Positions 1 to 64,000 of a stretch of 64,000 bases of DNA are shown one piece after another; within the stretch, counting starts at the first letter, position 1; each line of letters begins with the position of its first letter. A program made the translations under genes and the position numbers. The notes under the pieces were generated by a model, which had not been told where the DNA came from, made no database searches, and was given only the letters and a program-made list of their open reading frames with translations. Source of the stretch: Candidatus Latescibacterota bacterium (lineage in GTDB: Bacteria > Latescibacterota > UBA2968 > UBA8231). The stretch lies in the NCBI GenBank assembly GCA_965242865.1, contig CBDETK010000013.1:4064001-4128000 (forward strand), written 5' to 3'.

Positions 1-534
1 AACTCGTTGTCCATAGAGGCCGAGCCGGTAGATGCGTACTCCCTAAACGATAGGGCGATTACGAGGATTCCGACAAAGATAGGCGTAGGTGCGCTGACGA
101 CGTTAGCGACAACAGTCATACTAGCCGAAACAATATTTCAACCAAAAGATAACTTTACAGAAGAAAATGCTCTGTTTTCAAAGGAAGACGAAGCCTACCT
201 TATATCCCTCTCTTTCGGACTACTTGTCGGATACCCTCTTGGCGTGTACTTGGCCGATCCGGTGGAGAGCTCCTGCTGGATGACATTCGTGGGGGGGTAT
301 GGTCTGGCTCTGGGAGGGTGGGCGACCGGAAGCGATCTGATCGCTGGGGTGGTTGTTTCTGGGGCTCCAATAATGGCGTCGGAGCTATCCCGGCTACTGC
401 CCAAGCCGTTTCGCAATCCCAACCCATTCAAATGGCTATTCGGAACGTTTGGTCAGCCTAGCCCCCGCGTATCTTTCGGGTTGGCGCCGCAGCCCCAAAG
501 GGGCCTGTCGGCCAGAGCCACGCTCCGCTTCTAA
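1..534 (+). CDS. Hypothetical membrane or outer-membrane-associated protein, probably 5'-truncated by the window edge
   Basis: Frame is open from base 1; Gly-rich hydrophobic segments; C-terminus ARATLRF has alternating residues and a terminal Phe. Confidence 0.5.
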   Translation, partial: NSLSIEAEPVDAYSLNDRAITRIPTKIGVGALTTLATTVILAETIFQPKDNFTEENALFSKEDEAYLISLSFGLLVGYPLGVYLADPVESSCWMTFVGGYGLALGGWATGSDLIAGVVVSGAPIMASELSRLLPKPFRNPNPFKWLFGTFGQPSPRVSFGLAPQPQRGLSARATLRF

Positions 535-868
535 TTCCCATGAGGCTAATGACCGCTGCCACGACCCTGTTTGCCGTAAGCACGGTAGAGGAGGCGTCGC
601 TGACCGCACCGCCCGCGCCGACGCTGGTATGCCGCTGGCGTCTGAGTTATATTATACCGCTTGAGGAGGCCACGGCGGCCAAATCACCTTGCTGCGCTGG
701 CGAAAGCCAGCCACAGAACGCGCCTAATACAGGGGTATTATATAATGTATAGTCAATCGTCGGCGAGCAGATCGCAATGCACCCGACCCCCTTGCTGCGC
801 TGAAGGATAAGGGGCCGCGAGGTGGCGGTATGAAGACGATCCAAGCAAAAAGCGGAGGTCCATAGCGA

Positions 869-3283
869 ATGCTCGGAAGAAAAAATAGGAACCCGAACCA
901 AGAGATCGAAGAGTATCGGGATTTAATGCAGGTCCCGGACCGCTTTGAGAACGGCTTTACGATCAAGGCCGTCCTCGGCGTGTTCTTCGTCGCCTTTATC
1001 ATGGTGCCGGGCAATATGTACCTGAGCCTGATGATCGGCGGCTCTTTGGGGGCGGCGGCCGAGTGGGTGACGATCATCCTCTTCGCCGAAATCACCAAAC
1101 GCTCCTTTTCCTCCCTTCGTCGCCAAGAAGTCTATGTGCTGTTCTACGTGGCCGCCTCCCTGATCGCGGCTGAGACCGGTGCCTTTGAGGGCTTGCTCTA
1201 CAACCAGTACTTGGTGCAATCGCCGGCCGCCAAGCAGTTCGGCATCACCAAGCTGATTCCCACCTGGGTAGCGCCGCAGCCCGACTCCCTCGCGATCATC
1301 GAGCGCACCTTCCTGCACTCGGATTGGGCGATGCCGATCGTGCTCCTCGTCTTGGGGATGATCATCTCGCGCGTCAACTGGTTCACCATGTCGTACGCGC
1401 TCTTCCGGCTCAGCTCCGACTACGAGCGCCTGCCCTTCCCCTTCGCGCCCGTCAACGCGCAAGGCGCGACAGCACTGGCCGAGACGACCCAAGGACTTGA
1501 GACGTGGCGCTGGCGAGTATTTTCGGCCGGGGCGATGATCGGCTTGGTCTTTGGCACGATTTACGTGGCCCTGCCGGCCATTACCGGCGCGCTGCTGACC
1601 GAGCCGATCCAACTCATCCCCATCCCCTTTGTTGACTTCACCCAAGTCACCGGCAACTTCATCCCAGCCACCCCGCTCGGATTTACCGCGCACTTGGGGC
1701 CGATCTTTACCGGGTTGGTGGTGCCGTTCTGGGGCGTGGTCGGCACCTTTATCGGCGTGGTCGTCGCCTCAATTGCCAATCCGCTGCTTTACACTTGGAC
1801 GCCGCCGTGGCGCGAGGAGCCGTACCTGAACTTGTGGCAGCAAGGCATGGGCACGGTCGAGACCTTCTTCGTCAACAACGTGGATTTCTGGATGAGCTTT
1901 GGCATTGGCACCACCGTCGCCATCGCCATCATTGGCATCTATCAGGTCGTTCAGAGCATCCGCGGGGCTAGGGCCAACGCCAGCGACGACAGCCCCCGCA
2001 GCTTTGCCGCTCCCGCCGGCCGCGGCGATTTCCCGATATGGTTGGCACTGGCCCTCTACGCCTTGGCCACGGCTGGGCTGATCGGCATCGCCGCTTGGCT
2101 GCTGCCGGGCATTGCCCAATTTATATGGTTCTTCCTCTTCTTTGGTTTCGTCTTCACGCCCTTTCAGTCCTTTGTCAACGCCCGCCTAGTGGGGATGGTG
2201 GGGCAGACAGTGGACATCCCCTTCGTGCGCGAGGCCACGATCATCCTGTCGGGGTATCGCGGCGTTGACATCTGGTTCATTCCGTTTCCTTTGGGCAACT
2301 ACGGCGCCCAAACCATGAAGTTCCGCGAAATCGAGCTGACCGGCACCCAGTTTACCAGCATCATCCGCGCCGAGATTTTCATGGTGCCCATCGTGCTGTT
2401 CACCAGCTTTCTCTACGGCTCCTACATCTGGAAACTGGCACCGATCCCGTCGGCCTCCTACCCCTATGCCCAGCTAATCTGGCGGCTGCGCGCCTACCAG
2501 CAATGCCTCTTTATCACCGGGACCATGCGCAGCGAACTGGCCATCGATAAGGACCGGGCCGGCTGGACGCCGGCCAATCTAATCGAGAACGAGTGGTGGT
2601 ACTGGCGCGTGCGGCTGGTGGATCAAGAGTGGCTCGACTCCAGCGGCAAGCGCGGCCAAGTCGGCCCGTGGATGCCGACCCAAGTGTTCTACTCGTACTT
2701 TGAGCAGGGCGCGCCCGACATTGTCGCCGAGCGCTACCTGCGCGACGCCCGGCAGGCCGACGAGGAAATTGTCGAGGGCCTGCCGGGCATTGCCCCGGTC
2801 GGGCCGGCCATGGACACCATCATTCGCGATCCCCGCCCGACCCTCGAAGTGCAGATCGAGCGCGCCGTGCCGGCCGGCTGGTCCTTTTACTTTGAGGTCG
2901 ATACCGATCCGCTCTTTACCAGCTCTTGGATCCAGCGATCCACGGACGTGCCTTGGCTCTTTAGGGCGCTGAAAACAGAGGTCATCGCCTTTGGGGCTGG
3001 CTTTGGGCTGGTGAGTTTCATTCTGCTGTCCATTCTCGGGCTGCCGATCCTGCTGATCTTTGGCTTTGTGCGCTCGCTGACGTCGCTGCCGCACTTCGTG
3101 GTGACCGAGATCATCGGCGCCTTCTTGGCCCGCTACTACTTCTGGAACAAGTACGGGCGGCAAGAGTGGCGGCAGTTTGCCCCGATTCTGGCGGTGGGCT
3201 TTTCCTGCGGCATGGCCTTGATGGGCATGGCGTCCGTGGGAATCGCCCTGATCCAGAAGTCGGTCTCCGTGCTGATCTTCTAG
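869..3283 (+). CDS. OPT/YSL-like oligopeptide transporter family membrane protein with a ~145-aa soluble insertion
   Basis: 804 aa with many TM helices; N-terminal GFTIKAVLG...YLSL pattern and ERLPFP motif; GGAGGT SD at 854-859; hydrophilic beta-rich insert encoded at ~2525-2955. Confidence 0.7.
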   Translation: MLGRKNRNPNQEIEEYRDLMQVPDRFENGFTIKAVLGVFFVAFIMVPGNMYLSLMIGGSLGAAAEWVTIILFAEITKRSFSSLRRQEVYVLFYVAASLIAAETGAFEGLLYNQYLVQSPAAKQFGITKLIPTWVAPQPDSLAIIERTFLHSDWAMPIVLLVLGMIISRVNWFTMSYALFRLSSDYERLPFPFAPVNAQGATALAETTQGLETWRWRVFSAGAMIGLVFGTIYVALPAITGALLTEPIQLIPIPFVDFTQVTGNFIPATPLGFTAHLGPIFTGLVVPFWGVVGTFIGVVVASIANPLLYTWTPPWREEPYLNLWQQGMGTVETFFVNNVDFWMSFGIGTTVAIAIIGIYQVVQSIRGARANASDDSPRSFAAPAGRGDFPIWLALALYALATAGLIGIAAWLLPGIAQFIWFFLFFGFVFTPFQSFVNARLVGMVGQTVDIPFVREATIILSGYRGVDIWFIPFPLGNYGAQTMKFREIELTGTQFTSIIRAEIFMVPIVLFTSFLYGSYIWKLAPIPSASYPYAQLIWRLRAYQQCLFITGTMRSELAIDKDRAGWTPANLIENEWWYWRVRLVDQEWLDSSGKRGQVGPWMPTQVFYSYFEQGAPDIVAERYLRDARQADEEIVEGLPGIAPVGPAMDTIIRDPRPTLEVQIERAVPAGWSFYFEVDTDPLFTSSWIQRSTDVPWLFRALKTEVIAFGAGFGLVSFILLSILGLPILLIFGFVRSLTSLPHFVVTEIIGAFLARYYFWNKYGRQEWRQFAPILAVGFSCGMALMGMASVGIALIQKSVSVLIF

Positions 3284-3284
3284 C

Positions 3285-4277
3285 ATGGGCGATTGGGTGG
3301 ATTTCGCGTGGCAGGGGCTGCGGTTGTCCGTGCCGGGCGACTGGAATCTCGGCCGGGTTGACGGCGACTTTGAAAAGGGCTACGCCCGGCTCGACGACGC
3401 CGAGATCGTGCGCGCCGAGATCGAATGGCGGCGTCTCAGAAGCCGCGGCGAGGCCCTGCGCCTGACCGAGCTGGTCGACCGCTACTTGGCCAACCTGCAA
3501 AAGAAGGCCCAAAAGGCCGATGCCCCCTTTGAAGTCCAGCGCCGCGCCCGGTTCCTCAAAAACAAGCAATTCCTCCAAGGCCGCGAGTACGAGGTCTTTA
3601 TATGGGAGGCCGATTTCCGCGCGTACAACCTCGCGCTGGCCTTGGAGTCTGGGCGGGTTGTGCTCCTGCGCGTGCTGGCCCGGCTCGATGAGTTTTTGCC
3701 CGACCAAGCCGAGGCCGTGTTCAGCTCGCTCGCCGACCAAGAAGCCGAGGCCGCGCACCTGTGGAGCGTGTACGGCTTGCGGTTTTTCGCCCCCAGCGAC
3801 CTCAAGCTGCAAAGCCATTCCCTCAAGTCGGGGCACCTCCAGTTGGAGTTTACCCGCGGCAAACAGACGCTGCGGGTCCATCGGTTGAGCATGGCCCGAA
3901 TCATGCTCAAAGGCGCGGCCATCCAAGACTGGTATCCGGTCTTTTTTAAGAAGCCGTTGCGCGACTTGGTGGTGGATGTCGTGCCAGAAGCCGTGCAAGG
4001 CTGCGAGGGCATTCGCGTCGAGGGGCGGCCGCGCAGCCGCTGGCGTCAACTGCTGCGTCCCCTGCCCTTTATGAACCCGAGGCCGCGCCTGTATCTTCGG
4101 GGGCGCGTCTGGCGCGATGCCAGCCTCGACAAAATCGCCATCGTCGAGCACCTCTACCGCAAGAAAGACCTACAAGACGATCTCGTCGCCAAGGTAGTAG
4201 ATGGGCATTTTATCGAAAAACAAGGGACCCAAGCTGAGCCGGGCCGCCATGCTGGCGTCGCGGCCAACGCGCAATGA
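3285..4277 (+). CDS. Conserved hypothetical protein with two similar domains (PsbP/Mog1/DcrB-like start motifs)
   Basis: Starts 1 nt after the transporter stop; internal repeat FAWQGLRLSVPGDWNL versus WSVYGLRFFAPSDLKL. Confidence 0.65.
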   Translation: MGDWVDFAWQGLRLSVPGDWNLGRVDGDFEKGYARLDDAEIVRAEIEWRRLRSRGEALRLTELVDRYLANLQKKAQKADAPFEVQRRARFLKNKQFLQGREYEVFIWEADFRAYNLALALESGRVVLLRVLARLDEFLPDQAEAVFSSLADQEAEAAHLWSVYGLRFFAPSDLKLQSHSLKSGHLQLEFTRGKQTLRVHRLSMARIMLKGAAIQDWYPVFFKKPLRDLVVDVVPEAVQGCEGIRVEGRPRSRWRQLLRPLPFMNPRPRLYLRGRVWRDASLDKIAIVEHLYRKKDLQDDLVAKVVDGHFIEKQGTQAEPGRHAGVAANAQ

Positions 4278-4632
4278 CTCCCTGCGCTGGGAACCCAACG
4301 ACAACGGCGAAATCCAGGTCTTTATAACGCGCCAAGAGACCTGGAAGGTGCGGCTGCTGTCCAAGTTTTTCTACATCCCCAAACAGCGCAAAATCACCCT
4401 CGACGAGGTCGGCAGCGAGGTCTGGCGGATGTGCAACGGCCGCAACTCAGTCGGCAAGATGATCGACCTGCTCAGCGACCAGTACCAGCTCAACCGCAAG
4501 GAGGCCGAAGTCTCCCTGCTCCAGTATTTGAAAACCCTCGGGCAGAAGCGCTTTATCGGCTTTGTGCTAGAGGGCGACGACAGGCCGCCCAACCGCGGCG
4601 CGGCCAGCGGAAAGAAATGGCAAAAGAAATAA
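4201..4632 (+). CDS. PqqD family / RiPP recognition element (RRE) protein
   Basis: LDEVGSEVWRMCNGRNSVGKMIDLLSDQYQLNRKEAEVSLLQYLKTLGQKRFI matches the PqqD winged-helix pattern; overlaps the upstream gene. Confidence 0.8.
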   Translation: MGILSKNKGPKLSRAAMLASRPTRNDSLRWEPNDNGEIQVFITRQETWKVRLLSKFFYIPKQRKITLDEVGSEVWRMCNGRNSVGKMIDLLSDQYQLNRKEAEVSLLQYLKTLGQKRFIGFVLEGDDRPPNRGAASGKKWQKK

Positions 4633-5237
4633 AGAGGGGCGAGCGCTGGGCTCGTCCCTCTTTTCGTCGGCACTCGCACCGGGCCGCCCGCTTCCTCTCG
4701 CACGCGCTCAATCCCGCGCTGTTGGCGCTGTTGGTATTCGGCGTTCAAGCACACGGGCAGGACGCTTGGCTCGCCGGCGCGGTGGCGATCGGGGCCTTCT
4801 CCTTGATCCCCGGGTTGCTCCTCTGGCGCTTGGTGCGGTCGGGCTATCTCGACCAAGCCTATACAGACGACCTCAGCAAGCGCGCCACCCTGCTCTTGTT
4901 GGGTGCGCTGTGCTATGCGTTGGGGACGGCCGCCCTCTGGGGAATCGACGCCCCGCCGCTAATGCGAGTCACGGCCGCGGCTTGCGTGGTCAGTACGCTC
5001 TTGGTTTGGTGGATCAATCGCTCCTACAAAATCAGCATTCACGCGGCTGGTGTTGGGGGGGCAACCTGCGTACTGTTGATCAGCAGCGGCAGCGCGGCGT
5101 GGCCCTGTTTATTGAGTTGGCCGGCCGTTGCTTGGGCGCGGCTTTACCTGCGGGCGCATACGCCCATGCAGCTCGGAGCCGGCGGTGCGCTGGGCGCGGG
5201 GAGCATGGCCCTGCTGTACAGTGCTTTCATACCGTGA
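4617..5237 (+). CDS. PAP2-like (phosphoesterase-related) integral membrane protein
   Basis: About 6 TM segments; KISIHAAG and WARLYLRAHTPMQL resemble PAP2 C2/C3 motifs; start moved to ATG 4617. Confidence 0.65.
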   Translation: MAKEIKRGERWARPSFRRHSHRAARFLSHALNPALLALLVFGVQAHGQDAWLAGAVAIGAFSLIPGLLLWRLVRSGYLDQAYTDDLSKRATLLLLGALCYALGTAALWGIDAPPLMRVTAAACVVSTLLVWWINRSYKISIHAAGVGGATCVLLISSGSAAWPCLLSWPAVAWARLYLRAHTPMQLGAGGALGAGSMALLYSAFIP

Positions 5238-5251
5238 CGCGAGCGCGGCAG

Positions 5252-7420
5252 ATGGACCAATCGTACAAAGGCTTTATCGATCGCCTGACTTACCACAACC
5301 CGGAAAACGGCTATACCATTGCGCGCTTAGTCGTAGAGGGCCAGCGCGAGCGGATCGCAATCGTGGGGACGCTGGCCTCCGTCCAAGAGGGCGAGAGCGT
5401 CGAAGTGGCCGGCGCGTGGACCAATCATCCCAAATACGGCAAGCAATTCAAGGTCGAGCACTACAAGGCCGTTTATCCCTCGACCCTTGAAGGGATGCAA
5501 AAGTACCTCGGGTCCGGTCTGATCAAAGGCGTCGGGGCAAAATCGGCCAAGCGCATCGTCGAGCACTTTGGCGCGGAAACGCTCGACATCATCGACGCAG
5601 ATCCCCGTCGGCTAGCGGAAGTGCCCAAGCTGGGCCAAAAGAGAGTCGAGCTGATTGCCGCGGCTTGGGACGAGCAGCGGCAGATCAAGGACGTGATGGT
5701 CTTTTTGCAGTCGCACGGGATTACCACCGGCTACGCAGTGAAAATTTTTAAGACCTACGGTCAGCAGGCCATTCAAAAGGTCCGCCGCGATCCCTATCGC
5801 TTGGAGCGCGATGTGGATGGAATCGGCTTCCGCATCGCCGACCGCATTGCCCAGCGCTTGGGACTCGGCCGCGACGCCCCCGAGCGCGTACAGGCCGGCA
5901 TCCGCTACCTGCTCTCCCAAGCAGCCGACGAGGGCCACGTGTACCTGCCGGCCGTCCAAATGATGGAGCGGGCTGTCGAAATTTTGGCCATTGACGCCGA
6001 GCTGTTGCCGCCGGCCTTAGAGGCTCTGCGCGCCGACGACGGCGTGGTCACCGAAGATATGCACTACTATCTGCCGCCGCTCCACCGCGCCGAAGTGGGC
6101 GCGGCCTCGTCGCTAAAGCGGCTTTTGCGCACGCCGGCCCAAGAGTTGACCGTGCCGGCAGAAGACGAGGACGAGCTGACGTTGGCCCCGGCGCAAAAAC
6201 AGGCGGTGGCATGGGTTGCCACGAGCAAAGTGCTGGTGCTGACCGGCGGCCCGGGCACGGGCAAGACGACGGTCACGCGGCGCATCTTGCGCCTGTTGGA
6301 GGAAGGCGGCCTCGCGGTTGGGTTGTGCTCGCCTACGGGCCGAGCGGCCAAGCGGCTGAGCGAAGCCAGCGGGCGCACGGCCAAGACCATTCACCGGCTG
6401 CTGGAGTTTCAGCCGGGCGAGCGGCAATTCAAAAGAGGCTACGACAACCGCCTCGAGCTCGACGCGCTGATCGTCGATGAGGCTTCCATGATCGACGTGG
6501 TGCTGATGAACGCGCTCCTGCGCGCCTTGCCCGACCGCGCTCGGGTGGTGCTCGTCGGCGACATTGACCAGCTGCCCTCGGTCGGGCCGGGCAACGTGCT
6601 CCGCGACATCATCGACTCCGCAGAAGTGCCGGTGGTGCGCCTGACGCAGATTTTTCGCCAAGCCCAAAAAAGCCACATCATCCGCAACGCGCACCGCATC
6701 AACAGCGGCGAAATGCCCATCGTCGAGAACCAGGCGGGCGCGGATTTCTACTTTATCCAAGAAGGCGACCCAGAGCGGGTGGTCGAGCTGGTGGAAGAGC
6801 TGTGCGCCACGCGCCTGCCCAGCTATCGGGGGTGGGACCGACGCGCCGACATCCAAGTGCTCGCGCCCATGTACCGCGGCGAGACCGGCGCACTCAACCT
6901 CAACCAACGCCTGCAACAGCGTCTCAACCCGCACGGCCCAGTGCATCGCCATCGCGGGGGCGAGTTCCGGGTGGGGGATAAGGTCATGCAGGTCAAAAAC
7001 GACTACGACAAGGGCGTTTTTAACGGCGACATCGGCACGGTCGAGCGGCTCGACGCAGAAAAGCAGGTGCTCTACGTGCTCTTTGACCACACCTTGGAAT
7101 ACGATCAAGTGGATCTCGACCAGCTGACCCTCGCCTACGCCATCAGCATCCACCGCTCGCAGGGGTCGGAATTTCCCGTGGTGGTCCTGCCGCTGACGAC
7201 CCAGCACTACGTGATGCTCCAGCGCAACCTGCTCTACACGGCCATTACCCGCGCCAAGCAGATGATCGTCATCGTCGGCACTTCCAAGGCCCTCAAGCTG
7301 GCCATTGCAAACGACCAAGTGGCCCAGCGGTACACCACGCTCAAAGAACGGCTGTGCGACGAGGTCGGCGCGGTGCTGCAAGCGGGGCAAGCACCCGAGA
7401 AAGGCCAAAACCATCTATGA
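5252..7420 (+). CDS. recD2: ATP-dependent RecD-like DNA helicase (RecD2)
   Basis: N-terminal YHNPENGYTIARL and HPKYGKQF, HhH motifs, Walker A GGPGTGKT, DEASM, AYAISIHRSQGSEF, LLYTAITRA; start moved to ATG 5252. Confidence 0.93.
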   Translation: MDQSYKGFIDRLTYHNPENGYTIARLVVEGQRERIAIVGTLASVQEGESVEVAGAWTNHPKYGKQFKVEHYKAVYPSTLEGMQKYLGSGLIKGVGAKSAKRIVEHFGAETLDIIDADPRRLAEVPKLGQKRVELIAAAWDEQRQIKDVMVFLQSHGITTGYAVKIFKTYGQQAIQKVRRDPYRLERDVDGIGFRIADRIAQRLGLGRDAPERVQAGIRYLLSQAADEGHVYLPAVQMMERAVEILAIDAELLPPALEALRADDGVVTEDMHYYLPPLHRAEVGAASSLKRLLRTPAQELTVPAEDEDELTLAPAQKQAVAWVATSKVLVLTGGPGTGKTTVTRRILRLLEEGGLAVGLCSPTGRAAKRLSEASGRTAKTIHRLLEFQPGERQFKRGYDNRLELDALIVDEASMIDVVLMNALLRALPDRARVVLVGDIDQLPSVGPGNVLRDIIDSAEVPVVRLTQIFRQAQKSHIIRNAHRINSGEMPIVENQAGADFYFIQEGDPERVVELVEELCATRLPSYRGWDRRADIQVLAPMYRGETGALNLNQRLQQRLNPHGPVHRHRGGEFRVGDKVMQVKNDYDKGVFNGDIGTVERLDAEKQVLYVLFDHTLEYDQVDLDQLTLAYAISIHRSQGSEFPVVVLPLTTQHYVMLQRNLLYTAITRAKQMIVIVGTSKALKLAIANDQVAQRYTTLKERLCDEVGAVLQAGQAPEKGQNHL

Positions 7421-8187
7421 ACGAGTACCACATTGCCAACGAGAACCGCTGGAATCGGGCCGCGCCTCAGTACGCGGAAAAGCACGACAAAAAAGGGACG
7501 TGGCGGATTGCCCACCAGCAGCGAGAAGTCGTCTTCTGCGAGCGAGAATTGGAACTGATGGGGCCGGTTCGCAATCGAGACGTTTGCGTTCTCGGCAGCG
7601 GCGATAACCTCGCGGTGTTCGCCTTGGCGGGCATGGGCGCTCGCGTGACCTCGGTCGATATTTCCCGCGAACAGCTAAAAGTGGCGCGGCAGCGGTCCGC
7701 CGAACTCGGCTTGCGCGTCCAGTACGTCAAAGCGGACGTAACCAACCTCAGCGGCTTGGCGAGTGCGGCCTTTGATCTGGTGTACACGGGCGGTCACGTC
7801 GCAGTCTGGGTGGCCGATCTGCGTGCGTACTACCGCGAGGCCATTCGCATTCTGCGCCCCAGCGGCCTGCTCTTGATCAACGAATACCACCCCTTCAGAA
7901 GGATATGGAAGGACCAAAAGACGGCCTTAGAGGTTGGGTATAGCTACTTTGACCATGGACCTCACCAGTACAACACCTCCGCAGAGCTGCTGTCCGACCG
8001 GTCTGCTGGCGACACCGTGCAGTACGAATTTCACTGGACGGTCGCTCAGTATCTCAAGGCGGTTATCGAGCAAGGCGTGGAATTGGTCGAGTTTGAGGAG
8101 CTGGGGGACGAGGCCGAAGGCTGGGAGTATGCTCCACTGGCGGGGCTGCCGCAAATGCTGTTGATCGCCGGCCGAAAGCGGCCCTAG
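7417..8187 (+). CDS. Class I SAM-dependent methyltransferase
   Basis: Motif I VCVLGSGD, VDIS, FDLVY, RILRPSGLL and EYHP; ATGA overlap with the recD2 stop. Confidence 0.85.
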   Translation: MNEYHIANENRWNRAAPQYAEKHDKKGTWRIAHQQREVVFCERELELMGPVRNRDVCVLGSGDNLAVFALAGMGARVTSVDISREQLKVARQRSAELGLRVQYVKADVTNLSGLASAAFDLVYTGGHVAVWVADLRAYYREAIRILRPSGLLLINEYHPFRRIWKDQKTALEVGYSYFDHGPHQYNTSAELLSDRSAGDTVQYEFHWTVAQYLKAVIEQGVELVEFEELGDEAEGWEYAPLAGLPQMLLIAGRKRP

Positions 8188-8999
8188 CCGTCGCGCTCCT
8201 CGACGAGGAGGGTATGCACCCCGGCCTCGTCCCAGCGTTGCTGGTCTTGCGGCTGGATGCGATAGCCGATCACAACCGCCAACGCATCCTGCAAAAACAC
8301 CGCGTTTAAGGCATCGGCCGCTTGTCGCGCCCGCTCCAAGTCGCGTTGGCTGATGGCGTTAGATACCTCAACGGCGACCCACACGGGCGTGCGATTTGCC
8401 TTGCGCTGCGCCCGGACGATGAGGTCGGTCGCGTTAATGCGGGTTTCCTGCCCGTCGTCAATGACGCCCGCATCAAAGGCTTCTTCCACCGGCTGGAACA
8501 GTTCGGGATGGGTGTCTTGGACCGGACTTTGCAGAACCTGCGCCCGGCGCAACCCCAGCCGCTGGCTGATCAGCGGTCGAATCCGCCGATGGAGCTTCAC
8601 TTCCAACATGTCGCCCTTGAGTATGGCTAAGTCGGTTTCTACCCGCGTCACACGGGCTTTGAGTTCAGCCACGTCGGCTTCTATCCGCGTCATGCGAGTT
8701 TTAAGTTCAGCCACGTCGGCTTCTATCCGCGTCATGCGGGTATTGAGTTCAGCCACGTCGGCTTCTATCCGCGTCATGCGGGTATTGAGTTCAGCCATGT
8801 CGGTTTCTACCCGCGTCATGCGAGTTTTGAATTCAGCCACGTCGGCTTCTATCCGCTCCAAGCGGATGGGCATGCCGAGGAATTCGTTGGTCAGCAAGGC
8901 CCGCAACAACAGGGTCTGGGCGTTGGGGTTGGCTTGCAATTCGGCGATGATGCGAGCTACCAAGGACTCGGAGTCAAGGGAAGAGGGTATCGTAGTCAT
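8184..8999 (-). CDS. Heptad-repeat coiled-coil protein with C-terminal PD-(D/E)xK-like domain
   Basis: Repeated TRMTRIEADVAEL(N/K) units; C-terminal DLIV...VAVEVS...DLERA; SD AGAGGT upstream. Confidence 0.7.
   Translation of the reverse strand: MTTIPSSLDSESLVARIIAELQANPNAQTLLLRALLTNEFLGMPIRLERIEADVAEFKTRMTRVETDMAELNTRMTRIEADVAELNTRMTRIEADVAELKTRMTRIEADVAELKARVTRVETDLAILKGDMLEVKLHRRIRPLISQRLGLRRAQVLQSPVQDTHPELFQPVEEAFDAGVIDDGQETRINATDLIVRAQRKANRTPVWVAVEVSNAISQRDLERARQAADALNAVFLQDALAVVIGYRIQPQDQQRWDEAGVHTLLVEERDG
8631..8856. repeat. 42-bp tandem repeat, about 5.4 copies, inside the coiled-coil gene
   Basis: Unit GTCGGCTTCTATCCGCGTCATGCGGGTATTGAGTTCAGCCAC starts at 8631, 8673, 8715, 8757, 8799 and 8841 (partial). 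Confidence 0.95.
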
Positions 9000-9074
9000 G
9001 GCTTACCTCTGTTGCATGGTTGGCGGTCTCTGCATTTGACCGCGGTGCTTTCGGGGCACTAGAAAATAATATAG

Positions 9075-9102
9075 ACAAAGCGAAACAAAGCGAAACAAAG
9101 CG
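9075..9102. repeat. 10-bp tandem repeat ACAAAGCGAA, nearly 3 copies, upstream of the coiled-coil gene
   Basis: Seen directly: acaaagcgaa acaaagcgaa acaaagcg. Confidence 0.8.
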
Positions 9103-9253
9103 CGAGGCCCCACTCAAGTTAAAGCAATATACGTGCCAGTGCCGACGGTCGGGGGAGCGGTGGCTTGTGGGCGGCGCACACTGTGTCGGAAAGCACCCAC
9201 CGCTGGGTTGTTTACGCGCCGCTGGGCGTCGTGGGGCAAGCGGTCCGGCAAGC

Positions 9254-12200
9254 TCAAGCGACCGCCACCTCGTCGTCCTCAACCGTTACCGCGCCGTCCT
9301 GCACCAGCGTTCTCAGGGCGGCTCCCACCTTCTGCTTCGCTTTGGCCGTTGCGCGGCGAAAGCCCAGCAGCGAGAGGGCCTCAGCAATGGCCGCTTCTTC
9401 CGACAGGCTAAAGGCCGCCCGGATTACCTCGATCAAGGCCACGCAGATTTCCTCGTCGGGCACCAGCTCGATGTTTCTCGCGGTGGAGGGCAGGTCCGAG
9501 CGGTCGCGCACCCGGACCGGCTTGTCGCTGTCGGCAAACAGGAAGTCGCCTGCTAAGTGGAGGAGGCCGTTCTGGTGACCGAATTCGGCGGCCCGCTTTA
9601 TGTGCCCTAGCATTCTCGACCCCACGCGGGCAAAGCCGGCCGATTCAGCGAGCCGCCGCGCCGCCTCGGTCAGGTGAACGGGGCCTTCAATGTCGATCAC
9701 CTGGCGCATGGCTTGAGCGACATCGGCTAGGGGCAACTCGTGGATCTCGGCTGCAATGCCCAAATCGCCCGTGGCCAACACATAGAGGTCGGCCTGTAAG
9801 TTGTTGTCCGTCGGCTCGTCGCGATTGATGGGCTGGGGCGGCGCTGGGGTGGGAGATGCGGGAGGTTCTTCGGCCACGCGCAGGGCCTGAGCAATGGAAT
9901 CGGCGAGGCGGGCGCTTTCTCTGTGGGGATCCCGGAACCAGTCGGTGCTCCAAATGCGATGGAAGCGCCAGCCCAAGCCCTCCAGCACGCTTTGCCGCAA
10001 ACGGTCGCGGTCGCGGGCTGTTGCTGAGCTGTGATAACTCGCGCCGTCGCACTCTACGGCCAAAACGTAGCGGCCGGGCTCCTGGGGGTCGCGCACGGCA
10101 ATGTCAATATAAAAGCCCGCGGAACCCACTTGCGGCTCAATGTCGTAGCCTAGCCGGCGAATGGCGTCGATCACGGCCTCTTCAAACGGCGAATCCGGTG
10201 CCTTTCCGGTCTCGTCCGGGCGGTCCTCTAGTTCCCCGGTCTGGGCGTAGTGCAAGAAGCTCTTCAAGGCGCGCACCCCAAACGGCGAATGGCCCTCGGT
10301 TTTCATGTCGTCGGCCGTAAAATTGCTAAAGACCTCCATGGCCAAGCGGGCGCGCGTGATCAGCACATTCAAGCGGCGCTCGCCTCCCTCGCGGTTCACC
10401 GGACCAAAACTCGCGCTCATATTGCCGTGGGCCGTGCGGCCATAGCCAATGCTGATGAAGATCACGTCGCGCTCATCCCCCTGCACGTTCTCCAAGTTCT
10501 TGACAAAAAAGCCCTCTAGCGCACCGGTCGCGAAAAACTCCTCGCAGCTCGGATCTAAGCGGCGCAACCGCTCGATTTCCAGCAAAATGCAGTCGCGTTG
10601 AGCGGTCGAAAACGCGACCACGCCTAAGGTCGCATCCGGGTGTGTTTGGGCGTGGCGCATGACCGCCTCGGCTACGGCGCGCGCCTCCACTGGGTTGGTG
10701 CGCGAGCTACCGCGCTCGTACACCGCCTCGGGCAGGTGATTGAACGTCAACCCCTTAGCGCGGGCATTCACCCCGGGACTGGGAAAGATCATCAAGCGGT
10801 CGCGGTAAAATTCCCGATTGGAAACGGCGATCAGGGAATCGTGTCGGCTCCGATAGTGCCAGCGCAACATGGACTCTGGGGCTCCTTGCGACACGAACAT
10901 GCTCAAAATGCTCTCAATGTCGGCGGTCTGGCTTTCTTCGTCGTCTAGCTCCAAGGCTTTGGTAAAGAAGTCGGTCGGCGGCATCTGGCGCGTGTCCCCG
11001 ACCACCACCACCTGTTTGCCGCGCAGAATCGGGCCGATTGCATCCACCACTTTCACCTGACTGGCTTCGTCAAACACCACCAAGTCAAAGTCCAACGCGC
11101 CCTGTTCCAAGTAGGTCGCCACCGACATGGGGCTCATCATAAACACGGGCTTTATTTGCTGAATCGCCCGGCCGGCTTGGGCGATGAGCTGGCGAATCGG
11201 CATATAGCGGCGCTTCTTGTTGATCTCGCGGCGAATAAGCGCCATCTGGCCGGCAGCGTTGGCGGCCGGCAAGCGGTGGTAGTGCTTTAAGACCAATGCT
11301 TCGCGGGCGTGGTGCAGCAGTTCCTCGTCCAAGCGTCTAAATTCAGCGATGGCGCTTTCGTGGCTCGCCCGATTAAACCGCTTGATCGTCTCGCTCGTGC
11401 TGTATGCCTCGTGTACCAAGCCCTCGTAATAGGCTTTCTTCAGGGAGGTCAGCAGCAGGGCTGGGGGTGCTGTCCAGTCGTAAGACAGTCGATCGATCTG
11501 TTCCAACTCGTTGGCACACAGTTTTTTTCTCAGGTGGTTGTAGTGCGCCATCGGTGCTAAGGCACCGATTTGGTCGCGCCAACGATTGAGCTCGGCTGCC
11601 AGCTCACCCAACGGCCGCTCTTCAATGGGTCGCGTTTTTATTTTTAGCCGCTGGCTCACTTCGTCAACTCGCTCTTTTAGCTCGCCCGCGGTGCGCTCGA
11701 GCGCCGCCAACGGTTCCTCGCACCCCGCGAGTTTCCCACCGCCCTGCAAGAATGTTAGCAAGCCTTCCGGCACCGCGCCCTCGCTTACTTCTCGGTGCAA
11801 CGCGCCGATCCAAGCACTGAGCGCCTTCAAGACGCCCCAATCGCTGCTCGACCCCTTCCATTGCATCCCCAACAGGCTTTCGCCCAAGGGCTCGTGCTCG
11901 GCATACAACGCGCGCCGGGCTTGGTACTTGAGGATGTCGTCGATGAGAGCCACGCATGCGTTGGCATCGGCGGGCAAGTCGCCTTTCACCAAACCTTGCA
12001 GGGTGCGGCGGGCGCGACCAAAGCTGGGAAAGATAAAGCGCCACCAGTGCCGGCCGGTGGTGGCCCACGCTTGGCGCACGCTCAACAGGTCGGCCTGCCA
12101 AGCCTGCTCGATCAATTGCGCGCGCCGCTTGTCTTGCAGGGCCGTCATTTCTTGGCCGGCTTGGAGCAGGGCCTCGATTTGCTCGCTGCGGTGTTGCCAG

Positions 12201-13882
12201 TCCGCCGCGGTCAGCGGCACGCCCGCTAAGGGCGGCGCATTCCGCACGCGCTCGCCAGCGCGGCATACAGCCCGCAGCGCGGCGAGGGTTTCCGGGCCGT
12301 CTAGACCCATCCTTTCAGATAGGGCGTCGCCCAACTTCCGGCCCTTGTCGAGGGATGCGAGTGCCTTGGTCAAGCAAGCAACGATCTCGTTTTGCTCAAT
12401 CGGCGAAACGTGCTCTAGCGTCGATTGGGCAAAGGGGCTGTGGGCCGGGGTACCCATCGTCGCTAAGTGCTCAACCAGTTCGCGCACCTGCGCGCAGGCG
12501 TTTGCAAAGCTGTCTTCGTCCCAATGGCGCAACCCGGCAAAGTCCAGCGTCGGCAGTTCGCGCCCACCGGCTTCTTGGCTCAGCTTGAGGAGGTGCCCTT
12601 GGGCATTTATATAGCTCGTTCCCGAAGTCAGGATGGGATGGTTCACCGCGCGGCAATACGCATCGAGTTGTTGGCGCAACTGGGCGTGGCGGCGTTTTTT
12701 GGCCGCGTGATTCGCCACGGCCGGCGGGCCGAGTTCGAGTGTGCGCCTCAGTTCTTGCAGGACGGCACTCTTATTGCTCTTGTGGCTGTGCAGCTCCAGC
12801 ACGGCGTCGCCCAAGTGGCACTCGTCGAGGCGGCGTTTTACCACCTCTAAGGCCGCCATCTTTTCGGCGACAAAGAGCACGGTTTTTTCGTCGGATAGGG
12901 CCTCGGCGATGATATTGGTAATGGTCTGGGATTTGCCCGTGCCCGGCGGGCCTTGGATGACCAAGTTGGAGTCTTGCTTCACCGCCAAGACCGCTTGCGT
13001 CTGGCTGGAGTCCGCGTCCAACACAAAGTGGAGATCCGCGGGCTCGACCTCGGCGCGAGGCATTGAGGGCAACCCAGTGCCGCCGCCGCCAAATCCGTCG
13101 GCGAGCAGGTTTTGCAACACCTCGTGGTCGTAGGGCTTGTGGCCTGCGGGCCAATTATCCGGGTCTAAATCCTGATACATCTGGAACTTGCCAAAGGAAA
13201 AAAACCCGAGCGCGATTTCATCGGCCTGCACCTGCCAGCGCGGCAGGTGCGCCACGCCAGCGGCCACTTCGTTTAAGTACTCATCCAGATCGAGCTCTTC
13301 CTCGAACTCCGGCAGCGTTATCTCGAACTCGCTTTTTAGCTTGTTGGCGAGCGTCAGATTCGGCCCGAGGTCGGCCTCGGTGTACGCCACCTTGTAGCGC
13401 GCTCTCGCGCTGCCGCGCTGCAAAGAAACCGGCACCAATACGAGCGGTGCTTTGCGGGGTATGGAGGAGCTTTCGGCTTCGTACCAAGTCAGAAAGCCCA
13501 AGGCCAAATACAACAGATCCACGCCCTGCTCTTGGTAGTAGCTCTCGGCCTCCGCGCTGATCTTGAGGAGGCTTTTGTCGAGCGCGTCCGCCGAGAGTTT
13601 GGTTTGCAGGCGGTTGTCGGTGTGGCGGCGGTCTGCGTCCTCGTCCTCCAAAATGCTGGGCAGTGCTTGCGGGTCGCTTTCTTCCGCTGGCGACGCCGGC
13701 ACCGGGACAAACGCCATCTGCTTTTGCTCGGCCACCAATATCCGAAACACTTCCCGCGACTTCTCGTGGATTACTGCGAGCGTTTTCGCGCCGGGACGAA
13801 AGTTGAGCAGGGTGTTGCCGCGCAAGCCCATATCCAATAATTCCGACCGGCTGACTGCGAGTTTTTCTGCTAAAGATGGCAT
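9254..13882 (-). CDS. DUF4011 - SF1 helicase - Vsr-like endonuclease - DUF3320 protein (Hhe-like anti-phage protein)
   Basis: N-terminal LLDMGLRGNTLLNF and LYLALGFLTW; GPPGTGKSQT; DEASQ; WHYRS; ENVQGDERD; SPFEE...IDIAV...VECDGASYH...RDRDRLRQSVLEGLGW; start moved to ATG 13882 (1542 aa). Confidence 0.88.
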   Translation of the reverse strand: MPSLAEKLAVSRSELLDMGLRGNTLLNFRPGAKTLAVIHEKSREVFRILVAEQKQMAFVPVPASPAEESDPQALPSILEDEDADRRHTDNRLQTKLSADALDKSLLKISAEAESYYQEQGVDLLYLALGFLTWYEAESSSIPRKAPLVLVPVSLQRGSARARYKVAYTEADLGPNLTLANKLKSEFEITLPEFEEELDLDEYLNEVAAGVAHLPRWQVQADEIALGFFSFGKFQMYQDLDPDNWPAGHKPYDHEVLQNLLADGFGGGGTGLPSMPRAEVEPADLHFVLDADSSQTQAVLAVKQDSNLVIQGPPGTGKSQTITNIIAEALSDEKTVLFVAEKMAALEVVKRRLDECHLGDAVLELHSHKSNKSAVLQELRRTLELGPPAVANHAAKKRRHAQLRQQLDAYCRAVNHPILTSGTSYINAQGHLLKLSQEAGGRELPTLDFAGLRHWDEDSFANACAQVRELVEHLATMGTPAHSPFAQSTLEHVSPIEQNEIVACLTKALASLDKGRKLGDALSERMGLDGPETLAALRAVCRAGERVRNAPPLAGVPLTAADWQHRSEQIEALLQAGQEMTALQDKRRAQLIEQAWQADLLSVRQAWATTGRHWWRFIFPSFGRARRTLQGLVKGDLPADANACVALIDDILKYQARRALYAEHEPLGESLLGMQWKGSSSDWGVLKALSAWIGALHREVSEGAVPEGLLTFLQGGGKLAGCEEPLAALERTAGELKERVDEVSQRLKIKTRPIEERPLGELAAELNRWRDQIGALAPMAHYNHLRKKLCANELEQIDRLSYDWTAPPALLLTSLKKAYYEGLVHEAYSTSETIKRFNRASHESAIAEFRRLDEELLHHAREALVLKHYHRLPAANAAGQMALIRREINKKRRYMPIRQLIAQAGRAIQQIKPVFMMSPMSVATYLEQGALDFDLVVFDEASQVKVVDAIGPILRGKQVVVVGDTRQMPPTDFFTKALELDDEESQTADIESILSMFVSQGAPESMLRWHYRSRHDSLIAVSNREFYRDRLMIFPSPGVNARAKGLTFNHLPEAVYERGSSRTNPVEARAVAEAVMRHAQTHPDATLGVVAFSTAQRDCILLEIERLRRLDPSCEEFFATGALEGFFVKNLENVQGDERDVIFISIGYGRTAHGNMSASFGPVNREGGERRLNVLITRARLAMEVFSNFTADDMKTEGHSPFGVRALKSFLHYAQTGELEDRPDETGKAPDSPFEEAVIDAIRRLGYDIEPQVGSAGFYIDIAVRDPQEPGRYVLAVECDGASYHSSATARDRDRLRQSVLEGLGWRFHRIWSTDWFRDPHRESARLADSIAQALRVAEEPPASPTPAPPQPINRDEPTDNNLQADLYVLATGDLGIAAEIHELPLADVAQAMRQVIDIEGPVHLTEAARRLAESAGFARVGSRMLGHIKRAAEFGHQNGLLHLAGDFLFADSDKPVRVRDRSDLPSTARNIELVPDEEICVALIEVIRAAFSLSEEAAIAEALSLLGFRRATAKAKQKVGAALRTLVQDGAVTVEDDEVAVA

Positions 13883-13932
13883 GTTGGTCGATTCGTCCGT
13901 CTTAAATGCACTCGGCGTAGCGCGCCCGCCCG

Positions 13933-14661
13933 TCATTCGCTGTCGCGCAACAGCCAGCGCACGGCGTTTTGCTGCAACTTCTCGTAGGCCGGGTTCCAAA
14001 GGGCGGCGATGGTGTGTCCCGGGGATACATAGCACACGCGGCCCGCGCCGTACTCGTACGCCCAAGCCGCCTCGCACGTGGTGCCCAAGTCCTGCCAAGT
14101 GTGCCCGTCGTCGTTGACGCTGACGGCCAAGATGTGGGCGGGGTCTTTGTCGTAGTGCATAAAGTGCTGCTCGTCCTCGACGACAAAGTCCGCCACGCCG
14201 CGCGTTATGGGGTGGTCGGTGCGCGTGATGTGGACGCGATAGGGACGCACCGGCGGGTGTCCTTGGGTCGCGGCGCCCAACACGTGGCGAAAGTCGCGGC
14301 TGCCCGGGGCGATGTACGTGGAATTGTGGTAGAAAAGAGCCGCCCCACCTGCCTCCACAAAGCTCCGCACGGCGCGGCCTTGGGCCTCGGTAATCCACTG
14401 CACGGGATGGGATTTTGCGGCCTCAACGGGTGGCTCGCTGACGGGCGCGGCCTCTAGGCCGTAGCCATTGGGCCAGATCATGCCGTCGCGAAAGACTATC
14501 AGCAGCCGATAGCCCGACAGGTGTTGGGCGTTGAGTAGGGAAAGCTCGTCGGTAAAATCAATGGACAATCCCGCGCCTTGGACCAAGGTGCGGCCCAAAG
14601 CCGTGCGGATGTAATCCGACGTGTGATAGCGGTCGCCCACTAGGGCAAAGGCCGTAGCCAT
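13933..14661 (-). CDS. ThuA-like (class I glutamine amidotransferase-like fold) protein
   Basis: FVEAGG..LFYH, HPITRGVADF..EDE, WAYEYGAGRVCYVSPGH; SD GAGGAG upstream of ATG 14661. Confidence 0.8.
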   Translation of the reverse strand: MATAFALVGDRYHTSDYIRTALGRTLVQGAGLSIDFTDELSLLNAQHLSGYRLLIVFRDGMIWPNGYGLEAAPVSEPPVEAAKSHPVQWITEAQGRAVRSFVEAGGAALFYHNSTYIAPGSRDFRHVLGAATQGHPPVRPYRVHITRTDHPITRGVADFVVEDEQHFMHYDKDPAHILAVSVNDDGHTWQDLGTTCEAAWAYEYGAGRVCYVSPGHTIAALWNPAYEKLQQNAVRWLLRDSE

Positions 14662-14675
14662 AAATCGTCTCCTCT

Positions 14676-14816
14676 GTGATTGGGTGGTTGCGATGGGCGC
14701 GGGCAACCATGATTGCCGGGTGGTTGGGTGGTTGCAATGGGCGGGGGCGACCACGATTGCCATGTGTGATTGGGCGTCCGCAATGGGCGCGGGCAACCAC
14801 GGAGGGTTGCCCCTAC
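14676..14816. repeat. Three degenerate ~45-bp tandem units ending in a GTAG-type REP hairpin
   Basis: Units start at 14676, 14720 and 14766; last unit ends GGGCAACC-ACGGAG-GGTTGCCC-CTAC (GTAG on the minus strand). Confidence 0.8.
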
Positions 14817-16304
14817 CTAGAACCGTTCCAAATGGGGGAATTTTTCTTTGCCGCTATGGACGTGCATGGCGCCGCCTTCGGCGCATCGACGCAGGGTGGG
14901 AAACACCTTGCCCGGGTTTAATACCTGCTGTGGGTCAAATTCGGCCTTGATTTGCTCTTGGGCGTCCAAATCGGCGTCCTTGAACATGCACGGCATTAAA
15001 TCTCGCTTCTCAATGCCCACTCCGTGCTCTCCGCTCAACACGCCGCCCACCTCGACGCAGAGCTTCAAGATCTCGGCCCCCAACGCCTCGGCCTTTTCCA
15101 GATCGCCCTCGACATTGCTGTCGTACAGCACGAGCGGATGTAGGTTGCCGTCGCCGGCGTGGAAAACGTTGGCTACCCGCAGGCCATAAAGGGCCGACAG
15201 TTCGCCGATTCGCTGGAGCACCTGCGGCAGCGCACCGCGCGGGATGGTCCCGTCCATGCAGTAGTAGTCGGGACTAATCCGGCCCATCGCCGGAAAGGCC
15301 GCTTTGCGGCCGGCCCACAGCTTTTGCCGCTCGGCCTCGGTTGTGGCGCGAGAAAGCGCGGTCGCGCCGGTCTGCCGCAAGAGCGATTCCAGCGCTTGGC
15401 TGTGGCACTCGACCTCGCTTTGCGGCCCGTCCAATTCAACCAGCAAGAGGGCGGCCACTCCGAGCGGATAGCCGGCGCCGACAAAGCCCTCGACCGCTTC
15501 AACCGAGAGCTGATCCATGATTTCCATGCCGGCCGGGACCATGCCGGCGGCGATGATCTCGGCCACGGCCTGCCCGGCCGCTTCAACCGAATCGTACACG
15601 GCCATCATGGCTTGGGCCACTTCCGGCTTGGGCAAGATCCGCAGGGTGGCCTCCGTGGTAATGGCCAACAGCCCTTCCGAGCCGGTCAGCAGCCCGAGCA
15701 AGTCGTACCCCGCTTGGTCCATGCCCTTCCCGCCGACTCGCACGATCTCGCCGTCGGCCAACACCACCTCTAGGCCGAGGAGGTTGTTGGTCGTCGTGCC
15801 GTACTTGAGGCAGTGGACGCCGCCGGAGTTTTCGGCGATGTTGCCGCCGATTGAGCAGGCGATCTGGCTCGACGGGTCGGGCGCGTAGTAGAAGCCGCTT
15901 TGCTCTACCGCTTGGGTCACGCTTAGGTTGGTCGCGCCCGGCTGCACGGTTACGGTGCGGTTTGCCAAGTCGATGTCGAGCACCGCTCGCATCCGCGCCG
16001 TGCTCAACACTACCCCGTCTTCTCTCGGCAAGGCTCCTCCCGAAAGCCCGGTGCCGGCGCCCCAAGGGACGATGGGAATGTCGAATTGGGAGCACGACCG
16101 GAGGACGGCTGCGACCTGCTCGGTGCTATCCGGTAAGGCGACCAGCATGGGCCGCTGGCGATACGCCGACAGGCCGTCGCACTCGTAGGCTATTACGTCC
16201 TCGCGGTGGTGAATGATCTGATCGGCGCGCAAGTGCTCGCGCAGGCCGCCGATGAGGGCTTCGCGCCGCTCAAAGCGGGTAGGGTCGGGCGTGGGAAGGT
16301 TCAT
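14817..16304 (-). CDS. glcD: Glycolate oxidase subunit GlcD (FAD-linked oxidase)
   Basis: YECDGLSAYRQ, GAGTGLSGGA, YAPDPSSQIACSIGGNIAENSGGVHCLKYG, HAGDGNLHP, GEHGVG, LNPGK. Confidence 0.9.
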   Translation of the reverse strand: MNLPTPDPTRFERREALIGGLREHLRADQIIHHREDVIAYECDGLSAYRQRPMLVALPDSTEQVAAVLRSCSQFDIPIVPWGAGTGLSGGALPREDGVVLSTARMRAVLDIDLANRTVTVQPGATNLSVTQAVEQSGFYYAPDPSSQIACSIGGNIAENSGGVHCLKYGTTTNNLLGLEVVLADGEIVRVGGKGMDQAGYDLLGLLTGSEGLLAITTEATLRILPKPEVAQAMMAVYDSVEAAGQAVAEIIAAGMVPAGMEIMDQLSVEAVEGFVGAGYPLGVAALLLVELDGPQSEVECHSQALESLLRQTGATALSRATTEAERQKLWAGRKAAFPAMGRISPDYYCMDGTIPRGALPQVLQRIGELSALYGLRVANVFHAGDGNLHPLVLYDSNVEGDLEKAEALGAEILKLCVEVGGVLSGEHGVGIEKRDLMPCMFKDADLDAQEQIKAEFDPQQVLNPGKVFPTLRRCAEGGAMHVHSGKEKFPHLERF

Positions 16305-16586
16305 TGTCGTTTTCTTCTAGCAGTTTTGAGCTTTTGTGGTTCCTTACGAACTGAGTGGATTAGGGCCAGCGCGACAAGATCAGCGTACCCAGCGCCAGCA
16401 AGCTGGCGACTTGCATGCCAACCAACCAGCGCGTTAGTGCGTCTTTTGTCCATACCTGCAAGATAACCGAAAATTTTTACTCCGCGACACCAGCCCCTAG
16501 CCTTTTCTTGCCCTGGCCGAGGGCGGGACGCCAAGTAAGGGGCGCGTACTTAGCTGAAAATGATATGCTGCGTACCGTCCAGTAGC

Positions 16587-16627
16587 AAAATGGGGCCTCT
16601 CTTAAAATACAAGAGAGGCCCCATTTT
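16587..16627. terminator. Perfect 17-bp inverted repeat resembling a bidirectional intrinsic terminator
   Basis: AAAATGGGGCCTCTCTT-AAAATAC-AAGAGAGGCCCCATTTT; lies between divergently transcribed genes. Confidence 0.55.
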
Positions 16628-16739
16628 ACGAACTCTCGGTTGGGCAAACGCCTCGCGTGTTGACGTTGCTCGCGCCATGGGTCAATTTTGAGATAATTCG
16701 GCCACTTTTTACTGCACAGTTCCAACGAGGAGCGTTCCC

Positions 16740-17603
16740 ATGCGGCTCGGCGTCGTCGGCATGTTGCCCCCGGACTTTCGCGCAATCAGCGACCAACACC
16801 TCGCGGCAATCAAGGCACTCAATCTCACGGGCGCGGCCTTTCACGCCCCTGGAGAAGCACTGTTTGCCGTCACGCCCGCAGAATGCCACAAGGTGCGCGA
16901 TACTATTGCGGCCGCGGGCATGGATTTGCCCCAATTCGGCATTGGCTTTTCCGAGTGCCTGTTCGATCCCAATCCCGCCGTGCGCGACCAAGTCGTCGGC
17001 AAAATCGAGCGCGGCATTGAGGTCGCCCGCGACTTAGCTGCTCACACGTGCCTAATCCGCACCGGCAGCCTCAACCCATCCGGTTCGTACGCGCCGTCGC
17101 CGCTCAATCTCACGCCCGAGGCCCGCGCCCGACTCGTCGAGACCCTCAAGCGCGTGGCCGCCAAAGCCGAGGCCGCAGCCGTCACCATGGTCATTGAGAC
17201 CCATCTGCTCACCATCATGGGGTCGCCGGAGGTAAACCGCGATGTGCTGCAAGCGGTTGGGTCCGAGCGCATGACCGTGGTCATGGATTACGTCAACCAC
17301 TTCCAGAATTTGCACCAAGTGTACAACAGCACTGAGCGGCTGCAGCACATATTTGAAATTATGAACCCCATCTCGGTCGTCGGGCATTGCAAGGACATCA
17401 AGCTGTCCAATGGCTTGGTGCTCCACATCGACGAGGAGATCCCCGGCGATGGCGAGCTCGACCTCTTTACCGCCCTCGAGCGGTGGCACGACGCCCATCC
17501 CGACGGCTACATGCTCCTAGAGCATCTGCCCAACGAGAAATACCCCAGAGCCGCGGCCAATGTTCACAGCATTCTCGCCGAAGCCGGCATTCCCGTGCAT
17601 TAA
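16740..17603 (+). CDS. Sugar phosphate isomerase/epimerase (xylose isomerase-like TIM barrel)
   Basis: MVIE, VMDYVN, HCKD, PGDGELD and MLLEH metal-ligand pattern; SD GAGGAG. Confidence 0.82.
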   Translation: MRLGVVGMLPPDFRAISDQHLAAIKALNLTGAAFHAPGEALFAVTPAECHKVRDTIAAAGMDLPQFGIGFSECLFDPNPAVRDQVVGKIERGIEVARDLAAHTCLIRTGSLNPSGSYAPSPLNLTPEARARLVETLKRVAAKAEAAAVTMVIETHLLTIMGSPEVNRDVLQAVGSERMTVVMDYVNHFQNLHQVYNSTERLQHIFEIMNPISVVGHCKDIKLSNGLVLHIDEEIPGDGELDLFTALERWHDAHPDGYMLLEHLPNEKYPRAAANVHSILAEAGIPVH

Positions 17604-17615
17604 GCACTCTAACCA

Positions 17616-18818
17616 ATGGAGCATACCGTGATTAAACCCCATGGCGCAGAAGAACTCAAGCCGCTCTATGTCGAAGACGACGCCGTGCGTACCCAACTTC
17701 TAGAAGAAGCCGCTAGCCTGCCCTCCATCGTCGTCTCTTCGGCCGCAGCGTCCTCGGCCGTCATGCTCGGCTCAGGGTACTTTACCCCGCTCACCGGCTT
17801 TATGGACGCGGGCGAGGCCAAGAGCGTAGCGGCCAATATGCACACGACCGACGGCCTGCTGTGGCCGACTCCGGTCATCAACCTCGTCCCCGGCGATCAG
17901 GTGCCCGCGGACCTCGCCCCCGGTAGCCGCAGCGCCCTGTTGGACCCCAATGTAGCAGGCAATCCCGCCCTTGCCATCCAAACAGTAACCGCGGTTGAAC
18001 CGCTCTCGGACGAGGAGCGCGCCGCCATCGTCGCCCAAGTCTTTGGCACGGACGACGAGGCGCACCCCGGGGTCGCCGCTTTTAAGGCCGCGGGCGACAC
18101 CCTCATTGCCGGGCCGATTGAGGTGCTCAACTTCTCGTACTTCCCCGGCGACTTTCCCCAGACCTTCCGCACCGCGGTTGAGTTGCGCGCCGAGATCGCC
18201 GAGCGCGGTTGGCATCGGGTCGTGGCCTTCCAGACCCGCAACCCCATGCACCGCGCCCACGAAGAGCTGTGTCGCATGGCGCAGCAGGCCGTTGAGGCCG
18301 ATGGGATCCTCATCCACATGTTGTTGGGCAAGCTCAAGGCCGGCGACATCCCAGCCAACGTGCGCGACGCGTCCATCCGCAAGATGGTCGAGTGCTACTT
18401 CCCAGAAAACACCGTGCTGATCGCCGGCTATGGCTTTGACATGCTCTACGCCGGCCCGCGCGAGGCCGTGCTCCACGCCATCTTTCGCCAGAACAGCGGC
18501 TGTACGCATCTGATCGTGGGGCGCGACCACGCGGGCGTGGGCGATTACTACGGAGCATTTGACGCACAGACCATTTTCGACGGCATCAACGACGCCCTTG
18601 AAATCGAAATTTTCCGCGGCGATCACACGGTCTGGTGCAAGGAGTGCAAGGAGGTGGTGATGATGCGCGACTGCCCGCACGCTGGCGACGCGTACCTGTT
18701 CCTGTCGGGAACCCAAGTCCGCGAAAAGCTGGCCGCGGGCGAGGCCCTGCCGCCGGAGTTTGCGCGGCCAGAAGTAGCCGAGATTCTCGCGGCGCACTAT
18801 CAGCGAGAAGCTGTTTAA
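17616..18818 (+). CDS. sat: Sulfate adenylyltransferase (ATP sulfurylase)
   Basis: VAFQTRNPMHRAH, YAGPREAVLHA, VGRDHAGVGDYYG, SGTQVRE; true start may be GTG 17628. Confidence 0.95.
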   Translation: MEHTVIKPHGAEELKPLYVEDDAVRTQLLEEAASLPSIVVSSAAASSAVMLGSGYFTPLTGFMDAGEAKSVAANMHTTDGLLWPTPVINLVPGDQVPADLAPGSRSALLDPNVAGNPALAIQTVTAVEPLSDEERAAIVAQVFGTDDEAHPGVAAFKAAGDTLIAGPIEVLNFSYFPGDFPQTFRTAVELRAEIAERGWHRVVAFQTRNPMHRAHEELCRMAQQAVEADGILIHMLLGKLKAGDIPANVRDASIRKMVECYFPENTVLIAGYGFDMLYAGPREAVLHAIFRQNSGCTHLIVGRDHAGVGDYYGAFDAQTIFDGINDALEIEIFRGDHTVWCKECKEVVMMRDCPHAGDAYLFLSGTQVREKLAAGEALPPEFARPEVAEILAAHYQREAV

Positions 18819-18831
18819 CCAGCAGGGGCCG

Positions 18832-18984
18832 ATGGCTGCACCTACTGTATTGCGCGCGGCGATCCCCAAGCAGGCGGCGCTAAACATGGCCAACGCGGTC
18901 GAGATCCACCTGTGGCTATGCGACGACAAAAACATCCCCGAAAAAACCGCCTGCCGCGTCGCGGTGGAAAACATGTGGAAGTAG
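18832..18984 (+). pseudogene. 50-aa ORF, possibly a gene remnant
   Basis: MAAPTVLRAAIPKQAALNMANAVEIHLWLCDDKNIPEKTACRVAVENMWK; VAVENMW resembles a TIM-barrel isomerase strand motif. Confidence 0.25.
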
Positions 18985-19061
18985 GACTGCCTATGGCAGC
19001 CCGCGTTGACGAGTCGGTAGTGAGAAGGACGCTAGATCGGGTGCTAGTTGAACCGCCGCGG

Positions 19062-20843
19062 CTAGCCCTGTACCGGCTGCAAGTTGAGCAACACCAACAG
19101 CCACACCCGGTGCCAATAGGCGCTGTTGATGTACGGGCTGTATTCCGAGGGCCAGTTGCGCCAGTAGGTTTGGTTGTGCGGAATGCGGTGATACCACTGT
19201 AAAATCGGGATCGACGGCAGCTCGGCGAGCCAGATTTCCATGGCTTGGCGGTACAATTGCACTAGCTGGGGATCGCGCGGCGCGACGGCCGCCATTTGAT
19301 CGACGATCCGGTCGAATTCCTCGTTCTGCCAGCGCCAGAAGTACTCGGCCGGCTGGCCGGTGGGCTGCACGAAGCGGCTGTGGTAGAGCCGCAGCGTAAA
19401 GTATGGGTCGCGCACGCTGCCGCCGTGCCCATTGATAAAGGCGCGGGCCGTGCCGTGCGACATGCGGGTATAGCTATCTGGGGTGTTGCGGAAGTCCGCG
19501 TTAAAACCCGCGCGCTCTAGTTGCGCGACTAGGACCGGCGTGATGTCTTGGAAAATCGGGAAGATGTTGATGACCATCTTGAATGGCTCGCCATCTTTGG
19601 TCCAATAGCCGCCTTCGGGCCGCTGCCAGCCCATTTTCTTCATCAGGGCCGCGCTCTTGGCCAAGTCAAAAACCCCGATCTCGTACTGCTCCAACAAATC
19701 TTCAACCTCGCTGAAGTACGGCCGGAGCGCGGGATACGCGGGAAAGGGCAAGAGCGTTGAGGTGCCCGCGCCCTGCCAGCCGACCTCCACGAGTTGGTCG
19801 CGGTCAATGGCAAAGTTGATCGCGCGGCGCACGTTCACGTCTGAAAAGGGGGCCTCTAGGTTGTTAAAGCCCAGCGAAATGGGCCAGAAGTCAATGTAGC
19901 CGTATGGCGGCGTGCGCCCGGTCCACGTGGTCACGCGGGGGTTGCGGTCGAGCACGGTCAGGATGTTGGGCGGTCGGAGATCCAGGGCGGTGTCTATGTC
20001 GTTGGCGATTAGACTCTGGACGCGCTTGGCTTCCTCCATATAAGGCAGGTAGATGATGCGCTCGACTTTGGGCAGGGATTGGAAGCCAATGGCCGCGGCC
20101 CACCACTCGGGACGCAAGTCCCATATCCGCTGCTGCGGCGTGGATAACACCAGCTTGTAAGGCCCGGAAGACACGGGCCAGCCCTTTTGCGGGTCGAAGT
20201 TTTCAAAGGTGTCAGGCACCTGCCCTTCCCACACGTGCTTGGGCACAATCGGCACCCCATTGCCGAAGTTGTGGGTGAAATACGAAAATACAAAGCGCGG
20301 GTTGGGCGCCGTCAGCGCAAGGCGCGCCGTCAGGCTATCGACCGCCACGGCCTCCTGAACCCAATTTTTTATGTCGGTCGAATAGGACAAAAGGGGCGCG
20401 TTGTCCTTGAGCATGTTGATCGTAAAGACCAAATCGTGCGCTGTCCACGGCATGCCGTCGCTCCACGTGACCCCCGGGCGAATGGCGATTTCCACTTCGG
20501 TATAGGCGTCGTTGAAGCGGTGCTTGGTGGCGATCCAAGGAATCAGCTTGCCGTCGAAGGCATTGTAAAAGTACAGCGGCTCAAAAACGAAATTGTACCC
20601 GGTGCGCGAAGTGGTTTCCACCAGATAGGGGTTGAACGAGTTATAGTCTTTGATTTGCCCGGCGCACGTGCTGTTGTCCGCGCAATCCATGATCAAGGTC
20701 CGGTTCCGCGGAACCTCCACAAACGCCGATTGCTCGGCGTCCGCTGGCTGGCTGGCCGAGTCCGAAGGCTCTTGGTCGGAGGGGCTGTCGCCGCAGCCGC
20801 TGAGCAGCCACGCGCTGATCAATGTGCAAATGCTGCGTTTCAT
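19062..20843 (-). CDS. ABC transporter substrate-binding lipoprotein, family 5 (peptide/oligosaccharide)
   Basis: Lipobox LLSGC; IRPGVTWSDG.PWTAHDLVFT; SGPYKL; VRRAINFAIDR. Confidence 0.9.
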   Translation of the reverse strand: MKRSICTLISAWLLSGCGDSPSDQEPSDSASQPADAEQSAFVEVPRNRTLIMDCADNSTCAGQIKDYNSFNPYLVETTSRTGYNFVFEPLYFYNAFDGKLIPWIATKHRFNDAYTEVEIAIRPGVTWSDGMPWTAHDLVFTINMLKDNAPLLSYSTDIKNWVQEAVAVDSLTARLALTAPNPRFVFSYFTHNFGNGVPIVPKHVWEGQVPDTFENFDPQKGWPVSSGPYKLVLSTPQQRIWDLRPEWWAAAIGFQSLPKVERIIYLPYMEEAKRVQSLIANDIDTALDLRPPNILTVLDRNPRVTTWTGRTPPYGYIDFWPISLGFNNLEAPFSDVNVRRAINFAIDRDQLVEVGWQGAGTSTLLPFPAYPALRPYFSEVEDLLEQYEIGVFDLAKSAALMKKMGWQRPEGGYWTKDGEPFKMVINIFPIFQDITPVLVAQLERAGFNADFRNTPDSYTRMSHGTARAFINGHGGSVRDPYFTLRLYHSRFVQPTGQPAEYFWRWQNEEFDRIVDQMAAVAPRDPQLVQLYRQAMEIWLAELPSIPILQWYHRIPHNQTYWRNWPSEYSPYINSAYWHRVWLLVLLNLQPVQG

Positions 20844-20960
20844 AGGAGACCTCGCATCGATTTTGGGTGAGAGGATACCGACCGCGCCGATTGAGCGCGA
20901 TCAAATCGCCTCATGTTGGCCGCCAAAACGTATCAACATGTGTTGCAAGGGTCAACTAGC

Positions 20961-20989
20961 TTGAGCGAAGCCGCCCCCCCGCCTATACT
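20961..20989 (+). promoter_or_regulatory. Putative sigma70 promoter of the D-aminoacylase gene
   Basis: TTGAGC-17 nt-TATACT; spacer contains a C7 tract. Confidence 0.45.
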
Positions 20990-21033
20990 ACCCTTCATCC
21001 AATTCCAATGCTATTAACCTCCCGGAAAAGACC

Positions 21034-22644
21034 ATGTACGATCTCCTGATCCGCAACGCCGCGCTCCTCGATGGCAGTGGCCGGCCGGCCTTCCGCGGCG
21101 ATCTCGCCGTTGAGCAGGGCCGCATCGTGGCCATTGGCGACCTTGCCGTGGCCACGGCCCAACACGTCCTCAGCGCCGAGGGCCGCATCGCCTGCCCCGG
21201 CTTTATCGACATCCACACGCATTCGGACCTGACTATCGCGCTCGACGGCCGCGCCCTCAGCTCCTTAGCGCAGGGCATTACGACCCAAGTCATGGGCAAC
21301 TGCGGCGTCTCGGCCGCACCCACCCGCGACTACGAGCCGTACTACGGCCCGCTCGACCCGGCGATGACCCGGGGCTTGGAGTGCGACTGGACTCACTTCG
21401 GTGCCTATTTCCAGCGGCTTGAAGCCAGTGGGTTGGGCACGAATGCCGCGACCTTGGTCGGCCACGGCAATGTGCGCGTCGCCGCCATGGGCTACGACGA
21501 CCGGCCGCCGACTGCGGCTGAAATGGAGCAAATGAAGGCGCTGGTCGCCCGCGCCATGGAAGATGGCGCGATGGGGCTTTCGTCGGGCTTGGCCTACGCG
21601 CCCGGGCCGTATTCGACGCTCGAAGAACTGGTCGAATTGGGGAAGGTCGTCTCGGAATACGGCGGCATCTACACCTCGCACATCCGCAACCAAACCGAGT
21701 CGATTGCCCAAGCGGTCGGCGAGGTCATTGCCGTCGGGGAGCAAGCCGCGGTCGCAGCCCACGTCTCGCACATGCAGCCCGGTGCGCCGATGATCGGCGC
21801 GACCCGCGAGCTGCTCGCCGCGATGGATCAGAAGCGCCGGGCGGGCTGCGACCTTAGCTGCGACGCCATTCCCTATACAATCGGCAGCACCACCCTCAAG
21901 TCGCTGCTGCCCCCTTGGGCCTTAGCCGGCGGCGACGCGGCCCTGCTGAGCCGGCTTCAAGACCCGGCGGTCCGCGCCAAAATTGAACAGGACACCATGC
22001 AGCACGGGGCCGAGAGCGGCGGCAGCCGCAAGCGCAACTTGGCGCGGGCTGGGCAATGGGACAAAATTTGGCTGGGCAGTGCCGAGCGCAACGCCGACCT
22101 AGTCGGCCTGAGCTTTGCCGAGATCGGTCGGCGGCGCGGTCAGCCTCCTCACGACGCAGTCTGCGACCTGCTCGTCGAAGAAGGGGCACGGCCGTGGATG
22201 CTGGCCGAGGACGTGTCCGAAGAAGACTTCCTCAACATCGCTCGGCACCCGGCCGGCGGCGTCATCTCCGATGGCTTCTCGCTGGTGCCCGAAGGAACGC
22301 TGGCCGAGGGCAAGCACCATCCCCGGTCTTATGGGGCCTTCCCTTACTTCTTGCGTCGCTTCGTCCGCGAGCAAGGCGCGCTGCGCTGGGAAGCGGCCAT
22401 CCACAAGCTCACGGGCCATCCCGCCGCCCGCTTCCGCTTGCGCGAGCGCGGCCTCTTGCGCGAAGGCTACTGGGCCGACCTCGTGGTTTTCGATCCCCAA
22501 GCCATCGGCGAGTGCGCCGACTTTGCCGATCCCTACCGCTATCCGCAGGGCATTGACTGCGTAATCGTCAACGGACGAATCGCCATTGAACAAGGCGAAA
22601 TAGCCGACAGCCGCGCCGGCCAGATCGTCCGGGCCGCGCCTTGA
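21034..22644 (+). CDS. N-acyl-D-amino-acid deacylase (D-aminoacylase) family amidohydrolase
   Basis: PGFIDIHTHSD, GNCG, LVGHG.VR, GLSSGLAYAPG, HPRSYGAFP, GYWADLVVFDP. Confidence 0.9.
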   Translation: MYDLLIRNAALLDGSGRPAFRGDLAVEQGRIVAIGDLAVATAQHVLSAEGRIACPGFIDIHTHSDLTIALDGRALSSLAQGITTQVMGNCGVSAAPTRDYEPYYGPLDPAMTRGLECDWTHFGAYFQRLEASGLGTNAATLVGHGNVRVAAMGYDDRPPTAAEMEQMKALVARAMEDGAMGLSSGLAYAPGPYSTLEELVELGKVVSEYGGIYTSHIRNQTESIAQAVGEVIAVGEQAAVAAHVSHMQPGAPMIGATRELLAAMDQKRRAGCDLSCDAIPYTIGSTTLKSLLPPWALAGGDAALLSRLQDPAVRAKIEQDTMQHGAESGGSRKRNLARAGQWDKIWLGSAERNADLVGLSFAEIGRRRGQPPHDAVCDLLVEEGARPWMLAEDVSEEDFLNIARHPAGGVISDGFSLVPEGTLAEGKHHPRSYGAFPYFLRRFVREQGALRWEAAIHKLTGHPAARFRLRERGLLREGYWADLVVFDPQAIGECADFADPYRYPQGIDCVIVNGRIAIEQGEIADSRAGQIVRAAP

Positions 22645-22750
22645 GTTGCGCTTCACAAGAAGGAAAAGACCTGCGGGAACCCCTTCGTGTCTGTCTCTCC
22701 ACTTGTGCATGTATGTGAAAGAAATGGGGACCGGGGTGCCAGTAGTCGCT

Positions 22751-24331
22751 TCACGTACTCTCCACCTCAAAGGCGGCTACGGAGCGGGTCTCTCGGCTGA
22801 ACTCCACTCCAATCAGGAAGATCTCCTCGCCGCGCCCGCGATACTTGGCCGCATAGTCCCGCTCCTTCAATTGCTGGATCGCCGCCCCCGCCGACGCCTG
22901 CTCCATCACCTTGAACTCGAACAGGTACACGTTTCCATTGAACTCCACCGCCATGTCGAGGCGTCCCTCCCGGCTGCTGTCCTCCACCGTGATCGACAGC
23001 CCCAACGACGCAAAGTAGGAATAGAAGACGCTGGCGTAATAGCCCTCGTAGTGGGCGATCTCATTATTCGTATGCCACTGATAGGGAATGCTGGCAAAGA
23101 ACGCCTCGAACAGCGTTTCCAAGCCGTCAAAGTCGTTGACCAGCAGCAGGTCGTACAACCGCGCATTGTGCTCAACTTGGCGCGACGGGTTGCCCGTCAG
23201 GTGACTCAGCAAGCTATCGTTCAGGCTTTGCTGCACCTCCCGGTTGGGGTAGCCCAGCCGGTAGTACATCCGCCCGCCGCGCAACTCGGCGCACCGAATG
23301 GTCAGGTAGCCGGTCTGGAACAACAACGCCTCGGTCGCAATGTGGTCCACGTCAAACGCCGACAGCAATCCCTCGCTGCTGAGCAGGCCATCCAACGACA
23401 AGGCACTGACTCCTCGTTCCAACAACATCTCCAGCAGAAACGTCGGCGTACCCGTCTCAAACCAGTAGGCCCCGAATCGACGGTTGTAGAACAGTAGCAA
23501 CACGTCAAAGGGGTTGTACACGGCTTCCTCGCCGAGCCAGTTGTAGCCGTTGTACCACGTGCGTATTTCATCTCGGTCCAGGCCGGGCAGTTCTGAGGCG
23601 AACACCGCGTCCAAGTCCGACTCGGTGTAGCCGCAAATGGCCGAGTAGTGCGGGTTTAGGGTGATGTCGATGAGGTTGTTGAGGCCGGAAAACAGGCTGA
23701 CCTTGGAGAATTTGCTCACTCCAGTGAGGAAGGTAAACGCGATGTGTGCGTCGCAGTCCTTAATGGTCGCGTACAAGTTGCGCAAGTAGTCGCGGTTGGC
23801 GCGAGCGACTTCTGGTTCCTCCAGCGCGTCTAGAATGGGCTTGTCGTACTCGTCAATTAGCACCGCCACCGGCTGGCCAGTCTGTTGATGCAGCGTCCGA
23901 AGCAAATGCCGGAAGTAAGCCGGGGCAGTGTCGCAGCTGTCCACTTTCTCCATCGTGCCTAACTGGGCCATCGCTTCCTTGTGCAGATTGCCCGGCTCCT
24001 TGAAATGGCCGCTGCCAAAGCTCAGCCGCAGCACCGGATGGCGCACCGACCAATCCCACTGCGGATAAATGGCCAGCCCCTTAAATAAAGGCTCGTTGCC
24101 CTCGAACAGTTCCTTGAGCGTATCGAGAAACAGGCTCTTGCCAAACCGACGGGGGCGCGACAGAAAGTAGTGCTTGCCTTCGGCGACTAGCCGCGCCATG
24201 TAAGCGGTCTTATCGACGTAATAGCAATTTTCTTCCCGAATCGTGCGAAAGGTCTGAATGCCGATGGGCAGTTTGCGCTTGGCGGTCCGGGACGAACCGG
24301 GTTTTACCTTTAGCATGGTCTTGCTCCACAT
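22751..24331 (-). CDS. AAA-ATPase-like protein with C-terminal PD-(D/E)xK nuclease domain
   Basis: LPIGIQTF, YYVDKT, SRPRRFGKSL, LIDEYDKP, YWFETGTP, GRLDM...FEFK; alternative start 24316. Confidence 0.9.
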   Translation of the reverse strand: MWSKTMLKVKPGSSRTAKRKLPIGIQTFRTIREENCYYVDKTAYMARLVAEGKHYFLSRPRRFGKSLFLDTLKELFEGNEPLFKGLAIYPQWDWSVRHPVLRLSFGSGHFKEPGNLHKEAMAQLGTMEKVDSCDTAPAYFRHLLRTLHQQTGQPVAVLIDEYDKPILDALEEPEVARANRDYLRNLYATIKDCDAHIAFTFLTGVSKFSKVSLFSGLNNLIDITLNPHYSAICGYTESDLDAVFASELPGLDRDEIRTWYNGYNWLGEEAVYNPFDVLLLFYNRRFGAYWFETGTPTFLLEMLLERGVSALSLDGLLSSEGLLSAFDVDHIATEALLFQTGYLTIRCAELRGGRMYYRLGYPNREVQQSLNDSLLSHLTGNPSRQVEHNARLYDLLLVNDFDGLETLFEAFFASIPYQWHTNNEIAHYEGYYASVFYSYFASLGLSITVEDSSREGRLDMAVEFNGNVYLFEFKVMEQASAGAAIQQLKERDYAAKYRGRGEEIFLIGVEFSRETRSVAAFEVEST

Positions 24332-24640
24332 CCCGGCCAGCGGATAAAGTGCCGGGGACGTATGGGACTTACAGCCGACAAGATAGACTACCAGACCTAC
24401 CCGTGCAAAGCGATGCGATGCGCTTCGTTGAGGCGAAGTGAGCCGCTCGGTGGCAATAGATCAATCGGTGCTATCGCCGCCGAGCCGGGAGCCGAGGTTG
24501 TTGTTCAGCAACACGCGCTAGGCAGGGGTGTTGGAACCTGTGAGATGGAGGCATGGCCCGACGCCCTTACAAGTCCTTCTATGTGGTAAAAGAGAACTTA
24601 CCTAAGAGGTGCGACAGATCACGTCGCAGGCAGAATTTTT

Positions 24641-24749
24641 CTGAAGGGATCGATTCTGCCAAGGGCGACTAGCTGACCGCGAATATCTGGAGCCGACAGA
24701 GCCGGTAGCTGAAGAGGACTGGGAACTGTTGAAGTGATTTTGGCTAGAT
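24641..24749 (+). pseudogene. Possible degraded antitoxin / PIN toxin junction
   Basis: LKGSIL, then a frame-shifting interruption, then EYLEPTEPVAEEDWELLK*; stop overlaps GTG ATT TTG (G) CTA GAT, like the MILLD start of VapC. Confidence 0.4.
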
Positions 24750-24772
24750 TGGGCACCTCTCACGCTTCGCCT

Positions 24773-25258
24773 TCATCCTGTATAACGCGCATGTATAACC
24801 ATGTATAACTGGTCGCTCACGTGGAACCCGGCGATGTCGCGCAAACGGTTTAGATGTCCTTTTACCGAATCTATGCAGCCCTTGCTCTTGGCCTCGATCA
24901 GTACTCCGACTAGCCCTGTATAGCGCAAGCCCAGATGTAGGGCTGTTTGTCGGCCTCGATGTTCGTCAAGCAAAAGTAATTCCGCCTCTGTTTCCAAAGC
25001 TAGGGCAATGGCTTCGGCTTCTCCTGAGCCTAAGTTTTCCTGTAGTACCCGAATCAAATGCTTGTTAGAAACGGTCCGCGTTTTAATCCAAGCCGCTTTT
25101 CTGACTTCGTTGGCGGCCGGCAATTCTGCGCCTTCTACGACAACTTCATGCTCTACAGCTTCTGGGATGACGAGTTCTCGGTAGAGTTGGTGTAGAAGTT
25201 CTAGTTCGCCTATCCGGGCCAAGCCGATGAGTGGAGAAGCGTTGCTCACCACACTCAC
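24773..25258 (-). CDS. DUF3368 / PIN-domain protein (putative toxin)
   Basis: VVSNASPLI, IPEAVEHE, LGSGEAEAIALA, LLLDE, TGLVGVL. Confidence 0.88.
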   Translation of the reverse strand: MSVVSNASPLIGLARIGELELLHQLYRELVIPEAVEHEVVVEGAELPAANEVRKAAWIKTRTVSNKHLIRVLQENLGSGEAEAIALALETEAELLLLDEHRGRQTALHLGLRYTGLVGVLIEAKSKGCIDSVKGHLNRLRDIAGFHVSDQLYMVIHARYTG

Positions 25259-26016
25259 AGACGACCAAGCTCCTTTAAGGTCGCCCGATCTTCCTCGTAA
25301 TCCTCCACGTCATAGTGGACAGGGATATTTCTGCTCCCGAGCATGAACTGGAAATCCCATGTGCGCATGTCGGCCATTTCTCGCGCTTTGCCGAAAGACA
25401 ACTTGCCTTGCTGAAACAGATAGACTGCTAGCTCTCGCTTCAATTCCTCTGGTGTCATATGCGTTGTATTGAGTACTTCACGCTGTATTTCTATGGGTAC
25501 AGTGGAAGGCATTATCTTGTAAGAGAAAAATTTAAGTGCGTCTGGCCAAAGCAATGCACCGTTGACCCCGCCAACACTTCCCCAATTCCATGTCCCGGAA
25601 CCTGTTCCACCTTGTAAATATAAAAACTCATGTACCTGCTCTCTATCACCGTTATGGATAAAGCTTTTCTTGAAATTTTTGGGATTAGGGACTTTATAAT
25701 CTACAAAAAGGATTTCTAGCCTGAGAGCGACAGGAGTCCAAGCATAATAGGAAAATCCCCAGACATCTTTCAATTCATAGAGTGATACATTGTTTGTCTC
25801 ACTTGGCTTTAGGTCAATTACGATAGTGTGCTGATCGGGCGATTTATTAGCTGCATTAAGCAAATCGGCAGCACTCAAATGCCACCCCCATTGCTCTTGC
25901 CCATTTAAGTGATCCTTTAAGGATCTAAAGATGAGGCCATTTTTATGACCTGCAATATGGATGTTCTGTAGATATGTATATTTATGGATGTTTTTTTTGT
26001 ATAGACGTAATGCCAT
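25255..26016 (-). CDS. Unknown AT-rich domain fused in frame to a UPF0175 family antitoxin
   Basis: Strong SD AAGGAGA before ATG 26016; last 85 aa from Met at 25512 contain ELAVYLFQQGKLSFGKAREMA; overlaps the PIN gene start by 4 nt. Confidence 0.7.
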   Translation of the reverse strand: MALRLYKKNIHKYTYLQNIHIAGHKNGLIFRSLKDHLNGQEQWGWHLSAADLLNAANKSPDQHTIVIDLKPSETNNVSLYELKDVWGFSYYAWTPVALRLEILFVDYKVPNPKNFKKSFIHNGDREQVHEFLYLQGGTGSGTWNWGSVGGVNGALLWPDALKFFSYKIMPSTVPIEIQREVLNTTHMTPEELKRELAVYLFQQGKLSFGKAREMADMRTWDFQFMLGSRNIPVHYDVEDYEEDRATLKELGRL

Positions 26017-26118
26017 TTTAATATCTCCTTTAACGTGAGTTCGGGAATGATCCATGCGAAGACACTAGACGCCCCTTGATGCAGCCCGACGATAGTTATG
26101 AAACCGCTTCACCCGGAT

Positions 26119-26260
26119 TTAGAATAGATATCCAATTCCTAAAGTGAATTCATTGGAACCCACGGTAGTAGCCTCTCCTTCTGCCCCAAAGACTTCGGCG
26201 ATGTCGAGGGCGTTGTCTTGAGACCAAGAGACGCCGTGCCGAATAAAGGCTATTTTATTC
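26119..26260 (-). pseudogene. Possible 3' remnant of an outer-membrane beta-barrel gene
   Basis: Ends GSNEFTLGIGYLF*, a beta-signal-like terminus; no credible N-terminus or signal peptide. Confidence 0.3.
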
Positions 26261-26442
26261 AACAGATAACCCGACGTGGCGCGGGTACTCTGTTTTGATG
26301 AAGGCAGAAGCAAAAATGTGTAAACCATTTTTAATGTCAAGAGTTTCTTGTCTCGTAACTAAAAAAAAGCTACCTGTTCTCAAAAGCAGACAGATCAGAA
26401 AAACCGCCTTTTGGACAAGCGCGAGCTAGCCCCTGCACCGCC

Positions 26443-26471
26443 TTGACAGCTATACTTATGTTCAGTATATT
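26443..26471 (+). promoter_or_regulatory. Putative sigma70 promoter for the nucleotidyltransferase-uvrA pair
   Basis: TTGACA-17 nt-TATATT, ending about 40 nt upstream of ATG 26511. Confidence 0.65.
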
Positions 26472-26510
26472 TTGTGCCGCGTACACGTTGATTTCCGCAC
26501 GGGAACCGCC

Positions 26511-27437
26511 ATGCAGGTCGTCCAAAAACGCTATCGCCGGGCACTTGACGCCTTGACCCAAAAGCTCCAGCAAGACCGCACGGTCTTGGCCGCCATCGTC
26601 TATGGCTCCTACTCGTACGATCAAGTTTGGGAGAAATCCGACATTGACTTGTGGATCGTCATGGCCGACGACCCCAAGGTGCGGCACTACAAGGACCACT
26701 GCCTCACCGAGGAAGGCGTCATCATCCACGCCAACCTCATCCCGCGAAAGCGGTTCCAACTAAACATAGAAGGCTCGCGTCAAGGCGGTTGGCTCGACTT
26801 TACCTTCGCGCACAGCAAACTCCTGTTCTCCAAAGACGAGTCCATTGCCGCGTGGTACAGAGACGCCGAGCGCATCGGCGCACGCGACCGCGACTACCAG
26901 TTGCTGCGGCGCGCCCTCCCGCTGTTGGCCACCTTGAACAAAGCCCAGAAGTGGTATCAGGTGAAGAAGGACTACGATTACAGCTTCCTGTGGCTGCTCA
27001 ATGTGGCCGACCAACTCGCCAGCGTCGAGTGCATCCTCAACGGCCAAGCCCCGGGCCGCGAGGTCATTCACCAAGCCCTCGCCTTTAACCCCGAGTTCTT
27101 CAACGCCATCTACACGGAGCTCATCGCCGCTCCCAAAAACGCCCGCACCCTCGCGGCAGCCCTCCAGCGCGTAGAGACTTACCTCGACGACCGCCTCTGG
27201 GACCTGTTCCGGCCCCTACTTGGCTATTTGGAGGAGGCCGAGGCCCTGCGCACCGTGTCGGAAATAGAGGAGCACTTCAAGCTGGAAGGCGCGGACTTTG
27301 CCTGCGAGTGGTTGGTTGAAAAGGGCTTGTTGCAAAAGATGTCGGCGCCGTTGCGCCTCACCGAAAAGAGCCGCACCGAGCTACAGGAAGCGGCCTATCA
27401 CTACGATGGCAACGGGTCCGATTGGGGCCTGCACTAG
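26511..27437 (+). CDS. Pol-beta superfamily nucleotidyltransferase domain protein with helical and winged-helix-like C-terminus
   Basis: AAIVYGS-x9-SDID signature; start moved to ATG 26511. Confidence 0.8.
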
Positions 27438-27447
27438 CGAGGGTACT

Positions 27448-30321
<2,874 letters not shown>

Positions 30322-30329
30322 GCTCCGGC

Positions 30330-30845
30330 TCAAGTTTCAGACAATCGCGGCATCAGATCGACGAGGTTGCAGGGCTGGTTGGTGGAGTCTAGCTGCGGCC
30401 CGATGAGCTTATCCCAGCCGGTGGCACACGCCCCGGACGAGCCGGGCAGGCAGAAGATGTACGTGCCATTGGCCACGCCGGCCACACAGCGCGACTGCAA
30501 GGTCGCGGTGCCGATCTCCTCGTAGGAAAGCACGCGAAAAACCTCGCCAAACCCCTCGATTTCCTTGTCGAAGAGTACGCTGACGGCCTCGGGCGTGCCA
30601 TCGCGGCCGGTGAGGCCGGTGCCGCCGGTGGTGATGATGGCTTGGACGCGGGGCGCGGCGATCCACTGCGAGACTTGGGCGCGGAGCTGATAGATGTCGT
30701 CGGGCAGGATTTGCTTTTCGTGCAGGATGTGGCCAGCCGCTTCGAGGTGCTCGACTAGCAGCGTACCGGACTTGTCGGTTGCTTCGTCGCGGGTGTCGGA
30801 GACCGTGAGCACGGCGATGCACACGGGGATGCGGTCTTGGGTCAT
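30330..30845 (-). CDS. moaB: Molybdenum cofactor biosynthesis protein B
   Basis: AVLTVSDTR, DKSG, TTGGTGLTGRDGTPEA, LQSR, CLPGS; start moved to ATG 30845. Confidence 0.93.
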   Translation of the reverse strand: MTQDRIPVCIAVLTVSDTRDEATDKSGTLLVEHLEAAGHILHEKQILPDDIYQLRAQVSQWIAAPRVQAIITTGGTGLTGRDGTPEAVSVLFDKEIEGFGEVFRVLSYEEIGTATLQSRCVAGVANGTYIFCLPGSSGACATGWDKLIGPQLDSTNQPCNLVDLMPRLSET

Positions 30846-31678
30846 GGTGTACCTTTCGGTGAAGGGGCGATGAGTTCGATTTGGTAGAGCTTGGGCCACC
30901 GCTTGCCGGTGACGAAGAGCCGCTCGCCTTTGGGGTCGTAGGCGATTCCATTGAGCACCTCGGCGTTGGAACCGCGCCGGTCCTCGGCGCTTAACAGCCC
31001 GGTCAGGTCTATCCATCCCGCGACTTGGCCGCTCGTCGGGTCGATGCGGGCGATGGTGTCGGTCTGCCAGATATTGGCAAAGACTTCGCCGGCGATCCAT
31101 TCGAGTTCGTTGAGCCGAGCTACGGGGCGGCCCTGGGCTGCAACGGCAACCCGGCCCACCTCGGCAAAGGTAAATGGATCGCGGAAGTACAGGGTCGCGC
31201 TGCCATCGCTCATGATGAGTCGTTCGCCGTCGTACGTCAGCCCCCAGCCCTCGGTGGGATAGGTGAATTCCGCTAGCGGCGCGAACGAATCGAGCCGGTA
31301 GGCAAAGCCCTTGTTGGCCCGCCAAGTTAGCTGGAGGAGGCGATTGCCAAACAGGGCGAGCCCCTCGGCGAAGAAGCGGTCGTCTAGCTGGTGGACCTGC
31401 ACGACAGCCCCTGTTTCGAGCGCGACCTTGCGCAGGGACGACTGGCCGTACTGGCCGGTGCTTTCGTAGAGAAAGCCATCGTCGTAGAGCAGCCCTTGGG
31501 TAAAGGCCGCTGGATCGTGTGGAAAGGCGCGGACTACTCGGTAGGAATACGTGGGGATTTCAGCGGGCGGTTGCGGCTGGAGGGCCGCAGGTTTAGTGCC
31601 GTCGTCAGACGGCGCCAGACAACTGGCATGGGTCGCCAAGAGCAAAGCAATGGCCGTGGACTGTACCTCGCGGATCAT
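30842..31678 (-). CDS. Glutaminyl-peptide cyclotransferase (bacterial/plant type), probable lipoprotein
   Basis: PHDPAAFTQGL, ESTGQYG, FAEGL, QLTW, EGWGL, LNELE, VLNGIA, TGKRWP. Confidence 0.92.
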   Translation of the reverse strand: MIREVQSTAIALLLATHASCLAPSDDGTKPAALQPQPPAEIPTYSYRVVRAFPHDPAAFTQGLLYDDGFLYESTGQYGQSSLRKVALETGAVVQVHQLDDRFFAEGLALFGNRLLQLTWRANKGFAYRLDSFAPLAEFTYPTEGWGLTYDGERLIMSDGSATLYFRDPFTFAEVGRVAVAAQGRPVARLNELEWIAGEVFANIWQTDTIARIDPTSGQVAGWIDLTGLLSAEDRRGSNAEVLNGIAYDPKGERLFVTGKRWPKLYQIELIAPSPKGTP

Positions 31679-31925
31679 GTAGGGTAAAATACGGGGCGCG
31701 GTAGAGAGGGCAAGACGCGGGCGATTTGCTTGTCGGGGGGTGAGGCGTCGGTTAGAATTACGCAGGGAAAACGAGGAGACGGAGGTAGCGGACTTGACGA
31801 CGGATACAGGGGAGTTCGGCGCGGCAAGCGGTTTAGCCTGAGCCTGACCGCATCACCTGACGAATTTGGCTGAACCTACTTCTCAGAGATGAAATTATCG
31901 CAATATAAGCCTACCAAGAGGTCGT

Positions 31926-33575
31926 ATGACCGTTTCTACCGATGAGCTCCAAACTTGGATGAATGCCAAGGAAGACGAGCGTCTAGAGTTCAAAGCGGCA
32001 AGTGCTAATTTCCACTTTGAGACCTTGGTGAAGTACTGCGTCGCCTTCGCTAATGAAGGCGGTGGAAGGATGATCTTGGGCATAACCGATAAGCTGCCGC
32101 GCACGGTGGTTGGGAGTCAGGCGTTTCTCGATCTCGAACGGACGAAGGCCAGCCTGATTGAGCGACTGCGGTTGCGCGTTGAGGTCGAGGAAATTCAGCA
32201 TCCGAACGGTCGGGTTCTGGTCTTTCAAATCCCCACTCGTCCGATTGGTGTGCCTATGCAGTATAAAGGCGCGTATTGGATGCGTAGTGGAGAGGACCTT
32301 GTTCCCATGACGCCGGATCAACTCCAGCGCATTTTTGCCGAGGCCAGCCCGGATTTCTCGTCTGAGACTTGTACGTCTGCCCAATTAGACGATCTCGACC
32401 CAATCGCCGTGGACGTTCTGCGTAGGCTCTGGCAGCGGAAATCACCCGATCAAGACATCTCGACCCGTCCCGTGGAGCAGCTCTTGGCAGATGCGGAATT
32501 ACTTATTGATGGCGAGGTGACGTACGCAGCACTAATCCTGCTGGGTACGCGCAAAGCCTTGGGCAAATACCTCGCCCAAGCGGAGCTTATTTTTGAATAC
32601 CGCTTCAACGAAGTGCCGGGACCGGCGGCGGAACGATGTGAATTCAGACAAGGCTTTCTTCCTGTGCTCGACGAGATCTGGCGACTTATCAACCAGCGCA
32701 ATGATCTGCAACACTTTCAACAGGGATTCTTTATTTGGGACGTGCCGACGTTCAACGAGCGCGTGGTTCGCGAAGCTGTCTTGAACGCAGTCAGTCACCG
32801 CGATTATCGGTATGGAGGCTCTGTCTTCGTGCGCCAGTATCCGCGACGCATCGAGATCGTCAGCCCCGGTGGATTCCCGGCCGGTATCACCCCTGAGAAC
32901 ATCCTTCGGCAACAAAATCCGCGCAATCGCCGTATCGCCGAAGTCCTCGGCAAATGCGGCTTGGTCGAGCGAGCCGGGCAGGGGTTTGATCGCATCTTTC
33001 GCGAGTGCATTCAGCAGAGTAAGCCGTTGCCGGACTTTGTCCACACGGATGCCCACTCCGTATGGCTCACGCTGCACGGCGATATTCAAGACCCGGAATT
33101 CCTGCGTTTTCTGGAGGAGATTGGTCGGGAACAAGTGGCCGCATTCAGCCTCGACGATTTGCTAGTGGTCGGTTTCGTCCACCGCGAGCAGCCTGTTTCC
33201 GATGACCTTAAACCGAGGGTTGAGCATTTGCTGGAACAGGGCATCATTGAGCGCGTGGGACGCGGGCGGGGTGTGCGGCTGCTGCTGTCTCGGCAATTTT
33301 ACCGGCACCTCGGTAAGGCTGGGGTCTATACGCGCAAGCGCGGATTGGACCGGGAGACGAACAAGGAGTTGTTGCTGAAGCACATTCAAGACAACCGGAA
33401 AGAAGGGAGCCAGTTGCGGGAACTGAGGCAGGTACTACCCGCGCTTTCGCGGGATCAAGTGCAGAGTTTGCTTCGGGGTTTGAAGAACGAGGGACGCATA
33501 TATAAAGTTGGAACCACTAGGGCCGCTCGCTGGTATCCAGGGAGACCTCCATTTGGAATTGCGTCAAAAGAATAA
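31926..33575 (+). CDS. AlbA_2/Schlafen-like domain + HATPase-like (RecG C-terminal-like) + winged-helix protein
   Basis: EDERLEFK...VAFANEGGGRMILGITD; REAVLNAVSHRDY; SPGGFP; PRNRRIA; C-terminal HTH. Confidence 0.88.
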   Translation: MTVSTDELQTWMNAKEDERLEFKAASANFHFETLVKYCVAFANEGGGRMILGITDKLPRTVVGSQAFLDLERTKASLIERLRLRVEVEEIQHPNGRVLVFQIPTRPIGVPMQYKGAYWMRSGEDLVPMTPDQLQRIFAEASPDFSSETCTSAQLDDLDPIAVDVLRRLWQRKSPDQDISTRPVEQLLADAELLIDGEVTYAALILLGTRKALGKYLAQAELIFEYRFNEVPGPAAERCEFRQGFLPVLDEIWRLINQRNDLQHFQQGFFIWDVPTFNERVVREAVLNAVSHRDYRYGGSVFVRQYPRRIEIVSPGGFPAGITPENILRQQNPRNRRIAEVLGKCGLVERAGQGFDRIFRECIQQSKPLPDFVHTDAHSVWLTLHGDIQDPEFLRFLEEIGREQVAAFSLDDLLVVGFVHREQPVSDDLKPRVEHLLEQGIIERVGRGRGVRLLLSRQFYRHLGKAGVYTRKRGLDRETNKELLLKHIQDNRKEGSQLRELRQVLPALSRDQVQSLLRGLKNEGRIYKVGTTRAARWYPGRPPFGIASKE

Positions 33576-33833
33576 ATAAGCCAAAAAGCGCAATTAATTA
33601 CGCAATTAGGCGCAATCCATTTTATAAGTATCTGTTTATTATATCGTTATGTTTAGACATTTGTGCCAGCATTTATTGCTTATACCGCAATAAGTCGTAA
33701 TTCATCCGGCATAAATACGGGTAGCGGCGCAAGGAGCAGGGCGTGGGACGGCGTCATCGTTCTTGCACCGCCCCCCTGCGTCGTTAAGTTAGCCTGAAAG
33801 TGGAATCGTGGATTTCGGAAAGCGAGTTTGAGC

Positions 33834-34529
33834 ATGGTCACTCAACAAGAAATTGCTGAATTCAGCGGCGAAACGGTCCGCAACGTCGCCGGAACACTGA
33901 TCTGGTTGGCGCGGCCTCCTGAACGATCGGAAGCACTAAGCTGGAACGAGCTCGCAGACCTGCTCGCGAACGAGGATATAGATAAAGACAAAGTACAAGG
34001 CGCGATAGAGCTATTAACCGCCAGCTTTCATAACCGCCACGATGCCGTAGTTGACGTCTGCACCGCCTTTCAGGATCGGCTCCAGAAAGCGGTTGAAGGT
34101 TTTCCTTTAGGCAACGAAATGGACCCTGACGACATCGCGGTCCCGGAATTGGAGAAAAGCGAGGAATACTTCCGCAAGGAAAGGGAAGAACTGCGCGGTA
34201 TTCGGGACGCCTTGCAACGGACAGGGGGCACAGAAGCATACGGTGCTGAGGTATTCGCAGCATTGGGACGCTTGGACGAGCTGTTTGAATATCTCGTTGC
34301 GTCGTTCCAAGAGCTTCGCTGGACTATAATGATCCACGACGGGGCACTCGCTTCGAGCACAGGCGGAACATGCGCCAGCGGAGCAGAATTTATGGCGTCA
34401 ATGGAGACGTCCGGGGTTGATTCGCCTTCACTTCGTCCGCGACGAAGTTCTCGTACTGTGAAATTGCCGCGGACGCATCCCTGTGGGGCCGTTGGCATTT
34501 TTGTCGGGATGTGTAGATTGTATAGGTAA
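33834..34529 (+). CDS. Hypothetical acidic helical protein
   Basis: Long ORF with protein-like composition and lower GC than flanks; last ~40 aa look like non-coding read-through. Confidence 0.55.
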   Translation: MVTQQEIAEFSGETVRNVAGTLIWLARPPERSEALSWNELADLLANEDIDKDKVQGAIELLTASFHNRHDAVVDVCTAFQDRLQKAVEGFPLGNEMDPDDIAVPELEKSEEYFRKEREELRGIRDALQRTGGTEAYGAEVFAALGRLDELFEYLVASFQELRWTIMIHDGALASSTGGTCASGAEFMASMETSGVDSPSLRPRRSSRTVKLPRTHPCGAVGIFVGMCRLYR

Positions 34530-34540
34530 AGGATAAACGG

Positions 34541-35158
34541 ATGATACAGCGTGCATACATGCCCCTCGTCTGGATCGGCTTGCTGGTGGCGAGTGGGGCC
34601 GAGGCGGTGCGCATCCAAGACGCCGGGCCCGAAGAAGTGCCCAAGCGGCCGCACGATGGCTACTATGCTGCGGTAGGCTTGGGTTTCATCAACTTGGATC
34701 ATCGCGGCTCGGGCGTGCGCGTCCCCTTGGGGTTTAGGGCGGTGTTCAACCGCTGGCGTCTCATTGGCTCGGCCAATGTGCTCGATGTGAGCTTCCACGA
34801 AGGGGACGACTACGACCCGCGTTACGTCCGGCCCTTTCCCTCCTCTACGGCCTGCTTTGATTCGCGGACTGGATACCGCGTGCCGGCCTACCGCTGCTCG
34901 GGCGGCACGGATTGGCTCCGCTCGCTCAGTGCGGATCTGGCCTATGTCGTCCTCGACGAAGTGTGGATTGCCGGCCGACCGAGCAAGCTGTTCGCCGGGT
35001 TGGGCTACCGCCACCTAGACCCCGTGACGGCGTATGGAACCTTGGGGTTGTTTTTCGATGCTCCGGGCCGGACCGTCGGCAGCTTTAAGGTGCTAGTCGG
35101 CCGGGGCTACGTCACTTTGGGGCTGCTGTGGGGCTTTGATTTGCGCCGCGTCTTTTAG
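34541..35158 (+). CDS. Putative small outer-membrane beta-barrel protein
   Basis: Signal peptide ending AEA, amphipathic beta strands, a Cys pair, C-terminal Phe. Confidence 0.55.
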   Translation: MIQRAYMPLVWIGLLVASGAEAVRIQDAGPEEVPKRPHDGYYAAVGLGFINLDHRGSGVRVPLGFRAVFNRWRLIGSANVLDVSFHEGDDYDPRYVRPFPSSTACFDSRTGYRVPAYRCSGGTDWLRSLSADLAYVVLDEVWIAGRPSKLFAGLGYRHLDPVTAYGTLGLFFDAPGRTVGSFKVLVGRGYVTLGLLWGFDLRRVF

Positions 35159-35165
35159 AGGATTT

Positions 35166-37709
35166 ATGGTCGCTTGGCCTCTTTGCGCGGCCTTGGCTCT
35201 CCTATCTGTGGGCGCGGCCGCGCAAACGCTACCCACCGAAGTGCATCCGGGCCTGCTCTTTTCCGCCGCCGACATTCCCCTGCTCAAAGAGCGCATTGAG
35301 CGCGAACCTTATGCCACGTGGTGGCAGGCCGTGTTGCAGCGGGCGCGAACCGCCCCGGCGACCTTTGCCGACGAGCGCGCCGAGGTCCGCTACGCCAAGT
35401 CCCTCGCCTTTGCTTGGCTGATGACCGACCAGGCCGCGTTTGCCGAGCGGGCGTTGGAAGTGATGCAGGGGGTGGCGTTCCCCCCGCGCGGCGGCGATTT
35501 GGGCGAACCGCACAACGAGGGCGAGGTCGTGGCCCAGTACGCGGTGGCGTACGACATCCTGCACCCGTACGCTGCGGCCAACGACCCACAGGCCCTGCAA
35601 GCGATGCGGGCCATGCTCGGGGAGGAAGCCGACCGCCTGTGGAAGGGCATCGTGATTGGCAGGGTGGGGGTGGGGCTGTTCCCGGTCAAAATCCGCTTGC
35701 ACGAGACCCCGCATCTCGACAACTGGCACATCCGCGCGTACAGCGGCCTCGGGCTAGCGGCCTTGGCCTTGAGCGAGTACGCCCACGGCTCGCCGCAGGA
35801 ATGGGCTGACCGCGCCTTGGCGATGGTCACCAAAAGCCTCGACTTCCAAATTGAAGAAAGGGATGGGGGATACGCGGAGGGGCCGTTTTACAGTCGCTAC
35901 GCCGCGGATGTCTATCTGCCCTACTTGTTCGCGCTCAAAAACCGCACCGGCTTGGACCTGTTTGCCGACCCCAAGATCGAGAAGATGCACGATTGGTCCC
36001 TGAACCTGCGGTTGCCCAATGGCCGGCGGCCCAACATCGACGACAGCCACCTAGACGATTTCTACGGTCATTACCTAGCGGCCGTGCAAGCCAATGGTGG
36101 GGTTCATCGCTGGGATTGGGAGAACAATGAGCGCGGCCTGTACGTGCGCCAATTTGCCGAGATGGACGCCATCGCCCTGTACGACGACCGCGTGCCGGCG
36201 CAAGAGCCGACGCACGGCCCGTCGGTTTTTATGCCGGGGGCTGGAGACGCCGTCTTCCGCAGCGACTGGTCGGCCGCCGGGACGTACCTGCTCTTGCGCG
36301 GCGAAAACGGCCCGGCCCGCGAGCGCGGCCTCGCGCACGAACACCCCGACGGAACCAGCTTTGTGCTCTACGCCGCCGGCGAGATGCTGGCCTTGGACGC
36401 AGGTTACATCAATTTTGACAACCGCGACAAGGTCAACAAAGGCCGCGACCACAACCTAGTGTTGATCGATGGCCAAGGGCCGCCGCGCCGGACCGTGCCC
36501 GTGTTGGGGACCGTCGGCGATCGCCACGACGCCTTTATCGAGGACTTCTTCGCGAGCGCCGCGGGCGACTACGCGGAAGTCCGCACGGCCTACCGGGGAG
36601 TTGAGCTGAGGCGGCGGGTCTTTTTTGCCGACCACCAGTACTTCTTCGTAGCCGACGAAATCGACGATCCGGGCCGGCACCACGCCTACGAGTGGCGGCT
36701 GCACGGCAACGGCGGCGGCACCAGCAGGGGCGCGTATAGCCGCGCGGGCAACTTGGCGCGTTGGACGCGGGCAAAGGCCGAGTTGCTGGCGTTTTTGCCG
36801 GACCAAGCCGGCCGAGTCGCGCTCGAAAGCGAGGCGGTCCACTCCTTTGATTATCGCCGAGAGCAGACCCACGCGGTGTTGCGGGTGCAGCAAGAGGGCG
36901 TGGATGGGCGGTACTTAGCCGTGCTGTATCCGCGGCCGATTGGGGAGGCCGAGCCGGCGTTTGCGACCGCATCCGCGCAAGGGGGCGAGGCGGCTGTCGT
37001 GGCGTTGGCCGGAGCGCGGGATTTGGCTTGGCTCCGCCACGGCCATGCGTCCGAAGTGGCTGTATCCGGCCCGGACGTGCGCTTGGTCAGCGACGCCCGT
37101 TTCGGCTACGTCCGCTACGTCGCTGGGCAACTCGCTCGCTTTGCAGCCCAAGACGCGACCTATCTGTTGGCCGACGGCGCGACGGTCTTCCGCGCCAGCG
37201 AAGCGATTGACGTGAGCATGGAGCGAGACGACGGTACGGGTTTCGCACGCGGCCCCAGCGCGGGCTATCAGCTAAAAATGCCCCATGCTGGAAATGAGTG
37301 GACCGCGGCTCGCTTCCGCGGCCGCGCGTGGCAGGGCACGGCCGTAGAAGGCGAGCTGCTCGTGCTGGAGCTAGCGGGCGAGGGGACGCTAACGCTGCGA
37401 GCGGACCGGCGCGGCGAAGCACAAAAGGAGGCGCAGCCGCGCCCAGATCGCTACGCCTTGCATCCAAACGCACCCAACCCATTCAATCCGACGACCAAAA
37501 TCCGCTTTGATTTGCCCACCGTTAGCTTGGTCGAACTAACGGTGTACAACGCCTTGGGGCAGGAAGTCGAGCGGTTGGTGGAGTGGCCGCTGCCGGCGGG
37601 GCGGCACGAGGTGGAGTGGGACGCGACCGGCTATCGGAGCGGCCTCTACTTCTACGCGCTCAAAGCCGATTCCTACCGCGCCCAGCGCAAGATGCTGCTG
37701 CTGCGCTGA
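35166..37709 (+). CDS. Secreted heparinase II/III-like polysaccharide lyase with FlgD-Ig/T9SS-like C-terminal sorting domain
   Basis: Signal peptide AAA|Q; HPGLLF; DGGYAEGPFY; HEHPD..SF; HNLVLIDGQG; C-terminal NAPNPFNPTTKIRFDLP...RKMLLLR. Confidence 0.8.
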   Translation: MVAWPLCAALALLSVGAAAQTLPTEVHPGLLFSAADIPLLKERIEREPYATWWQAVLQRARTAPATFADERAEVRYAKSLAFAWLMTDQAAFAERALEVMQGVAFPPRGGDLGEPHNEGEVVAQYAVAYDILHPYAAANDPQALQAMRAMLGEEADRLWKGIVIGRVGVGLFPVKIRLHETPHLDNWHIRAYSGLGLAALALSEYAHGSPQEWADRALAMVTKSLDFQIEERDGGYAEGPFYSRYAADVYLPYLFALKNRTGLDLFADPKIEKMHDWSLNLRLPNGRRPNIDDSHLDDFYGHYLAAVQANGGVHRWDWENNERGLYVRQFAEMDAIALYDDRVPAQEPTHGPSVFMPGAGDAVFRSDWSAAGTYLLLRGENGPARERGLAHEHPDGTSFVLYAAGEMLALDAGYINFDNRDKVNKGRDHNLVLIDGQGPPRRTVPVLGTVGDRHDAFIEDFFASAAGDYAEVRTAYRGVELRRRVFFADHQYFFVADEIDDPGRHHAYEWRLHGNGGGTSRGAYSRAGNLARWTRAKAELLAFLPDQAGRVALESEAVHSFDYRREQTHAVLRVQQEGVDGRYLAVLYPRPIGEAEPAFATASAQGGEAAVVALAGARDLAWLRHGHASEVAVSGPDVRLVSDARFGYVRYVAGQLARFAAQDATYLLADGATVFRASEAIDVSMERDDGTGFARGPSAGYQLKMPHAGNEWTAARFRGRAWQGTAVEGELLVLELAGEGTLTLRADRRGEAQKEAQPRPDRYALHPNAPNPFNPTTKIRFDLPTVSLVELTVYNALGQEVERLVEWPLPAGRHEVEWDATGYRSGLYFYALKADSYRAQRKMLLLR

Positions 37710-37849
37710 TGACATAAGGCTGGCCGCAACGTGCTCGGCGCAGTCGCCACCGCGAGCGCGGGCGGGATTTGTCCCGATTGCGGTCAGCCGCTATCTTTTT
37801 GGCGATGGTGAGGCCGTTGTCAGGCGATGTCAACACAGGAGATTTTGCG

Positions 37850-38143
37850 ATGAAATCGGCACTTGAACTGGCCATGGAAAAGGCCGACGAGGCGGTCGGG
37901 GGCGCAGCGGGGATTAAGCTGACAGACGAGCAGAAAGAGGCCATAGATCAGGTGCGCAAGCAGTACGAGGCCAAGTGGGCCGAGCAAGAAATCGCGCTCA
38001 AGGGGCAGCTAGAACGGCCCCCAGACGCAGACCCGCAGGCCCTCGTCGAAGTGCGCCGCCAAGTGCAGGAGCAAATGAGCAAAGTTCGCAACCAGCTCTT
38101 TGCCGAGCGCGACGCCAAAATCGAGGCGATTCGCAACCCGTAG
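37850..38143 (+). CDS. Small conserved hypothetical coiled-coil protein
   Basis: SD AGGAGA before ATG 37850; starts MKSALELAMEK. Confidence 0.65.
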   Translation: MKSALELAMEKADEAVGGAAGIKLTDEQKEAIDQVRKQYEAKWAEQEIALKGQLERPPDADPQALVEVRRQVQEQMSKVRNQLFAERDAKIEAIRNP

Positions 38144-38149
38144 GTGCGT

Positions 38150-39829
38150 ATGCAGCCAAACTACGAAGTCGATATGAGATTGAACGTCCCGACGCGCATG
38201 CGGGACGGCGTCGATCTTTCTTCGGACCTCTATCTGCCGAGGGCAGCGGGTCGATGCCCGGCCGTGTTGATGCGAACGCCGTACGACAACAACGCGCCGC
38301 CCATGATCGAGAAGGCCATGCGGCTCGCCAACAGCGGCTATGCCTGCGTCGTCCAAGACGTGCGGGGCCGCTGGGACTCCGATGGGGTTCACTACGCGCT
38401 GTTCGACCACGGCCCGGACGGTTTTGATACGCAGCAATGGATTGGTCAGCAGGAGTGGAGCAACGGCAAAATCGGCATGGCCGGCGGCTCGTACCTCGGC
38501 TGGGTGCAGTGGCAGAGCGCGCCGCACCGCAGCCAGCACCTGACGTGCATGGCGCCTAGGGTCATGTGCGGCGATTTGTACTCGGGCCTCATTCACCCCG
38601 GCGGGGCGTTCCAACTCAACGTCGCCCTCACGTGGGGGATGCGGACCAATGGCCGGACCGCTCAGAGCATCGAGTACCACAACTGGACGGAGGCCTTTCG
38701 CGCCATCCCGCTCATCGACATGGACCAACAGGCCGGCCGTACGCTGCGGTTTTGGCGGGATTGGGTGACGCACACCGAATACGATGCCTACTGGGACTCG
38801 GTCAACGTCGAAAACAAGTGGGGCGAAATCGCGGCCCCCGCGCTGATAATGGGAGGCTGGTACGACCTCTACTCCCACAATACCTTTATCAACTTCAATG
38901 GTCTAAGGCGGCATGGGCGGACCCCCGAAGCTAGGCAAAGTCAACTCATCGTCGGGCCTTGGCCGCACGCGCTCAGCGTTTCTACCAAGACCGGCGACAT
39001 CGACTTTGGCGCGAACTCGCTGTACGACTTGGAGGCGTTGGAGCTGCGTTGGTTTGATTATTGGCTAAAGGGCCGCGACAACGGCATCGTCGGCGAGGCC
39101 CCGCTGCGGCTGTTCATAATGGGCGTCAATGAATGGCGAGACGAGTGCGAATGGCCGCTGGCTAGGACCGACTGGCAAAAGTGGTATCTACACTCGTCCG
39201 GCAACGCCAACACCCTGTTGGGCGACGGCCGTCTATCGCCGGCTGAGCCGGGTGCCGAGCCGGCGGATCACTTCGCGTACGATCCCGATTTTCCCGTGCA
39301 GACTGTGGGCGGAAACAACTGTTGCTCGCCCCACATTGTGCCTTGGGGCCCTTACGACCAGCGCGATGTGGAGATGAGGGCCGACGTGCTCTGCTACACC
39401 AGCGAGCCTTTGGCCGCCGACCTCGAGGTGACCGGGCCGATCAAGGTGGTCCTATACGCCGCTACAGACGGGCTAGATACCGACTGGACCGCCAAGCTAG
39501 TGGACGTGTCCACTAGCGGGTACGCCAAGAACCTCTGCGACGGCATCGTCCGGGCGCGCTACCGCGAGGGCTTTGCCGCGCCCCAGTTGCTCCAGCCCAA
39601 TCAAACGTACCAGTACGAGATTGAGCTGGCCGTCACCGGCAATGTCTTCAAGAAGGGGCACCGGATCAGAGTTGAAGTGTCCTCGTCTAATTTTCCGCGC
39701 TTTGACCGCAACCACAACACCGGCAACGAACTCGGCACAGACACCGCCATGCGAAGCGCGCAACAGACGGTGCAACACTCCAGAGCGCATCCGTCGCACG
39801 TGCTTTTGCCAGTGATTCCGTGCGGCTAA
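38150..39829 (+). CDS. CocE/NonD family serine hydrolase
   Basis: MRDGVDL, RTPY, QDVRGR..SDG, GGSYLG nucleophile motif, GGWYD, GPWPH, VSSSNFPRFDRN. Confidence 0.93.
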   Translation: MQPNYEVDMRLNVPTRMRDGVDLSSDLYLPRAAGRCPAVLMRTPYDNNAPPMIEKAMRLANSGYACVVQDVRGRWDSDGVHYALFDHGPDGFDTQQWIGQQEWSNGKIGMAGGSYLGWVQWQSAPHRSQHLTCMAPRVMCGDLYSGLIHPGGAFQLNVALTWGMRTNGRTAQSIEYHNWTEAFRAIPLIDMDQQAGRTLRFWRDWVTHTEYDAYWDSVNVENKWGEIAAPALIMGGWYDLYSHNTFINFNGLRRHGRTPEARQSQLIVGPWPHALSVSTKTGDIDFGANSLYDLEALELRWFDYWLKGRDNGIVGEAPLRLFIMGVNEWRDECEWPLARTDWQKWYLHSSGNANTLLGDGRLSPAEPGAEPADHFAYDPDFPVQTVGGNNCCSPHIVPWGPYDQRDVEMRADVLCYTSEPLAADLEVTGPIKVVLYAATDGLDTDWTAKLVDVSTSGYAKNLCDGIVRARYREGFAAPQLLQPNQTYQYEIELAVTGNVFKKGHRIRVEVSSSNFPRFDRNHNTGNELGTDTAMRSAQQTVQHSRAHPSHVLLPVIPCG

Positions 39830-39869
39830 AAGCACGTGCCAGCGAGCATCGCGCCTAGCCCGAGTGCAA

Positions 39870-39898
39870 TTGACAGTGCAAATAGTAGGGCCTACTAT
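39870..39898 (+). promoter_or_regulatory. Putative sigma70 promoter of gltA with a palindrome overlapping the -10 box
   Basis: TTGACA-17 nt-TACTAT; ATAGTAGG-G-CCTACTAT inverted repeat at 39882-39898. Confidence 0.65.
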
Positions 39899-39979
39899 CT
39901 GATAAAAACAGCACGCCGGTCTCGTTTGCGGCGCGGCTTCGCGCCCGGGACGACCGGGTTACAGGAAGGAGAACAGGAC

Positions 39980-41263
39980 ATGGTGGAAACGGCCCGCTTG
40001 CAGGCTGGGGATCAGGTCGCCGAACTGCCTATCGTCGTCGGCAGCGAGGGCGAAAAGGCACTCGATATTGCCAAACTGCGCGCCGAGACCGGGTATATCG
40101 CCCTAGACCCCGGCTACGGCAATACGGGTTCTTGCCAGAGCGATATTACCTTTATCGATGGCGACGAGGGCATCTTGCGCTACCGGGGCTATGCAATTGA
40201 GGACTTGGCCGAGCACAGCCGCTTCATCGAGGTCGCTTATTTGCTGATCTGGGGCGAGTTGCCCAACGCCGCCCAGCTAGACGAGTTCAGTGCGCTGCTG
40301 ACCAAGCACCAGATGCTGCGCGAGGAGCTAAAGCAGCACTTCAGCCTCTTTCCACCCAACTCCCCGCCGATGGCCGTACTGTCCTCGGTGCTCAATGCCT
40401 TGAGCTGCTACTACCCCGAGCTGTTGGAGATTCAGGACGAGGAGACCTTTATCGAAGCGTCCGCACGCATCATGTCCAAGGTCCGCACCATTGCCGCCTA
40501 TTCCCACCGCCAGCAGCTCGGGCACCACATCGAGTACCCGCACCCCAAGAAGCGGTACGCCGAGAATTTCCTGCACATGATGTTCAGCCAGCCGTACAAC
40601 GAGTTTGAGGCAGACCCCGTGCTGATTGACGCGCTGGATTTGATTTTTCTCCTCCACGCCGACCACGAGCAGAATTGCAGCACCTCTACGGTGCGGATGG
40701 TCGGCAGCAGCGAGGCCAACCTCTTTGCCTCGGTCGCGGCTGGCGTCTCCGCCCTGTGGGGGCCGCTGCACGGCGGGGCGAATGTGGCGGTCGTCGATAT
40801 GCTAGAAAAAATCCGCGACGAAAACATCTCGGTCGGCGACTACGTCGAGCAGGTCAAGGACAAGAAGGCCGGGATCCGCTTGATGGGGTTTGGGCATCGG
40901 GTGTACAAGAATTTTGACCCGCGCGCCAAGATCATCAAAAAGAGCTGCGAGAAGGTATTGGCCAAGCTCCACGTCAACGACGCCTTGCTCGACATAGCGA
41001 AAGAGCTAGAAGCCGTCGCGCTGGGGGACGAGTACTTCATCGAGCGCAAGCTCTATCCCAACGTGGATTTCTACAGCGGCGTCATTCTCCGCGCCCTCGG
41101 CATTCCCAAGGAGATGTTCACGGTGATTTTTGCCATCGGCCGCATGCCGGGCTGGATCGCGCATTGGTACGAGGAGAGCAAGGCCACCAAAATCAGCCGC
41201 CCACGCCAAGTGTACACCGGCTCGGTGCAGCGGACCTATCGGCCCCTCGTAGCGCGGCCCTGA
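39980..41263 (+). CDS. gltA: Citrate synthase
   Basis: DPGYGNTGSC, LHADHEQNCST, GPLHGGAN, GFGHRVYKNFDPRA, YPNVDFYSG; start moved to ATG 39980. Confidence 0.96.
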   Translation: MVETARLQAGDQVAELPIVVGSEGEKALDIAKLRAETGYIALDPGYGNTGSCQSDITFIDGDEGILRYRGYAIEDLAEHSRFIEVAYLLIWGELPNAAQLDEFSALLTKHQMLREELKQHFSLFPPNSPPMAVLSSVLNALSCYYPELLEIQDEETFIEASARIMSKVRTIAAYSHRQQLGHHIEYPHPKKRYAENFLHMMFSQPYNEFEADPVLIDALDLIFLLHADHEQNCSTSTVRMVGSSEANLFASVAAGVSALWGPLHGGANVAVVDMLEKIRDENISVGDYVEQVKDKKAGIRLMGFGHRVYKNFDPRAKIIKKSCEKVLAKLHVNDALLDIAKELEAVALGDEYFIERKLYPNVDFYSGVILRALGIPKEMFTVIFAIGRMPGWIAHWYEESKATKISRPRQVYTGSVQRTYRPLVARP

Positions 41264-41297
41264 AATTTTGTCTATATCGTTGAGAAAGGATTAGGGG

Positions 41298-41588
41298 ATG
41301 CAGCCCAGAATCAGTATGCGCCACGGCAAGATCTCGGAAGAGACGAAAGCGCACATTGCCAGTTCTTGTACCAAGCTCGAAAACTACTTCGACCGCATCG
41401 TGGATTGCGAAGTCATCCTCGACCGGGAAAAGCACGACGACAAGGTAGAAATTATCCTCAAGGTACCGCACCGCACCTTTGCGGCCACCGGAGCGGCGAA
41501 CAATCTTTACAAGGCCCTCGCCGAAGCCGAGTCCAAGATCCAAAGCCAGCTTAAAAAACACCACGACAAGCTGGTGTCCCACCACTGA
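41298..41588 (+). CDS. hpf: Ribosome hibernation promoting factor, short form (RaiA/HPF)
   Basis: 96 aa with RH..ISE, KLENYFDRI, NLYKAL...KIQSQLKKHHDK. Confidence 0.82.
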   Translation: MQPRISMRHGKISEETKAHIASSCTKLENYFDRIVDCEVILDREKHDDKVEIILKVPHRTFAATGAANNLYKALAEAESKIQSQLKKHHDKLVSHH

Positions 41589-41590
41589 AA

Positions 41591-42739
41591 ATGATCGTTG
41601 GTATCGCACGAGAGACCTTCGCAGGTGAACATCGGGTCGCCTTGGTCCCGGAGGCTGTCGCCGGGTTGTCGGCCTGTAGCGCAGCCATCCTAGTAGAGCC
41701 GGGGGCGGGCGTCGCGGCGGGCTATGCCGATGGGGCGTATGCCGACCGCGGCGCAGAGATCGCGGCCGATCGCGCCGAGGTGTTCGCCCGCGCCGAGGTG
41801 GTGCTACAGGTGCGGACGCTCGGCGCGAACCCGGAGGCCGGTCGTGCGGACTTAGCCCGGATTCGCGCCGGTCAAGTCCTCATCGGGGCCTCAGATCCCC
41901 TGACGGCGGGTCCGCAATTGGCTGCGCTGGCCGATGCCGGAGCGACCCTATTCGCGGTGGAACTGATCCCGCGCATTACCCGCGCCCAGAGCATGGACGT
42001 GCTCTCGTCTATGGCCACGATCGCCGGCTACAAAGCGGTGCTTTTGGCTGCTGAGGCCCTGCCGCGCATGTTTCCGCTCTTGATGACGGCGGCTGGCACG
42101 TTGACGCCGGCCCGAGTGCTGGTCGTCGGGGCCGGGGTCGCCGGTCTTCAGGCCATTGCCACCGCCCGCCGCCTAGGCGCGGTCCTCCGGGCATACGACG
42201 TGCGCCCAGCGGTCCGCGAACAGGTCGAGAGCCTCGGGGCCGAATTCGTAGAGCTGGACATCGACGCGGGCGACTCCGAAGACGCCGGCGGGTACGCGCG
42301 GGCCCAAGACGAGGTGTTCTACCGCCGCCAGCGCGAGGAGTTAGCCAAAGTCGCTGGCCAAAGCGACGTGATCATTACCACGGCCGCCATACCGGGGCAA
42401 CCAGCCCCGCTGTTGATTACGGCCAAGGCCGTGCAGCGCATGAGTCCGGGATCGGTCATCGTCGATTTGGCCGCGGAGCGCGATGGCAACTGCGAGCTGA
42501 CGCGCCCTGGGGAGACGGTCGTAGAGGACGGAGTACAAATCATGGGGCCGCTCAATCTACCGGCGACCGTGCCGCACCACGCTAGTCAAATGTACTCTCA
42601 TAATATAGCGACCTTCTTCCGGCACTTGGCCGGCGAGGGGGCGTTGCAATTCGACATGGAAGACGAAATCACGCGCGAGACCTTGGTATTGCGCGACGGC
42701 CAGATCGTCCATCCGCGCATCCGCAAAGGAGCCTTATAG
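41591..42739 (+). CDS. pntA: NAD(P) transhydrogenase subunit alpha, part 1
   Basis: EHRVALVP, PRITRAQSMDVLSS, GAGVAGLQAIATA, GGYA, DLAAE. Confidence 0.95.
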   Translation: MIVGIARETFAGEHRVALVPEAVAGLSACSAAILVEPGAGVAAGYADGAYADRGAEIAADRAEVFARAEVVLQVRTLGANPEAGRADLARIRAGQVLIGASDPLTAGPQLAALADAGATLFAVELIPRITRAQSMDVLSSMATIAGYKAVLLAAEALPRMFPLLMTAAGTLTPARVLVVGAGVAGLQAIATARRLGAVLRAYDVRPAVREQVESLGAEFVELDIDAGDSEDAGGYARAQDEVFYRRQREELAKVAGQSDVIITTAAIPGQPAPLLITAKAVQRMSPGSVIVDLAAERDGNCELTRPGETVVEDGVQIMGPLNLPATVPHHASQMYSHNIATFFRHLAGEGALQFDMEDEITRETLVLRDGQIVHPRIRKGAL

Positions 42740-43020
42740 TGGAGGTCCTAGTGGCCGCGCTGACGGTGTTTGCCCTCGCCGTCTTCGTCGGCTTTGAAAT
42801 CATCACCAAAATTCCGCCGACCCTGCACACGCCGCTGATGTCCGGCTCCAACGCCATTTCCGGCATCACCCTGATCGGCGCCCTGCTGTCGGCCGGTTCC
42901 GAGCACTCGGCTTGGGCCACCTATTTGGGATTGGCCGCGGTCGTCTTTGCCACGATCAACGTGGTGGGTGGGTTCATGGTCACGCACCGCATGTTGGGCA
43001 TGTTTAGGAGGCGGGACTAG
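42739..43020 (+). CDS. pntA: NAD(P) transhydrogenase subunit alpha, part 2 (membrane)
   Basis: PTLHTPLMSGSNAISG and INVVGGFMVTHRML. Confidence 0.95.
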   Translation: MEVLVAALTVFALAVFVGFEIITKIPPTLHTPLMSGSNAISGITLIGALLSAGSEHSAWATYLGLAAVVFATINVVGGFMVTHRMLGMFRRRD

Positions 43021-43023
43021 CGC

Positions 43024-44397
43024 ATGAGCGCGACCCTGATCAACTTCGCTTACCTAATCGCCTCAGTCCTCTTCATCTTTGGCCTCAAGGGACTGACCCA
43101 CCCGCGCACGGCCGTCCGCGGCAACTTGCTAGGGGCCTTGGGGATGTTGTTGGCCATCGTCGCCACCCTGCTGGACCAGCGGATTCTCTCCGGCGAATAC
43201 ATTGTGCTCGGCGCAGTCGTCGGGGCGCTGGTTGGCATGGCCCTCGCAGTAAAAATTCCCCTAACCTCCATGCCCGAGTTGGTCGCGGTTTTTAACGGCT
43301 TGGGCGGCGGCGCCTCCGCGTTGGTGGCGGGTGCAGCGCTGATTGAGGCGCAGGCCCCTTCCTACCAATTCACGGCCGCTACGGCCGCCTCTGGGATCAT
43401 CGGCGCGGTGACCTTCTGGGGCAGTATCGTGGCCTTTCTCAAGCTGATGGAACTGCTCAAAGGCTTGGTGCGGTTTCCCGGCCAGCAGTTTTGCAATGGA
43501 GTGCTGGTCCTCGGCAGCGCGGGCTTGGGTGCTTGGCTGGTGCTGGGCGAGCCGGACGCCTTCTGGGCCATGATTTGCGTGGCCTCCCTGTTGGGCGTGT
43601 TGCTCGTGGTGCCGATTGGCGGGGCCGATATGCCGGTGGTGATTGCCTTGCTCAATTCGTGCTCGGGGCTGGCCGCGGCCGCAACCGGCTTTGTGCTCGA
43701 CAACAATGTGCTGATCATCGCGGGGTCGTTGGTGGGAGCCTCGGGCCTGATTTTGACGCAGATCATGTGCCGGGCCATGAACCGCTCGCTGGGCAATGTG
43801 TTCTTCGGCGGCGTCGGGGCCGAGGCCGCGAGCGGAACCAGCGACGACGAGGTCTATGCGGGCAAGATCAAATCCACCTCGGCCGAGGAAGTCGCGTTGC
43901 TGTTTGACACGGCCCGGCGCGTGGTGGTCGTCCCCGGCTACGGCATGGCCGTGGGTCAAGCGCAACACGCCGTGCGGGACTTGGCCAATTTGCTCGAAGA
44001 GCGCGGCATTGAGGTCGCGTACGCGATTCATCCGGTGGCGGGCCGGATGCCGGGCCACATGAACGTGCTGTTGGCCGAAGCCGAAGTGCCCTACGACAAG
44101 CTGGTGGAGATGGACCGGATCAACCCGACCTTCCAGCAGACCGATGTGGTGCTAGTCATCGGCGCCAACGATGTCGTCAATCCCCTCGCCCGCGACGAAG
44201 ATTCCGGGCCGATTGCCGGGATGCCCATTCTCGACGTGGATAGTGCGCGCACGGTGGTGGTGATTAAGCGGAGCCTGAGCCCGGGGTTTGCCGGGCTGCC
44301 CAATCCGCTTTTTGCCGCGGAAAACGCGCTGATGTTTTTCGGCAATGCCCGGGAGGCCGTGCTGGATTTGGTGGCCGCGGTAAAGGAAAGCGGATAG
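43024..44397 (+). CDS. pntB: NAD(P) transhydrogenase subunit beta
   Basis: PIGGADMPVVIALLNS, VPGYGMAV.QAQH, HPVAGRMPGHMNVLLAEA, GANDVVNP. Confidence 0.96.
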   Translation: MSATLINFAYLIASVLFIFGLKGLTHPRTAVRGNLLGALGMLLAIVATLLDQRILSGEYIVLGAVVGALVGMALAVKIPLTSMPELVAVFNGLGGGASALVAGAALIEAQAPSYQFTAATAASGIIGAVTFWGSIVAFLKLMELLKGLVRFPGQQFCNGVLVLGSAGLGAWLVLGEPDAFWAMICVASLLGVLLVVPIGGADMPVVIALLNSCSGLAAAATGFVLDNNVLIIAGSLVGASGLILTQIMCRAMNRSLGNVFFGGVGAEAASGTSDDEVYAGKIKSTSAEEVALLFDTARRVVVVPGYGMAVGQAQHAVRDLANLLEERGIEVAYAIHPVAGRMPGHMNVLLAEAEVPYDKLVEMDRINPTFQQTDVVLVIGANDVVNPLARDEDSGPIAGMPILDVDSARTVVVIKRSLSPGFAGLPNPLFAAENALMFFGNAREAVLDLVAAVKESG

Positions 44398-44457
44398 GAG
44401 CCGGTACTCCACGAAATGGCGTCGTCGGTCGACAGGATCTCAAACTAGGAAAATTAA

Positions 44458-49044
<4,587 letters not shown>

Positions 49045-49063
49045 AGGATAAGGAAAGGAATCA

Positions 49064-50557
49064 ATGGGTAAACCCACCGGATTCATCGAATTTGTACGCG
49101 AGTTACCGCAAGACCGCGACCCTTTAGAGCGCGTCGCGGACTGGGACGAGTTCCACGAGCACTTTCCCGACCAGCGCCTGCGTGATCAAGGGGCGCGCTG
49201 CATGGACTGCGGCATTCCCTTTTGCCACTTGGGCGACGTCGTCAGTCAGGGCGACAAAGGCTCGGGCTGCCCGATCAACAACTTAATCCCCGAATGGAAC
49301 GACTTAGTTTATCGCGGGTTGTGGCGGGAGGCGCTGGAGCGGCTACACAAGACCAACAACTTCCCGGAGTTTACTGGCCGGGTCTGCCCGGCGCCCTGCG
49401 AGGGGGCCTGCGTGGTGGGGATCAACGCCCCGCCGGTGACGATCAAGAGCGTTGAGTGCGCCATTGTCGATAAAGGCTTTGAGATGGGCTGGGTCGTGCC
49501 CGAGCCGCCGGACAAGCGCACCGGCAAGAAAGTCGCCATCGTTGGCTCAGGCCCGGCCGGCTTGGCCTGCGCCGCCCAGCTCAATCGCGCCGGCCACTGG
49601 GTGACCGTGTACGAGCGGGCCGATCGCATCGGCGGCTTGCTGATGTACGGAATACCGAACATGAAGCTCGACAAGCAAAAGGTGGTGCAGCGCCGGGTTG
49701 ACTTAATGGAGGCCGAGGGCGTCAAATTCGTCACCTGCACCGAAATCGGCGTGGATCTGCCGGCGACCCAGCTCGTGGAAGAGAACGACGCGGTCGTGCT
49801 CTGCGGCGGGGCTACCAAGCCCAACGATCTGCCGATTGAGGGGCGCGATCTAAAGGGCATCTACTTTGCGATGGACTTTTTGCGCGCCAACACCAAGAGC
49901 CTGCTCGACTCCAAGCACGCGGACGGCAACTACATCTCGGCCGAGGACAAGCACGTGATCGTCATCGGCGGCGGCGACACCGGCACCGACTGCGTGGGCA
50001 CGTCCATGCGCCACGGCTGCAAGACGCTCTCGCAGTTTGAGATCATGCCTCGGCCACCGGACGAGCGCGCGCCCAACAACCCTTGGCCGCAGTGGCCCAA
50101 CGTCTATAAGCTCGACTACGGTCAGGAGGAGGCCAAAGCTCGCTTCGGCGACGACCCGCGCACGTATCTGATTATGACCCAGCGGTTCGTCGGCGACGAC
50201 GAGGGCCGCGTCGAGGCGTTGCACACGGTCAATATCGAGTGGGGTCAGGATGAAAACGGCCGCTTCACGCCCGTGCCGATAGAAGAGACTGAGAAGGTCT
50301 GGCCGGCCGATTTGGTGCTCTTGGCGATGGGGTTCCGCGGGCCAGAGGACGCGCCGCTCGATCAGCTAGGCGTTGAGCGCGACGAGCGGTCCAACGCCCG
50401 GGCCGAGCACGAGAAATACGCCACCAGCGTTGAGGGTGTTTTCGCTGCTGGCGACATGCGGCGCGGCCAGAGCTTGGTCGTGTGGGCGATCAACGAAGGC
50501 CGGGGGGCCGCCCGCGAGGTGGACCGCTATCTAATGGGCGGTACGCAGCTACCCTAA
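49064..50557 (+). CDS. gltD: Glutamate synthase small subunit
   Basis: [55 protein letters not shown]. Confidence 0.96.
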
Positions 50558-50595
50558 GCGGCGACAAGTCGCGCAAAAGAAAACCCTCACTTCCT

Positions 50596-50802
50596 ATGAC
50601 GACAACGGAGCGAATCGTTCATCATCTACAGTCGCTTTCCGAGCCGAGACGGTTGGAAGTACTAGATTTTGTTGAATTTATCAAGTCGCGAAGCCGCGAG
50701 GAAAATGCCGTCTGGTCCGAATTGTCGCTGGCGTCTGCGATGCGCGGGATGGAACGAGAAGAAAGCCTTTATACGTCGGAAGACATCAAAGAGCCGCCGT
50801 AA
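50596..50802 (+). CDS. DUF2281-like putative antitoxin
   Basis: 68 aa, LSEPRRLEVLDFVEFI...WSELSLASAMRGME...YTSEDIKE; stop overlaps the toxin ATG. Confidence 0.75.
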   Translation: MTTTERIVHHLQSLSEPRRLEVLDFVEFIKSRSREENAVWSELSLASAMRGMEREESLYTSEDIKEPP

Positions 50803-51158
50803 TGGTGCAGGAGGGGCAGATCGTTCTATTTGCGTTTCCGCAAACAGATCAAGTAGCTGGCAAATTGCGTCCTGCACTCGTTCTGCGTGCTCTACCAGGG
50901 ACGCATGGCGATTGGCTTATTTGTATGATCTCGTCCCAATTGCACCACGAAGTTGCATACATTGACGAAGTAATCCGCGATTCGGACCCTGACTTTACAC
51001 AAACAGGTCTTAAAACCACGAGTCTTATTCGCGTTACTCGAATTGCCGTAGTTTCAGCGGATCTATTCAAGGGAAGTATCGGCAAAGTGGATAACAGGCG
51101 TCTCGAGCGGATTCAAAATTGTTTAGCCGATTGGTTACGAGCCAGCGACGCGACCTAA
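50802..51158 (+). CDS. PemK/MazF family toxin
   Basis: GQIVLFAFPQTD...KLRPALVL...CMISS...GLKTTSLIR. Confidence 0.88.
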   Translation: MVQEGQIVLFAFPQTDQVAGKLRPALVLRALPGTHGDWLICMISSQLHHEVAYIDEVIRDSDPDFTQTGLKTTSLIRVTRIAVVSADLFKGSIGKVDNRRLERIQNCLADWLRASDAT

Positions 51159-51233
51159 CTAGCCGTGGTGAAATTTCACATCTCCAAAGTCAGAGGTATT
51201 GACATTTTTTAGGGCGTCGCTGCTTTTTGGTGC

Positions 51234-52163
51234 TCATCCATTGGGGAAAATGATCCCTGAGTGCATCAGCGTCCTGAGCGTTATGGCGCAGCCGACGACG
51301 ATGATGACTACTGCGCTCGCGATGGGTAGCCGCTGAATCCAGCGGCCGTCGCCCGAGAAGCGATCGACGAGCGGTCGCGCCTTGACGATGAGGATGCCGA
51401 TGGCGATGAGGATGGCGGCTAGCCCGACGCTGAAAGCTACCAAAAGCAGCAAGCCAAAGGCGATGCGATGCAAGGCCACGGCCAGCAACAGGATCACCAA
51501 CGCTCCCGGACAGGGCACGATACCACCGGAAATTCCCAGCGTTAGCAGACTGCCGAGGGTCACTTTGTCGGGTATCGCATGGCTGTGGCCGTGTTCCCCG
51601 TGAGAGTGATCGTGGTGGTGTCCCTCGTGGGAATGACCGTGATCGTGGTGTGCTTCGTGGGAATGGGTGTGACCGTGGCCCCGTCCTCGGAGGTGACCGA
51701 CCAAAAGCCATGTACCTAGACCTATGATTAGGAGGCCGGAGGCCGTGCCGAGATAGGGGAAAATTTGTTCGGGAAGGATGTATTGAGAGGCAAAGAGTGC
51801 TACCAAGCCCAACAGAATGATGCTCATGGTATGCGTCAGCGTAACGACCCCCCCGAGGAAAAGGGCATTGCCTATCGTGCCGCGTGTGCCGACGAGGTAC
51901 GCCGCGACAATGGTCTTGCCGTGCCCCGGCTCTAACCCGTGGGCCGCGCCTAAAAAAAAGGACAGTGCCAACGCCCCCATGATCAGGCCGAGGGTCAGCT
52001 CTTCCGAGCGCAGCATGTCGCTGAGGGCATCCGTTTCTCCGTCAGCCGCATTGGCCGCTCCGACGGCGTGGATTGACTCGCCGAACTCGTCCCCCCCAGC
52101 CGGGATCGCTAGAACTATTAGTACTAGTAGGAATATTCGCGGTATCGCTCGTTTTGCGGACAT
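51234..52163 (-). CDS. RcnA-like nickel/cobalt transporter with His-rich loop
   Basis: GAAHGLEPGHGKT motif, HGHTHSHEAHHDHGHSHEGHHHDHSHGEHGHSH loop, GGIVPCPGAL. Confidence 0.88.
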   Translation of the reverse strand: MSAKRAIPRIFLLVLIVLAIPAGGDEFGESIHAVGAANAADGETDALSDMLRSEELTLGLIMGALALSFFLGAAHGLEPGHGKTIVAAYLVGTRGTIGNALFLGGVVTLTHTMSIILLGLVALFASQYILPEQIFPYLGTASGLLIIGLGTWLLVGHLRGRGHGHTHSHEAHHDHGHSHEGHHHDHSHGEHGHSHAIPDKVTLGSLLTLGISGGIVPCPGALVILLLAVALHRIAFGLLLLVAFSVGLAAILIAIGILIVKARPLVDRFSGDGRWIQRLPIASAVVIIVVGCAITLRTLMHSGIIFPNG

Positions 52164-52243
52164 GGTTTGCCTCCACCAGACAATGTGCTCGACGAGTTTA
52201 TGCCGCCGGCCTCACCCAACCGGACACGGGATTTGCTGCGTCC

Positions 52244-52292
52244 GGGATCGAGGGCGTCCCGCCCTTGACGAGGGCAAGATGCCCTCGATCCC
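52244..52292. repeat. REP-like inverted repeat
   Basis: GGGATCGAGGGC GTCCCGCCCTTGACGAGGGCAAGAT GCCCTCGATCCC; 12-bp perfect outer arms. Confidence 0.75.
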
Positions 52293-52392
52293 AGGTGTAG
52301 TAAGGGCCGCGACAGTTAATGGGGCGAAATAAATGGCGTTTCTGATAAGGGGGCAAGCACCGCGCCCTCGTCCTCCCAGCGGCGATGACCGC

Positions 52393-53166
52393 TCACCCCT
52401 TCGGCACCACCAGTGCGCGGTCGCCGTAGGGGATTGAATCCATTTCGGTGTCGTAGATTCGCTCCAGAAAGTCGCGGTCCCACGGCCGCTCGGCCGCCGG
52501 TAGCCGCTCTACCGCGCCATCCTTGAGGAAAATGAAGTGATCTCCGTATAGGAAAGCGCTGTTGGGGTCGTGCAGGACGGCGAGGACCGTGAGGTCGGCA
52601 TCGACCAATTCGCGGATTAGGCGCAGCAGGTGCGCTTGGTTGAGGAAATCGAGGTGCGAGCTCGGTTCGTCGAGGAGGATGAGCCGGGGCTGCTGTGCCA
52701 GAACCCGCGCGATGCGGACGAGCTGTTGCTCCCCCCCCGATAGCTCGGTGTAAGCGCGTTCCTTGAGATGGATAATGCCGACCCGCTCCAGCGCGGCCGT
52801 GCAGATTTCGACGTCCTCCCGCTTGGGGACATAAGCGACGTAGCTGGCGCGGCCAGTCAGGACCACGTCTTGGACGGAAAAGGGGAAAACGGGGCGGTGG
52901 TGCTGGGGTAAGTAGCCGAGGACGCGGGCTCGCCGCCGGGACGAGAAAGCGCGGAGTTCCTCCTCGTAGATATGCACTTGGCCGCGCTCAAAGTCGAGGA
53001 GGCCGCCGAGAATGCGCATGAGCGTTGATTTGCCGCTGCCGTTTTTGCCGAGCAGGACAGTGAACTGCCCGGTCGGGATTTCCAGCGAAATCTCGTTGAG
53101 GATCGGCCTTCCTTCGTAGGCAAAGAAGAGCTTCTCCACTCGAATCGCGGGGGCTAGGTCTCCCAT
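52393..53166 (-). CDS. ABC transporter ATP-binding protein (iron-siderophore/cobalamin type)
   Basis: GKNGSGKST, LSGGEQQ, LLDEP, VLHD. Confidence 0.92.
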   Translation of the reverse strand: MGDLAPAIRVEKLFFAYEGRPILNEISLEIPTGQFTVLLGKNGSGKSTLMRILGGLLDFERGQVHIYEEELRAFSSRRRARVLGYLPQHHRPVFPFSVQDVVLTGRASYVAYVPKREDVEICTAALERVGIIHLKERAYTELSGGEQQLVRIARVLAQQPRLILLDEPSSHLDFLNQAHLLRLIRELVDADLTVLAVLHDPNSAFLYGDHFIFLKDGAVERLPAAERPWDRDFLERIYDTEMDSIPYGDRALVVPKG

Positions 53167-54161
53167 CCGATCCGCGCCTTTTTGAGAAGGAAGATGAAGA
53201 ACGGCCCGCCGAGCAAGGTGGTGAAGACCCCGACCGGGATTTCAAAGGCGGCCAACGTGCGCGAGCAGGTATCGACCAGCAGCAGGAACGCGCCGCCGAA
53301 GGCAAAGGAGGCCGGCAGGGTGTGGCGGTTGTCCGGCCCCAGCAACATGCGCACCATGTGCGGCACGGCGAGGCCGATCATGCTGATGACGCCGGCCACG
53401 GCAATCGCCGCGGAGGCGGCCAAGGTCGCCGGAATGAGCACTAACACCCGCTCCCGCTCTGGGTTCAGGCCGACTGCGCGGGCCTCTTCGTCGCCTTGGG
53501 CGAGCACGTTCATGCGCCAGCGAAAGAGGAACAGCCAGACCACGCCGATGCCCACCCCCGGGGCGGCCGATTGCAGCTTGGCCCAGCTCGAATTGTGCAG
53601 GTTGCCCATAGTCCAGTGGACGATGGTTTGGAGCTTGTACGGGTCGGTGAGGAACTGGACGATGGTCAGCAGGGCGGTGAAAATCCCGGTGACGATCACG
53701 CCCGAGAGGATGAGGGAGACGACCGACACGGTCTTGCGGGTGCGAGCTAAGAAGTAAGCCAAGCCCACGGCGATCAGGCCAAAGCCGAAGGCCGTCGGCT
53801 GGACGGGCAGAAACGGCAGCACCAGCGCTAGGGCCGCGCCAAAGGCCGCGCCCGAGGACAGCCCGAGGATGTAGGGGGCCACGAGGGGGTTGCGAAACAG
53901 CGCCTGCAAGGCGTTGCCGGCCGCGGCCAAGGCCCCCCCCACCAGAAAGGTGAGGAGGATGCGCGGCAGGCGCACCTCCCAGACGATGGTGCCAATCAGT
54001 GCTTCTTCGCTGCTGGGGGCCGTTGCGCGGAACAGCAGGCCGTAGAGATAGACGAGGATTTTCCCGGCCTCTGCGCTGGCCGAAGGGCCGAGCAGCAGGG
54101 AGCCTAAGAGGACCGGCAGCGGCAGGGCGTAAATGAGGCGGCGGCGGAACGCGCTGTTCAC
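53154..54161 (-). CDS. FecCD/BtuC family ABC permease
   Basis: VRLPRI, QALFRNPL, EEARAVGL, IGLAVPHMVR, EIPVGVFT. Confidence 0.92.
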   Translation of the reverse strand: MNSAFRRRLIYALPLPVLLGSLLLGPSASAEAGKILVYLYGLLFRATAPSSEEALIGTIVWEVRLPRILLTFLVGGALAAAGNALQALFRNPLVAPYILGLSSGAAFGAALALVLPFLPVQPTAFGFGLIAVGLAYFLARTRKTVSVVSLILSGVIVTGIFTALLTIVQFLTDPYKLQTIVHWTMGNLHNSSWAKLQSAAPGVGIGVVWLFLFRWRMNVLAQGDEEARAVGLNPERERVLVLIPATLAASAAIAVAGVISMIGLAVPHMVRMLLGPDNRHTLPASFAFGGAFLLLVDTCSRTLAAFEIPVGVFTTLLGGPFFIFLLKKARIGWET

Positions 54162-55222
54162 GGGCTATTTTCCTGCCCCAATGAGAGGGGCGGTAGGTCT
54201 CCGAGCCGCCCCCCGTATAGCTTGTTTAGCAGGCTGGCCCGCAGCTTTTCCAAATCCGTTGCGGAGAAGCTGCTTGGGTAGCACCAGCGGGCGACGAGAT
54301 CGACGGTGAAGATGTATTTGAGGGTCCAGAAGTCGCACGAGAAGGGATCGGGTAGCTCGTGGACCTGCCCGTTGCGCACGGCCGAGAGCGAGCGCCAGCC
54401 GGATAGCTCGCCGATGTCCGCGGCATCGAGCCGGTCGTTGCACCACATAATGATCCGCTCTGGGTTCCAGACGAGGACGTTTTCGAGGTTGACGACGAGG
54501 TGCTCTAGCTCGCTGTCGGCCGCCACGTTGGTTCCCCCGGCCAGCTCGATGAGCTCTTGCACGGTGCTGTTGCGGCCGGCCGTCTCCAGCGGCCCTTGGT
54601 CCCACATGAAGTACACGCGCGGCTTGGTGCCGCCGAGGGCTGTCTTGCGCTGCACGGCCGCCAATTCCTCCTCGGCAATGGCGAGGAGCTCGGCCGCCCG
54701 TTCCTCTGTGTCGGTCAGCTTGCCGAGGGCGGTGATCTCGCGGTGAATGTCTGCAAAGCGCTCGATGAAGACGCCGAAAACCGGAATGCCTTTCTCTTCG
54801 AGGGCGGCGATGGATTCTTCTTGACCGGCCCAGAGGATGACTAAGTCGGGCTGCAGCGCGACCATGCTCTCGATGTTGACGAAATCCCAGTTTCCCGGGG
54901 TTGGCAGGGTGCGCTCGCGGATGCGCTGGTCCATGGCCGCGTAGTACGGGAAGACGCTTTCTTGGTAGATGTTGGTTGAAATGCCGACGAGACGCGCTTC
55001 GGCCCCGAGCATGTACAGGCCGCTGAGCGCGCTTTCGAGCAGGCAGACGATGCGCTCGGCCGGCTGGGCCAACTCGATGCGGCGGCCGCGGAAGTCGGTG
55101 ACCGCGACGCCCTCTCCGGCTGCCGGCTCGCTGGCGAGCAGGAGGCCGAAGAGAAGCAGCAAGAGCGGACGCTGGTATGCCGCGACCGCTCTCGTGCGAA
55201 GGATGGCTGCTTCAGCGGGCAT
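54158..55222 (-). CDS. Helical-backbone (BtuF/FhuD-like) periplasmic substrate-binding protein
   Basis: VTDFRGRRIEL..PAERIV, NIESMVALQPDLV, IELAGGTN, LSAVRNGQV. Confidence 0.88.
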   Translation of the reverse strand: MPAEAAILRTRAVAAYQRPLLLLLFGLLLASEPAAGEGVAVTDFRGRRIELAQPAERIVCLLESALSGLYMLGAEARLVGISTNIYQESVFPYYAAMDQRIRERTLPTPGNWDFVNIESMVALQPDLVILWAGQEESIAALEEKGIPVFGVFIERFADIHREITALGKLTDTEERAAELLAIAEEELAAVQRKTALGGTKPRVYFMWDQGPLETAGRNSTVQELIELAGGTNVAADSELEHLVVNLENVLVWNPERIIMWCNDRLDAADIGELSGWRSLSAVRNGQVHELPDPFSCDFWTLKYIFTVDLVARWCYPSSFSATDLEKLRASLLNKLYGGRLGDLPPLSLGQENSP

Positions 55223-55225
55223 TGA

Positions 55226-57220
55226 CTAGAAGGAGACCATTAGGCCGCCGTTAGCCGAGAAGCCGGGGTCTTGAAACTGCCACGGCATCTCAAAGGTTTG
55301 GTTGGTGATGTTGTACGGTTCGAGAAAGAGGTGCAAAGAGCCGATGCGCTGCTCTAGGCGGGCGTTCACCAGCGTGTACCCGTCGAAGATCTGGGCATCC
55401 TTGCTGACGTCCGAGTAAATGCCGCTGTAGGACTGCACTGAGACCGTCGCCCGCAAACCTTGCGTAAGGGTCAGGTGAACCCCGGCGCTGAGCGCGTTTT
55501 CCGGCACGAAGTTGATCTTGGCGCCGACCTTGCTCGGGTCTTCCGAGTTCTCCACCACTTCGGCGTTGGTGTAGGTGTAGTTGGCGAACCATTCTACCGT
55601 TTCGCTGAGGCGATGGGTAGCCTCTACTTCCACGCCGGCGGTCTCGGTGAGGCCGGCGTTGATGTCCTGCGACTGGGGTTTATCTGGAATCTCTCGCTGG
55701 ACGATCTGATCGTCGATCTGGATGGCGAATCCACGGACGCCGAGCCGCAATCCCTCTACCGGCTGGAAGTTTAGCCCCAAATCCAGACTGATCCCGGATT
55801 CCGGCTTGATGTCGGGATTCGGGAGATGACCGCTGTCCTCGCTGCCCAAGGGGACGGTGCCGCCTACCGACTTGAGGGAGGGTGCCTTGAAGCTGGTGCC
55901 CGAGTTGAAGTAGATAGCGAACATTTCGCTGTGGTTGTAGCGCACCCCGAAACTGGTTAGGAACTTGTTCCAAGAGTTGCTGTCGTCCCCTGGAGGAGCA
56001 CCCTGCAGCAGGTCGATGTCGTGGGAGATGCCGCTGTAACGCACCCCGCCGCGCAAGATGAAGCGGCTCAAATGCACCTCTTCTTGGGCGTAGAGGCCGA
56101 AAGCGGTGGCCGTGGCGTCGTTGCCGGGACTAACCGCGCCGGTCTCGCGAAAGGTCTCGTACGAGGCATGCTGATAGTCGGCCCCCACGGTGAGCACATC
56201 TGACTCGCGGGTTGTGAGGGAGAGGGAGAGGTCGGCCGGTATGACAGCTTGGTCAACTCCGTCCTCAGAGCGCAGTTCGCGGCTGGGGGGATCTTCCCAA
56301 ATGCCATCCTCCTCCCAGCGGCGCACGTAGTCGCGGTAGCCGATCTTGGCTTGGATGGTGGCTTTGTCGGAAATCGGGTTTGTGTACCCGGCGTTCAGGG
56401 TGGTGTAGATGTGGCCGAAGTCTCGATTGATGCGACCGGCGTCGCCGGTGTGCCAAGTGCGGTGGGCGTAGAGGGAGGCCCGTTGGCCGGTGTCGTTGAG
56501 GAAGTAGGTTCCTCGCATGTACATCTTGGTTTTCTCGTACTCCGGGTCGTCATCCATCTTCAGCCACGAGTCTTTGGTGCCGTAGTTGGTGTAGTCCGAA
56601 TCTTCGTGGTGGCCTCCGAAGAAGAGGTGGAGATTGCCGGCCGCGCGCTGGTGGAAGAAGCGGCCGCCGATGGTGTTGTAGGAGCCGTAGTAAGCCGAGG
56701 CGTTGGTGCGGGTGCTTCGGATGCGCTCCTTGAGGATGAAGTTGGCCGTCCCGGCCAGCGGCGATTGATTGCCGGCGAAGTCCATGGCCATATAGGTCGG
56801 GTAGAGCACTGAGGCCGACCCGCGCTGGTCTTCGACCCGCTGGAAGGCCCACGGGTCGAGGCTCTGGAGATCGACGAAGGCGTCAATCGGCAGGCCGTCG
56901 AGCATGTAGCCTTTGTACGTGTGCGCCAAGCCGCCGGAGGAGCCCCAGTTGGCGTCGTTGCGAGACAGCACATTGGCGAAATTGCCCGGGATGTACGAGA
57001 GCATCTCGGCGAGGTTGCCGTTGCCCAAGACCAGCGATCCCATGTCGTCGGCAGTGATAATGGAGATCTTTTGGGTCACATTCCCTGGGGTCTGCGGCAG
57101 CTTGGAGCCGGTGATGATCATTTCTCCCATTTCATAGACATCGTCATCGGCTTCGTCATCGGCCAGCACGGGTGCGCCGATGAGGAAAATGGGCAATGCA
57201 CTGAGAAGTAGGCGCTTCAT
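55226..57220 (-). CDS. TonB-dependent receptor
   Basis: Signal peptide, TonB-box-like EMIITGS, plug region, NPDIKPE, YNITN, C-terminal Phe; SD AGGAGA. Confidence 0.9.
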   Translation of the reverse strand: MKRLLLSALPIFLIGAPVLADDEADDDVYEMGEMIITGSKLPQTPGNVTQKISIITADDMGSLVLGNGNLAEMLSYIPGNFANVLSRNDANWGSSGGLAHTYKGYMLDGLPIDAFVDLQSLDPWAFQRVEDQRGSASVLYPTYMAMDFAGNQSPLAGTANFILKERIRSTRTNASAYYGSYNTIGGRFFHQRAAGNLHLFFGGHHEDSDYTNYGTKDSWLKMDDDPEYEKTKMYMRGTYFLNDTGQRASLYAHRTWHTGDAGRINRDFGHIYTTLNAGYTNPISDKATIQAKIGYRDYVRRWEEDGIWEDPPSRELRSEDGVDQAVIPADLSLSLTTRESDVLTVGADYQHASYETFRETGAVSPGNDATATAFGLYAQEEVHLSRFILRGGVRYSGISHDIDLLQGAPPGDDSNSWNKFLTSFGVRYNHSEMFAIYFNSGTSFKAPSLKSVGGTVPLGSEDSGHLPNPDIKPESGISLDLGLNFQPVEGLRLGVRGFAIQIDDQIVQREIPDKPQSQDINAGLTETAGVEVEATHRLSETVEWFANYTYTNAEVVENSEDPSKVGAKINFVPENALSAGVHLTLTQGLRATVSVQSYSGIYSDVSKDAQIFDGYTLVNARLEQRIGSLHLFLEPYNITNQTFEMPWQFQDPGFSANGGLMVSF

Positions 57221-57297
57221 TGAGCGTCTCCTTTTGGAAGAGGTAAGTGGGTGAGATAAAGCAGCATTAAACGAGGAAAAGCGACCTAGCGCAAGCC

Positions 57298-58143
57298 TTA
57301 AAGCCCCAAGATGCCGAGGCTATCGCGGTGGATTAAGGCGTGAATCGCGCGCTCGTCCAAGCGCGGCAAGGCCGTGCCAGCGAGCATTTTGTTCAGTCCG
57401 TACAGGCTGTCGATGGAGGCGTCGATCGTGGTAAAGGGGTAGTCGCTGCCAAACAGCAGCTTGTGCCAGACGCCGTATTCCTGCACCAGCATCAGGCTGT
57501 GGTAAAGCTGGAAAGGCCGATAGTGGAGGGCGCTGATGTCGGCATACACGTTGGGATGCTTGCGGATGACGGCCACGCACTCGCCCTCGTAGGGATGCGC
57601 TAGGTGGGCCATGATGATTTTGACTGTTGGGAAGCGGATGGCCACCGGGTCGAGGTGGCGCGGCAAGGTGCAGTCGAGCGGGGCCTGAGCGACAAAGGTG
57701 GTGCCGGTGTGCAACAGCACGGGCAGGTCGTGTTCGGCGGCATAGTGCCACAGCGGGTCGAGGCGTTGGTCGTGCGGATAGAACCCGGCGTACATGGAGA
57801 GCAGCTTGATGCCGCGGAGGCCGAGTTCTTGGTGCCCGTAGGCCATTTCGCGTTCCCAACCGTCTTGGGTGGGGTCGAGCGAGAGGAAGCCGATTAGCGC
57901 GTCTGGGTGGGCGGCGACGTAATCGGCGACGTAGCGGTCATCGACCCAGAGGCCGGCGCGTCGGGCCTTGCCGCCGAAGACGATGGTTTTGTCGCAGTGT
58001 TGCGCGCCGGCGCGATAGGCATCGTAGCTGACGGTTAGGTCGAGGGCCTCGTCGGCTTTGGCTACTTGGGCCGCTTGCTGGCGAAATTGGTCGGTGAAAT
58101 GCTCGGGGAATTGCCAAGCGTGGCTATGGACGTCGATTATCAT
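57298..58143 (-). CDS. Amidohydrolase family 2 protein
   Basis: IIDVHSH, LRGIKL, PVLLHTG, AHLAHP, NVYADIS, LLFGSDYP. Confidence 0.9.
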   Translation of the reverse strand: MIIDVHSHAWQFPEHFTDQFRQQAAQVAKADEALDLTVSYDAYRAGAQHCDKTIVFGGKARRAGLWVDDRYVADYVAAHPDALIGFLSLDPTQDGWEREMAYGHQELGLRGIKLLSMYAGFYPHDQRLDPLWHYAAEHDLPVLLHTGTTFVAQAPLDCTLPRHLDPVAIRFPTVKIIMAHLAHPYEGECVAVIRKHPNVYADISALHYRPFQLYHSLMLVQEYGVWHKLLFGSDYPFTTIDASIDSLYGLNKMLAGTALPRLDERAIHALIHRDSLGILGL

Positions 58144-58214
58144 GGAATAGATGATATAGGATTGTTTAGGGAATTATATAGATGCCTAAGCAGGGTGCAT
58201 CGGCATAAAATCTC

Positions 58215-58302
58215 TACAAATTTTGCTAAACTTGGTTAAATTTGTAAAACATTCGAGTTCAAAAACTTTGACGAATTTGCCAAATTTGGTTAAATCGTCA
58301 AA
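58215..58302. promoter_or_regulatory. Two related AT-rich palindromes in a divergent promoter region
   Basis: TACAAATTT-N14-AAATTTGTA at 58215-58246 and a near-perfect 36-bp palindrome at 58267-58302; shared core GCYAAAYTTGGTTAAAT. Confidence 0.6.
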
Positions 58303-58443
58303 AAAACCCTATCCGCTTAGACAACTATATAAGCCCCTTTACTTGTTTGTTTGCGGTTACATAACTATCTTTCAAAATGCTTAACGATTTTGTATCTTGG
58401 ATAAAACAATTACAAACACATGGACAAAACAAGGAGAAACCTA

Positions 58444-60852
58444 ATGCAGCGTATGCTATCGCTATTCATCTTCCTCACCCTGTTGGGCGTAGGCGGCCTA
58501 GTGCTCGGTTCTACGGCTTGGGCTGATGGACACGAGGCCGCAGGCGTCAAGACCTATGAGGTCGGCGTCGAGATTGAGCCGCTGGAGTTGCCGGCGGTCA
58601 CGGGCGGTACGCCGCCGCTGACGTACAGCGTGTCGGGGCTGCCGGCAGGCTTGTCGTTTGACCCGGCCACGCGGACGATTTCGGGTACGCCCGAAGCCGT
58701 GGGCGAAGCGACCGTCACGTACACGGTTACGGACGCCGCAGGGGCTTCGAGTTCCGTGCCGTTTCTCGTGGAGGTCGTGGAGCCTGCTTTGGACGCGCCG
58801 GACAGGTTGATCGCCCAAGACTACATGGGGGCGGACGGTTCGGGCGACCAAGGCGGCTTTTTGCTGCTGACGTGGCCCCTGTCGGACGATCACGCCACGC
58901 TCGACGGCTATCGCATCTTCCGCGAGGTCCAAGTGACGCAGGGTTTGGCTCCGGTTGAGGCTGAAGAGGCTGAAGAGGGCGCAGACGAGGGGGAGGAGCC
59001 CGCGGAGCACATCCACGAGCATTTTCACGCGCATACCGAGGTCACCCATACGCACGCCCATACGCACGACGGAAGCGATGAAGCCCATGCCCACGACCAT
59101 CTCGAAGTTGCCGAAGTTACTGACGAAGCGGGCGAAGCCGACGATCCGGTCGTTCAAGGGGTCGTCGAGCTAGACGCGCCGGCGATGGAGATGATGCCGT
59201 GGGCGGTGGTGGATGCGGTGCCGGGTGTTGCCATTGGCCGCGCCATCGTCGCAACGCTCGACAATGTTGCGAGCAACTGGGGCATTGTGGCCGAGCGCGC
59301 CGGCGAGACCACGTTGATAACGGCGAAGGCCGCGTTTGTCCGCGCCGGCGATCTGAGCCAGCCCTACGAGCAGATGGCCGCAACGCTGCTGGCCAGCCGC
59401 GCGGCCGCCCAAGCTGGGGACGCGCCCGTGTTCGCCATGCTGCTGCCGGAAGCTCTCGCTTTTGCCGAGGGCGTGGCGCCCAAGCTGAATCTCGTGGCGT
59501 CGGGGCTGGAGCGTTCGCCCCTGACCGTTACCGAAGAGCCAGCGCGCGCGATTGACAACATCGCGCCGGCCGCCGTGCCGTTTCTGAGCGCGTTGGACGC
59601 GCCCAACGACGAGGGCAGCCGCATCGCGCTGATGTGGACGCGCTCGCCGTCCGACCGGCTCGTGCGAGGCGTTGCTGGGGCCGTTGGCCCGGCCGCGTCC
59701 GCGCCCGTCGCTGGCGTCGCCGGGTACGGCGTCTATCGCCGTGCGGCCGGTGCCGACGAATTCGTCTTGGTCGGTCGGGTCGCTGCGGGGGCTACGGCGT
59801 TTGTCGATGAAACCGCGCTCAACGGTGTGCATTACACCTATCAGGTGCGGGCCTACGACGCAGACAACGAAACCGCTTCGGTTGAGCAGACGGCACTGGC
59901 CGTGCGCAACCAAGTCGTCGATAGCGAAGGCCGCGTCCTGTTGGGCCTGTTTGGCGCGGACAACCGCGTCGGCTTTGACGATTTCTTCCTCTTGGCCGAT
60001 ATGTTCGGTCTGACGGCCGAAGACGCTGCGTTTGATCCGGCTTTTGACCTCGCGCCCAGCGCCCAGCCGCAGATTGATTTCGACGACTTCTTCGTGTTTG
60101 CCGATTACTTTGGGCGCAGCACGGGCGCGGCCGCCAAGCGCGTGCCCCGGCAGGCCGGTCTGAATGCGGATGCGCGGCTGTACCTAGAGGCGCAGACGGG
60201 GCTGCCGAGCGTGGGCGAGGACATCGTCCTCAACGTGCGGGTGGCCGATTTTGTCGCGCTGAGCGGCTACGGTCTGCAAGTGGAGTACGACGCTGATAAG
60301 CTGGCGTTTGTCGAGGTGCTCACCGAGCAGCCGCTGGGGGCCGGTGCGTTGGCCGCGCCGCAGGTGTTGGCTGACGAAGCAGGCGTCTTAGCGGTGGCCG
60401 CGCACGGGGATGTGGTCGCCGAAGGCGAGGTGGGGTTGAGCTTGGTCTTCCGCGCTACGGCCGCGATTGAGAACACGGTCCTCGAGATCACGGACAGCCA
60501 GCTATACGATAGCGAGTTCGGCGTCAACCGCCTCGGGCGGCCGATGCCGGTGGCGTTGCAGACGCGCCCGGAGGCCTTCGCGTTGGCGAACAACTATCCC
60601 AACCCGTTCAATCCGGCGACGACGATCCAATACGCGCTGCCGCAGGCGGCGGACGTGGAGTTGACCGTATATAATGTAGTCGGTCAGGTGGTGCGGACGT
60701 TGGTGGCCCAGCACCAGAACGCGGGACGCTACACGGTGGCGTGGGACGCGACCGACGATGGCGGGCATAGCCTGTCGTCCGGGATGTATTTCTATCACCT
60801 GCAAGCGGGCGACGAGTTCCGCGAAGTCAGGAAGATGCTGTTGCTCAAGTGA
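58444..60852 (+). CDS. Secreted multi-domain protein: putative Ig, His-rich insert, FN3-like, dockerin-like, cohesin-like and FlgD-Ig/T9SS-like C-terminal domain
   Basis: SD AGGAGA before ATG 58444; [19 protein letters not shown]; YTYQVRA; duplicated FDDFF..AD.FG; [12 protein letters not shown]; [17 protein letters not shown]...RKMLLLK. Confidence 0.85.
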
Positions 60853-60864
60853 GGCCGATGCTAT

Positions 60865-60963
60865 CGTCATTCCCGCGAACGCGGGAATCCAGTCCTGTTC
60901 GGCTTGGTCCTTTTCTGGATTCCCGCTTGCGCGGGAATGACGTTTCAGTTCGCGGGAATGACG
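60865..60963. repeat. ATTCCC-N-GGGAAT type REP doublet (dRS3-like) plus an extra half site
   Basis: CGTCATTCCCGCGAACGCGGGAATCCAG ... CTGGATTCCCGCTTGCGCGGGAATGACG, then CGCGGGAATGACG. Confidence 0.85.
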
Positions 60964-61024
60964 CCTGAGGGACGTAACGGACATAAGGAACTTACTTTTT
61001 AATTTCCACGGAGGGTTAAACAGA

Positions 61025-64000
61025 ATGAAATCAGCAAAGGAATTTCTACGCACTTGGTTGCTGGCCGTTAGCTTGGCGTTGGGATGGGCCGGTGCTGCGG
61101 TCGCGGAGATTACCTTATCGGTAGATAAGCCTAAGATCCGCGAGGAGGCCGGGAAGACCGAGATCACAGTGACCGCCAAGATGGACGCGGATGCGACGGC
61201 GAACACGGCTGTGGCCTTGGTTTTAGGCACCAGCGCCGCTCCCGTTATCGGTGCCGGCAACACGCTTGATAACCATGGTCGTTTTACGCCTGGTACTGGA
61301 ACCCATTGGTACTATGCGGGGACTAGGCCGGGGGGCGACTGGAAAAGCTGGTACAATACCCGCTCCCATATCAACAGCCGCTTCGCCATCACCCTGCCGA
61401 CCATCGTGATTCCCAAGGGCAAGAAAGAGGCGACCGGGACGGTCATCCTCACGCCCACGAACAATGACGATCGCGGTTTTTACAATACCTACGACGATTT
61501 CACCATTCCTCATGACCTTGACGACGACTATCCCAAACGCTATCCCGATCTCGTCATCGAAATCGACGGCCTCGCCGGCGGCCAGACCGTCACGCCGGTG
61601 GAGATTCAAGTCGTTGACGACGAAAAGCTGAGCAGTCAGTTAGACCTTTCGTTTTCGCCGGCCAGCCTGAGCAAGGACGCGGGGCCGACCCAAGTTACCG
61701 TGACCGCGACCTTAAACGGCGGCACCCTGCGGTCGGACCAGACCTTTAACTTGGTTTTCACCAATGCCTCGGGCCTTGATGCCGCTGATTACCCGCAGGG
61801 GATTACTTTCTCCAACATCCTGACGCGCGATACGGATTACTCGGCGACGGCCGCGTCCCTCACCCTGCGCCGGAACAAGACGTCCGCGAAGGCGACGATT
61901 ACCATCGATCCCAAAGGCAAGGCGGGGCGCATTGTGCTCAAGGGTTCGCGGAGGGCGGTCCTCAAAGGCGTTGACTTGAACCTCGATGGGGATAGAAGAG
62001 ACACTTTGAGTACTTTTACAGCAGGTATCTATGTTGCTGCGCCCAGGCGAGTTCAGTTCAACGAACTCAGCCTAGGCTGCCGCACTTCCACCACCGGCGG
62101 CCCCCTTTCCCAACACGATGTCAACTTTGATGGGCGTTGCTACGGCATTCTTAGGGAAGCGAGACTCGGCGTTGACCTAAACGGCGATGGGGAGATTAGA
62201 CAACCGGCTAACAATGGCGTGATTTCTACTGATCCTGCTGATTTTGATCTCTGGGCAAGCGAAGAAGACGCCGCGGCCGCAGCGGAAGAGATAGACTTCG
62301 TCCATGACAAGCATCCGGGTGCTACGATTGTTTCGGGAGTGCCAAATGTAGGTGAAGAGTCGGATCCGGCTAGGTTTGGGTTGATTGAAAGCCTCTTGCC
62401 TCAGTACGTTACGATTCCCCCCCATTTCTTTGAGATAAAGTTCGCCCCCATCGTCGATCTCAAAGACCCGGAAGGCGGGCTGAGCGCGACCCCGGCGACG
62501 ATCCGCGAGGGGGCCGGGCGGTCGAATATCTCCCTGACAGTCACCTTGAATACTGCCCTAGAGGACGATGCGCGGGTGACGTTCACCATTGAGCCGGAAG
62601 AGGGCCGGCGCGACATCGATTACACAATCTCCCTGAGCGATCTCACCATTCCGGCCGGCGCCACCTCGGCTACAGCGACGCTTACCGTGACCCCGGTCGA
62701 TAACTCGATAGTGAATGCCTCGCGGAGCTTCATCGTGGTCGCCACGGTGGGGGATGGCTTCACCGAGGCGCGCGAGACCATTACCATTGTGGACGACGAG
62801 ACCCAGAGCTCCGAGATCACGCTGGTGGTGGCACCGCGGGAACTGACGGCCGGCGCGGGGACGCAAGAGATTACGGTGGTCGCCACCTTAGACGGCGAAG
62901 TGTTCGACGAGGACGTGCCCATAGTCTTGGTCGTCACCACCGATACGGACGCCGACGGCGACATGGATGCCGACGACAAAGCAGCCGTCCGCGACACCGA
63001 ATACACGGCCACGCTGCGGCCGCTGACGATCCCGGCCGGCAAGGTCAGCGGCTCGACGGTCGTGTCGATCACCCCGTTGGAAGGCGGCGACAAAAGGATC
63101 GGCCTGACCGCGCTGAAAAGCCCAGTCAAGAACGACGACGACGAGGACGTCACAGTCAGCACGGCGGTGATAACGCTGAAAGATGGCGACCCGGCCGCGC
63201 CGACGGCCCCGGACGCCCTCCGTTTCGTAGATGACATTGACGTGGTATCGACGGTGTTCGAGTACACGGTCGGCACGGCCATTGAGCCGTTCATCCTGCC
63301 GGCCGCGACCGGCGGCGTGGGCAACAAGATGTACAGCGTGTCCGCGAGCCTGCCGGCCGGGCTGTCGTTTGACGCGATCACCCGCACCCTGTCAGGCACG
63401 CCCACGGTGGCCGACACCGCCACCGTCATCTACACGGTCATTGACAGCGCCCCGGCCCCAGTCAACACCGATGCTCTCAGCCTCACCTTTGAGATCGGGT
63501 CGGCCCCGCCGCCCACGGTGAAGGTCGCCAGTGTGATCTCAACGCATTCGTCCGTGCGCGAAAACGGGGAGACGACCGCCATCCTCCTAACGGCGTCGCT
63601 GGCCGCTCCGTCGGCCAAGGCCGAGACGGTCCTGTTCACGATTGTCGCGCCTAGCGAGGGCACGCCGGCCGCACGCGATGCGGATTACACGGCCTCGCTC
63701 GGCGGCTCGGTCGTCATTGCCGCCGGCGAAACCGAGGGCCGGACGCTGCTGACCCTCACCCCCCTCGACAACGAGGAGGTCGATGGCAATCGGTTCTTGG
63801 GCGTGCAGGCGAAAGCCTCGGGCGGCGCAGCGCAGACGGACATCAAGATCGCCGACGACGAAACGCCGGCTACGGCCTTTGCCCTGTCGGTGGAGCCGCA
63901 CACGGTCAGCGAGGACGCCGGGGTGACCGAGGTTACGGTCACCGCGACCTTGGACGGCAAGGGGTTGGACGAGGAGACTACCGTAACCGTTATGGTCGAT
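61025..64000 (+). CDS. Large secreted adhesin-like protein with Calx-beta-like repeats and a putative Ig domain, 3'-truncated by the window (absent from the ORF track)
   Basis: GGAGG upstream; signal peptide MKSAKEF...GAAVA; read by hand as open for 992 codons; repeated IREGAG, RD.DY, LTIPAG, TITIVDDE motifs; [18 protein letters not shown]. Confidence 0.85.
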   Translation, partial: MKSAKEFLRTWLLAVSLALGWAGAAVAEITLSVDKPKIREEAGKTEITVTAKMDADATANTAVALVLGTSAAPVIGAGNTLDNHGRFTPGTGTHWYYAGTRPGGDWKSWYNTRSHINSRFAITLPTIVIPKGKKEATGTVILTPTNNDDRGFYNTYDDFTIPHDLDDDYPKRYPDLVIEIDGLAGGQTVTPVEIQVVDDEKLSSQLDLSFSPASLSKDAGPTQVTVTATLNGGTLRSDQTFNLVFTNASGLDAADYPQGITFSNILTRDTDYSATAASLTLRRNKTSAKATITIDPKGKAGRIVLKGSRRAVLKGVDLNLDGDRRDTLSTFTAGIYVAAPRRVQFNELSLGCRTSTTGGPLSQHDVNFDGRCYGILREARLGVDLNGDGEIRQPANNGVISTDPADFDLWASEEDAAAAAEEIDFVHDKHPGATIVSGVPNVGEESDPARFGLIESLLPQYVTIPPHFFEIKFAPIVDLKDPEGGLSATPATIREGAGRSNISLTVTLNTALEDDARVTFTIEPEEGRRDIDYTISLSDLTIPAGATSATATLTVTPVDNSIVNASRSFIVVATVGDGFTEARETITIVDDETQSSEITLVVAPRELTAGAGTQEITVVATLDGEVFDEDVPIVLVVTTDTDADGDMDADDKAAVRDTEYTATLRPLTIPAGKVSGSTVVSITPLEGGDKRIGLTALKSPVKNDDDEDVTVSTAVITLKDGDPAAPTAPDALRFVDDIDVVSTVFEYTVGTAIEPFILPAATGGVGNKMYSVSASLPAGLSFDAITRTLSGTPTVADTATVIYTVIDSAPAPVNTDALSLTFEIGSAPPPTVKVASVISTHSSVRENGETTAILLTASLAAPSAKAETVLFTIVAPSEGTPAARDADYTASLGGSVVIAAGETEGRTLLTLTPLDNEEVDGNRFLGVQAKASGGAAQTDIKIADDETPATAFALSVEPHTVSEDAGVTEVTVTATLDGKGLDEETTVTVMVD

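Follow-up and report, generated by a model that had tools for sequence, protein, structure and literature searches.

A PqqD/RRE protein and its tandem Mog1/PsbP-like partner encoded beside a divergent OPT-superfamily membrane protein in Latescibacterota

What does a PqqD/RRE protein do in a gene neighbourhood without natural-product enzymes? This question is raised by three genes on the forward strand of the window, which is the whole 64-kb stretch of Latescibacterota DNA analysed here. Delimited from open reading frames and homologues, they encode an OPT-like membrane protein of 804 aa (P0001, 869..3283), a tandem Mog1/PsbP-like protein of 330 aa (P0002, 3285..4277), for which an AF2 model was also available, and a PqqD/RRE protein of 143 aa assigned by PF05402 (P0003, 4201..4632). 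The PqqD/RRE domain, known elsewhere from natural-product pathways, appears here to be attached to an undescribed envelope machine.

The tight packing of the genes, recorded in the preliminary description, is confirmed by the reading frames and the junction sequences. P0001 and P0002 meet at TAG-C-ATG, leaving a gap of 1 nt, and P0003 begins at ATG 4201, upstream of the TGA of P0002 at 4275-4277, which creates a 77-nt overlap (4201..4277) read in different frames on the forward strand. This overlap encodes the disordered tail of P0002 together with the conserved N-terminus of P0003. The conservation of that N-terminus (MxxFATRKKPKLxREAML) among relatives fixes the start at 4201 and shows the overlap to be real; it is kept in the main clade and not in divergent loci (4 nt in L067). 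The gap and the overlap in turn suggest translational coupling. On the sequence evidence, all three open reading frames are real genes: P0002 has 120 homologues, with E-values down to 1e-206, while homologues of P0001 (66-98% identical) and of P0003 (49-95% identical) occur in 65 and in all of the 69 related loci, respectively. Contigs from three RNA-library runs match the trio region at 90-99%, mostly 90-95%, and with this level of likeness they would come mostly from relatives rather than from this strain. They bridge both the P0001/P0002 junction (X15 record 5, X16 record 13, X17 records 21-22) and the P0002/P0003 overlap (X15 record 7, X16 record 15, X17 record 23), and their loose ends at position 862 resemble the 3' end of a giant gene in locus L002, a gene type discussed below.

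Co-conservation of the three genes, on which the preliminary description depended, holds across the phylum. In 65 of the 69 Latescibacterota loci the trio is syntenic, with P0001 upstream of P0002, and P0003 follows P0002 in all 69. P0002 was found in 132 of 151 phylum genomes, nearly always in one copy. Family f10 lacks P0002; in five of its near-complete genomes the P0001 profile had no match (0/5), and the P0003 profile yielded no more than two weak matches of generic PqqD type (E 1.6e-4 and 9.1e-4). The divergent loci L067-L069 are arranged differently: housekeeping genes (lexA, obg, nuo, gatB) surround the P0002-P0003 pair, and P0001 homologues lie elsewhere in these genomes, adjoining FtsX proteins. 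The window's genome holds five P0001 paralogues, five paralogues of the giant gene and one P0002-P0003 pair, so most such cassettes do without a dedicated pair in cis.

The assignment of the 143-aa protein to the PqqD/RRE domain proved sound. P0003 matches PF05402 over residues 65-119 (4393..4557, forward strand) with an E-value of 1.3e-10 and 41.9 bits against a cut-off of 23.4, and its orthologue in L067 scores 36.3 bits. As a comparison of sequence profiles only, the P0003 family profile also matches solved RREs, whose fold is a winged helix-turn-helix with a three-stranded sheet, namely 5sxy (E 4.3e-5), 9x90 (5.2e-5), 5v1u (1.6e-4) and 3g2b (2.5e-4), and it aligns to the beta3-alpha1-alpha3 part of these PqqD and B1 structures. 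P0003 thus carries the same PF05402 domain as the discrete RREs, such as PqqD and the lasso B1 proteins (e.g. TbiB1), and differs from them in several respects. It is 143 aa long, whereas they have about 90-100 aa, and the extra length lies in conserved tails, a basic N-terminal extension (residues 1 to ~60) and a C-terminal ASGKKW. It reaches the cut-off of none of the specific NCBIfam RRE models (lasso_PqqD_Bac, 29.4 vs 80 bits; PQQ_PqqD, 27.9 vs 46; GeoRSP PqqD, 28.4 vs 100). Among the larger ORFs scanned nearby there is neither a partner enzyme nor a precursor; its partner, to which it is sometimes fused, is the PsbP-like tandem protein, and its distribution is phylum-wide and housekeeping-like.

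The trio does not belong to a RiPP cluster: when the larger ORFs of the whole 64 kb were scanned with Pfam, no radical SAM, YcaO, lasso or lanthipeptide enzyme was detected, in agreement with the earlier statement that the window contains no RiPP enzyme. The same result was obtained for the conserved gene clusters of the 69 Latescibacterota loci and for 39 further ORFs of the divergent loci; in the clusters and ORFs examined, homologous loci carry such an enzyme in 0 of 69 Latescibacterota cases and in one of 14 distant ones. The only other PqqD gene of the genome lies 420 kb away in a canonical lasso cluster.

P0002 is predicted to consist of two tandem Mog1/PsbP-like domains (residues ~1-153 and ~155-312), followed by a disordered tail (312-330). 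The AF2 model is confident (pLDDT 84.9, pTM 0.80) and both domains superpose on Mog1/PsbP-like members, which upholds the description of the protein as tandem-domain. In Foldseek, P0002 matched TplEi/Tli4 (E 3e-6) and PsbP (E ~1e-4). In VIA-align, the N-terminal domain matched CyanoP (2xb3; Z 12.4, rmsd 3.2, 140 aligned), Mog1 (5yfg; Z 10.9), DcrB (Z 10.8), PA94 (1tu1; Z 10.2) and SciW (6xrb; Z 9.8), while the C-terminal domain matched LpqN (6e5d; Z 9.5) and Mog1 (1jhs; Z 9.3). P0002 therefore shares its fold, at Z 9-12, with the single-domain proteins PsbP, Mog1, DcrB and Eag/SciW; each half also has the fold of the type VI secretion (T6SS) immunity proteins Tli4/TplEi and PA3488, in the same tandem order as in TplEi/Tli4. 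Sequence identity is ~10%, however, no Pfam family is matched, and the partner is an RRE, with no lipase effector adjoining. A role as a T6SS immunity protein of this type was rejected, given that P0002 shows no signal peptide and that its neighbours are OPT-like and PqqD genes, not a Tle lipase. Assignment to the Eag/DUF1795 chaperones was likewise rejected, as the likeness is at fold level only and P0002 has no Pfam match at E<=1, DUF1795 included. No signal peptide or transmembrane segment is visible in its sequence, and since P0003 shows no signal peptide either, both proteins look cytoplasmic. Across the wide P0002 family, the only conserved residues are W9, P17, W20, P170, L175, F189, R200 and L208; no enzyme signature or catalytic-type residue is conserved.

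The label "OPT-like" for P0001 stands by way of intermediates and not as a direct match: in direct HMM searches, the protein has no Pfam or NCBIfam family at E<=1. Its family profile collects 1112 relatives at E<=1e-3. Of the 19 relatives scanned, eight match the OPT family PF03169 and six reach the cut-off, among them P0265 with the best score of 65.5 bits and P0198 with 64.2 bits. Aligned by hhalign to the OPT-positive P0198, the P0001 family gives a probability of 100 and E 5e-58 over 611 columns, with 32% identity across residues 24-798. On these intermediates and this profile homology, P0001 is assigned as a polytopic, divergent member of the OPT superfamily, homologous to the OPT family (PF03169, TC 2.A.67) across the whole transmembrane core. 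In the accessible text of PMC3061005, OPT proteins are given 16-17 TMS, and prokaryotic members are regarded as peptide transporters on the basis of genome context.

Several features set P0001 apart from that family besides the missing direct Pfam match. It has a beta-rich insert of ~150 residues (~553-700; 2525..2968, forward strand), which coincides with a gap when P0198 is aligned by hhalign and is absent from relatives of ~620-690 aa. The AF2 model of P0001 is poor (pLDDT 46.6), and the insert, modelled with beta strands, is the sole part at pLDDT ~85; a fold search gave weak Ig-like matches (Z 5.5-5.8). In relatives, PDZ or Reg_prop domains follow the core. Mean column identity across the phylum is 74%, and the acidic N-terminal tail is conserved (NPNQEIEEYRDLMxxPxxFExGF). 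This motif, also in the form ELEEYRxLMxxPxxFEEGF, is found in almost all of 80 relatives; because it occurs with or without the P0002-P0003 pair nearby, it cannot point to the RRE as its specific partner. By analogy with predictions for OPT proteins in general, in the accessible text of PMC3061005, the tail is probably cytoplasmic. A further difference from the OPT family is placement: the P0001-type gene lies between a MacB/FtsX-type giant gene and, in other lineages, an ABC ATPase gene, which favours a role as one component of a larger machine over that of a proton symporter acting alone.

The giant protein has ~1600 aa and combines an M28-peptidase-like domain, a MacB_PCD periplasmic core and an FtsX permease domain. 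Its gene normally precedes the OPT-like gene and is present in 60 of the 69 Latescibacterota loci. Outside this sample, a metagenome set of 80 loci of ~680-aa OPT-like relatives was compiled. Among its 69 loci informative on this point, a giant homologue lies directly upstream of the OPT-like gene in 46, and in 16 more DUF6785 stands between them or upstream; a DUF6785/6784 membrane protein also belongs to the cassette. Directly downstream of the OPT-like gene, starting within 400 nt, a LolD/DevA/FtsE/MacB-type ATPase gene is found in 37 of 56 metagenome loci. No such ATPase was detected in the 69 Latescibacterota loci, save for a weak match in L005 (E 1.5e-6), and no LolD/FtsE-type ATPase lies near the locus in the window's genome, where 30 ABC ATPase matches were counted in total. 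With its MacB_PCD and FtsX domains and with the ATPase types that flank it in other lineages, the cassette resembles Type VII ABC systems (MacB, FtsEX, LolCDE). It departs from them in that the permease of the giant is fused to ~1000 extra residues, including the M28-like domain, in that OPT-superfamily proteins accompany it, and in that the Latescibacterota loci have no ATPase in cis. These arrangements suggest that, within this recurrent and so far undescribed envelope cassette, the membrane subunit of OPT-superfamily type is P0001. Among the searched papers with FtsX or MacB terms, none mentions PqqD.

The pair recurs beside the OPT-like/giant cassette in distantly related lineages. Forty-four metagenome loci, with at least 3 kb downstream, were informative for it: 14 have a P0002-like ORF (E 1e-7 to 1e-31) downstream together with a PqqD-like one, none has only one of the two, and 30 have no pair within 6 kb. 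These P0002-like proteins are more divergent than the phylum sample, whose weakest full-length match is 2.8e-44. A single fused ORF encodes both in L126 (503 aa) and L135 (459 aa), with P0002 profile positions 8-305 followed by P0003 profile positions 13-121. Wherever they are found, P0002 and P0003 occur together, and in some lineages they are fused. Three different gene orders are seen for the association of the pair with the cassette. In L119, L126, L135 and L141 the locus has an ATPase as well as the pair, in succession, and an adjoining ATPase is absent from the other 10 of the 14 pair-bearing loci. The cassette of giant, DUF6785/6784 and ATPase genes, the fusion of the pair and its occurrence apart from the OPT-like gene had all been overlooked in the preliminary description.

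The reading put forward here, tentatively and with a probability somewhat short of even, is that P0002 and P0003 serve an undescribed membrane machine as an accessory pair that binds peptide in the cytoplasm, outside any RiPP pathway. It draws on the synteny and phyletic pattern of the trio, the recurrence of the pair beside the cassette, the protein assignments, the lack of an enzyme signature in P0002 and the RNA contigs. Against it stand the isolated pairs of L067-L069, the 30 informative metagenome loci with no pair nearby, the one pair for several paralogous cassettes, the occurrence of the N-terminal motif regardless of the pair, the poor P0001 model and a B12-binding radical SAM gene inside the unit at one distant locus (L156). 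The preliminary interpretation is partly supported, a receptor or chaperone role of the RRE for transported peptides being hypothetical. The mechanism of the pair, as we infer it, would be as follows. The two proteins would assemble into a single soluble unit in the cytoplasm and dock on the machine from its cytoplasmic side, with the PsbP-like tandem serving as a protein-protein scaffold. The RRE groove would accept an extended peptide as an added beta-strand, and this peptide may be one that the transporter handles, or else a membrane subunit may provide it as a conserved cytoplasmic tail, for which the ELEEYRxLMxxPxxFEEGF N-terminus of the OPT-like protein is a candidate. Gating, regulation or hand-over could in this way be tied to peptide occupancy by the pair. 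Translational coupling through the 1-nt gap and the 77-nt overlap may keep the three proteins stoichiometric in Latescibacterota.

Other readings share parts of this evidence. The pair might do housekeeping work in the cytoplasm, functionally unconnected to P0001, the adjacency being inherited gene order. Loci L067-L069, where the pair stands apart from P0001 homologues, are consistent with this, as is the synteny of RecD2 and the PAP2-like gene with the trio, both lacking an obvious functional link. We consider this unlikely, since the pair-cassette association recurs with far more divergent P0002-like proteins and in three gene orders, all three genes are missing from family f10, and the junctions point to translational coupling. 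Eag/DUF1795 chaperones shield transmembrane helices of T6SS effectors, and an analogous function would make the PsbP/Mog1-like tandem an assembly chaperone that, before the very large polytopic subunits enter the membrane, shields their hydrophobic or tail segments, with the RRE gripping an unfolded segment. The matches of P0002 domain 1 to SciW and PA94 and the cytoplasmic appearance of both proteins fit such a role, and a single-copy pair could be shared among several paralogous cassettes. However, the match reflects a fold common to the Mog1/PsbP superfamily, within which PsbP, Mog1 and DcrB score as well or better, and there is no DUF1795 match; this too seems improbable.

A RiPP-type maturation in trans, in which P0003 would be a leader-peptide chaperone or P0002 a new modifying or scaffold protein, and the OPT-like protein would export or re-import the product, is judged slightly more doubtful. 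P0003 is a bona fide PF05402 member resembling solved PqqD and lasso B1 chaperones, and in L156 a B12-binding radical SAM gene lies between the OPT-like gene and the pair. According to the accessible text of a 2025 survey (PMC12710340), moreover, 21% of PF05402-matching proteins exceed the discrete-RRE size cut-off without other Pfam annotation, and these oversized proteins are termed open for discovery. Against this, the L156 gene stands alone, without homologues in the remaining 79 metagenome loci, the Latescibacterota set of 69 or the genome of the window, and no RiPP enzyme was found among the larger ORFs of the window, the conserved clusters and the 39 divergent-locus ORFs. The pair, near single-copy, is spread across the phylum in the manner of a housekeeping gene, P0002 lacks conserved catalytic-type residues, and the lasso cluster owns a 96-aa RRE that is unrelated to P0003 (BLASTP E 3.3). 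Finally, the pair could substitute for or regulate the energy-coupling subunit at the docking site of a LolD/FtsE-type ATPase in ATPase-free cassettes. It holds the ATPase position in Latescibacterota, where L005 alone gives a weak match, the ATPase gene commonly follows the OPT-like gene in the metagenome loci, and most pair-bearing loci there have no adjoining ATPase. Four loci carry both, though, neither protein has a nucleotide-binding motif or a matching Pfam family, and ATPases may come in trans from among the many in the genome, which makes this proposal very improbable.

Downstream of the trio, the PAP2-like membrane protein gene does overlap P0003, as had been described, to a smaller extent than first given: its probable start is ATG 4617 (4617..5237, forward strand) and not GTG 4431, leaving an overlap of 16 nt. 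The ORF scores 15.3 bits (E 0.017) against Pfam PAP2, below the cut-off of 27.2. Its homologue cluster occurs in 60 loci, in many of which a stretch of ~1.7 kb, often a flagellin gene, separates it from P0003; the gene is a loosely linked neighbour and not a core part. A strong hairpin at 4626..4665 (forward strand) is predicted from RNA folding, with a 12-bp GC-rich core stem and a U-run; at -28.8 kcal/mol it has a z of -4.6, and 0 of 200 shuffles were equally stable. It was not among the results of a consensus terminator scan. It starts shortly before P0003 ends (stop codon, 4630-4632), falls within the first part of the PAP2-like ORF and is possibly a terminator or attenuator.

The three genes under study form a compact array on the plus strand, in which the ORF of P0001 (869-3283; 804 aa, an OPT-like membrane protein) is followed by those of P0002 (3285-4277; 330 aa) and P0003 (4201-4632; 143 aa). 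The P0001/P0002 junction reads TAG-C-ATG, leaving a gap of 1 nt, and P0003 starts at ATG 4201, ahead of the P0002 stop codon (TGA, 4275-4277), which results in a 77-nt overlap. The ORFs and the junction reading thus bear out the spacing proposed in the preliminary description. The PAP2-like gene that was said to overlap P0003 indeed does so, by 16 nt; its start had to be corrected, as comparison with homologues indicates ATG 4617 as the most likely one (ORF 4617-5237, plus strand). It is followed by RecD2, beginning at ATG 5252 (TIGR01448, E 7e-267). The P0003 stop codon (4630-4632) falls within a very stable hairpin that includes a U-run (4626-4665; -28.8 kcal/mol, z -4.6); the hairpin extends 3' of this codon and lies wholly within the 5' part of the PAP2-like ORF. 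No Rfam match was found at E<=1 in window positions 1-9000, and a scan for promoter and terminator consensus sites gave no more sites than shuffled sequences. In 29 of 69 homologous loci, a convergent flagellin gene with Flagellin_N and Flagellin_C domains lies between the PqqD and PAP2-like genes (for example, L023:9398-10597, minus strand), and at one locus an IS1595-family transposase (L043:10956-12008) is located between the flagellin and PAP2-like genes.

P0003 matches the PqqD family PF05402 at 41.9 bits (cut-off 23.4) over residues 65-119, and a search with its family profile picks up PqqD and lasso B1 chains of solved structure (E 4e-5 to 2.5e-4). These searches agree with its earlier designation as a PqqD/RRE protein, the RRE being a peptide-binding domain known from RiPP pathways. 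With the specific models (lasso, PQQ and GeoRSP), P0003 scores far under the cut-offs. Its N-terminus is extended by a basic stretch that is conserved, and it has a tail reading ASGKKW. The AF2 model of P0002 (pLDDT 84.9, pTM 0.80) contains two tandem alpha-beta domains and a disordered tail at 312-330. Foldseek matched it to the tandem T6SS immunity proteins TplEi/Tli4 (E 3e-6) and to PsbP (about 1e-4). According to VIA-align, domain 1 resembles CyanoP (Z 12.4), Mog1 (10.9), DcrB (10.8) and SciW (9.8), while domain 2 resembles LpqN (9.5) and Mog1 (9.3). The modelled structure is therefore consistent with the tandem-domain protein initially described, each domain being predicted as Mog1/PsbP-like. 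In the wide P0002 family, conservation is confined to W9, P17, W20, P170, L175, F189, R200 and L208, and no catalytic-type residue constellation was found among these positions. Neither P0002 nor P0003 has a signal peptide or hydrophobic segment visible in its sequence.

P0001 was presented as an OPT-like membrane protein; a direct match to PF03169 or any other Pfam or NCBIfam family was not found, even at E<=1, and the assignment stands through its relatives. A profile of P0001 and its paralogues recovered 1112 representatives at E<=1e-3, 437 of them at <=1e-30, among 1.84 billion, and many of these are 615-690 aa long. Eight of 19 scanned relatives matched PF03169 (E<=1.6e-4), and six reached its 25.8-bit cut-off, including P0198 (64.2) and P0265 (65.5). 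The same profile aligned with P0198 in hhalign at probability 100, E 5e-58 and 32% identity across residues 24-798, with a gap at P0001 residues ~553-700. Because of these PF03169-matching relatives, the alignment and its gap, P0001 is, by sequence comparison, a divergent OPT-superfamily protein with an insert of ~150 residues. The OPT fold cannot be read from the structure, since the AF2 model is poor (pLDDT 46.6 overall) and a VIA-align search with it gave generic helical matches alone (Z<8). The sole well-predicted part is the insert (pLDDT about 85), which consists of beta strands and weakly matches Ig-like sandwiches (Z 5.5-5.8); PDZ or Reg_prop domains follow the core in some relatives. 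Profile searches of PDB sequences with P0001 and P0002 gave nothing below E 0.4, and P0001, compared by BLASTP with its DUF6785/6784 neighbour, showed no more than an N-terminal hint (E 0.036). Column identity of P0001 averages 74% over 20 sequences, a striking degree of conservation. Two local variants were also observed, namely a P0001 gene duplicated in tandem in a single genome (L044:475-2874 and 3102-5507) and an orthologue split into overlapping ORFs of 483 and 397 aa (L038:5574-7972), for which either a frameshift or misassembly of this low-coverage MAG may account.

The trio is co-conserved across genomes, as the initial reading requires. A scan of one genome per species yielded 69 loci, all from MAGs labelled Latescibacterota, or Gemmatimonadota/Planctomycetota with an identical gene set. 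P0002 is followed by P0003 in 69/69 loci, and P0001 is found upstream of this pair in 65, adjoining it in 64 and 2 kb off in one (L045); L046 is truncated by the end of its contig, and at L067-L069 P0001 is missing. P0002 occurs in 132 of 151 sampled genomes of the phylum (44/52 of high quality), almost always in one copy, and in none of 13 genomes of one family, f10. In five f10 genomes, 94-97% complete, the P0001 profile found nothing and the P0003 profile gave two weak generic PqqD matches alone. Word-indexed searches with two P0002-family alignments (A1 and A5) and a cluster look-up returned the same clade only, labelled Latescibacteria, Gemmatimonadota or 'bacterium'. Look-alike clusters in the Atlas (score 0.97) come most commonly from Armatimonadota and Poribacteria. 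A P0001-P0002 fusion, suggested by a 1706-aa open frame over P0002 in one genome (G114), was rejected, as tblastn placed the two in different frames in 4/4 loci.

The trio belongs to a larger cassette. A giant protein of ~1600 aa, with a weak Peptidase_M28 match and MacB_PCD and FtsX domains, is encoded upstream of P0001 in 60/69 loci, and a DUF6785/DUF6784 membrane protein precedes it. The cassette is multi-copy per genome in Latescibacterota; the genome studied here has five giant, five P0001 and at least ten DUF6785 paralogues arranged in cassettes, together with a single P0002. The giant cassettes lie at 0.87, 1.51, 2.49, 4.05 and 4.48 Mb of the contig; a P0001 paralogue is near the giant in four of the five, and P0002-P0003 occur at the 4.05-Mb cassette only. 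Exactly between the stop codon of this giant and the P0001 ribosome-binding site lies an inserted 6.4-kb block (G000:C13:4058624-4064752, or L071:8624-14752; window 1-868 and upstream), which is not present in L002, a related locus. It comprises 7-8 small protein genes with signal-peptide-like N-termini; its families are multi-copy, with further arrays at about 0.70, 0.73-0.74 and 1.05 Mb, and one 227-aa family forms tandem copies that are 83-90% identical.

Beyond the phylum sample, one pattern-based scan with a broad OPT-like alignment (A6) revealed at least 80 metagenome loci of ~680-aa OPT-like relatives. The 69 listed metagenome loci that extend upstream of the OPT-like gene include 46 with a giant homologue as its direct upstream neighbour and 16 further ones with DUF6785 between or upstream; in five of the remaining seven the giant is otherwise spaced. 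An ATPase of LolD/DevA/FtsE/MacB type starts within 400 nt past the end of the OPT-like gene in 37/56 listed loci, and a second ATPase is often found ahead of the giant. Among 44 listed loci with at least 3 kb downstream, P0002-like and PqqD-like ORFs occur together in 14 and alone in none. These P0002-like ORFs (E 1e-7 to 1e-31 against A1 or A5) are far more divergent than any from the phylum sample, in which no full-length match is weaker than 2.8e-44. Three arrangements of the pair were observed: directly 3' of the OPT-like gene (L161), after a conserved secreted protein of ~210 aa (L145, L146, L148, L155-L157, L159 and L162), or after the ATPase (L119, L126, L135 and L141). In two of the last group, P0002 and P0003 are fused in one ORF, of 503 aa (L126) and 459 aa (L135), which covers P0002 profile positions 8-305 and then P0003 profile positions 13-121, with the Pfam PqqD match C-terminal. 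These natural fusions are the best indication available that P0002 and P0003 act as one unit. The secreted-like protein (~210-230 aa), directly 5' of the P0002-like gene in one clade, starts with a signal-peptide-like stretch and could be assigned to no Pfam or NCBIfam family; its members (L145:8374-9069, L148:8060-8695, L156:3714-4403, L159:8190-8828 and L162:7957-8640, as well as those of L146, L155 and L157) share 42-53% identity.

The analysis establishes what the three proteins are, that P0002 and P0003 strictly co-occur and are now and then fused, and that the pair recurs beside the OPT-like/giant cassette; RiPP enzymes are absent from the larger ORFs of the window and from the conserved neighbour clusters. 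On this basis, P0002-P0003 could well be a soluble cytoplasmic accessory of a membrane machine, a tentative reading to which we give slightly less than an even chance. The RRE of P0003 would hold an extended peptide, and the PsbP-like tandem of P0002 would supply a docking surface. Possible ligands are the peptides that the OPT-like subunit moves, or else a conserved tail such as the ELEEYRxLMxxPxxFEEGF motif at the OPT-like N-terminus, which general OPT predictions (PMC3061005) would place in the cytoplasm. Nearly all of the 80 OPT-like relatives listed have this motif, whether or not the pair is nearby, so its co-occurrence with the pair is uninformative. A prediction of the complex of P0002 (A1) with P0003 (alignment A4) scored 0.00 and 0.29, with the mark set at 0.32, and speaks neither for nor against binding. 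A more far-reaching version, which we consider rather doubtful, is that an RRE moved from natural-product biosynthesis to become a fixed cytoplasmic subunit, beside a PsbP-like scaffold, of an undescribed envelope machine, where it reads the OPT-like tail or the transported peptide; the putative machine would consist of the giant MacB/FtsX-M28 protein and OPT-superfamily membrane proteins. Where a cassette lacks an ATPase, the pair takes the place that the ATPase gene has in other lineages.

One rival reading is RiPP maturation with parts encoded in trans, and it appears very unlikely. The earlier statement that the window lacks RiPP enzymes held when its larger ORFs were scanned, as radical SAM, YcaO, lasso and lanthipeptide enzymes were all absent from these ORFs across the 64 kb. 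For homologous loci, the expected lack of a standard RiPP enzyme was found in the conserved neighbour clusters and in 39 ORFs of divergent loci. At one distant metagenome locus, L156, a B12-binding radical SAM gene (L156:2221-3717) lies between the OPT-like gene and the genes for the secreted, P0002-like and PqqD-like proteins. Searches for homologues of it gave none in the 79 other listed metagenome loci, in the 69 loci of the phylum and in the genome studied here. This genome has exactly two PqqD-domain genes. The second encodes the 96-aa PqqD (B1) of a textbook lasso operon about 420 kb off, outside the window (G000:C13:3645013-3647746, or L086:4014-6747, minus strand), which further comprises a 146-aa Transglut_core3 (B2) and a 653-aa Asn_synthase-type cyclase; this PqqD is unrelated to P0003 (BLASTP E 3.3). 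Among PF05402-matching proteins, 21% lie above the discrete-RRE size cut-off and lack other Pfam annotation according to a 2025 RRE survey (PMC12710340), and the available part of that source does not mention a PqqD/PsbP-cassette association.

It is also unlikely that the pair is a housekeeping unit unlinked to the membrane protein. At L067-L069 it is set among lexA, obg, dprA, nuo, gatB and lpxK genes, and P0001 homologues lie elsewhere in these genomes, each directly 3' of a MacB_PCD/FtsX protein; at nearly all other loci P0001 adjoins the pair. A similarly low probability applies to an Eag-like assembly chaperone; SciW is among the structural matches of domain 1, behind CyanoP, Mog1 and DcrB. 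Finally, the pair might act as a surrogate or regulator of a missing ATPase, which seems most improbable. In Latescibacterota the pair sits at the position held elsewhere by the ATPase gene, since the 69 loci contain a single weak LolD-type match (L005, E 1.5e-6) and none was found near the locus in the genome studied here; in four metagenome loci the pair follows an ATPase gene. The cytoplasmic accessory stays our preferred reading.

Hints of expression come from contigs of three metatranscriptome libraries, which fall on all three genes. They are 90-99% (mostly 90-95%) alike to the window and so mostly derive from relatives rather than from the strain itself. They run across the junction of P0001 with P0002 and across the P0002/P0003 overlap, lending weak support to co-transcription of the trio, as such contigs cannot establish a single transcript and RNA libraries may contain DNA. 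Their loose ends at 862 resemble the 3' end of the L002 giant gene plus the ribosome-binding site there. Positions 500-827 and 4764-5091 have no contig cover, and a further run, X19, gave no contig here; neither result is evidence on expression. Sponge-metagenome-labelled runs contain 0.65-0.70 of the sampled words of the window; by the labels of such runs, Latescibacterota, an uncultured phylum, include sponge-associated forms.

The individual parts come from known superfamilies (OPT, Mog1/PsbP and PqqD/RRE, with a MacB/FtsX neighbour), and the combination of the OPT-like, Mog1/PsbP-like and PqqD/RRE parts has not been described so far within the full-text literature searched. In that literature, no mention was found of DUF6785 or DUF6784 (PF20581/PF20580) or of PqqD together with PsbP, and PqqD with FtsX or MacB was not found among the matches listed. 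RRE/PqqD domains serve as class-independent markers in RiPP cluster mining. A phylum-wide, housekeeping-like RRE that lacks a biosynthetic partner and is sometimes fused to a PsbP tandem would stand as a clear case of the domain being used outside RiPP biosynthesis, one that RRE-based mining would systematically flag in error. The analysis also exposes a widespread, unstudied cassette of giant M28-MacB/FtsX proteins, OPT-like proteins and LolD-type ATPases. The location of OPT-superfamily proteins between an FtsX-type permease and ABC ATPases suggests a new transporter build or mode of powering.

Other genes of the window include one for a 1714-aa protein (9254-14398, minus strand) with DUF4011, AAA_11/AAA_12 helicase, MTES_1575 endonuclease and DUF3320 domains. 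A predicted AAA-ATPase_like/PDDEXK_9 protein (22751-24331) and a UPF0175-domain protein (25255-26055), both encoded on the minus strand, may be mobile-element or defence-related.
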